52,478 nucleotides of DNA, filler included, from Sphacelaria rigidula (GCA_964200075.2; 3 parts of 3 records of this genome joined end to end with filler, not necessarily neighbours in it); one strand, 5' to 3'. Positions 1 through 52,478 are shown, numbered from the whole stretch's first letter. The notes: generated by a model from the sequence alone, not told the origin. Translations and numbers: made by a program.

Positions 1-260
1 TGTCACGACCTGATCCGTCCGACGTGTGAAAATGTTCCTGTCGCGCTCCCTCGACGTGGCATGGCATAGACAATATTGCAATATTTGGTCGTATTTCACT
101 CCTGAGCTACATCGCAGGCTCACGTTTCCTGGGATAATATCTTGTCCCTTGGGGAACATGCGCCAATGTTGACTACCCGTTCGCTGTCAATTTTCGTTGC
201 CCCCTTCCGCATCCTCTTGTCTTCCAACTCCTTGCGTTTGTTTTGTCGTGTGGTCATCAG

Positions 261-3200
261 AACCACCTTGCCGTGAAGGCGGGTGCGTTTGTACCAGTCG
301 AGCGCGAGCTGGTGTTCGATATCGATTTGACGGACTACGATGATGTCAGGACGTGCTGTTCGGGGGCTAAAATTTGCAATCGATGTTGGTCTTACATGAC
401 GATGGCGGTGAGAATTCCTCGGCGGATTCAAACGTAAGGTGTTGGGGTGGGTGATGCTTTCGTGAATGTCTATTGTGCAGCTCTACAGCTCCGGTGTTTC
501 TCGCCAGCAGACTTCATCGCTTGCACGATGATATTTTTCACGTCGATCTGTCGATCAAGCAAGTGTGCAAATGTTGCTCTCTCGCGGCCTGTGCTTTGCG
601 TACTTTCCCAAGGAGAGACAGTCAGCGTAGGCATGCCCATGAATCACTACGCTCAACATACCTTCGCGTACACATCAACGGTATCACCCCTTTATGTAAT
701 TCACTAGTTTATCACATCAAGATCCGAGTATTGCCAGCTGCCTGGCATGGTCCTCCCTGAGCCGCGCCCCGTGATCAATTCGCACCCACTGCTGCCGAAT
801 GCCCGCGTTTCGAAGGTGGAGGTGATGGATGCAGGCCTGAGGCAAGACTTCGGGTTCAAGCACATCTTATGGGTGTACTCCGGTCGACGAGGTGTTCACT
901 GCTGGGTAGCCGACGATGCCGCACGCGCGCTGACGAACGAGGGTCGCGGTGCTATCGCCGACTACTTTTCCGTTGTATCAGGAAATGACAATCAGGCCAA
1001 GAAGGTGACCCAATCATTCGGAGTGCGCCTTGCTTATACCTCCATAGGATATTTTGTGTCACTTTTCTACCCACCCGAAGAGGGTATCATTTCTTGCAGT
1101 TTCAGCAATATCTAGAAATAGCAGTTGCTCTCCTCTGTACCATTTCACTTGCTTGAAGAACAAGTGGCGTGCCATCGAGTAATATTAACCCCTGCCCCCC
1201 TCCCTCCGATATTGTCGCACGCACTTTGTTTTCTACGGAATCTGTAGGTAAATATACCTCTCCCAATCCACCCGTCGCTTCGACGGGCTTACGACACGCT
1301 TGAGCCTCTATTTCTGGAACACATCATCACCGAGGAGGTAGGTGAACTGAAGAACACTACAGTGAAAGGCATCCAATACAGCAGTACAGACGATAGTCGT
1401 TGAATCTAGTCACGATTTCATCACGTTCATGTGCAACTGGCGATTCCGGTTGGGCACACCATGACGTAGCACACTAGTCTCGCATCCATTCCTCTTCCTG
1501 ACACGGTGTGTATTGTCTGCGTCTTTGCTCACAGGCCATACGGTGTTCAAGACCACCGTTGTGTTCTCAACTTTCCCCAGCGTTCCCGTTTCAACCGTAC
1601 TATGCCTCACGAGACGATCTTCGCTGGTTGTGACAGGGTCAAGGGTTGTTGGCGGAACCGACTGGATGGTCGAAGATCTTGGCCACCGTTCCGGAAGACA
1701 TCAGGGAGACGTTGGATTCCCGCTGGACGGTGAGCGCGCTCATGCCTGCCATTGAAGTCAACGGCCCTCTGCCAAGAGCGCGTTGCACTTGCGTTCGTAG
1801 GAAGTTTTCGAATGCAGCCACTTCTTGTGTGCAAATGGTGTGTACCGATTGATTCGCAGCGCAGGGTAACTGAAACAGTGCAACAACCCCTCTTCATTTC
1901 CAAAAATGCCAGGTGAAACTATCACTGTGCCAACTGCTAGGCCGTTCATTCTCACGTTTCCATTCTCCCACGGGACGACTGCGCACAATATATGAATACC
2001 CGAAGAGTACAGGTACTTCGAAACATCGCTGGGGCGCTTCCAGCCGTGGTCATGACGCCTTCCGTCAGAGTGACACCGGCCATACTAATATTTGTGGAAA
2101 CTACGCGGAAATCTTATGCATCGCAGAACGCAAAATCGACCGAGCAAGAGAAGTGGACGGAGTTGGTAGAAGAGATGGAGAGGAAGGGGGCCAAGGACCG
2201 CAAACAGCAGGTCAGATACACCCACCACGCGGAGACCACGCGGAGCCTACGATGGCGGGCAGAATATTTGTCGGCAGAGTAGTTTAGTCCGCTAGCGCAG
2301 ATTGTACTAGCCCGCAGAGCTTGCAGTAGTGAGCACATCGCTCGTCCGCAGAGTACGGTGGTCCATTTTAAGTTCACAGCCGAATATGCGTTGGGAATCA
2401 GCGCTGTTGCCACTGAAGTTATCACCAGTGATGGCTCGACATGCGTCGCAAGCTGTCGCGGTACTGCACTTTGTTCTGAATCTTACCTTTTGGGTTGTGC
2501 CATTGCTCGTATAATTCGCCCTGTGCATTAAGAGACATGGACAGTGTGCGTGTTTTTTTTCGAACCTGGTGCGCACAACGCTGCCTTGAACAAGTTTTGG
2601 CAATTCGACGAAACAGCCACTGTTATTGTCCTCATTTGTCCTTTCGCGCTCCCCATAGTCGGCCAAGAAGATGAAGTCGGGAGACAGAACAACACCGGAG
2701 CAGTGGCGGTACGAGGTGGTGTTCGAGCATTGCTACCCTCGTCTCGACGTGAACGTATCCAAGGGCCGTAATCACTTGCTTAAAAGCCCTTTCGGTGAGT
2801 CATATTTCTATTTTCGTCTCGGTCAGATGGCCACCTTGTAGGCGCGGTGCTAAAAATCCTGCTTTGACGAGCCTCTTGGATCGTCAGTGATGGCCCCGTC
2901 TGTGTGATCCTCGTGACTTACTGCTGATCGCTGTCGATGTAGAAATCCGCGCTTCATTATTATTGAATCTCTGAGTGTCCTCTGCTTCGGTCAGTGCTGG
3001 TGCAGACGAGAAACTGTGAACTCTCCGACGCGATAAGAGCAACTTCCTCCTCGCTCTCCACCTCCTCGTCTCTTCTGTGCAGCGGTGCATCCCAAGACGG
3101 GTCGCGTGTGCGTGCCGATCGATCCTTCCAAAGTGCGGGCGTTCAACCCCTTCTTGGTGCCTACGCTGGGTCAGCTAGCACGCCAAATAGACGAATACGA

Positions 3201-4224
3201 TCGTAATCACGGAGAAGAGGTGACCCAGTCCGTGGATATGATGGTGCATTCCCATCTTATACACATTACAGTAGGCGGCGCAATGTATGTCATTTTCCCA
3301 CTATCAATATTTTCCGTAAGGGATACCGTATATGACCCTCTGTAAGGTAATGTAGATGGGCGAAGGTGTGTGTGTGCCGGGAAACCACCTCGCACGGGTC
3401 ACCGTCCTTTTGTCGGCGTTCTCATGCCAATGCTGTTGGATCCCACTCACGGGTGACCTTTGTCGCACATAGGTGGCGAGCAAAACTAGCGCGTTATATA
3501 TCTGGAAATTGCGTTACATACGACTGCCTCCCCATGCATGAAGTGGTTCATGGGCAAAGTGGGGTTCATCGGGAAGCTATACGTTGCATGGGTGAACGCT
3601 TGGTGCAACCTCACAAAACGCTGAAAATACTGTAATGTATTTGTCTTGCCGTCCTAGACAGCAGATACAAAATTGCCAGGTATTGTCTCTGTTGTGTAGC
3701 CGGCTAGCCTCTTCTCCAGTCAGGCGTGCGCTAAGCATCGTATATACAGCCACCCACCTAGTGGTGATTGATTGCACGGAATGCCGAGGGATTGGCAGGG
3801 GATTCGACAGTGTTGGAAATAAAAAATGCTCGCGCAAGAGGTCGAAAAGGGTTCCCGTATCAACAAGCAATGATTTGTCGTGGTTGTGTTTGCTGGTGTA
3901 ATGCACGCAAGGTAGAGCATTTGCTGTGATCATCGTGTAGGCTTACTGTGATTGTCGTGTAAGCTTGTTATTGTTATACGCAAAAACCATCCTCTCAAAT
4001 GAAAAGTTCTAATATCGTCCCTGTGTTTCCTCCCGGCTCGGCACCCATGATCTTCACCTTCACACGTGCAGCAGCAGAAGAGCGTTTCAACTTCGGACAA
4101 GACAGACATGAAGAAGTACGTGGCGCGATTCGAGGACACGTTCCTCAAGGGTTTATACAAGAATATCCGCGCCAAGAAGAGGGACACCGCCGAGCGGGTT
4201 GCAGCTTTAACGACAGACTTTTAG
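261..4224 (+). CDS. PRIM1: DNA primase small (catalytic) subunit, 5'-partial, 8 exons visible
   Basis: Exons with canonical AG/GT boundaries and consistent phase: 261-407, 816-1004, 1248-1337, 1637-1729, 2127-2210, 2659-2794, 3083-3219, ~4072-4224 (TAG). The spliced product has ERELVFDID, the Zn knuckle [42 protein letters not shown] and [13 protein letters not shown], and ends in ..TTDF. N-terminal exons lie upstream of the window. Confidence 0.96.
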
Positions 4225-6301
4225 ATCCTAGATTTCGCCCCAAGGGGCTACGTATCTTCTTTAGAAAGGGGATGGGAAAATGTCATATCAGCCAACGAGG
4301 ACGTATGTGCATTGCATCGCTCCCGCAGATACTGCAGCTGCCTGTAGAATGCTCAGACCATTCAACCCATTGTGAAAAAATGTTCGGATTTGGCCACCGG
4401 CGTGGGGACATGAGGTGCCGGAACTGATGCTTGGCGTGGTTCCCACGCAATGCGGCTCAGCCGATGTCTGTTTAGGTCAAAATGTTCGTCCGATATATTG
4501 ACATCCTACTCACGGCCAACTCCTGTATATCTCTTGAAAAAGCGCCAAAATCCTTACTTTACAGGCCAGCGATGTAAGTCTCAACGGTTGAGCCGGCATG
4601 TTTTGACCACGCCTGGCGGTCTAATTATTGCGAACTATAGTACCTTCCCCTCCGGAAACCGAGGGAGGCATAACGCCTTGGCTACGCATGAAATTGCTGT
4701 TTGGTCCTCAACGTGTTTTGTGGCAACTCCTGGGTGGATTCGGTTTGATTTCTTCGTACGATGGCCTTAGACTGCGTTGTTTCTGCTAGCATCTTCCGAC
4801 TTTGACGGCTATCGCCTGTTTCTAGTCGTGTCGACTTTAGCTCCGGGTAGTGTGGATATGTGGTTCCATATTTGATCTTGGTCCACTGTGCTGGTTGCTG
4901 GCCCAGACGCCGCTGATAGCTGAGGAGAAAGTGTGGAGTTGTTCGGCATCATTGGTGAAAATGGTGAAGCATGCTTCTATCTGGGATTGTTGAAGCACGT
5001 CGAATGTCCTGTTGATGTCAATAGGACTGCCCCGGGGCTGCTGGTCTCGTGCTTTCTTCGGGAATTGTTGGGGATGTGGGTGGTCCAATTATCGGCTTCT
5101 GGATCAAGATTCAAATCTCAGTGTGGCGGTTCCTCGTCAGGGGGTTGGGAAATCGCCATGTTGTACTGTGCGAAACAAAGGCGACTTACCAACGTCTCCC
5201 CTAGTTGGAGCGCGGTGTAAAAAATGGTCGACACAGTTCTGATCAAGAGCTCAACGAACCTTTTACATGGGCGGCTGCCATCACTAGACAAGTCGCGAAA
5301 AATCGCAAACACGATGTGCAAATAGCCGGCAGATGAAATATTGATACTGAGAACCAGGCGATTACTCTTGGAGAGGTTTGAATATATTATTTTCATGTAC
5401 ATCTACTTCCGGCATGCTGTATTTCCGGAGCTCGCCACTCCATTGTTTTGAACTGCTAGTGTAATACCCGTTACTAGTCGACAATATCCCGTCACCAGAC
5501 AAACTTCTCGAAGACCCAAGAAAATTTTACTCCATTGAGCAAGGAACGCGCCGGAGCATCGAGAAAAGAGCGCCGATGAGGCTAGACAGGGAATACAAAA
5601 ACCTGCAAAATACGAAAATATAAAGCGGACAGACGGTGGCAGTATAGTATCATCCACACCGTGGCGTCGTCAGTACAGAAGCATAGAGTGATTCTCAGGC
5701 CAGTATGCTGTACTCACATACGCATACAAGGAGCATATACCATTACAATTATAGTTGGTATCGTCAGCGCAGGAGCGTAGAGCAACATCATGGCGGCTGC
5801 AAAATGTCTGCAATACGGCGTACACCGGAAGTACACAACATTCCCCTGGAGGGAATCAAGACCTCCGGAGGATTGCAGAGGGCTGCGAATCCTCTCGAGT
5901 TGATGGGCAGCAACCAGATCAGAGTATGAAGTACTAATAATGCAAACTACTTTTGAGAGTTGACAAACATTACGGTGGATAGGAGCCAATTGTCCATGTG
6001 TGCACGCTAACTTGGGGTCGTTGTCGCCCATCAATCAACGTCGCCCATATGAAGTGCTTATTGCAGTCCGGAACCAGTCATCATGCACTGCATGACCACT
6101 TTCTTCGTCGCAGTTTCGGGACTGGTCAGGGGGGGCTACTATTATTGGGGCACCACTTTTCAATAAAATTGTCATGTCTCCCGGTTTCATGCGTGTGTTT
6201 TCAGCCTCTCGCACTCCACTATTTATTATTTCCATTATTTTACGCGGACTTCAATGTGGCGGCGGTGTGGTCTGAGCACTCTAGGTGATGGTTTGTTGAT
6301 G

Positions 6302-6925
6302 CAGCGGCCCGGAGATAAGACAGGCCAATTTGGGGTTGAGGCTCAAAGTCTTATTTCGGGCGCAAGCACCAGCATAAGTTGTGTGTTTTTCTTATGTTTG
6401 TTGAGTTTTCTTATATTTCTGGCCGACCGGATCCTGTTGATTTTCTTCAATTATTGTCATTTTCTTATATCCTCGATGTACTGCCGCCGCCACCTCTTCG
6501 CTGCACGCAAATTACCCAACGAAAAACACCCCCGCAGGTCTACAGTGTCTAGCATAAAACAGCCAGCTGTTGCTAATCAAGAGCGTATTATGCCGCTCCC
6601 ACAAAAAGTACATTTTAGCAGGGAGGGGTGTACTCATGATCATGCATGCCATAGTCATAAGACCATTGACCTCGCTAGCAGGGAGGGGGGGGTCTAGATA
6701 TGCAGGGTATGTTTCTTAGTTGGGAAGGGGCTCCCCAGTCACCTAGTAGTTTCGTATTTCTTATGCCTATTTTAGGTATGCATCCGCGCTGTTTCTTATT
6801 TTCATGTTTCTTATCTTGTCGCCCACTTTGAGGTGTGTGTGTGTGTTTTTCCCATTTTTCTTATTTTCCGTGAAAGGCCCAGCCTCATTTTCTTTACTAT
6901 TTTTTTTCTTAATTGCGGGCCGCAA
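6302..6925. mobile_element. Putative non-autonomous TIR element with TTTCTTAT-type subterminal repeats
   Basis: GCGGCCCGGAGATAAG at 6304 is an imperfect inverted match to CTTAATTGCGGGCCGC ending 6923. Many TTTCTTAT motifs lie near both ends. No TSD seen. Confidence 0.4.
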
Positions 6926-7787
6926 CTATATCACAGCAAGAGCACGAGAGTAAAGTCGCCCGCCTGCACCGACGCCTGAACGTAGCTCCTTTGCGCAAGA
7001 AATTGTGTGAAGTACCCCCCCCCCCATTTGTAGGGTCACTCTGCGGTAATAGGATTTCAGCGTGTTGTATGTGAGTCACGGGATCAATTTGATTGTGTTT
7101 GTAGGGTAGTCATGACCGGCGGGAACTGAAATGTCAGACGGAATGAAAATGATACTACAACGGGCATGTTCTGAGAAGCCGTTCACAGACCGGCAAAGTC
7201 AGTGCGATTGGCACATGTGCTGCCGCATTCCCGCAGAACTTGGCAGAATCTGGTGCTGTCTATGACATCTGTTTTTGATAGCATATGCGCGAACAGGACT
7301 GCTTTCTTTTCCCTGGGGGTAAGAGCAGTTGGCACGCCGCGATGATCTCATGTGGTTGTTGAGCACTTTCAAAATTTTGAAAAACATCAGACAAGGCCTC
7401 GAGGACAACAAGGGCACGTAGTCAAGGGCTGGGCAGGATTGCATTGTGCCCAGCTAGCAGAAGTGCTGAGAATCTTTCTGTTGGAACACTAGACGGGAAA
7501 ATCGGGTCAGTCGTCTTCCTACATGCACCTGGCTTGCTATATCAGGTGAGGATCGAGCCAACACACAACAATATCTCTGACCGCTGACCTGCGTGATGGA
7601 GGGACATGATGACTCTACTACTGTACTGTTGGAACATTTCGGTCAGGGTCATCTACACTACGGCGCACATCGGCTTGTCTGCAAAATTTTCCTAGCAGCA
7701 TTATGAGAGTCAACAATCGAAGAGTCCAGTCTGCAGTGCCGCTTGATGCATTCAGTTGCGCATAGTATTCGTGAGACAAGGGGTGCG

Positions 7788-8400
7788 AGGGCGTGTTGGG
7801 TAGGGTGCACCCGAAACCCGGGTATTTTGAACAGTCGTGCTCAAGGTTTGCAAGTTCGTGTCCTGTAGGGTTCGGTTTTCTGTATACCCGGGGTTCCACC
7901 CCGGGTATTTACCGCATCCGACAGTTCTGTGGCTTCTTTCAGACTTTCATACCGCCCCCCGACAATTCCGTAAATTCTCTAAGATTTTCCGTACCTTTAC
8001 CCCATACTTCTGTGAGATCTGTAAGCCTCCCGTATCGTTAGCGGGGTGCGCGGGTGTGCTCTTGATACGATACCCGGTTACTGCACGTTTTTCTGCGCAA
8101 CCTCAGTACCCTACCCAACAGTTTTCGTGAGTTCTGTGAGCCTCCCATACCCTTACCCGACAGTTCTGTGAGTTCTGAACAGAATGTCTACCCGTACCCG
8201 GAGCGCGGGTTTGCCGTTGAAAAAACACCCGATTTCCGGCACGGTTCTATGAAAGCTTCCCATACCCTACCCAAAAAGTTCCGCATATTCTACAACGCTT
8301 TCAAACCGGTACCCGACAGATTTGTAATTTATGTAAGTCTTCAATACCGTCACTCGATGTTTCTATGAGCTCTGTACGCCTCCTATACCCCTACCCAGGA
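7788..8400 (+). repeat. Dispersed repeat built of TACCC/TACCCG-rich subrepeats (DNA-transposon terminal-type), copy 1
   Basis: Starts AGGGCGTGTTGGGTAGGGT and is colinear with 9547-9950 (shared CAGTTCTGTG, GACTTTCATACCG, ATGTCTACCCGTACC.GAGCGCGGG, AAGCTTCC.ATACCCTACCC). Confidence 0.7.
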
Positions 8401-9546
8401 TTCAAGTCTACCATTGTAGATATATCCGATTGCATGTACGAGCACAGGTAAATACCTTGGGGAAGTCTGTACATAAGTTCAATCGAAACACAACCTCACG
8501 ACCTGAACATGTACTTCCCGTCAATCAATCCACCCTACTCCTTCATCCAACACTTCACACCGACCAAAATCCAATGTTGGAAAGTTCTCTAGCTTGAAAT
8601 CTGGCGGATCACGAGGTACTGCTGAGTGAAACCACGAAACATGAGCTCCACTGCAAACCGTCATGATGGATCACCCCCAGACTCGAGTGGTGGCTCGAGC
8701 GGGGGCGGTTCATCTGCGCCACCAGGGGAATCAAGTCGCAAGGCGCAGTTCATCGACGTTGATGGCATTTTGTCGTGGTCATCAAAGTCCAGGTCGTTAT
8801 CGACGTGCACAGCAAAGAGTGTTAGCTGCCACCGGAATTCGTCGAGGCCGGCGATGATGTAGTGCTGCCGAAGGGCTTCCAGATAACGGGCAGCCGTGCA
8901 AGCTCCTTCATGTAGTCTGTCACAGACCGGCGGTAAAATGTCTAGGGGTGAGGGCGCCAGTGCTTGGGTGCCCGCGCACTTTCATGCTCATGCACTTCCG
9001 AAGACTATCGATCTGGCCGAGTTCGAAGTACACATATCGTGCTCATGCAGCTAATCGGCATGCAGGTTGTCACACCAGTGCTCAAAACAGCATCAGCTGC
9101 ATGCAAGGCAGGCTTACTCTAGGTGAGGACCAGAGAAACCTCTAAAAAGCGGTCCCGAAGATGGCGTAGATGTTCCTTGTATTATTGGCGACCAGGCTAG
9201 TTGCTGCTACGCGTGTGGATAGTGATCCCAGAAACGTTGCACGAGCCTGGGGCTCGAGGATTGAAGAACCTCAATAACGAAATATGACTCGTCGACTACC
9301 AAGCGTAACAAAAGTATGATACATGGAGCCTAGTCGACTGGAATATAGTATTTAAATCCGGAACAACTCGAGGAGTGTACGTGAAGCCGATATATGTTGG
9401 CGATCCCGTGCACATGTACCACTGGGAGTGTTCCTACAGTGTTTCTCCGTCTATCCCCTGAAGCCGTTCAGCGTGTTCGTGAACTGTGATCTGTACTTCG
9501 CCACTACAGTGACGTAGGTCCCACCACAGGGGTGATGATGATACCA

Positions 9547-9950
9547 AGGGTGTGTTGTGTAGGGTACGGGTTTTTCCCCGGGTACTTCCTGTACGAAGCA
9601 GTTCTGTGACTTCTGTAAGACTTTCATACCGATCCCCGACAGCTCTGTAAACTCTGTAAGTTTTTTATACCCTTACCCGATAGCTTAGTAAGTTCTGTAA
9701 GCCTCCCATACCCTCACCCGACAGTTCTGTGAGATCTGTAAATAATGTCTACCCGTACCCTGAGCGCGGGGATGTCCTCGAAGAAGTAGAAGTACCCGAT
9801 CGCCGGTATGGTTTCCTGCAAGCTTCCTATACCCTACCCGACAAGTTCTATATACTCTGTGAGACTCTAATACCAGTACCCTATATTTCAGCAAGTTTTG
9901 CATGAAATTATCATACCCCATAGAACATACCCGCACCCTATAGAATACAA
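9547..9950 (+). mobile_element. MITE-like copy 2 of the same family with imperfect TIRs
   Basis: TAGGGTACGGGT (9560-9571) versus ACCCGCACCCTA (9929-9940). Internal similarity to 7863-8400. Confidence 0.6.
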
Positions 9951-10009
9951 CTTCGACAATCCAGGTATAGTGGAGTATCAGAGATTGAACGGAAATTACC
10001 AAAAATTGG

Positions 10010-10630
10010 ATCGGGTATCTGGGTTATACCCAAGTCATACTCTACACCCGGGTATTGGGGAGAGTACTTGCACAGTTTTTGGGTGGAGTGGTTGAGGTCG
10101 CACCCAATCTATCCAAAATTTGGGTAGATTATGAGAGATCGTACCCAACCTTGGGTACAGTGTTGAGGTCCTACCCAAGTGATACTTTACCCGGGTGTTG
10201 GCGAGAGTACTTACCAAAATTTGAATCGAGTATTTGAGGTCGTACTCAATCTACCCAAACTTTGGGTAGAGTATTTGAGATCGTACCCAAATCACCCAAA
10301 CTCTGGATAGCGTGTTTGAGGTCGTACCCGTTCTACCCAAACTTTGGATATGGATGTCAAATCCAAGGGATACTCCATACCCGGATATAGCTGAAAGTAT
10401 GCGCCCAAATTTCGAGTAGAGAATTGAGATGGAACTCAATGTATCCCAATATTGTGTCGAGTACTGGAGTCGTACCCAAGTAATACTTGATACCCGGGTA
10501 TTGCTGAGAGTGCTTACCCAGAATCCGGGTAGAACGTTTGAGGTCATACCCAATCTACCCAAATTTTGGGTAGAGTATGTTGAGTCGTACCCAATCAACC
10601 CAAATTTTGGGAAGAGTATTTGAGGTCGCA
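10010..10630. repeat. Degenerate 41-bp tandem repeat with internal palindrome
   Basis: Units such as TCGTACTCAATCTACCCAAACTTTGGGTAGAGTATTTGAGA start at 10240, 10281 and 10322, with further copies near 10099, 10543 and 10586. Confidence 0.8.
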
Positions 10631-13600
10631 CGGTTTATTGCGTCTGGCTTGGTGTCCGTGGTAGCTGGCTTGGTGTCACGCTCTTTACCACCCACCAAAC
10701 GAAGCGCGGCAGAGCGAACGACCTCGGCAAGGGAATGAATTTACCGCAACTTCGGCGATGCCCTCCGATAGGCAATCACCGTAGTCTGTACGATTCCACA
10801 GGCTACAGCACGAATGATTAGATGTGGACACCCCGATGAAGAGGATCGCAACGTGTGTTGATTCGTACGTGATGATTTTTCATGTTGGCGCTCGAACACC
10901 GGCTGCCCTCACGACGAGGCCAAACTCAAGTTGGGCAAACCTCGGGGAAGCTACTCCATACACGAGTGCACCTAATCAACCAGGAATCTGTGTGCACCCG
11001 AGATCGGCTGTGATGCGAAATACATCAGAGTCACCTGGATCAAACTATTTCTCAACTCCGAGGCGGGTTATTCCTTGACCACCTTGTCCTGTTCACGATA
11101 CAAAACAGTATCGTCGGCTGGCACGAGTGGCACGAGGGTGGTGGTCATGTAAAGTAACGCTTAACCCGTTTGCCCCCGAATCTCTCGATTGGACCATTGA
11201 TGGACACCAAGAGACGGCGGCTTCCTTCACATTGATAACGCCATATTTCGCGAGTTGAGAGGGTGTGCTTGAGAGTGAGTGTGGGTTGTATGGATTTGCA
11301 CTAGAACCAAGATGATCACGTACGGACGTTCTACCTATGGGCCAGATGGACAGATCGGCAACAAAAGCCAGATCAAGCAAAAGGTTCATAACGTTTGTCC
11401 AACATTACATTTTCCCAACGCGGGCTTGTGTGCTAGTGCCTCACGGCAGCGCTGTATAACTTTGATGGAAGAACAACAATGATGGACCACTGTACTGAAC
11501 TATATGCAGTCATTTATATCCTGTGCTGTACAGACCAACTGTACGGTGTTCCAAACGTTAGATGACGACCACATGAAGTGCGCTTCTTCCGCGAGACTGT
11601 GAAGCGTCAGTGAGCGCCTTGGACTTTCAGGGGTGATGATTGGGGGGATGTTAGCCTTCGAAAAGTGTCTGGGCTGTTCGAAGACAGTTTACCGACCGTA
11701 GACCTCTGTTCTTCGTTTCCATCAATGTACTCGATTTTAGACTAAACCCTTGGCATGGAGGAATCGAGCGTTAAGGCGACGCCCTTCCTATGCTGACGCT
11801 ACAAACGCCTTCACACCGCTGACACAAACCGGGGTTGGATCCCTTTTTTCAAGTGCTTTTGAAGCGTGCCCTCTAAATCTGCAAGAATAAGTAGTTTCCA
11901 TTTTCTCTTGCTGAGCGTCGGGTGCACCCTGAAAAGGTTCACAGTCTGGTGCTTTCGAATTTGAAGCACGCATCGCAAAAAAGAGTGCTCGAATCGCACT
12001 CAACGCCGAGGAGAAGTGGGGTGTCCAAGTCGGCTTCTCGAAGGAGTATCCTCACCAACCCGCCGTCCTCGATGGAAGCAAATGCAAATAAGCACAGAGG
12101 GGACTTGGGGGATAACTTGGGAGGAGAGGTCTGAGTCGGGATAAGTCTTGTTTTGGTGAGTGCGTGTGTCCACATGTATTGCGCTCCGAAGAATTATGAT
12201 TTGAGAAGCGCTGCCGCGTATGTACCCAGCCGCACGGGGAACCCAAGGTGGAGAGCGTGGCGCGTGCTGGAAGAGACAACATCTGTCTGTATTGTGCCCT
12301 AAGATTGTTAGTTTTGTTGAGTATCGGTACCGCCATGTGTGCCGTGCCGTTTGTACAGCATCAGTCCGCTGCGACTAAGCTTCGGGTATCTTCATCTCAA
12401 AAATATGCTAGCAAGTATGACCCCCAGAGAAGCTCATGCTGCATTGGCATACTCTTCACTTGAAACATGAATGGAAGATCCAGATAACCCTCCCTGGCTG
12501 ACAAAGAGTTCACCTTCATGGGTGGCGGAAAAAAGAAATCAGTTTTTATGGGGGCTTTGTGTAACCTAATCCTTGGTGATACCCATAGACAAAGGAAAGG
12601 AACGCAATGGGGGAGAGGGGAGAAGAGACAACACAGCACTGTACTGTACAGCGTTGTATTACTAATGCACTGTCTACGCTTTAGTTCGGGTTTGTCGATA
12701 TGTGCAGTCACCCCGAGGGTGGGTCGTCTACTGCAGCGGCATAATTTTGAAATGAAAAATGAATAATGATGTACCGCCAATACGTCAGTAAGCAATGCAC
12801 CAGGACAGAGTGTGCGTCATGTGCGCAGAAGTCGTTCTGGAGTTCTCTTGGAACCGACCGGACGGATCCTTCATTGCTGATTGGCTGGATCGATTTTTTT
12901 ATCAGGAAGAGCCGGGACACCTTTGTGTTTTTTTTCCCTTCATGTTCTGTAGGCGATTAACATCCCTAACTGTGGTGCATTTCTTGTCGCTCGATTACCT
13001 TCATGTCAAGTATCTGAGGTGCGCACATCTACAAGAATCGGCGAGACGGGTCGTGAATTTGAGTGAACACGGCCGTCTGTACTTTGGCATTGCGTTCTCC
13101 AGAGAATGTCGATGGCGTCGTTCCGTTGGTGGGGGCGCCTTGAAATGTTGCGCGCGAATTTGATGTCCCACTCACCGGACGGCTCTGTCGCATGGGGTGA
13201 ACACCGCGGCGGCGACAACTCCCGCCAGTACAGACGCGGTCTCCCATCCAGAAACGTGAAAATGGACCATGGCGAAACGTCTTGTTTAATATGAAGGTAC
13301 ATTCGTTCCGGCCAAATTTCCTCCTCGAAATAAACGAGACTTTACTCCCTACGTGCTCATTGATGGCGGGCCTCGGTTGTACCTTTTGTCCTCTGGATCA
13401 TTGTGCTCCAGATCTTAGCCATGGCATTTCCCTTCGCGTACGCGTGACGCGTCAAGTTTTCTCACAGTCGCCTGTACTACCTAACCACATAATGCGGTTG
13501 TATTGGCTGAAACACGGGTCAAGGCCGAAAATCTAAAGAACCTCTGGACGTCCGTCCGACATTTACGGAGGCGTCCATCGGCATACGTTACCAACTAGAT

Positions 13601-14689
13601 ATGCGGGTGCAATACTGTAGCTGAAGCTGTGGGAGCAAGGCTGTGAAATGACCAAGATATGAGACGCGAAACCACGCCTCTTCTACGTCTACGCACTTGA
13701 CATACTGCATACATGAGCGTGTAGAACATGACGTGGTAAGTATAATTATCTCGAAACCCCAGCGGACGAAGGTGCACAGGCACCGAGAGGTGCAAACTTG
13801 TGAGATGGTGCCGTTTTGGTTTATGTGATACCTTCGGTGAAGTTTTGTGATGGGAATCTTGCCATTTCTTTTCAGCGTTGGAGCAAGCAGATCATTTTGG
13901 TGCGTGCACCATATGCGTGCACTCGAGGCTTGCGCCAAGCAGTGTAGCTATGTGCAGAGCTCTCCAAACCTTGGGTCACGCTTTGCGTTTTGGTAATGGC
14001 CCGTCTCAAGAACTACACGTTTCTTTCTACCTCTGCGGGCCTGTCCGCGCTTTTCATCGGAGGATATGCAAAAACATGTTTGCACCTTGCATGCCTCTGT
14101 TCGTCAAGCAAAGTGCCATCGTTTACTTTCACTTTTATTGTTCCAGCTGCGGTTGAACATGTGCAGCCATACACGCCACCAACATATCGCGTACCCGTGT
14201 GTTCAGTTTCTCGTGAATGCTGGGGATGTCGTCGAAGTGTTTTTCAGCTATAAGTCAACCATGGCACAAAAACCCAGAGCAGGCTTCTCGTGGAGTCTTA
14301 CCCCCTGTCGTCAGCTCGATCATGCTCAGGTTCTGCAGTCCGAAGCTCACATATGCCCAGAATATGTTGAAACATGCGCGGTAGTGTAGATAGCACCAGA
14401 CCGATTATCCAAACATGCAATTTCTATTCGCACAAATCTTCTACGAAACATTTACGACGCTCTGCGTTTCTCGGCTTCGTGTACAAGTGTAAATGACATA
14501 TGCCCCCGTTACTGTCATGCAAGACGGGGCTGCTGTTGACAATGGATAGGAGTTTCGTGCCTCGCACATGATGGTGATGGTGATGGTGCATCCTTCCAGC
14601 CGCGGTGCTTGTATAGTCTGTGTATGAAGCATGACAGCTGTTTGCTTTTCACCGCCTCACCTCAGGTGATTATCGCACGCTAGGCGACG

Positions 14690-16820
14690 ATGGCAGACTC
14701 ATCATGCTGCATTTGCTACGAAGAACTGGCGGGGGGTTTGACCGCCGCACCTTGCGGACATGTCATGCACACAACGTGGTGAGTACATGTTCGACACAAC
14801 AGCACGCTACACTTTGGCTTGACGCGTGCTTATTTACCACATTTGTGGGCCACTAGATATCACATGACTGAAAATAGAATGACATAAGATCTGCGGCAAC
14901 GACATGTACAGGACTGCTTTATGAATGGGGTGTGCTGAAGTCGCGCGACACGGTGTAGCTTCACAACTTCCCAAGACCCCTTTCGCTCTCTTCATTGCTC
15001 TTTCACGGTGCTAGATTGCAATGAGCGAATGCAACGCTGCCGTGTGCCCATGCCAGCACACAGACGTGCCCATGCTGTAGACAACGGTGCATGGGGTCGA
15101 ACTTCGTTGCTATTGTGAGCAACAGAGCTTGCGTTCCCAACGTTTGCCAGGGGCCCTTGCGCTTGATCGCACAATACGGCCGTATTGTATTGTATTGCAG
15201 CGGTATGTCAATTGACAGAGCACGGCGCTAATGTTTCGCCCTCCTTTTCTCTTGGAAAAACCATGACTTCCTCACCCCACATTCTCTGCCGTGTACACCC
15301 CTTCCTGCACAAACCCCCCTCACTTTCTCCCTCCGTCCCTCCGTATCTCACTATCCGTTTGTCGCCCATCCGCACGATACAGCATTGACCAATGGCACAA
15401 AACCTCTCCAACCTGTCCTATCTGTAAAGTGGGGCTCCCGCGACGACGATCGCAGCTCTTGAAGCTATTCTTTTCAGCTGGCAATCCCTCACCTCGAGCC
15501 GATGAAGACCATCGCTTGAGTTGCTCCACCACGGCCGCGGCCAGTGGGGGCGCCGAGGTCGAGACGGGGGATGGGGGCGAGGCAGACTCTCGAGAAGGGC
15601 AACATCTTTCGCCGGCGGATGCTCGCGCGCTGCGGTCCGAGCTGGCGTGCGCTAGACGGGTGAGGAACACATGTCAACGCCGCTCCATCCGGGAAATGGG
15701 CGGGCGATTTCGTGCCTTCTGCCCTCTACTATTTTTGTGTATTTGCCAGCTAACTGATGCTGTAGTGTACAAATTGATACTGTAACAGCTTCACGAAAAA
15801 CACACGCAGCCACCGCGTGTGTATTTTGCGGACGCAATGCACGCGCATGACGCGACCAAACACAGCGCTCGTTCGTCAATACTCCACAGTTATGGTATCA
15901 CGCTCTGGAGTGAGTGGTCTGTGCTTCATGATGTGTCCATTCACTTGCCCCGAGGGAAACTTTTTGGAACACCTCTGTTTGGCTTGACAGGATTACTGTA
16001 CGCGCTCGTCTTGTCACGAAATTGTACAACGATCAAATCACATGTTTTGTGCAGCGTGTAAAATGCCACAAGTACTTTACTGTACTGCAGATTTGGATTT
16101 GTTCCACGTGTGGTTTTTTGCCATTCGCCCTCTGTGCTTTTGCGGCTCAGCGGCGACAGCTCGTGGCCGTCGGCGCGCAGGGTGTTGGGACGACCAAAAA
16201 CCCAGGGATATTGTCGGCGGGTAGTGCAGGTCTAGTCTTGTTCTTGCTCACCGCATGTCTTGCTAAGCTTCGCAGGGGCCTTCACGACTTCGGGCGCGAT
16301 AATGCTCTAGAGTGGGCATGGTCTCAAAACTTGGAAAATAACCTTTTTTGTGTCAGTGAATGCATGACGAGATATTTTGCCTCCTACTTGTTTTCCTCGT
16401 GCCCACTGCACTCTAGTAGATAGGAGCGTTCCGTGGATACGAGTGTTGCGTGGGTCCAATTCCTGCGCTCTCCCTCGCTCCACTTGTACTCGGCTCGCCA
16501 CGCGACAGATGCAATTCGGCTCTTGATACTGTCACTCTTGCCGCTATGAACCTCAGCTGATCTCCAACCCGTGTGACGTGTACAACTTGGGCCATATCAG
16601 CCTCCTTGATGCCCCAAGAAATCGGCGAACCTTGGTTGTATAAATTGTCGAGCAGATCGTGGAAGAGAAGACGCTGGTGTGCGCACGGAACAGCGAGCAC
16701 GTGAAGGCTCTCACCGAACGCCTGGTAGAGACAAAGGCCACCTGCGCTGTGAGGACGATGGAGTTGGAGGGGATGCTCGAGTCCACAGCTGCTGAGCTTG
16801 AGCGAATGAAGATCGATCTA
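14690..16820 (+). CDS. TRAIP: TRAIP-like RING-H2 E3 ubiquitin ligase, 3'-partial (3 coding exons)
   Basis: Exons 14690-14778 (MADSSCCICYEELAGGLTAAPCGHVMHTT), 15383-15659 (CIDQWHKTSPTCPICK...LLKLFF) and 16656-16820 (coiled-coil-like), with canonical splice sites and consistent phases. An N-terminal RING followed by KLFF and a coiled coil matches TRAIP architecture. The RING domain is clear and the orthology is inferred. Confidence 0.8.
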
Positions 16821-17429
16821 GTGAGGGCCACGAAAATATTTCAAGGATCCGTTCGTGCATGCGGCACAAGACAAGATTCATCCACAATATTCGTCCGCGT
16901 TTGTTGTTCCTACTTCGGACTGCAAAAATATATATTTTGTGGCCGTTCAGACCGCCTCACGGGTCTCACGCAAGTGGTACTGTCAGCGATCGATTGCTTG
17001 TCACGAATCGCCTCGGTGTTGTTGTTGTATACATATATACTCATTCGGTAGTTTGACAGTAGGATTCGGATGGTAAACGATTATTCCTATGTGGTGCCTG
17101 TCTGTCCGCAACTACCGCGAGAGAAGGAATTATGACGTCACCTTTTGTCCTTGGACGCAACGCTATGGAAGTTGGTGGGCCGTCTACCGTAGGATCATGA
17201 CCACAGGCAGTGCCAGCTGGACAAACGAGGCAGTGTCATGTCCATGTGATGCCATGTCATGTCCTGCCCGTCCCCCGCCCCCGTTGCGATAGTCTAGTCT
17301 TCCAGGAAGCTGTTGGAGAGATGTAGGATACCCCACCCTCAGACTGTGCTCTACTTATTATTATTATTATATCCATCACATTAGCTCGATCTCTCGAACC
17401 CGTGGTCACAGAGTGCAAGGAAGCATACC

Positions 17430-17529
17430 NNNNNNNNNNNNNNNNNNNNNNNNNNNNNNNNNNNNNNNNNNNNTTAATTAATTAANNNNNNNNNNNNNNN
17501 NNNNNNNNNNNNNNNNNNNNNNNNNNNNN
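17430..17529. other. Artificial contig spacer
   Basis: 44 N + TTAATTAATTAA (stop in all six frames) + 44 N, exactly 100 bp. Confidence 0.97.
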
Positions 17530-18249
17530 TAGGAGATTCAGCCCTTACAGCTCTCTTACTCAGTACAGCCGCAGGGCAGCCATAGGAGCAGAGCGTAGTG
17601 ATGGCCCAGGGTAGACCACGGCAAAGGCAGTAACTGACTGAGATGGGGCGCCGCGGCCTAGGGCCGAGGCTGAAGAACCCTAACTTATGATAGGAGCAAA
17701 CGCGATAACAACGCATCACGGAATCCAGGCTCTACGAGCAGACCCGCACAGCGTACATCTTGCAACGCCTCTGAGCTTCATCACACATGGGATTTGGTCA
17801 AAGAGAAAATATTGGCCAAGACTTTGAGCAGATGGGCTCATTCCCCTTGATTAGACGATTAATACGAACAGCCTCCGTATTTCGACTCATCTCCTAAGCA
17901 GCCTTTGTAATACAGCCGTCGAACAAGCGATGTGTCCACGGTCGTTCAACATGAATAGCTCAACTCGCGAACTGATATTATGTTGCACGTTACTCGGTAC
18001 CCCAACGGACGGGTGGCGTTACATTATGGGTTGACGCCTCTTCAACCTGCCGCCAGAGTGAAGAGCAAGGCTGTAGGCAAGGGTCGTTGATTTTAAACTC
18101 GGACCTACTCATATTCACTTCAAAAGATCATCCGGTCACATCCACGCGGATGTTTTGATCTGGATCTTCAAATTAAGAAATTACGGTTCACTACCGGAAA
18201 TTGTGAATATTTCACCGACGAACGAATGCTGAATTCAACTGTTCGACTT

Positions 18250-18840
18250 TGTGACATGGCAGGAAGTTCACCCTACTGACTCGAACACATACTCAAGCGC
18301 TAAAAACAGCGTCGGTCTTCATCCCTGAACCATCGACAGTTGAGCTTGATCCAAACAGTATCTGAGACACGCGCTGTCAGCAAATGGTATCGAAGTAGGA
18401 GATGACCAAACCGACGTACATCGCAAGTACTTACTTTCAGTGATGGGCACGATGACGTTCGTGAGGGAACTTATACCGAACCTCATAGAAGTGACTTCGC
18501 AGCGCTAAACGTTTTAAGCCTGAACATGACGCAGCCTTGCAAAACATAACGGTTTCTGACGAGCACACTGGTCCTTAATTTCCCAGAATTTTCAAAGCCA
18601 TCCAACCAGAGGCGTCAACGGGAGAGGCCGGCTCGATTTCGATCTAATAGAAGGCGACGAGGTGTGCTCATAATATATACCAGCCAACGTTTGAACCACG
18701 CTCAGCAGCAGTACTCTGTGAGACCCAGGGAATGTTATGTGGATGTAAAAAAAGAAAATTCGATACATCAAGGCGCCCCGTTTTATGGGGGTCGACATTC
18801 TATACCTGGGTGACGGATCATGCAACACTGAAATTTCTGT
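18250..18840 (+). pseudogene. Highly decayed Ty3/Gypsy RT-RNase H fragment, older relative of the downstream element
   Basis: Broken pieces LLSVMGTMTFVRELIPNLIEV, PEHDAA, LVLNFPEFSK, SQRLNHAQQQYS and VTDHATLKFL align by eye to LRSVLGTINFVRKFIPNLAQV, HEHDAA, PVLHFPDFSK, SQRFNHAQRHYS and VTDHAALRYL of the downstream pol. Confidence 0.8.
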
Positions 18841-19207
18841 CGAATATGTGAAGCGAGAAGAGCAACTACCGTAGAATCTATCAAAGATGGAGGTTCTAAG
18901 GTAGCACGCGTTACGCAAAAGTACGGAAAATCAAGGGGGAAAACTGTGCAACACGAAATGGGTGCCGACCCTCTGGTGGGAAGTAAAAAGGGCAAGAAAC
19001 GTGTGCAGTTTGCTAGCCAAGGCGTAGCTTCTTTTGTGAGGTCATGTAAGAGAGTACATGTGGAAGGAGTTGCGGTTGCAAAGGCTAGAACATAAGAGCA
19101 AGTGGGGAATAAAACAGGTCGAGATAAGATGTTACGTGGGAGGCATCACCACCTGACATCGCCCCCAAGCTGCTTTTGTAAGCAAGACGTCTCTAGAGAC
19201 TAATAAA

Positions 19208-22200
19208 ATGCACGGATCCAAACTTTTGCCCCCAAGCTCGACAAAATTCGAGTCTTTTTTCTTATCTTCGTTGGCCCGCTACCCTAGGAAGCCGGCAACG
19301 CTACGACCTGCATCAGCAAGAGTGCAGGTTCCCGCCAGAGTCAACGGAATGGAGGTTCCGGCCATAACTATTGATACTGATTCGGATCTTCCCATAGTCA
19401 GTCTCAAGTTCATTCGTGCACATCCTACTTTGAGAGAGCAGGACATTCAATCCGTCCCATCGCGTTCTATCGATCTAAGGAGTGCTGACGGTTCACCAAC
19501 CACGATAAAGGGATTAATTCGCTTTGACCTCACGCTGGGTGACGTAACCTTGCCCGTCGAAGCATTTATCCTCAGGGATCTCGGGCCAGATCTCATGCTG
19601 ATAGAGAATTCGGGGATGGGCACATTTGGCGGGATTCTCGATTGGCAGGCAGAAACCCTGGCGTTTCGTAGTTCAACAGTTCGCCTTACAGCTACTCATC
19701 GACGAAAAGACAGAAAAGTTCATCCGAAGTTTTTAGAGTATGATTATTGTTCTGTCATACGGGTAGCATCGGCTGAAAATGTCCCGGTGTAACTCTCAAA
19801 GAGATGCTCCGTCCCGCCGCGAAGTGAGATGGCTCTCCTGGTTGAAACAAATGAGCCGCCAAAATTTACGACCGAAGCGGGCATTGAGCCAAAAATTGTA
19901 GCGAGTGAAGACCTCCAATCCAACAACGTACCGGATGCTTTTAGCCGCCTCGTTGTAGCACGCACAGCCTGCACCTGGTCAGCGGTCAACAAAACAGCTA
20001 TGGTACAAGTAGCAAACCCGTCGAATAGACACGTCCAACTCCCAAGAGATTCACTTTTGGGACACATCACACGAGTCGAAAAAAATCACCCGACGGGAAA
20101 CGCCGGTGAAATTTCACAAGTTGAAACAAATGAGCCGACGAAAAACGTCAGTGCAATTTCACAAGCTGAACGGCAACATACTGACGCCCGAGAAGAACTT
20201 ACACCAGCGCTCCAACATACATTTAAAGATAGCACGTTTTCTGACAATCAGAAGAGCCAAGTGCTCGACCTATGCATCAAATACAGGTCCGTATTATCTC
20301 TGTCACAACGAGAATTAGGTTGTTGTACAATTGGGGAAGCAACTTTTCCCCTTGTCCCGGGTACCAAGCCCGTCGATCAGGCCCCGTACAGAGCCAACCC
20401 CAGAATTCAAGAAGTCATCGACAACTGTGTCCAGGAGATGGAAAAATACGGCATAATCGAACAGAGACCCAGCCCATGGGGCTCGGCAGGGACGATCGTA
20501 GCTAAACATGATGGTAGCGCCCGATTTTGTGGCGACTACAGATCCACGCTCAATAAAAGTCTTGTGCGACAGTCATGGCCAATGCCTAATTTGGAAAGTC
20601 ATGTAGATACGGTGGCAGGCGCCAAACTTATCTCTGTCTTTGATGTACAGAGCGCGTTCCATCAGATCCCAATAGCGGAGGAGGAGAAAGAAAAATCGGT
20701 CTTTGTTACAGAGAAAGGTAAGTGGGTTTTCAACAGGCTACCGTTCGGCCTGGCATCTTCCCCGTTCATTTTCTCGCGAATAATGGCTCTTACTCTCTCA
20801 CACTTTGGACCTAGGAGCGGTCTGTTGGTGTACATGGATGATTTGATCGCCTGTTCCTCCACATGGGAAAGTCACCTCACTCTACTGGAAGACATGCTCA
20901 AAGCACTGAAAAAAGCAGGTCTTACCCTAAAGCCCTCTGAAGCACAGTTTGGTCCCAAGGAGGTCAAGTACCTCGGCTACACTTTGTCCGCCGACGGGAT
21001 CAAAACAGGGGAAGACCGCGTGAAGGCCATCTTAGATTCACCTACACCAACGAACATCAAACAATTACGTTCAGTGTTAGGGACGATTAATTTTGTGAGA
21101 AAATTTATTCCGAATCTCGCACAGGTAATCGCCCCGTTGGTAGATCTAGCGAAAAAACAGGCAGCCAAGGAAGTAGCAAAACGCTGGAATCACGAACACG
21201 ATGCAGCTTTCGCCGAAGTTAAAAAGCGTCTCACCACCGCTCCCGTCCTTCACTTCCCAGACTTTTCAAAGGAGTCCACCATCCAAGTTGACGCGTCTGG
21301 AGAGGGTGCTGGATCGGTGCTCACCCAAGATAAAGGGGGCAAAACTGCAATCGTAGCGTATTGCAGTCAGCGTTTCAATCATGCTCAGCGGCACTACTCT
21401 GCTGCACTCAAATAATGTTATGCAGTTGTATTAACTATACAACACTGGAGGCCCTTTTTATGGGGAAAACATTTCACGTGTGTGACAGACCATGCCGCAC
21501 TACGGTACCTCTACTCCATGCAAGACACGAGCAATATGTTGACAAGATGGGCGATAGCTTTACAGTCCTTTGACTTCACTGTGAGGCACAAACCGGGAAA
21601 ATTAAATATCGTTCCGGACACTCTGTCAAGGTTCTTTCGGTTTCAATAAGACCAGAATAATGAGGTCAAACCCCTGCTCGCGCCAACTTCTCGGAATGTC
21701 CCAGAGAATATCAAATTGCACGCGAAGAAACCGCACCAACCGTTTTAGATTTCAGCGGATAAATTGGATAATCTCATACCAGTACAGAGCGACAGAGAGC
21801 TGTTTACCGTCAACGCTACCCACACAAGCGCTACACATATTTTCACGTCTGTAAACAAAGACAAGTTGCGAACCGAACAGATAAAATAATATGGCTCTTA
21901 CATTCAATATCTGACAGACGACGACGCACCGTTACCGAAAAAGCAGACACTGACTTCTATGTCCTACGTTTTGCTCCGTGACGGTATTTTGTTCAGGTCA
22001 TACTTGCCAGGGAACCTTCGGGAAAACGGCACCGACCGCGATAGACTAGTGCTACCAGAAGCTCTGGTTAATTTCGTTCTGCACTCCTATCACGATCATG
22101 TGTTGTCTGGAGGTCACCTTGGATTCAAACCGACGTATGAAAAGATTAAGAACAAATATTATTGGCCGACATTGAGCCAAGATGTGCGAAAGTGATGTCA

Positions 22201-23443
22201 ACGTTGCCACTCATGTCAGATAAGAAAAACGGCCCATAACCGTCCGAAATTGCCTGTAGGCCACGTACCTGTGAACAGACCTTTTGAGCGGATATCGATA
22301 GATGTTGTCGAATACGAGACGATTTCAAATTCGTCAGCCGGTGTGCCGTGTAAGTATGTAATGTCTGTGATGGATCATCTGACACGATATGCACTGTTTA
22401 TTCCCATACCGAACAAATCCGCCAATACGGTGGCAAGAATGTTGGTAGACCGTGTCTTCACGACATTTGCGATCCCCGAATAACTTCATTCTGATCGTGG
22501 TAAAGAGTTCGAGAACCGGGTAATACACCAGTTGCAGTTGATCCTGAAGTTTGACAAAACACGCACGACACCATTCCGCCCTCAAGGCAACTCTATTTCA
22601 GAACGCGTACACTCGAATTTGCACGCTATGTTAGCCGTGCATGGTACGGTCGAACAAGACAACTGGGCGTCTATGCTACCCTTCGTGCAAATGGCGTATA
22701 ATATATCATTCAACACTTCAGTGCAAGAGACATCCTATTTTCTCACGTTCGGACGTCAACCAAGATTACCTGTCGACATTATTTTGGGCATTTCCGAAAA
22801 AGGGCACGCTGTGGATGCTGAACAATACGCGAAAGAGACAAAATAGAACTTGCAGATAGCTTTTGAAATTGCAAGACGCAACTTGAAAAAACGAGCAGAC
22901 AAACAAAAGGCAAGCAATGATAAGCTCAAGCCATATCCTGTCTTTAAACCTGGCCAACAAGTGCTACTGTTGAGGCCACACCAAGACACAGACGGTCCTG
23001 ATCCAAAGTTGGTATTACCATGGCGGGGGCCATACAAGGTTGTCAAACAAATTTCTCCGGTTGTCTATAAGGCCAAGATAGGCGAAGATGCAAAAGAGAC
23101 GTCAGTACACCTCGCCCACCTTGAGCAATACTATCCACGAGAACGACCCCCAGCTCCCGAGTTTGACCGACTCGACGCTTTTTTCCTAGGCAAAAAACTA
23201 CCCCTGCCCCAAGTTGACCGTCCGAAAGTAACGAAACCAAGAATTGAACGTTACATCGTTGACAAGGTGGTGGGCCACAAACGAGGTCCGGGAAGAAAGA
23301 GCCATCGAAATTACAAGTACCGCCTCCGTCTTCAAGGCTACGGGCCGTCAGCAGACTTAGAGTACCGAGCGGACGAGATACCACAATGTCAACAACTCAT
23401 GAACCCGTATCGAAGAAAAGTAAAGTTGGATAATACGCGCTAA
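19208..23443 (+). pseudogene. pol: Gypsy pol (protease, RT, RNase H, integrase, chromodomain) interrupted by nonsense codons
   Basis: Single frame throughout: IDTDS (decayed protease site), SPWGS, LPFGL, YMDD, VDAS, TDH, HDHVLSGGHLG..CHSC Zn finger, SIDVV/HSDRGKEF/GNSISER DDE core, WRGPY, and YIVDKVVGHK..YRLRLQGYG chromodomain. Stops at 19790, 21413, 21647, 21746, 21887, 22193, 22481 and 22844. Confidence 0.95.
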
Positions 23444-23950
23444 TTTGACTCGCCATCTCAAAATCCGAAGGAAAAAAAAGGAGAGAAAAATATAAGGCGA
23501 GCCGGAAAAAAAATCGTGTCATACTTACACGACCAACAGAATGTCTGAAAAAAAAAAACGCCTATAAAATCAAACTAAGTTGAATAATACGCGCAAAGAN
23601 NNNNNNNGTCGAGACGGAAAAAAAAATGTCTTATATTTACACAACGAAGAGAATATGTAAAAAAAAAAACGCCTATAAAATCAAACTAAGTTGAATAATA
23701 CGCGCAAAGATGCCTCGCCGTCCCCAAAATTCACGAAAAAAAAAATAATTACGGCGAGCAGCGGCAGTAATTTTTCGTGTCAGGCCTACACGACTAAAAT
23801 AATATTCAGACATGAACGCGTATCAAATCAGTTCAAGATGAAACAATACGCGCTAACTTGACTCTCCGTGTCATAAATCCGGAGAAAAGAGACGAGATTA
23901 TAAGGCGAGCTGAAAAAAATAATCGTGTCATACCTACACGACTAACAATA
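23430..23950 (+). repeat. ~130-140 bp degenerate tandem repeats in the retroelement 3' region
   Basis: Recurrent AATACGCGC...AAGGCGAGC...AATCGTGTCATAC.TACACGAC (about 4 units). An 8-N gap at 23600 may inflate the copy number. Confidence 0.7.
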
Positions 23951-24529
23951 ATATGGGGACAGATCTCACGATTGAAAACAGATCGACGGTGAAGAGAGAC
24001 TTGGTCTTCAAATCAAGCTCTTATCAGCATAAGGGGAACTCGCTGACAAGGATTATCGTAAAAGCTCCTTCTACTCCGAGCAAAATGCTCCGAAAAAAGA
24101 AAAGCACATTTTTTCCACCGCTGTACCCGATATCACTTCTCCCTGGTTACCTAATATATCGCGCGGCCACCATAGCTCCAATCCTCTGCAAGTCATGAGC
24201 GGACTTTATTGGTACAGATCGTCGGATACGGTAATCTGTGTAGATCGTTCAGATAATCACTGAACGACACTTGCACGAAATTCCACGGAAAACAAGCTAT
24301 TTTCCATTAATTTTCTTTACACGAGCCTGTAGGAGAACGTCGATAAATTTTATTGGTTCGTGTTTCTCAACACCTAGTATAGAGGATATGACGCGTTCAA
24401 CTCCAGGCTACTATAAAGGTATCTCAGAAGCACATATAAATTAGACTCCCAAAAAATATCATTCTACCGAATGTCCGCCACGAGCCTTCACAGATGGCCT
24501 CGCGGCGCATCAAAGGGGGGGGGGTGATG

Positions 24530-24897
24530 TGTGGAGATCGCCATTTGGGCATGTGCGGAGAGATTTCTTTTTATGACTTGTAACCTAGTGAACGGCTGCT
24601 ACAGGGGTAAGTTCGCACGAGCCCCGAAACTTCCATATCTGTACAGCCGGATCTGGGACCTCAAGGTAACAGGGATCTTCCCAGCGAACTGCTGGCTATC
24701 CCTGGGGTATCACTCTTGATCAAGACTCTCAGACTTCGTCATCGGGCTAAGTCGCTCGCGCTCGTCGAGCTTTCCCGAGTGATCCACTTTGCCTCAACCC
24801 CACGACTTACGGTCAATCCTTGACTACATAACCCGAGGGAAATCATCGGCCACCTTCGACGGTTTCTACCGTCACCGGGAGTCTCACGACTTCCACA
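24530..24897 (+). repeat. Probable 3' LTR preceded by a polypurine tract
   Basis: PPT AAAGGGGGGGGGG at 24512-24524. TG...CA ends with imperfect inverted termini TGTGGAGATCG / CGACTTCCACA. Boundaries cannot be confirmed against a second LTR. Confidence 0.65.
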
Positions 24898-27800
24898 GAT
24901 GTATGTTATTTATTTTCGTCTGACTGCACTGCTTACTCCTACACTCAGTGTGTTGAGTACACCACTTTTCCTTGGTAGCAACATCTCATTCATGGGGAGG
25001 TGTTGCAAAAATCTAGACGATGTAGTCTATCTTCATTGCATTTGAATTAAGTCGATGCAACAAAGATATGCGATACAACCTGTTGCGGTTCAACGGAACC
25101 ACGAACCATGTAGCACCGTTTCAATAGTATCTTTTTCACGGAGAGTACCTCTTTTATGTTGATCTTCAGTCTAATTGTTTTTGGTTGACTTTTAAAGTAG
25201 GATATTGCTGGAGTAGGCTTGTTGTCACGATTTGTCCATGAAAGATACTCTAGCAGAGTATTTAGGCCACGTAAGCTGTGAGATATCTTGTGTGCAAGAT
25301 TGCAGCTGATCTAAGCTAAATAGCTGACAAGGCTACCGCATCAGCAGTAGCAAGGTTGAATTATACGACTTGATCCTACAGACGTGTAGAGGTCGTTGCT
25401 TTTTGTTCCAGGATTGAGTATGCTTGGATTCGGTGGCCTCTACCGCCCTTGCAATCACACTCCCAAGCTTACCCAGCTCTCCTCTGCTTCCACAGCCCTC
25501 TGCTTGCGAAAAAGACTGCTGGATTTTGTTTGCCCGAGTAAAGAGCCCCAAACACAATTTATTTGTTTCTTTTACTTTTCGTCTGCTGCAGAAGCAAGCG
25601 TCCCGCGCATTCCATCCCGACTTCGTAGGGATGCGAGGTCGATGGTCATACGATCGCGACATGCAAAATCATGCGTACCCCTCCCCCACCCCTCCCCCTC
25701 CCCCCTCCTTTCCCCCTTCGGGTACCCGGTGCGGGCGGTAGGGAGTGTGTCGTTGAGATATCACATACATGCCATCTTCTACCAACAGAACTGCTACAGA
25801 AATAGTTGTGTCCAACCGACCGATGTCTACGTTCTAGAAGTTGTTCGTTCAATTTCATTTCACTGCACCGAATGTAAAATAAACAGGACATACATATCAA
25901 CAAGACAGGAATCTTTTTGCTCGACGGCCAATATACGTTTCGATCACAATCGGTCACCCACTCCCCCTAACACATGGACGTATTACACGGCCTACCCTCA
26001 CCACCCCTTCATCTCTCGCGCCAGTCAGTATGCCTACGGCCGCCCAGGGCACTGCCCAGTCTATTCCTAACCTTACTTCAGATAGTAGTATCAACTCTTC
26101 TCCAACTGTAAAGTATCGTACGCCTAGTGGCCGAGTTGATGTCTCTCCCTCTTTAGAGCTTCCTTCGCCCGTCGGCACTGCCACCACATCGACTAGCGGA
26201 GTTGATATTTCTTCAACTGCAGAGTCTCGTTCTCCTAGTAGTGGAACTGATTTCCTCCCTCTGACAAAGCAGCCTCCGCGTCAAGAAGATATGCTTTGTA
26301 TTGTGCCCCTGATATTGGCTGATAGTCTGTCTCCCCCGCAGGTGTTGTGCCTTCCCCCCTCGGTGTTTGTGTCCCACTCGCTTCCCCAGTCAGCATTACA
26401 CCTGTTCTCCTAGGTGTTTGTGTCCAACCCACTTCTCCGACAAGCGATGTACCATTTGTATGGACTGTCCCGCGTATGCAGCTTCTGCAACCGTCGACAA
26501 ATCCGCTTGACGAAGGGGGGGGGGGGGCGTACTCATTTGTTGCTTGCCTTAGTCATTTGACCATTGACCACTTCGGGGGGGGGGAGGGATTTGCTACCGT
26601 CGCCGACCCGCCAGCACGCCCGCAGCCGCTGAATCACACGCTGAGTCACGCGCTGAAACTCGGGTCGCCGCTGAGTTCATTGATACCGCCACTAACAACC
26701 CTGCAACCGACGCCGTTGCCGTTGCCGCCGACTTCATCAATACCGGCGCCGACAACCCCGCAGCCGAAGCCATTGCCGTCGACTTTATCAATACCGTTGC
26801 CGAGAACCGCGTAGTCGATACCACTACCATCGATGCCATCGATACCGCTGTAGACACCACCGCCGACAACGCCACAGCGGCTGCCGCTTTCACCTACTTT
26901 GTCGACAACGCCACAGCTGCTCTCACTATTGCCGTAGAAGTGCACGGTGAGGGCTCCTATATTTTGTATGAGCGTGGCCGTTACTTCGAGGTGACGCGTG
27001 CGCTTGTGATTGATACTGACTGGCTCATGTAGGCTTTATTTCTTTTGTAGACAGGTATCGATGTCCACTTCCCCCAAATATGGTGCCCAAAATCTGCCCT
27101 GCTTCACCCCCATACCTAGACTCACATCGTCAAGCTCCGTATACCCCATGTCACTAGTGAAAATGAGGCGGATCCCAAACATGTGCGACTGACTCCTGGA
27201 ATGTGTGCGGCGCTGCAGCCATCGAAGCATGGGTACGAATGATTGTTTCCGCCGCCCGCATCCAGCCCTTAACCTGAGCCGTAGCAGTAACATTTTGCTT
27301 CACTGTTGCGAGATACTGCTAAAGTCGTCATGTCCACGTGTTTCGAGACTTGAAGGTTCCGGTCAATCGTATTTGCGAGCATATGTCGTTGACACGATGC
27401 ATCTCTTGTGCGTAGCACAACGACAGCCGAAGCACTTTTGTCGTCCGCGCCGGAGCCGTTTGCGCGGTGCCATGGATTGAACGATGGCTCCGGGCTGCAC
27501 GCATGTCTTCCAGGTGTTTTTGTGTCGTGCGGAACTCGTGGGGCAAACGCTGGCAGTTATTCAAATTGACGTCCATGGCTGTAGCTAAATCCATGCACGC
27601 CCATGGCCGTGATCAACTCCATGGACATTCATGGATGTAGCATGGCCCTACTTTAGTAGTTCGCGGATATTGTGAGTGTCCGGATATCAGGCGGGCTTCT
27701 TCCTTCGCGAAGCGGTATAACCAAAATGGCGTGTCGGTTGGCTGCGGGCTATATCCACCGGTCGAAAACACCTGGCTTTCGTCCCAGCTCACTGCAGAGC

Positions 27801-30442
27801 TGCGGTGAGCTACATGAATATGTTGAATCGATCCCGTGCACGGCCGTGCGTCGAAGTGCAGCCACTCCAAAACGTGACCCCGTCCCAAAATGTGGGGGCT
27901 GTGCATCGCCTCCCTTTCGCCATTGTGCGAGTGCGGTTGCGGTATGGAGCATACTAAAACCAAGTAATTTGATGATTTGATACTACAATGAAACCCAGCA
28001 ACTGATTCAATATTAAAAACAAATGGCTTTTGACTACACACCGAATTTCGAATACCCACATAATTCAAGTGATATGCTGGGGGAGGAGTAACGCGCATAG
28101 AGGGTCACAATGACACTGACGGCATAATGAACACAAAGTCATAACGTAACCATGGATACCATTGATATTTCTCGAGATCTCGTGACGGTAGCCTCCGACT
28201 CATTTACGTGCTTTTGGTCCGATCATTGAGCAGATTCAGATTCTTGGCGGAGGCCGCCAACCCGCTTCCTCGGAGCATCGCACACCCTTGTACGGACACG
28301 GTCAAGGTGGTGTCGGAAAATCCACCGTCACCCAAGTCACCTGAAACCACATCACCGCGAGTATATTTATCCAAATCATCGCGCATCAAAGCCAGTCTCA
28401 CAGTCACATCACGACAACCCCATGAGCTTGGTCCAGGTGATATGAGAAACTTCAACGTCACGGGAATCACCGCGTGAGCTCTAGTATTTTGTTGCGGATC
28501 CAGATCGCTAGCCAAATTCCGATCGGGTTGATGGGCGTGCATGAAGCGATCCCCGAGGGACTCAGCCATGGTCTCAAGATACATTTCCCCAAGGACGCTC
28601 GCTAGGAGAGAGTAATGGTGGAATGAAGGAAATGAACTAAAAACCCAAATCTAAGACAAGAATGATGAGAAAAAAGAAAAGGAAAAGCAGAAAAGGGAAG
28701 GAGAGAAATGAAGAGGAGATAAAAGGGGAAATGCAGGCCCGATGGGAAGAGAGCGTGCGTGCGATCGACCTGCAACAGTGCATTTTCTTGTGCCGGAAGG
28801 CCCTCACGGTGGAGCAAAGTAACTGCACGATGCGCAAGCCGCCGCGCTGGTACAACCTACCCTTGCATTCTCGATGGCCGTAGATGCACGTAAAATGAAA
28901 TGAATGTCGCTCCGTATTCTGCGCATCATGTGGTTACATGCACGCACTACCCGCTGAAAGATCAAGCACAGCACAGATAATCGCCGTGGCTTTTCTGCAG
29001 CAAGTCGTCATCCCACCGCACGATGTAAATATAACCTCGCGGAAGCCACCTACTTCGGTATATGTTCATCGAGCTAGCCGCCAAAGAACTCTGACCGGGC
29101 AAAAAGCTAACCGTACAAAGCCCCCCAATCTATACAGATGCACACGGCGTTCACGTTATTCGACGGTGCCGGCATTTTAGCTACACGCGCCCGCATCGCG
29201 CACTACTCCAGCTTCAGCCTCAAATTCAGCACCTTTTCCATATGCATCAGACACAAGTGTCACCACATAAAATACTTCGCGCCTCATTTCTCTGCCTCAA
29301 CTTTGTGCTGTATCATTCCTGCCCCCCTCCTCCATTCTCTGTTTACTCCTCCTACTCCCCCCCCCCCCCATATCCTTCCCCTTTCCGATTCCATCCCCCA
29401 CACCCAACCTCTTCTCTCCTGGCACACTCCTGTCCTCCTTGCTCCCATTTCCGCTCGATGTGTCTCCTATTCTTGCAAACGTTGGTGAGGTCACCCTTTG
29501 GCCATCGCCGGGGGCGTTGAGCCACTCATCATTCAACACCTGAGGTGATGATGTGTGTCTAGATAGTGGGCGGTTGCTTCTGCTTTGCAGAGGAAGGAGT
29601 GATGCTGAACCTCAAGGTCGTACTACGAAGCTGCACTACGTATTGTTTGCTCACTGCACATCACGTCGTACATTATACGCGTTTTGTGCGCTATTGGATA
29701 TTCATATACTTGGTTTGCACTAATATGGGCTTTGTCGTCTAAAGCGCCTCTAAAAGGTCCGAAGGCCCCTGTGTGTGCTCTGGAATAACGTCCTCATGTA
29801 CGATTGTCGCGGTTATTTTCGAGCCGGGGTAAATATCGAGAATAGACGGACCACGAGGTTCCGCGATTGGGTGGCGATATTTTCCGCGCTGCATACTCCG
29901 ACATCTTTATTTCCGCCGTGATCGGGTGGTACTGAGATCTCTCCCAATGTTTGCGTTCACCATCATCCTGATGCTTCATCAACGTGTTCTCCCTGTTGGG
30001 ATTTGAGAAATAACAGTTCCGAATATACATACTCAAGGTTAGTGGTAAAACCATTTACGGTCCATCATTAGAACAAAGATCGTAGTAGTAACCGAAGAGG
30101 CGGAATATTCGTCGTGGAACAATGAATAGCTCATGTACTGTATAGCTCGTATACAGAAAATCAGCATATTGTCAGAATTGAGAAGAGTTGAGTACGAAGA
30201 GTCTAAAGTGTCAACAGTTTGGATAAACAATTTTATAGTGTCCGAGAGGTTTGTCGAGAGATTAAAATAGCCCTAAGCGATCACTCTCCAAAGCGATCCA
30301 CCTCAAGTAAGCCTACCAGCTTGTCATCAGTTTTCTATAGAGTAGAGCCTCAAAGTCTTTGATTTGAGTTCGGCCGAGTGAAGCGCCAAGCTTGACCTAT
30401 TCTTTCTTTTATTGCACAAGCAAGTTTGGACGAAAATATCAC

Positions 30443-31027
30443 AGAAATAGCCTTCAATATTGCAAACAAGCCCGTTCAGCGGCCGCCGGACCGAACGCCG
30501 GAAGCCATCACCTACCTAATGAAGATACTGAGCAAATAGGTTGTCGACAGGCCACGGATACAAGAGGTACGTGGAAAACGAAGGTGTTTCCAGCGTGGGG
30601 TTGTTGGAAATATCTGTGGCTGTCGTAACTTGTGTACAAAATGCACAGTGTTCGACTGTCAACGTGACAGGAACCATTGGTTCAACTAGTGAACCCAGCT
30701 CTGACACGAGGGCTCACAGAGGCTGTACAGAATCCAACACTGTACAGCCTCTGAGAGTTCTCTTGTCAGAGCTGGGTTCACCAGTCGAACCAAATGTTCC
30801 TATCACGTTGACAGTCGAACACTGTACATTTTGGGCCCAAGCCACGACGGCCACAGATATTTCCAACAACCCAACGCTGGAAACACCTTCGTTTTCCACG
30901 TATCTCTTGTATCCGTGGCGTGTCGACAACGTGTTTGCTCAGGATCTTCATGAGGTAGGTGATTGCTTCCGGCGTTCGGTCCGGCGGCGGCTGAACCGGC
31001 TTGTTTGCAATATTGAAGGCTATTTCT
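30443..31027. repeat. Long inverted repeat (288-bp arms, 9-nt loop)
   Basis: Arms 30443-30730 and 30740-31027 pair with no net indel and roughly 90% identity by eye. Looser pairing extends to ~30423/31050. Confidence 0.97.
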
Positions 31028-31056
31028 TTGGAATTGTCGCCCGCAAACGGAAAAAT
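30904..31056 (-). pseudogene. Protein kinase C-lobe pseudo-exon (subdomains IX-XI) forming a hairpin arm
   Basis: Reads IFPFAGDNSKEIAFNIANKPVQPPPDRTPEAITYLMKILSKHVVDTPRIQE after a pyrimidine tract and AG. Its donor is mutated (AT). The + strand mirror copy keeps DRPRIQE|GTACGT but has an in-frame TAG. Confidence 0.7.
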
Positions 31057-31140
31057 CTTGGGGCTGAATCAGAGGGAGGGAGAGAAGGAGGGGGGAGGGG
31101 GCGCGCGGGAGGGATGGACGATGGGCGGTTTCCAGCACTC

Positions 31141-31229
31141 ATTGATGGGAGTAGTACATTGTGGGGATTCCAAACCTCAAAGATTAGCTACGTGGCTGAT
31201 TGTCTCACAATGATCCATTCCTCATCAAT
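31141..31229 (+). ncRNA. Candidate pre-miRNA-like stem-loop
   Basis: ATTGATGGGAGTAGTACATTGTGGGGA pairs with TCTCACAATGATCCATTCCTCATCAAT, including G-U pairs on the + strand. No expression evidence. Confidence 0.3.
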
Positions 31230-32151
31230 ACACGTGTAGTCTTTCGATTAACATGGATAACCAAGGAGAATAAACGAACACACTACTTCGCTTCGACGGC
31301 GAATCAAAATATGCTGACCAAATATAGGGGGGAAGGAGACGAAAGACATCAATGAACCGAAGACGCTGATGGACGAGAAATGGCGCACGGGAAAACCCTG
31401 ACGAGCGACATGGGCATAAAAGTGTTTTCAACAAACGAGGCCGCGGATAGAGATTGAGCTTCAGTTATCCGGGAACAGCATGACACGGAGCCTTTCATGC
31501 ACCAAACCTGAAGCAATGACAAACAGTCATTATTACACATACAGGGAGAGAGAAAAACGACGGAGATTGATAACAGAAGAGGGGAACCATTGTGATGTAC
31601 TTGAGAGAAGTAAGGAACAATCGGCAGCGCAAGCCAATCATGGCAACCTCAGGGTTCCCCTCTTCGCTCCTAGTCAGTCACAAAGCGATCCACTCTCTCG
31701 ACCGTTTCAATCTTGTTTAGCGTCGGAAGCAGCAGCTACGGCGAGTTGGAATGGCAGATTGCAGAGGGATGTTTGCATACGTAGGGCGCAGACGGCTGGA
31801 AGAGGACAGGGGGAGAAACGTTCTACACCTGCCAGCTATTATGAACGGTGTGTAGCGGCGGAGGTAGAAAGTGCAGAAGGGATCGACGTTTTGCTGATTG
31901 TTTGATTCAGGTGGAGGAATATGGAAGTAATGCCGCAAGACAGACGGGTCACCCTGTGGGTATTGGTTAGCTTCTTGCTTTGTTGACACACTCCGAAATT
32001 TCGCTCTACTCTCATCGATATCACCACCTCACCTCACCGGAAGCTCCTACACGGCTCACAAGCACAAAGCCCGCTAGCTCTGAACGACTCTGCTCGCCTA
32101 CTCAGCATCAGGTGGAGACAGATGCTCAAGCTCCATACATCTACGGGGAAC

Positions 32152-32595
32152 AAGACGGGATCTTACAAACTGGGGATAGATCTTTGATTGGGGATGAGAA
32201 ACCCGGAGAATTAAAATCTTCGTATCCACACCAAATTTTCGAGATATGGTTCCATTTCCTCATCTACTGATGTGTATTGACAACTGCTACACGCCATAGA
32301 GATTTGGATTCCGGTCACCGAAATGTTGGGGCCCTGAGTGTAAAACTAATTTTGAGGACTTTCGGGTGTCCGAACGGACACAAAAAAGGTTCCGGAATTG
32401 GTTTTTCACCCGGGACCCCAAACTTTCGGTGATCGAAAACGAAATTTCTAGGACGTGTATCAGGTGTCAATACCTATCCGTAGGCGAAGAAATGGAACCA
32501 TATTCCGAAGATGTGGTGTGGTTATGGATATTTTAATTCTCCGGGTTTCTCATCCCCATCAAAAGATCCATCCCCAAATTGTAAGGTCCTGTGTT
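32152..32595. repeat. Long inverted repeat (220-bp arms, 4-nt loop)
   Basis: Centre GTGTCC-GAAC-GGACAC (loop 32372-32375). Shared blocks such as GGGGATGAGAAACCCGGAGAATTAAAAT, no net indel, more diverged than the 30443 hairpin. A looser outer stem reaches ~32040/32680. Confidence 0.93.
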
Positions 32596-32992
32596 AAACC
32601 CGTCGCCGTTACTGCGCTGGCGATCGTCAGCAAGCTCGAGGGCTTGATACGTTGGTGAGCCTTTGGAGGTTTGGAAGAGTACCGGAGAAGAGATAGCTTA
32701 GTATATCACGAGTTTACACCACCATACGGTTTGAAGCCGAGGCGTTTCATGTTGAAACCAAACTCATGAATGATCGTGTTTGGATCGAGCAAAACCTTGA
32801 CGCGGCCATCGATGAACCGAACGATGAAGATGGCAGCGTGACCATCTTCGACTGCGGCGCACCTTTGACATCACCACCTTCGAAGCGGGCACAACTAACT
32901 CTCGCACGACTTTATTGAAACTGAACAACGGTACCACATGACAACAGTTGAGACACCACCCGATCGGTACGCGTTCACTATTTTGTGCACAA

Positions 32993-34508
32993 AATGACCA
33001 GGTAGCATACCCTCACGACCACAGGGTCCTTCACGGCGACGTGAAGCTAGCAAACGCCGTGCTAGATGCCAGCTGGCAGAACGCGAAGCTCATTGACTTC
33101 GGCTTTAGCAGGATGATCAAAGAAGGTCTTCTGACCCATTCTTGTGGCGAGTATACATTGTGTTCTATCCACAGGGAAGCAGCATTCATCAAATTGATTA
33201 TGCGCTCGAAAGGCGCAGAAAACCTCAGGCTGGACTACGGTAAAAGAAGGCGAGCCACGTACTGGGAACCGTACGGCAAGGTCAGCACCTACCTGATGGC
33301 CGGAAATCGGGTGTTATTTTCCCACAACATGTAATCCAACGTGATCCAGTGGATTGTGCGTATCGTTCCCCAGCCAACCAGCAAATCAAGTACGCGGCTC
33401 ACCTTCTTTTACCGTAGTCCTGTGATGCGTGAGAGGACCGCGTGCTTAGAGGACCGCATCTGAATTTGAACATCCCTATGGTTGGGGTTAGGGTTAGGGT
33501 TAGTGTTGGGGTTAAGATCAGGGGCGTGGTTTCTGCAGGGACTGGTCCGATTAGTTTTGAGAACGTCGATCCTGGGGTGTTTTGGACAACGGCGCGGTCC
33601 TCTAAGCACGCGGTCCTCTCAGGCATTACAGTCCAGCCTGAGCTTTTCTGCGCCTTTCGAGCGCAGAATCAATTTGTTGAATGCTGCTTCCCTGTGGATA
33701 GAAGACAATGTACACTCATCACGAGGATAGGTCAGAAGACCTCTTTTTAGTATCTTGCTGAAGCCGAAGTCGATGAGCTTCACCCTCCGGCATCTGGCGT
33801 CCAGGACGGCGCTTGGTAGCTTCACGTCGCCGTGAAGGACCATGCGGTCGTGAAGGTATCATACCTGGTCATTATGTTCCTCATAATGACCAGGTACGAT
33901 ACCTTCACGGCTACAGGGTCCTTCACGGCGACGTGAAGCTAGCAAACGCCGTCCTAGATGCCAGCTGCCAGAGCGTGCACAAAATGACCAGGTAGCATAC
34001 CTTCACGGCTACAGGGTCCTTCACAGCGACGTGAAGCTAGCAAACGCCGTACTAGATTCCAGCTGTCAGAGCGTGAAACTCATCGACTTCGGCTTCAGCA
34101 AGATACTAAAAAGAGGTCTTCTGGTCTATCCTCGTGGTGAGTATACATCGTCTTCTATCCGCAGGGAAGCAGCATTCAACAAATTGATTATGCACTTGAA
34201 AGGCGCAGAAAACCTCAGGCTGGACTACGGCAAAAGAAGGCGAGCCACGTACTCGGGACAGTACAGCGAGGTCAGCACCTACCTGATGGCCAGAAATCGA
34301 TGTTATTTCCCCACAACATGTAATCCAACATCATCCAGTGGATCATGCGCATCGTTCCCCAGCCAACCAGCAAACCAAGTACGTGGCTCGCCTTCTTCCA
34401 CCGAAGTCCAGCCTGAGGTTCTTCTGCGTCTTTTGGGCGCAGAATCAATTTGTTGAATGCTGCTTCCCTGTGGATAGAAGACAATGCATACTCTAGTATC
34501 TTGCTGAA
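32993..34508. pseudogene. Protein kinase catalytic-loop/DFG exon fragments in alternating orientations
   Basis: VLHGDVKLANAVLD...KLIDFGFS copies: + 32993-33263, - 33389-33873 (with MITE), + partial ~33882-33975, + ~33983-34253, - partial ~34378-34508. GTGAGT donor retained at ~34137. No complete kinase ORF. Confidence 0.9.
33421..33630. mobile_element. 210-bp MITE with TGT...ACA ends, 37-bp TIRs, 4-bp TSD and internal telomere-like repeats (Ginger-like)
   Basis: TIR TGT(G/A)ATGC(G/C)TGAGAGGACCGCGTGCTTAGAGGACCGC. TSD GTCC at 33417-33420 and 33631-33634. The empty site AGTCCAGCCTG is present in the paralogous copy at ~34405. GGGTTAGGGTTAGGGTTA at ~33485-33502. Confidence 0.9.
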
Positions 34509-34954
34509 TATCTCTGCGGGCCGCCCCCCCGCTGGGGTGGGCCCACACCTAACAGCGGTCTTAGCCCACAAATAGACCACTGAACCGACAACAGAGTGGC
34601 AGGAAACGAGGTGAGAGATACGAGACCTAGTCTCGTGTCGCTGCGGATCCTGAGTTTGGCCGATAGAAATCACGAACATCACGACCAACGTGACTTGTAT
34701 CGCACCAAACCTGTCGGTAGAAACCATCCCCCCCCGACTGCCCATACTGGAGTGAGCAGGAGTCTACCACGGATCTTAAACCACGAAACACCATTCGACA
34801 ACAACAGTAGAGACACGAGCCCGAGCATCGTATCCGCGGGGAGCCTAAGTTGAACGTTAGGGAGCACAGAGATCGCCATATATACCTGTAACAACAAATT
34901 GTGCGAATTGAGGTTTAACTTCGAGATGAGGCTCAAGCCCAAAACAGTGCTTTC

Positions 34955-35054
34955 NNNNNNNNNNNNNNNNNNNNNNNNNNNNNNNNNNNNNNNNNNNNTT
35001 AATTAATTAANNNNNNNNNNNNNNNNNNNNNNNNNNNNNNNNNNNNNNNNNNNN
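34955..35054. other. Artificial contig spacer
   Basis: 44 N + TTAATTAATTAA + 44 N. Confidence 0.97.
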
Positions 35055-35124
35055 TTTGCTTCCTTGCGGTTCTGGTAGTGGGTTGTGGTGGGGTGTGGGG
35101 GGGGAGGGGGGGGGGGGGGGGGGT

Positions 35125-35165
<41 letters not shown>

Positions 35166-36379
35166 CATTATCTTGCATGCCCTAGTCAAGTGCAACTTTC
35201 CACCAAGAACGGTCCCGAGAGAGGTCAAAAGAGAGCGAGGGCAAAGGAGAGAGAGAGAGTAAATGGAGGTGGATGTGAGTGAGCGATATGCTGCAAGGCC
35301 TTGGCGCGGTCAACGTCAGGATAACCCTTTTTTTCACTACATGAAAGGAGCATTACTTTACGTGAAATGATTCAGTGGGATGTGCAACACCAAGACATGG
35401 GAGCTTCAAAATGAAAATAGGCGGAACTGAACAGCGACTGCAGCTCGGTTGTGCCACGGGTCATGGACACAGCGGTTCTCATTTAACTGCAACTGGATCT
35501 AAAGCAAAAAAACAAACACCGTGCTCAGTCGACCGAAAATACTGTATCTCGGTGTGCGTGTTGTTGCATCGCGAGCAGCACTAGATACCCGTACGGCATA
35601 GGTGTAACCGTTCTGTGCACCCTGACTTCATGTGCCCAGTCGCATTACTTGGTTGCTACAAACCCCCCATGGCACCATACATGTTCTCGTTCACCAATCT
35701 GGTGGGTGCTTTCCCCTCTGCTGAAATGGAGTTGGGCCTCTTCAGATATTCCTAGCGAAGAGCGGGATAATCATGAGAAAGTGGAAGGCGCAGTTCACGG
35801 GTCCCCTCCTTCATCAACGGTCTGACTAGGATATTATCTTCAGCAACAACTTTCGGTTCAAAAGAGCATGACCGAAATTTGGGTCAAGACAGCTTTAATC
35901 AACCTCACGGCTTCCGCTCGGAGAGCAGGGAGGGTGAAGGCGACAAACTCACTGCTGCGGTTTGATGCCCATTGCTGTCCTGCCCAGTTGGCGACGGGAA
36001 GAGACTTTTCGAAAAAACAGGGGAAAAAAAAGTAGGCGTGAAACCAATACATCACCACCTGCGCGCGTCGCCGCCTGTACCACGTGAACTCGTATCAATT
36101 ACATACGGTATGTGTGTTGACGACATACACGTACTACTGTACTGTTTGAGGAGAAAATGTTCCGAGACGGCAGCGTGCTGCTCATCGTGGCTTGTGCGGG
36201 ACAGACGGCGACGTGCAGAATACGCCTGACAGCGGGTTGTTATGATGTAGGCGTTGACTTTCCCACAAAACATATTTTTTTCGAACCCGTCCACGAAAAG
36301 CAGCTAACTGGGGACCAACCGGCAAGCGGGAGCTAGGAGCGTTCATTTATTTCAGTCCCCATCTTGTCCCGGTCAAAGG

Positions 36380-36567
36380 TAACACAGGGACCGCAGAAGG
36401 AAGGTGGAGTACGATAATGATAACAAAATAAAAAACGGAGAAAAAAAAATTGTGTTGACCCTTGGCTGACCTTCCTCTTATGCGACCCCGGCTGATGCAC
36501 CCACAGATACCGAAAGGTGTTAGGTAGCGTCCGGAATAGATGGGATGACAACACATACACACACACC
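36380..36567 (-). repeat. Short interspersed repeat with (GT)n end, related to 48514-48770
   Basis: Reverse complement TGTGTTGTCATCCCATCTATTCCGGACG...TTTCGGTATCTGTGGGTGCATCAGCCGGGGTC...CTTCCTTCTGC matches the + copy at 48547 onward. Confidence 0.75.
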
Positions 36568-38313
36568 GGAAATACAAGGGGTCCCGCTATAGTACGGGCC
36601 ATGTCGGTTCGTGAACATACCGGAACATGTTGTGTGATGCAAATTCGAGATTTGCGGTGTGACGCATGAACCCCCTGTACAGCATATAATAGTACTGTGG
36701 AGTAATAGTGTGCACAGTACATGGTGCACGCCGTCGTTCGCATGCCCGGTGAAACGTACAATGGCGCACACGACAGGCGCGTCGCTGTGCAAAAAGGGAA
36801 AGGGGGCTTCACGTAAGCCCTATGACATCAAAACTCCCACGTATCGACAACAGTCTTGGACCAAGAGAAAAATAAACAAAAACAGTTTTCGGAACAGAAT
36901 CTGAGCTTTTTCCATCCCCTCACCCACTGTCTGTTGCAACGCCCGACCTCAGATCCAGACACATGGACTTGTTGACTGTGATTTACATTACACATGATCG
37001 AAGTTTTAGCGCCTTGCAGCGACTACACGCCGACCGTGACTACCACGCGGAGCATCTCTACATGCGACACCATAATATTTTCCTAGAAATTGTCATTATC
37101 CAAAGGGTGTGCCAGTACTGATTTATGTGTCTGCCAGCGCTGCACCCTCCCAGGTGCTCATGATGTGGAAGTGAGCGCACGACCATGTCCACATATGCAT
37201 CTACTCACAGTACAGTGCACAGAATCTGGGCTGCGAGGTAGCCGTATTGAGGGCGTATTGACGGTATATAGGTTCTCGCCTAGTTCAATTTGCTCGGTGG
37301 ACGAAATGAGGTGTTATCCCCTTCACACCGTGCCTGCGTTGTGTCCGACTGGTGCACGAAGTTTCATGGGAGTGACTTTACCCATGGTCAAGAAAAGCTT
37401 CCGTTCAGAAGTGCCATGATTTTTGTGTGCGGGTCAAGGGTGGGCATTCCGGTATATTTTTGTTTTTTTCCTTCTGGCGCAGGACTGTCAATAGCACGCT
37501 CAGGCAAGTAAAAGTAAGCCCCATGAGCCAAAGCCGCTTGGCAGTTTGAAGCAAAGCACTGGTATATTACTATACACTGACTGGCTGTACTCTACTCACC
37601 GTACATTACGGCCGTCACTACAATGCCAGTGACACGGTAATGTAGTGTAAGATGCAGGCGGGCAGTGTTTGTGTTGCCGGCCGTTTTCATGGAGCGCGCG
37701 GTAGCGTACTACACAGTATATAGCACCGAGCTGGCTGTGCTGGCAAGCTCAAATCGACATGTCCATCGCCATACAGTCAAGAACAGAAACGTACTCCAAA
37801 CAATTGACACTATTATATTACTGTACCTCTTGGTAACATACAGCAGGACGGGATAGCCGCGATCGGCGTTGCATCGTGAGAAAGAAAAGCATGTCACAAA
37901 ACAAACTGGGACCGTCCAAGAGGGCTGGCTCATATTTTCTTTCTTGCGTGCAGTAGTACATTGCATGCAGTTCAGCAGCATGTACAACATGTGAAGTGTG
38001 CGTAGAGATCCCATTGCAACGCCTGCGAGGGGAGGCAGCACGGGAAATAAAATATAAAGGGGGTAACGGCCGTGTCCAAGTACTTGGTTTTATAGACAAG
38101 TGCGAATCAAACACAGCCGTTACACGTCTGTGCAGTATGCGTAACGGTCCAATTGACTTTTTCATTGATCTCATTGTACCGAATGTACTGTACTTTATCC
38201 ACTGTGGTTTGCAGCTCGGAGGGAGAAACCCCAGACCATAATAAACACACGTGCACACAAACATGACATAAAAAACAACCAACGCGAACACACCCTCTAC
38301 CCACGGCCCTCAC

Positions 38314-38820
38314 CACATAGCTGGGATCAATTTGCCTGAACAAAAAGCCCATGATGTTTTTGAAATCTCGTGTGCTCGGTCGGCTCAGAGTCTTGAGGTT
38401 GATCGGCTCCTGGTACCCGTGAGTGCTCAAATAATCCGCCATCTTGTGGAGAGACTCGTTCAGGTACGACTTGTCCATCAGAGGGCGGGTGTCCGACCTC
38501 TGCCCTCCACCGCTTCCGTACGTCGATCGCCGGACACCCGTTGATGACTTACGCTCCGAAGGAGCAAGGCTCGGTCGCCCCATGCTGGGCCGCTGTCCTC
38601 CCATACTCGGCCGCTGTCCTCCGCCCATGCTCGAGTGAGCAACCATGCTCTTCCGCCCCCCGCCCCCGCCCAGCGTTGTTGACCTGCCTCCTGCAGTTGA
38701 TATACTAAACCTTGCGGGTTTGGTTGTGACCATGGAAGAGCGGGACGGCACGCCCCCCGAGCGAGAGTTGAGGGAGGCGCTTGAAACCGTTCCCAGCGTG
38801 TTGCGCTTGCGAGATGCCAT
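38314..38820 (-). CDS. NDC80: Kinetochore protein NDC80/HEC1, first exon (3'-partial)
   Basis: ATG 38820, then a basic S/G-rich tail, then DTRPLMDKSY...YLSTHGY...LSRPSTRDFKNIMGFLFRQIDPSYV, typical of the start of the Ndc80 CH domain. GTGAGG donor at 38313. Later exons were not found before the 35054 spacer. Confidence 0.92.
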
Positions 38821-39396
38821 GGCTGCCCGAGACTTTTTCAGAGCCGGTGCTGTTGTATTGTTATCTGTGTCGATGGCTTGAACGCAGTTTGAGGCTTGTT
38901 TTCGTAACGAGTTCCAGCAGGCCGGTGTTATTGAAAAACAGTCGCCAGTCACTGCGGCACAAGAAACGACCTCGCCTCGAGTTAAATGCCGCCCCAACTT
39001 CTGCAGGGGATCTATGAACCCGAAGTTACTCCAATATCCTTATCTCTAGATACACGACACCCCTAAAATGAAGCTCCCGCCGAAGATATGCAAGTGTGGA
39101 GAGGAAGAATGAACATTGTCACAGCATTCCTAAATGATCAGTGATGTGACCAAGCCCAAACAAACAAAACAGCCGTTGGTCTTTTTTCAGGGCTACCGCC
39201 TGTGCAATGTACTCGAAACCCCTGAAATTTCATCCTCTCATGATTTATCAAAGACCATGTGGTACTGACTGTGAAGTATAAGGTGCAGGTGCGTGGACAG
39301 GAGGAAGGAAGGCAGAGGACAGCACCAGAACGGCGTATCTTCAATCTATGAGCGGCGCCCTCGTCGCCGGAACAACCGCGTGGACTTCGTGTTTCA

Positions 39397-42300
39397 ATGT
39401 GGTCGGCGTTTGAGCGCTCGCTCAGGGGTGCACCTTCTCCACGAGCAACTTCAGCATCAACCACGAGAAATCCCAACGACAAAAATGCAACCGTGGGCGA
39501 ACCTGCCGCACCTGAAGCACGAAAGAAAAAAAGCGTGAGCTGGGGTGACAAAGAGGAAAACGTTAACGACTGCATGGTGAGCGAGGGTAATGCAGGCGCT
39601 GAGGACGGGGGTGGTGGCGGTAGTGTTGGTTTTGGTGGTGGTGGTGGTGCTAAACGGATCATCAATAGGGGGGGTAATAATGGGGCAGGTCCTGCAGCAG
39701 GAGCCGGTGGAAACGGAATTGCAAACGGTCGCGAGGAGCGGAGCCTGAATCATTTGCGGGTCCCATCTACGAGACACGTTGGCGCCAGAGCTTCCACGAA
39801 CCACAATAGGGACGGTAGCGGCTGCTCCGGCAGCGTTTCAGCCGCAGGTCGCAGCAGCAGCACGGATCTCTACTCAGCTCCTACGGCGAGCTCGGCGCGC
39901 AAGCGTCTGGGAGAACATCCGGGTATTCACGGTATTCAGGCAGGCGCATTGCGGGTTCGCACACCGGCCAAGCCGAGGAAGCAACGATCCGCACTCACAC
40001 CAGCGGCTTCCAATTCCTACAGCGACACCAGCGCAGCAACAACAGGGATAGCAAATGATGGACCTCATGATACGGCTCGAGGGACGGTGGCGTCTAGCAA
40101 GTCTAGCCCTACTCACACCTCCCTTCGGCGTGGCGGAACTGGGGTGCGATCGCCACCGAGGGGCTCTCTGCGCGCCCCAAAGGAAACGAGCGAAGCTCGA
40201 CCGCCTCATGCTGCCGACGTTGCCGCCGACGGTGTCGCAGGATCTCCCGCTGACCGAACCGCACCAACAGCAAGGTGTTCACTGAGTAAAACAAGTTCGC
40301 GCCCACCGCCGCTGACGGGAACTCGCCGCCAATCCTCTGCGGGAATCGCGCTACGCAATGTCGCCGGCGGATACGCGGATGACGCCGATATCTTGTACGG
40401 GCAAGAAGATGAGGACGGCAATACTTGTCTGCTCCCGGGCGCAGACAGGTGCTCCACCGCCACCGTGCCTTCTCCTTGCTCATCCGCACGGAGATCGTCC
40501 CCACGAGCTCGTTTTGCTGCGCCCGGCAGTGCTTCCCCCGCTAGCAGTAAAGGTCTGCCACCCCGGTCGCCGAGGGCTTCACCGCCTAACCTTCGGGTGT
40601 CTGCCGGCGCGTCTCCAAGGGTGCCGACAGGGGAGCGACATGGTGCCTTTCCGATGCCATCGAGCCCGTCCCCATCCTCGACAGCTTCTGCTAGCTGTGT
40701 GCCGGGTAGCTTTCGGTCGTCAGATCGTATGCTTGATGATATGGGGGGAGATGAGGAGGACGAGGACGAGGATGATGTGAGTAATCTCTGTGTGTGATCG
40801 TTGAGGGGTATGAGTGGATTCGGATGTTTTCGCGTGGTCCTTGTTATGAATTCATGTGCCCGTTGCTCTGATGGTAACCCGGCTAGCCACGGGCGCAATC
40901 ACCTATCACACATAAAATATCTGCTCGTGCTGTCCATGGTATCGGCTTGTGTTGGGTTTGCTAGAATGCCACATGCATCTACGATGTTACACCTGCTACC
41001 TCTCGAGCACGGTGAAAACACCGTATACGCCGGTACAACAGCAAGCTGCATTATTTTATATGTCTCTGCCCCTCCTCACATTATCTCCTCTCATCTTTGC
41101 AACACAACTATCCGCGCGCGGAGTTGTCATGCACTTCTACCCTCCGTACTGTACTGTGCATGACACGGCGGTAGCTGCCCTGCTGTGAGCTTGCCGTCTA
41201 TCCCGAAGGCCTACTTGGATGCTTTTGTATTGTTGCACCGGCGTCGTCCCCGTTCTTGGAATGATATGTACAGTGGCACCGGTAGTCGGAATTGTTCTTC
41301 GACGCACAGGTGCGTCACGGTCACTGTCTCCTCTCTTCAGTTGTTACTCCGGCTCTCAAGTATTTGAATACCGTCTCCACCCACCACGTTGCTGTATATT
41401 GGGAATCGATGGAGGTCCTAGGCTACCGCTTTGTCACAGAGTGATCGGAAGCATACCACAGACTCACTATTCATAATATCTATCCCCGAAGGTGAGAATC
41501 ACGTGTGGTCAGTTATTGTCCATCATCCCTGATAATGCGTAGAGAAACTCCACCGATTGTTGAACATTTTTTACCCCGGAGGTGATAATGTGTATTACAT
41601 TTTCCGCCCACTGCCGACTCTTCATGAGTTGGTTTTTCATGCGTTCATGCCGGTGCTGTGTAAACTGGAGTGAAAGGATCGGAGCTTATGGCTAGATCGA
41701 CTGTTCACGTATCGGCTCTTTATGTTGATACAAAATTTAATTATTTCACCGGTAAGGAAAGGTGACGGCCAAACCCTTATCGCGATAAAAATGAAGGCAA
41801 GCATTGCAGACGGAATGTGGAGGGTTCAAAAGGGAGGGAGAAAGGAAAAGTCTTGTGTGACCTTCCTCCTGCGTGACGCGGTCTGGTGCGCCTAAATACA
41901 CGGTGGGGTGTTTTCGTCCAGAATAAATGAATGTGATGAAACTCCCCCCCCCGCGCCATTCCAGCGGGGTGGATCATGTGCTGAATCGGCATCAATGTCA
42001 CTTGGAAAATGTTTCCAAAACCTAAATGACCCACCGTGGAGACAGAAGGGTAGGCAAGAGTACGAACATCTATTGAATCGGCAAAATGATAAGAGACGTC
42101 ATCCGAAAGGTCAAGTCGGGAAGCGATCGTCAGCGCAGCGGGTCGGCTATGTAGCACCGATACTGTCATTACAAAATTGGTAGGAAGCCAGTCGACGGAT
42201 AGAGCAGAATCTGTAATGAAGACGCGCAGCAGGCGATGGTTTCGATTTTTATTGGGGTCAAGTATAATGCCTCCCCCTTGTCCAGAATAACTCAAACCGA

Positions 42301-45300
42301 CCAGAAAAACATCCCAACATGTGCAGAGCTACGTCGTGAATGTGAAGACAACATTACACACAGTACAAGTATTGAATAAATTCCCAGCACAAAAAAATGA
42401 AATCCCCGATCCTCATGAGAAGAGGGCGTAACGAGCAAGTGTTCAGCTTTTGGTCTTCATTTTTTCCGGGGAAAATATATTGTAATTTCTCCGACATCTC
42501 CCACAAAAAACGCCGAAAAGGCCTTCCGACGCTAGATTTCCCCAGAAATCTGTAGGCGGTCGGTCTTCTTTTGATTGATGCCCTGATGTGGATATCAAGA
42601 AGTTTGCTCGTACACTTTTTCGAGAGGAAGCTTTTCCCTCAACAAACTCGGAGACTTCAGGGGGGTGGGGGGGGGGGGAAGACTCGTTAACCCTTCGACC
42701 TCAGGCATAGGTCATCTGTTGACACGGCACCGATTTCACTTGAAAAATATTTGCATGGTCAGATGACGTCGAAGATTGCTAAATGTTGAATAATACGGTC
42801 AAGGAGCTGAAATCTAATGCAGGCGTGAAGACCCGCGGCAGGCGATGATTTCGATTTGTTTCCGAAGGCAATATACAGGAAGGAAATCAAGTCCTCAAAA
42901 ACGGAAAATAAATATCACCTTCATGGTATACGAGAATATGTGAGATTGGTGAACGAGCAGTCCTTGCACTCACAGGGTTGAAATCCGATGCCACACACAC
43001 GAAGCTTCTCCGGGGAATATTTTAATATTTTGTGCTACGGGAAACTGCTGAGAGATCCAGTAGATTGATCTCAATCTGCTTTTTTTGCCTTGCTACAACA
43101 CAGACTCCTGGCACCGCCGACAACGCCGCCACCACTCTCGGAATACTTGTTCGCAATACTCGTAAACGCCTCAAGTCTCCTAGCCCCTGCGTATCCGTCT
43201 CGTGCACCGTCCCGGCTCTTTAGTGATGCGAGGTCAATGGTATTGTGATTTTTGCATCCAAGATCATGAGCACACCCTCCCCCGACCCTCCCCCCCCCCG
43301 CGCGCTTCCGATAATCCCGATGATACTCGCTCCCAGTTATTGCCGACAGTAACCAGCCAGTCTCTGGAAAGCCGGCTGGCTGCCGCAAGCGCGGCCCATA
43401 GGTCGTCACTGGAGACGTTGGGCAAGGCCAGCCCGCGCTGCAGCAGCCCCTTCTCCACGAGCACTACCGTGCGCAGGAGATCGACCAGCCTGATACATGT
43501 CAACGGCAACGAGGTGCGAAGAGACCTTTTTTTTTCATTTTATTCATACATTTTCCGCAACGGTTATGTCGTCGTTCCCCCAGTGGGCCAGCAGGTACGC
43601 ATAGCATTACATCTGTGGCGACATTTTTTGCTTCACTTGTCGTACTGTACCTTTTTTTTTAGCCCCCGCCCCCCACCTCGGGATGAGTCCGTACTCCTCC
43701 TGAGGGATCATCAGCTCATGTCCCCCCGACACTGGTCTTGCAATTTGTCATCCACGGTTGGATTATGACTATCAGCAATCCTACAGTCCCCTCGACGTAC
43801 TTGCCAAATAATGTTTTGTGAACTAACGTTTTCATGATTGCCTCAACGGAAATCATGAGCATCAACTATTACTACTACTGTATCCAGTGGTTGAAATCCG
43901 AATGTAGGTGTGACGAAAGTTTTTTTGCGTCGAGCAATGTGTCGGTGTATTTTCAAAAACCAGCTGAACGTGCTGGGAGAGAGATGAACGAGTAGTCTAC
44001 AAGGGCCAGGTCGAGTAGAGTACACGTATACGCAATTGCGGGGTATTCTGAAAGACGTGCTTGAGGTACTCAAATTAGGGTAGAGTGTTGGGAGCCGTAC
44101 CCGATAAATAACTGGAAAGCGATCCCCAAAATCCTACCCCTAATTTGTGTACTTCAAGTACAACTTTCAAAATACCCCGCAATTGAGTATACTCCACTCG
44201 ACCTGCCCTTGGTAGTCTATCTGGATCATGCATACTTTTTCAAGTGAAATCGATGCCGATTTCACCCATGACCTACTCTCGCAGTCTAAGGGTTGAGATC
44301 ACGGGCTCGCCCGGGGAAAGGAAAGGGGTTAGAAGTTAATCCTTTGACCGCAAGGGAAAGCCACCCGCTGAATCGTCAAGGTTCACTTAAATAAAGTATG
44401 CGTGAGCCAGATGACTTCGACGGTAGGTCACCTGCCGAATCGGCATCAATATCACTTGAAAAAAGATCATGTGTGATCCAGATGGACTACCCGCGTCGCG
44501 GTCCAAGGGCTAACCCTTTGAAGGGGAGTGTAGGTCATATATTGAATCGGCATCAATTTCACTTCAAGAAAGTCTGCATGATCCAGATGGACTACCCCCG
44601 CGGTCCTCAGACCGCAATTCAGGTAGTCCATCTGGGTCATGAAGACTTTCTTCAAGCGAAAATTTATGCCGATTCCGCAGGTGACATACCCTCGCGGTCA
44701 AGGGAATGAGAGCCTGCACAAAAAAAATGAGATGATTGCTGCGTGTCGGTGCTTTGCGTGGGACGGATATTTCGAGTGCTTGCTGTTCGGAGACTGGCCC
44801 GACGGTTGAATAGCGCCTCTCTTCATTTCGACGGAACGTTATGAAACGCTATTATATATCAAGGCTTCGCCCTTGTGCTTGGCTAAGGAACGGGATGGTG
44901 ATACTGTGCATTTGATTGAGAATGAAGGAGAAAAGTTACCGCACAAGGTCACGGGCCTGGATGATCTGTCAGTCCAGGCAGACAGACAGACATTCCCAGC
45001 GCGGAGGGTGCCGTGTCTTACCGAACGGAGACCAAGAAAAAATCAGGAAAAGGAACAAGCATCTAAAAGCAACATGTTGAATGATCGTCGGGGGGGGGGG
45101 GGGGGTTACGGTTGCGGCGGCTAATCAGTATGCTGGTTTTAAAGGGGGGCTTTTCCGTTTTCCCCCTTTTTTTTTNNNNNNNNNNAAAGTGAGACAGCAG
45201 GGCGGTTTTTGGTGTTCGGCGGCGGGGGTTGTGGGGGGGGGGTGGGTGTGCGTTTACGGTTGCGGCGGCTAATCAGTATGCTGCTTTTAAAGGGGGGCTT

Positions 45301-45759
45301 TTCCGTTCTCCCGCTTTTTTCTCTCTCTATCTCGATGAGAACACGTTCATGGGGGCGAGTGAGGGGTAGTTAAGTCAGTTCCAAAAAAGTGCTACCAGGA
45401 ACCGCCGCACTACGGGATTGTATTGTACTCTGCTGTGTCGTTGTATTCCTTCCGGGGTTTGGGTGGTGGTGGTGGTACCTGTGCAAACCACCGATCTTCG
45501 CTTTTTGTGCGCACCGTCCCTTCCGAACGTTGCCTAGCCGGGCTCTATACTCTCGGAAGAAGTTAGCGAGGAGTCCATTACAGTGGAAGGCGCGAAGTGT
45601 CCTTGCCAGCACCAGGAAGGCTGCCCCTTGACGGAGACCGGCGATGTCAAGCGGGCAAAGGCGGACGTCGCTACGGAAGGGGCGGGGGCGGGGGCGGTGG
45701 AGGTGCGGAATCGCCTGGAGGAGTTGCAGGCGAAAGTGGCGGCGTTGGAGCAAGACAAG
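39397..45759 (+). CDS. Uncharacterised large disordered Ser/Pro/Arg-rich protein with downstream coiled coil, 3'-partial
   Basis: Phase-0 exons 39397-40776 (460 codons, GTGAGT donor), 43337-43513 and 45538-45759 (ends RNRLEELQAKVAALEQDK, GTGAGA donor). No family recognised. Confidence 0.75.
44000..44211. mobile_element. 212-bp fold-back MITE with 8-bp TSD (P- or hAT-superfamily-like)
   Basis: Ends CAAGGGCCAGGTCGAGT / ACTCGACCTGCCCTTG. TSD GTAGTCTA at 43992-43999 and 44212-44219. Near-palindromic over its whole length. Confidence 0.85.
44212..44706. mobile_element. Cluster of ~100-bp piggyBac-like MITE copies
   Basis: Repeated GAATCGGCATCAAT.TCACTTGAA..AAGTATGCATGATCCAGA cores and CCTTTGACCGC/GCGGTCCAAGGG ends. 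Same family as 51258-51355. Confidence 0.75.
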
Positions 45760-46007
45760 GTGAGATTGTGATGTGTTGCGATACCACGCTGTACATCGGT
45801 CGAGAAATATGATTTGCTGTGCGCGGAAAGTGTGTCTTTCTCTGTTTTGTGCGGTTGTTTATATTTACTGAAGATCGTTCGGTTTTGTGGATTTATGTGC
45901 GTGTCTTCGTGTGTTTTGCGAACTTGTTGAAGACCAAAGGGATGGGCAAGTGGGGAGGGGGCGGTAGGGGGGAGGGAGTACTCATGATCTTGCCTGCCGT
46001 AGTCATG

Positions 46008-46601
46008 CTTCCTCTGTCCCATAAGTAAAGCCCGTTATGATCACACGGACCCTTGACCGCGTCCAGTACGTGTCCAATACCGTAGGTGACAATTTTTTGA
46101 AATATTCAGGTTTTTTTAGTTGAAGTAGGGTTTTTTCCTCCTGTTTGCGCAGCATCTAGCGTGCCCGAACGGCTGATAAATGAGTACTCGCCCCCCAAAC
46201 GGCTATGTTTCGCCCCTTCACCAGAACATAGAGAAGAATCCTGGAAACCCAAAAAACGGCAAAAATCGCGAAAAAAGCATAACTGGCTCTTTTTCTCCGT
46301 TCCATAGCTGGCATACGATAGCAACGGAGTTTACATTGCAGCCTTCAATTACTTCAAAACAGGCCAAATTCGTTGAAATTCGGCCGGAAATGTACAGATT
46401 GGACGGGATTTGGTCGAAGTCTCGCCATGTATTACCCACCGAGTTTAAGGTTGTAGGTCGATTATTTTATTTCTGATTTTTCCAGTGGCCATCTCCACAA
46501 CTATATATTTTCAACGAAACTAACCGTAAGATCGTGAGCACCTGCGTTGGCGAGGTACGGCCTATCCCCCATATCGGACTTCACTAGTGGGACAGAGGAA
46601 G
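46008..46601. mobile_element. 594-bp Tc1/mariner (Stowaway-like) MITE
   Basis: TIRs CTTCCTCTGTCCCA / TGGGACAGAGGAAG, flanked by TG and TA (decayed TA TSD). It splits a host repeat motif that rejoins on removal. Confidence 0.75.
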
Positions 46602-46619
46602 TATGTCCATTGACCTCTC

Positions 46620-47315
46620 ATCCCTACAAAGCCGGGACGGAGCACGCCGGGTTCTCGTCGGGCCGGGCTCGCAATCAATCACCAAGCGCGAAGCGCTGTT
46701 CGGGGAGTCGCATGAAGGCTCAGCTGCTACCGGCTGGGATTGTTCGGACCAAAGCACACTGATCATCTTGCATCTGGATGACAGCCTAGAAGCAGTTGCT
46801 TCACTTTCTGCTACTATATCGCCACTTTCAGAGACAGCTACGGGTTACACACTGCCTCATGGGTGTCTCACCATATAAACACTACGTAGTATGATCACCC
46901 CCTTTGCGCGGAATATAAGGTTTTCCCACGCCAAACAATGTGATCGACCTCGACCACCATCATGAGAATCGAAAAAAAATGCAGGCGCGCAAAAATAAAT
47001 CGGTAACCTGCTTGCCTAGGTTACGCAGTGAGTGGCGTGTTTTACAGCGTCACTGCGAACCGACGCCAACCCCATAGAGGGTTCGTCCCTACAAAGCCTG
47101 GCCCGCGGTCAATCACCAAGCGCGAAGCGCCGTGATCTGTTTGGCGAGTCGCATGAAGGCTCAGCTGCTACGTGCTCAGACTGTTCGGTCCGAAGCAGAC
47201 TGATTATCTTGCATTTGAATGTCAGCCTAGAAGCAGTTGCTTCATTTTCTGGTACTGTATCGCCACTTCCAGAGACAGCCACGGGTTACGCACTGCCTCA
47301 TGGGTGTCTCACCAT
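46620..47315 (+). repeat. Two ~230-255 bp direct repeats
   Basis: ~46620-46875 and ~47085-47315 share CAATCACCAAGCGCGAAGCGC...CTGCCTCATGGGTGTCTCACCAT. Confidence 0.9.
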
Positions 47316-47319
47316 TTAA

Positions 47320-47490
47320 CCCATAGACCGCGGGATTAATCTGTCTGGATCATGCATATTTTTTTTCACTTGGAAGTGGTGTCGATTCAACACAAGACTA
47401 ACCTCGCGGTCCAAGGGTTATCGACATCAATTTCAAGTGGAAAAAAAGTATGCATGATCCAGAAAGACTAATCACGCGGTCTAAGGGTTG
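47320..47490. mobile_element. piggyBac-like MITE plus adjacent half copy
   Basis: TTAA-CCCATAGACCGCG...CGCGGTCCAAGGG-TTAT (47320-47417), followed by a partial opposite-orientation copy ending GCGGTCTAAGGG. Confidence 0.8.
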
Positions 47491-48511
47491 AACATTACGT
47501 ACCATAGTACGACCATTCCCTTTGAATGCAAGGTGCGGTGGGAGGGGGCAGGAGGGGACGCACTCATCCGTTGCTTACCTTTGTCATTTGACCGTTGACC
47601 ACGTATCTCTTTCGAGACAGAGCACCATCCCTACTCCTATTATTAATAGAAACGTCCAACATTTGGGCGCTCATTACGTTTCTTCCATTCATTACACCAG
47701 AACGTTTCACTTATGGCCTTTATCCCCTTCCTGTTTCGCCCTCTGTGGCCACCATCAATGTCCTAGAACAGCGATCATGTTCTCGCCACTATCTGATGTA
47801 CCAAACGTTTTTGGGGGGGGACGGGGGGAAGGAGTTCGCCATGTTCGAAGAAGAGGAGGTACGACGCGGGGACTAAATTTCACTCGTTTGACTTATTATG
47901 CGGCCGCTCTTGCGTAGAGAAAAATGCACGAATGATTGAAGTAACAGTAGCACATGTATTTTCGAGGGGGAAAAAGGCGGGTACTTGCTGGAAGTCTTGG
48001 AGTGTCTTTTTCTACGGGCATGTCTGTTTTTTCTCGTGTGATGACATGCAATTCAAACCGTATTGCTGTTGTGGTTTTTCCTTGTCGTACGTACCGTTGA
48101 AAGGTTTGTCTCGAAAGTCTTTCTGCGGCATTGGCCCGCATAAATCGGTTTCACTTATTACCCGCGACTTGGTTGAAGAAGCTCGGGAGCCGACGGCATC
48201 ATGTCCGTAGCGGATCACGGAGTATGTTTTTCGCTCAAGAAGTGGACATGTGATGACAGAATCAATGAGCGCTCTCACGAGTTCACAGCGCAAATGCCCA
48301 CCTGTTGAACAGAGGTGTCCGTTGCAAATCAGGATCATGTTGAGTTGGAAAATGACTTTTACAAGAGTGGGGTGTGTATCCGTCTGCGGCCAGGTGCAAA
48401 GGGACAACTTCTTTGAATTTTCGCTGGACACCCCAAAATTGTGCTCCAGCAGATCGTGTTGCAAGTTTTGTGTCCAGAAGTTGGTCATTCTGCCCCTGAC
48501 CCTTTGACGAC

Positions 48512-48513
<2 letters not shown>

Positions 48514-48552
<39 letters not shown>

Positions 48553-48770
48553 GTCGTCCCATTTATTCTGGACGTCGGTCCACAAGTTTCGGTATATGTG
48601 GGCGCACCAGCCGGGATCACACAGGAGGGAGGCCAACACATGTTTATTTTTTTCATTTGTTTTAGTTCTCCATCTTCCTTCTGCAGTGCTCGTTTTCCTT
48701 TGTTGATGCGAGAGGGTTTCAGCAGTCAGTCCCTTTTCCCTCGTCGACCGTGCAGTCGAATTGTATGTGG
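48514..48770 (+). repeat. (GT)n microsatellite followed by short interspersed repeat
   Basis: About 18 GT units at 48514-48550, then sequence homologous to 36380-36567. Confidence 0.8.
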
Positions 48771-48833
48771 TCACCTCTGTTGAATGGACATGGTTGTCTC
48801 AGAAAACAAAGATAGGACCCGACGGTCAAACGG

Positions 48834-49142
48834 TTAATCCTTTGACCGCGAGAGTAGTTCACTTGCTGAGTCGGTATCTATTTCACTCGAAGAAAGTATG
48901 CATGATTCAGATGGACGACGCGCACCGCGGTCAAAGAGCTAACCTTCGACGGCGAGAGTAGGTCATCTCTTGAATCGGCATCATTTTCACTTGAAGAAAG
49001 TATGCACGGTCCAAATAGACCACCCTCACGCTTTGATTCTTTGACCGCGAGGGTAGGTCACCTGCTGAATCGGCATCAATATTGACTTGGAAAAAGTATG
49101 CCCGGTCCAGATGGACCTCCCGCACCGCCGTCCAAGGGCTAA
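48834..49142. mobile_element. Three tandem piggyBac-like MITE copies
   Basis: Three head-to-tail ~100-bp units, each starting CTTTGACCGCGAG or a variant and carrying the TCGG(C/T)ATC...AAAGTATGC core. Confidence 0.8.
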
Positions 49143-49315
49143 GGCCAACTCTTATGGAAGCGTTTGAAATTTTATTTTGCAACAATTTTAGAGGATTTTT
49201 TTTTTTTGTCATCATGGTGAACGGGCACAAAATACACAACTACGGCAAATAAAATAAAAAAGTAATTTGAAATTATTGCCAAATAAAATTCTAAACACTC
49301 CCATAAGAGTTGACC
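49143..49315. mobile_element. 173-bp PIF/Harbinger (Tourist-like) MITE
   Basis: TIRs GGCCAACTCTTATGG / CCATAAGAGTTGACC, extending ~45 bp imperfectly. TAA on both flanks (49140-49142, 49316-49318). Confidence 0.8.
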
Positions 49316-51257
49316 TAAGACCCACTTTCATGGCAACGAATCTCGTTTTTTTTGGGACCCCAATTTGAAAAAATGAAAATTTCGGGGGGATTTAAATTCT
49401 TGGACTCAAATTCGGGGGGACCGTTTTATGGCACAGACAGTACGGTATCACAGGTTTGTGAAACGGTTCTGTACGCCGACGGTCATTTCCCGCTGGAGTG
49501 TGGTACTACACAGTCGTGCATGAAGCCGAAGAGCAGGCAGGCGGTAAACAATCCTTCGAGTACAGTGTCGTACCTTGATACCCTAGGGTAATACAGTGCC
49601 GGACACTACATCAGTACAGTACATGATAATGTCGTGTGGTGGTACATGATGGCGCAGTCGGTATTGCGAGAACAGAGGACAACAGTGCGCGAGCAGAGTT
49701 CAGTAGTGCGCAGTGCCATACATCACCCCTCCAGTACAGCGACAACAGCTAGGAGAGTACAGGAGCGTTCGTTATAGTGATGCATATGGCAGCGCAGTAC
49801 AGCGCAGCAAAAAATATTACCATCGCCGCCGTGTACGGCGTCAGCACTTATTATCCGCTTGTCGAACCCCGTGCGAAGTTGCTCGAGCAGCTGGGGCGGG
49901 CAGTAGGCACGCCCTGTGCTGTCACGAGACTGTCTTCTGCTGCCGTTGCACAATAATCAAACGCCTCGCACTCTAGCACTATACGTCAATGCACGTACGT
50001 CACCTCAACAAAATCGGAGGGAGTCATGATCTCAGAACGATTTGCCCCCTGTTTTTCGAAAAATCGGGGGGAACCGTTCCGGGATCGTGACCCCCCGATT
50101 CCCCCCCCCCCCCGACTTCGAAAAGCTCATGATTCGTGCCTGCCATAAAAGTGGGTCTAACCCACGGAGCACGAAGCGATCCAGCTGAGTCCCATCATGC
50201 CGAAATAGCACTTCATGTTCAAGCTGGGCCAGCCAAGAGTAGGTTTGAATCTCGCTCAGGCGACGCACGGCGCGGTATTAGGAGTTGGACGCTGAAATTT
50301 TGACAGCAACTCTTGATGATCGAAATGCAGAAGGTCACGAAAATAGCAAAGAAAAACATAAGTTATAGGTGTTTGAAATTTCAGCAAAAACAAGATGATA
50401 TCATAAGTTCAGGAAAAGAAGTGAGAATTTGCAGCTGGACCCGTGAAGTATCAGTCCCTTGCGTGCAGAAGGTCTACCTGAAATTTCAGCTCAAGAGTCG
50501 TCGAATTGGGCCGTGCGTTCAACATTTTCCGTGACGCTGCTGCATCCCTATAAATCAAGTGATGCGAGACTCCAATTATGGAGGTCATGAGTTTGAATCC
50601 CGACAGATTCTCTTTTTGTTTTCGTCCGTCGTTGAGGTCATACATAATGCAGTACATTTTAAAAAAATAATTTTAATTCAGCCGCGGTGCCATGTGCTAC
50701 CAGGTTGGTTTACACTTTACAGTGATATGCTTACATCGGGTTTATTCGGGAAACTGTGGAAGCTGTGGTGAGAGCAAATTTTAGCAGCTTCTAAGCTTGC
50801 CCAGCTCGTTTTGGTTTTGTATGCGGTTCCCACTACCCTGAAGATCCCAAATTTTTGGTGGGCAAAGGTTTGGACCTTAACCCTTGTACAGCGAGAGTAG
50901 GTGATCTGTTAAATCGGCATCACACTTGAAAAAAGTATGCATAGAGTCCGGATGGAAAACGTTCGCGGTCAAATCCCTTTTTGGACCGTACTCCCAGAAA
51001 CATGGTGTTTGCACGCAGGGCCTTTTAGTGAAACGGCATCATTTTTACTTGAAACCGACGGACCAAGATACCGAGTGAAAACTGGAGGTGGGCACCTGTA
51101 AAAAGAAAACCGGTGATAATCGGTTCTTGGAATCCCCAATGGGCGTTTACCGGTTACGGTTTTGAAAAAAATAAACCGATTTTTTTTCTTGGTTGATGAA
51201 CCGCTTCACCGGAAAACCGGTTTAACTGGGAAAGGGAGGCGTTAGTATGGCGGTTAA

Positions 51258-51355
51258 CCCTTACACCGTGATATTAGTCTTTCCGGATCATGCATACTTT
51301 TCTTCACTTGAAATTGATGCCGATTCAACAGAAGACTAACCTCGCGGTCTAAGGG
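51258..51355. mobile_element. 98-bp piggyBac-like MITE, best-preserved copy
   Basis: TTAA (51254-51257) CCCTTACACCGTGA...TCGCGGTCTAAGGG TTAA (51356-51359). Confidence 0.88.
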
Positions 51356-52244
51356 TTAAACCTCTTTTTCCCGGTGAACCGGTTTAATCGGTTGAATTGC
51401 GAAGCTTGAAGTTGAGGAATGACATGACTCCTGCTCCTCCCTCGTAATTTTGGGCATTGGGTTGTAGGCGAGGGGCGTGGATTGCATACTGTTCAGGGTT
51501 CTTTTGTTTTTTTTCTCGTGTACTAGTCTTGGATAGAACTTGGAAGTGCTAGCGTCGGTATATTTTGGCAAAAAAAGCAGATCGTCCCCGAAACACAGTG
51601 CCCAAGTTAGTGTTTGTTGGTCTTACCGGGCTTTACGAGTGGATACCCCGTTTATCAGGGGGTTCTATTGACCGTGAAACACATTTATTCGGCTCTAGTG
51701 CAATGAGTAGGTGGGATTTCGAAAGAACAAGCCTGTCCATTTCTTCACGAATACGTTCGGGACAGGCTCCATCGACCGAAAATACCGAAGAGTCAGAATC
51801 TGGGCTAGAAGTGGCAGGACCCCCGATGACCGGCCAGCCCGTAAGTCACTCAATATTGAATACGGATGTTTTTTTTTTCCCTTGAAATTTGGAGTGAAAA
51901 CATGTATCTCCAGATCCTCAATGTGATGAGCGGTGGCGAGCTAAGAGCCGAAGAAAATCGCCAAATACGAACAAATTACAAAATAAACAGTTCAGGTGCC
52001 TACTACTGTAGTTTTTTCTTCCGACACCCTGTTGTTGTTGGCTAGGTTTAGGTGCCATACAGCAGCTATTCAAGTAATCACCAGCACTATTTCCTATTAC
52101 GCATTAAAATCGTTGTTACCAGCCACCGTGCTGTAAGTTCGACAGGTGTTGCACGGGTGCGGAGATGTGAGATAGCGTCACCCGTAATGCGTGTGTTTGA
52201 GCGTATCCATCACACACCACACACGACAACAACGCCTAACTCAC

Positions 52245-52293
52245 CTGCGCTTCAATGATTTGGAGGCGGTTTTCCTTGCTCATCAGGTTAAAC
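52245..52293 (-). CDS. Probable small internal exon of an unidentified minus-strand gene
   Basis: CAG acceptor, then FNLMSKENRLQIIEAQ, then a consensus CAG|GTGAGT donor. It may splice to 51488-51384 (YAIHAPRLQPN...STD*). Confidence 0.4.
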
Positions 52294-52399
52294 CTGCTGA
52301 CAAATAACATGTCAAACCGGTTTTTTGTTTGGATAATGGCGTCTCTCATCCGGTAACTGGTTTGTTGTTTGTTGTATCCGGTGCCCACCTCTAGTGACG

Positions 52400-52430
<31 letters not shown>

Positions 52431-52478
52431 ACCCCCCCCCACACACGCTACTTCTCAAAACATCAAACAACACATACA

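Follow-up and report, generated by a model that had tools for sequence, protein, structure and literature searches.

Young MIRNA genes reportedly arise by inverted duplication of the gene that they target, as in the model of Allen et al. 2004, and pseudogenes are said to be a source of endo-siRNAs in mouse oocytes. The locus described here lies in a 52-kb stretch of DNA (the window) from the brown alga Sphacelaria rigidula. It shares with young MIRNA and hpRNA genes, as represented by the accounts of Drosophila hpRNAs (PMC10317233) and of the Teosinte Pollen Drive hairpin (PMC11390486), stems several hundred bp long, made of an inverted, exon-bearing gene duplicate, and an arm divergence of about 10-14%; it differs from what these accounts describe in that the copies lie within the parent gene beside the source exon, the parent is a pseudogene and the mismatches look neutral. 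The rice pseudogenes presented as small-RNA sources in PMC2708354 are likewise comparable, with a dead paralogue, internal inverted repeats and a potential dsRNA matching live family members; no pseudogene-derived small-RNA source in brown algae is described in the literature searched. The miRNA fold-backs of Ectocarpus have a mean length of 170 nt, and the account in PMC4513859 derives none of them from genes or transposons. The hairpins studied here resemble the intronic ones of that account in lying on the host strand inside introns of a protein-coding gene, but they are 440-890 nt long, consist of exon or transposon sequence and do not qualify as brown-algal miRNAs in its terms.

Our reading, which we consider probable, is that the 3' two-thirds of a decayed CAMK-like protein-kinase pseudogene, on the minus strand, make up the region, and that the hairpins are structural damage, not a purpose-built small-RNA locus. 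A preliminary description had listed up to seven fold-backs in succession and proposed folding them against shuffled controls; five of the seven were counted as real (z -17 to -49), in three hairpin regions (30428-31042, 32152-32595 and a complex at 32989-34508). The coordinates of all features are collected in the table below. The fold-back that had been called very decayed is not a hairpin: 17 of 20 shuffles folded at least as well, no inverted repeat was detected within 29690-30390, and a moderately repeated element occupies ~29990-30360 (depth 2,474-2,726 in the bin 29990-30238). As to the two small hairpins claimed in the intron between exons IX and X, the first (z -2.9, MFE -30.2) is close to the 10th percentile (-31.2) when 100-nt windows, 2071 in all, are slid along the whole window, and the second has a z of -5.0 yet ranks only 31st among these 2071. 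An inverted-repeat search of the window returned 19 pairs, including 2 that are N-linkers; arms longer than 72 nt were absent from the rest of the 52 kb outside 30428-34493, so that the clustering is real. Copy number was measured as summed contig depth (baseline ~27-29) in two DNA runs, X1 and X3, from two studies. The spacers between the hairpins are single-copy (summed contig depth 23-38), and the locus as a whole is therefore not a repeat. Sequencing runs guessed to be RNA yielded high-copy pieces only.

Features of the kinase locus, with positions counted from the first letter of the window
Feature	Position	Strand	Basis or remark
Claimed 'very decayed' fold-back, not a hairpin	29690-30390	.	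z +1.0
Hairpin-bearing part of decayed kinase gene	~30428-34508	- for kinase exons	
Hairpin 1	30424-31048	.	arms 30428-30730 / 30740-31042, 9-nt loop
Kinase exon X-XI, C-lobe, resident sense copy, mostly within right arm of hairpin 1	30907-31063	-	'PF.G...' motif
Two small claimed hairpins	31135-31235, 31575-31665	.	background level
Kinase exon VIII-IX, 'GSPTYQALE ... PVDVWSL', transposon-split into 32660-32600 + 32151-32098	32098-32660	-	tblastn with P0001, E 2.4e-4
Hairpin 2, fold-back MITE-like transposon, 445 bp, inside exon VIII-IX	32152-32596	.	TIRs, TSD, depth
Arm A1, inverted copy antisense to gene, in intron following exon VIb-VII	32985-33263	+	
Loop of kinase hairpin unit 1, 125 nt	33264-33388	.	
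Nested MITE, 210 bp, in arm A1'	33421-33630	.	38-bp TIRs, internal telomere-like GGTTAG run
Kinase exon VIb-VII, HGDVK catalytic loop and DFG, sense copy in arm A1'	33717-33864	-	motifs
As, partial extra copy of exon VIb-VII 5' part, 96 nt	33882-33977	+	
Kinase hairpin unit 2, tandem duplicate of unit 1	33975-34508	.	'+' copies cluster together, '-' copies likewise
A2, acceptor intact, donor GTGAGT	33975-34256	+	
Unit 2 loop	34257-34374		
A2', truncated, internal deletion	34375-34508	-	

The matches to the kinase profile and in tblastn lie on one strand and in gene order (profile positions 175-213 at 33858-33742, 242-256 at 32144-32100 and 259-309 at 31053-30907), with the exons in phase and spaced at intron-like distances over 3 kb. 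Joined after removal of the 445-bp element and one AAC copy, the three exons gave 138 residues with 0 stops and matched as one domain (profile 175-298) with 81.0 bits, against 55.2 for exon VIb-VII alone and 71.2 without exon X-XI. The first two align to residues 41-136 of P0001, a homologous protein named by NCBI as from Sphacelaria rigidula, with an E of 1e-26 and no gap across the transposon excision site; P0001 is 63% identical over the exon compared, and a paralogue family exists. Exon X-XI is recognisable as kinase only in context. Alone, it had no match in Pfam, none in a homologous-protein search and, in a library of 1.84 billion proteins, only 3 matches, all spurious and to repetitive proteins; in context, it raises the kinase-profile score by 10 bits, and the real score was reached with none of 500 shuffled X-XI tails. 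The family is CAMK-like and its catalytic loop reads HGDVK: the HGDVK..N and DFG motifs are present, and Pkinase (PF00069) scored 35.1 and 36.4 bits on two copies, above the cut-off of 31.7, and 26.7 on the third (E 1e-8 to 5e-6 over the three). The earlier statement that three of the fold-backs contain kinase exons with flanking intron was thus borne out.

The kinase gene is dead, because it carries an in-frame stop (TGA at 33859-33861, in exon VIb-VII), an exon hit by a transposon, and mutated donor sites: that of the exon VIb-VII sense copy reads ATGAGT and that of the resident exon X-XI ATACGT. A change of APE to ALE and a donor GCGAGT are further marks of a pseudogene. A profile search found no N-lobe exon on the contig, so that the gene is incomplete; with this exon missing, and with the TGA, the transposon and the mutated donors, there is neither a complete kinase domain nor an open reading frame; the preliminary description was right that no intact ORF is present. 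The junction between exons IX and X requires a GC donor, and as P0001 and P0002 continue past exon VIb-VII, it is uncertain where exactly its donor lies.

Exon VIb-VII is the source of the complex at 32989-34508. Arm A1 carries the exon with ~14-18 nt of upstream and ~115 nt of downstream flank, and the right arm of unit 1 starts at 33389 (inverted repeat I12: 33232-33263 / 33389-33420). The fold-back of unit 1 (32989-33877) has a z of -36.3, with 0 of 20 shuffles as good; As and A1' form a near-palindrome across a 5-nt spacer, and an alternative pairing, 33625-34230, has a z of -37.2. In unit 2 the fold-back (34085-34512) reaches z -17.5, and 0 of 100 shuffles fold as well. The last two fold-backs do duplicate each other, as had been noticed: the '+' copies are 87-90% alike and the '-' copies 90%, while '+' and '-' copies are 86-88% alike over the core, which gives the order of events. 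Hairpin 1 is the inverted duplicate of exon X-XI, minus its first ~15 nt, together with ~170 nt of downstream intron. Its arms (303 nt) are 90% complementary, and it folds with an MFE of -512.8 against -189.8 when shuffled (z -48.9), a value equalled by 0 of 20 shuffles. The left arm is the inverted copy, with the GTACGT donor kept and a TAG stop at 30537-30539; the right arm continues into the remainder of exon X-XI. No target-site duplication was found at 30424/31048 for hairpin 1 or at 32985/33877 for the kinase hairpin units. Single-copy contigs run through both, and neither combines a target-site duplication with high copy number as a MITE does. Summed depth is raised over parts of hairpin 1 (93-1381) and of the kinase arms (35-199), relative to ~27, which means that close copies or paralogues exist elsewhere.

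Hairpin 2 is of another kind. Its arms (~221 nt) are 78% alike (81% with gaps), with a folding z of -24.0 and 0 of 100 shuffles as good. It is flanked by a 3-bp target-site duplication, AAC, at 32149-32151 and 32597-32599, and its removal restored the reading frame and the ungapped match to P0001. Summed depth is 35,000-229,000 over its left and central part, against ~27-29 in the two DNA runs; at 95% likeness, the 445-bp element is high-copy only for the outer ~100 nt of its arms. The nested MITE has terminal inverted repeats of 38 nt that are 95% alike, a target-site duplication GTCC (or TC), an empty site intact in A1, A2 and A2', and a summed depth of ~79,000-203,000. Both elements thus have terminal inverted repeats, a target-site duplication with a matching empty site and many genomic copies; in these short duplications, the very high depth and the lack of coding capacity they are like known MITEs and fold-back transposons, and the two kinase hairpins are not. 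Other copies of the two elements were absent from the 52-kb window, and the JGI metagenomes lacked the 28-nt repeat core. The earlier statement that no target-site duplications were visible was therefore wrong for these two, and the possibility that the arms are high-copy fold-back transposons holds for 32152-32596 and fails for hairpin 1 and the kinase hairpin units. Likewise, inverted duplication of gene fragments accounts for two of the three hairpin regions (kinase exon plus intron), the third being a MITE that splits an exon. To call the fold-backs unrelated sequences was misleading, since they derive from separate exons of a single gene and from one transposon. We find no support for repeated acquisition of outside gene fragments by the locus, as the pieces are consecutive exons of one resident, decayed kinase gene, duplicated in place.

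The data show the exon order, the frame, the target-site duplications and the copy numbers, and also in what order the duplications took place. Exon VIb-VII and adjoining intron were first copied inverted into the next intron downstream, with arms of ~275 nt and a loop of 125 nt. A tandem duplication of the whole unit followed, which also left an additional partial copy of 96 nt. Exon X-XI and ~170 nt of its downstream intron were likewise copied inverted, just downstream of the exon, with a 9-nt loop; a fold-back MITE entered exon VIII-IX, and a second MITE one of the hairpin arms. The inverted duplications may have come from fold-back or template-switch errors of replication or repair at short loops, and one palindrome may have promoted further rearrangement. 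Human fold-back duplications (PMC3907307) and ODIRA (PMC4689423, PMC10766183), as outlined there, are similar in their short axis spacer (here 9 nt and 5 nt) and in a secondary tandem duplication around a palindrome; unlike these, which extend over kb to Mb, the present duplications involve a few hundred bp in one gene, and the mechanism is suggested by their anatomy only. Several observations count against our explanation, among them the context-dependent recognition of exon X-XI, the missing N-lobe exon, the GC donor, the uncertain donor of exon VIb-VII and the raised depth over parts of the arms. Moreover, arms of 303 and 248 nt are without indels despite 10-14% substitutions. The outer edges of two independent inverted duplications in one gene each lie within ~15-18 nt of an exon 5' boundary, which is odd for random repair errors.

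The function first proposed, minus the capture of fragments, would be that of a working hpRNA or endo-siRNA locus, with transcription persisting in the dead kinase gene, dicing of its exon stems and silencing of intact paralogues by the siRNAs. We regard this as unlikely. In its favour, the long stems fold stably (z -17 to -49), with inverted repeats folding far above chance (z -48.9, -36.3, -37.2 and -17.5) and arms homologous to a protein-coding gene in 2 of the 3 hairpin regions, as in an hpRNA. Perfect duplexes of 21-45 bp remain in exon parts (30443-30472, 30482-30505, 33025-33049 and 34079-34123), there is a paralogue family, to judge from P0001 and the raised arm depth, and in the stramenopile Phytophthora, according to PMC3804510, inverted repeats yield more small RNA per Mb than any other source. 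However, the stems bear no sign of selection. Neither a G:U bias on either strand nor a shortage of transversions was seen: G:U-compatible mismatches are balanced between + and - RNA (7:7, 9:11 and 15:10) and equal the incompatible ones on both strands, and transitions to transversions between arms number 14:17 in hairpin 1 and 20:15 in A1/A1'. The mismatches look neutral, and the arms, now only 86-90% alike, probably decay neutrally. The promoter-proximal exons are absent from the contig, and the Ectocarpus miRNA loci, as PMC4513859 presents them, are without any descent from protein-coding genes. Small-RNA output would be possible if the locus were transcribed, because perfect duplexes of at least 21 bp remain; under the pseudogene reading the stems would then be Dicer substrates, and any siRNAs a by-product.

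That the kinase pieces, instead of belonging to a resident gene, form the cargo of a multi-copy composite transposon (fold-back or Pack-type) seems to us quite improbable. The surroundings are rich in transposons, with a Ty3/gypsy pol at 19157-23443, the two MITEs and high-copy ends; the summed depth of the kinase arms reaches 35-199 against ~27, and contigs that link 33631 with 34890, and 32584-32595 with 33420, are numerous elsewhere, so that these repeated pieces travel together in other places. But the spacers 30986-31981 and 32729-32977 have single-copy depth in both runs, the exons, spread over 3 kb, keep gene order, phase and a spacing like that of introns, the right arm of hairpin 1 continues into what is left of its exon, and neither hairpin 1 nor the kinase hairpin units have a target-site duplication. 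An assembly or amplification chimera is very improbable. The locus does stand where a 17.4-kb contig of a fragmented assembly ends, beside a very high-copy repeat. However, its arms differ by 10-22%, and a chimera would have produced identical ones. Logan contigs of run X1, at single-copy depth, cross the axis of hairpin 1 (30644-32184) and that of hairpin 2 (32284-32512). Run X3, which comes from a different study, has substitutions of its own (e.g. 11 in 1,847 nt); in this run both arms of hairpin 1 are covered, but among the pieces listed none crosses the axis. The AAC duplication and restored frame show that the transposon insertion is genuine.

The pseudogene reading is thus the one that we retain. 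That the dead gene might still be transcribed, and its exon stems diced to siRNAs acting on intact members of the HGDVK family, is a long shot. On this reading the position of the two outer edges, within ~15-18 nt of an exon's 5' boundary, could even point to an RNA-templated origin, e.g. a splicing intermediate, rather than to DNA repair. If the reading were true, the locus would provide the first example from brown algae of a small-RNA gene that originated as an inverted duplicate of its own target. It would be seen at its very start, before any separation from the parent gene, the inverted copies each lying in an intron beside the source exon.

The hairpin locus, in the 3'-terminal part of the middle contig (17530-34954), is a decayed protein-kinase pseudogene with inverted duplications of its exons made in place and with MITE insertions. 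The preliminary description had counted up to seven fold-backs here, and the observation was partly confirmed. The long ones held up in folding against shuffled controls, where no shuffle folded as well: z was -48.9 for 30428-31042 (hairpin 1), -24.0 for 32152-32595 (hairpin 2), -36.3 for 32989-33877 (within the kinase hairpin complex), -37.2 for the alternative pairing 33625-34230 and -17.5 for 34085-34512. The segment 29690-30390, described as a very decayed fold-back, and two small ones did not: the first gave a z of +1.0, with 17 of 20 shuffles folding equally well or better, and among 2071 sliding 100-nt windows the fold at 31135-31235 (-30.2 kcal/mol) lay near the 10th percentile and that at 31575-31665 ranked an ordinary 31st. 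The repeat finder reported further, shorter inverted repeats up to 34493. The clustering itself stood, as inverted-repeat arms elsewhere in the window never exceeded 72 nt. MITE-like anatomy with arms of 40-72 nt was seen on the other two contigs at 10073-10604, 42689-44661, 47315-47492 and 49136-49322; small fold-back elements seem to be common in the Sphacelaria rigidula genome.

Coordinates of the hairpins, kinase exons and neighbouring features along the stretch
Feature	Position	Strand	Description	Source
Hairpin 1	30424-31048
Inverted repeat	30428-30730 / 30740-31042		arms 303 nt, 90%	repeat finder
Hairpin 2	32152-32596
Inverted repeat	32152-32372 / 32375-32595		arms 221 nt, 78%	repeat finder
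Kinase hairpin complex	32985-34508		two units
Inverted repeat	32989-33236 / 33630-33877		arms 248 nt, 86%	repeat finder
Inverted repeat	33630-33877 / 33979-34226		248 nt, 88%	repeat finder
Exon VIb-VII	33864-33717	-
Exon VIII-IX	32660-32098	-
Exon X-XI	31063-30907	-
Nested MITE	33421-33630		210 bp, in arm A1'
Ty3/gypsy-type pol	19157-23443	+	protease region, RT, RNase H, integrase C-terminal domain, weak chromodomain
Linkers N...TTAATTAATTAA...N	17430-17529 and 34955-35054		join the window's three contigs

Kinase sequence was sought by tblastn with 115 kinases and with a profile built from 30 of those. Pfam recognised the kinase exon bearing the catalytic loop and DFG (VIb-VII; profile positions 111-160) three times within 32989-34140, and a fourth, partial copy of 96 nt lies at 33882-33977. 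The protein closest to this exon is P0001 (63% identity, E 8.5e-16), which has 136 residues and is assigned by NCBI to the brown alga Sphacelaria rigidula. Two more weak minus-strand matches (tblastn and profile) were found at 32150-32097, which reads 'PVDVWSL' (P0001 tblastn E 2.4e-4), and at 31053-30907; a weak tblastn match at 17905-18006 (-) does not read as kinase and was dropped. Gene order is kept on the minus strand, exon VIb-VII being followed by VIII-IX and then by X-XI. Exon VIII-IX starts after a ...ccaaag acceptor in a phase that fits the one left by exon VIb-VII; it runs from 32660 to 32600, is interrupted by hairpin 2 and goes on from 32151, and it is in frame once the hairpin and one AAC are taken out. 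The resulting two-exon product aligns with P0001 residues 41-136 at 46% identity (E 1e-26) and is ungapped at the excision site. When exon X-XI was joined on, with the GC at 32098 as donor and ttcag as acceptor, the product had 138 residues, no stops and one kinase domain (profile 175-298) scoring 81.0 bits, compared with 55.2 bits for exon VIb-VII alone and 71.2 bits when exon X-XI was left off; among 500 versions with a shuffled X-XI tail, not one equalled the real score (maximum 80.9, mean 71.4, sd 1.8). Taken by itself, exon X-XI lacks the length and conservation needed for recognition, so that its assignment to the kinase rests on context. Pfam returned no family for any of the short exons submitted one at a time (54, 32 and 21 aa), and a word-indexed homologue search with exon X-XI gave three candidates, none of which scored. 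An exhaustive protein search with the same exon gave three matches (E 8e-6 to 5e-4) to Ig-like/DUF1375 multi-repeat proteins, which are spurious since a proline-rich stretch drives the alignment. Searching for longer proteins with P0001 yielded only two matches, with no full-length close relative for exon mapping.

The kinase gene is dead. In the sense copy of the catalytic exon (VIb-VII), codon 2 is a TGA (33859-33861), the APE motif is changed to ALE, exon VIII-IX carries a transposon insertion, three splice donors of the gene are mutated, and neither the kinase tblastn nor the profile found an N-lobe exon on contig 17530-34954. RIP-like or CpG-driven decay was rejected, transitions not being dominant in the comparisons of '+' and '-' arms.

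Hairpin 1 is exon X-XI duplicated in inverted orientation, minus the exon's first ~15 nt and together with ~170 nt of downstream intron, around a loop of 9 nt; no target duplication was found at it. The right arm continues into the remainder of the exon with the reading frame kept and has the donor ATACGT; the left arm holds a TAG stop and the donor GTACGT. A moderately repeated element at 29990-30360 (summed depth 2,474-2,726 vs ~28) adjoins this left arm. The kinase hairpin complex is likewise exon VIb-VII and its flanks duplicated in inverted orientation, with arms of ~275 nt, a loop of 125 nt and the antisense copy within the intron that follows exon VIb-VII. The whole hairpin unit is duplicated in tandem (32985-33420 vs 33975-34409, 88%; 33630-33717 vs 34405-34493, 92%). 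The '+' copies of the exon (among them arms A1 and A2) are 87-90% alike and the '-' copies (A1' and A2') 90%, compared with 86-88% between '+' and '-' copies in the core; each orientation groups with itself, and the inversion therefore came first and the tandem duplication second. A mirror-image (head-to-head) duplication of the unit was rejected, as the loops and arms of both units match in direct orientation. A near-palindrome with a 5-nt spacer occupies 33781-33977. In both inverted duplications (30424/31048 and 32985/33877) no more than ~15-18 nt separate the outer edge from the 5' boundary of the exon that was copied; the edge falls just inside it in one duplication and just outside it in the other, a proximity that may be a coincidence or a mechanistic clue.

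Hairpin 2 is a transposon: its inverted arms are long, a 3-bp duplication of the target flanks it (AAC, 32149-32151 and 32597-32599), and the homologue has the exact 'empty site'. In two DNA runs from two studies, X1 and X3, where the baseline depth is ~27-29, its left and central bins had summed contig depths of 175,392 and 35,098 (X1) and of 229,159 and 43,806 (X3); its inner part, 32284-32512, is unique at 95% likeness. The element nested in arm A1' has terminal repeats of 38 bp, a summed depth of ~79,000-203,000 and a target duplication GTCC (or TC). A1, A2 and A2' still have the target site uninterrupted, and the insertion came after the duplications. Both hairpin 2 and this nested element have the features of a MITE. 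A 28-nt core of the MITE terminal repeat had no match in the metagenome scan, and telomere-like repeats of GGTTAG/GGTTGG (2.9 copies, period 12) lie within the nested element at 33480-33514. Copy number is very high at 34890-34954, 33421-33630 and 32177-32257, with summed depth up to ~470,000 at 34721-34954, and many contigs elsewhere link 33629-33631 straight to 34889-34890 and 32584-32595 to 33420-33421. The three segments could belong to a single larger repeat, inside which the middle contig ends.

A minus-strand transcript, if one still crosses the locus, would form long imperfect stems, and perfect duplexes of 21-45 bp survive in these stems, several of them inside exon sequence. Incidental siRNAs from the stems are plausible, since in the stramenopile Phytophthora inverted repeats are described as yielding more small RNA per Mb than any other source (PMC3804510). 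The arm mismatches bear no trace of selection on the stems: those compatible with G:U are about equally frequent in '+' and '-' RNA (7:7, 9:11 and 15:10), and transitions and transversions between arms are about equal (14:17 and 20:15). Runs X8 and X9, RNA only by guess, contained just short pieces of high-copy repeats (30131-30178, 32183-32255, 33425-33471, 33562-33621 and 34890-34954) and are uninformative on expression. The kinase hairpins are alike to young MIRNA/hpRNA genes derived from gene inverted duplication, as outlined in PMC10317233, and to the pseudogene-derived small-RNA sources of PMC2708354, in anatomy, both classes requiring transcription and small RNAs. They do not fit the miRNAs of Ectocarpus, for which PMC4513859 gives a mean fold-back of 170 nt and describes no miRNA locus as traceable to a protein-coding gene or transposon. 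The small-RNA reading of the locus may still hold but is unsupported.

It had also been proposed that the locus repeatedly captures gene fragments as hairpins, which is not supported; we find instead a single decayed kinase gene, its exons in order, plus transposons. Summed depth is raised in places, to 35-199 in the kinase arms and to 93-1381 in hairpin 1, so that related sequence is present elsewhere, probably paralogous kinases or short repeats; the spacers between hairpins are single-copy in X1 and X3. A metagenome scan with the kinase exon profile gave five distant loci matching over short segments (47-100% identity), and an inverted repeat of at least 40 nt was found at none of the five. 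Assembly or amplification chimeras, as a source of the inversions, are contradicted by arms that differ by 10-22%; X1 contigs of single-copy depth run through the axis of hairpin 1 and that of hairpin 2, and X3, with substitutions of its own, covers both arms of hairpin 1, none of the pieces listed crossing the axis.

No feature is to be read across either linker, and Rfam gave no match across the window. The Ty3/gypsy pol is split into adjacent stop-to-stop frames and is hence a degenerate copy. A poly-C run is present on the middle contig (29348-29369) and a long poly-G tract at the start of the third (35080-35166). The third contig also carries an ordinary eukaryotic gene with no relation to the hairpin locus, an open frame at 38110-39039 (-) with a match to the Ndc80/HEC family of kinetochore proteins (Pfam PF03801, E 2.2e-17).

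The inverted copies of the kinase exons most likely arose at short loops through errors of fold-back or template switching, which would be the same kind of event as the fold-back duplications and ODIRA treated in PMC3907307 and PMC10766183; the palindrome then probably promoted both the tandem duplication and the near-palindrome with the 5-nt spacer. The locus is a well-resolved example of gene decay in a repeat-rich brown-algal genome, with an order of events that is readable from the sequence, and it displays exons duplicated locally by fold-back, a palindrome that spread in tandem, and inserted MITEs. For scans it carries a caution, as hairpins clustered together with gene fragments may prove to be one broken gene plus transposons and not a capture locus. 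If the stems yield small RNAs, the locus would matter more: no Ectocarpus miRNA locus having been traced to a gene or transposon, a kinase-exon hairpin making siRNAs would show the 'inverted duplication of target' route in brown algae.
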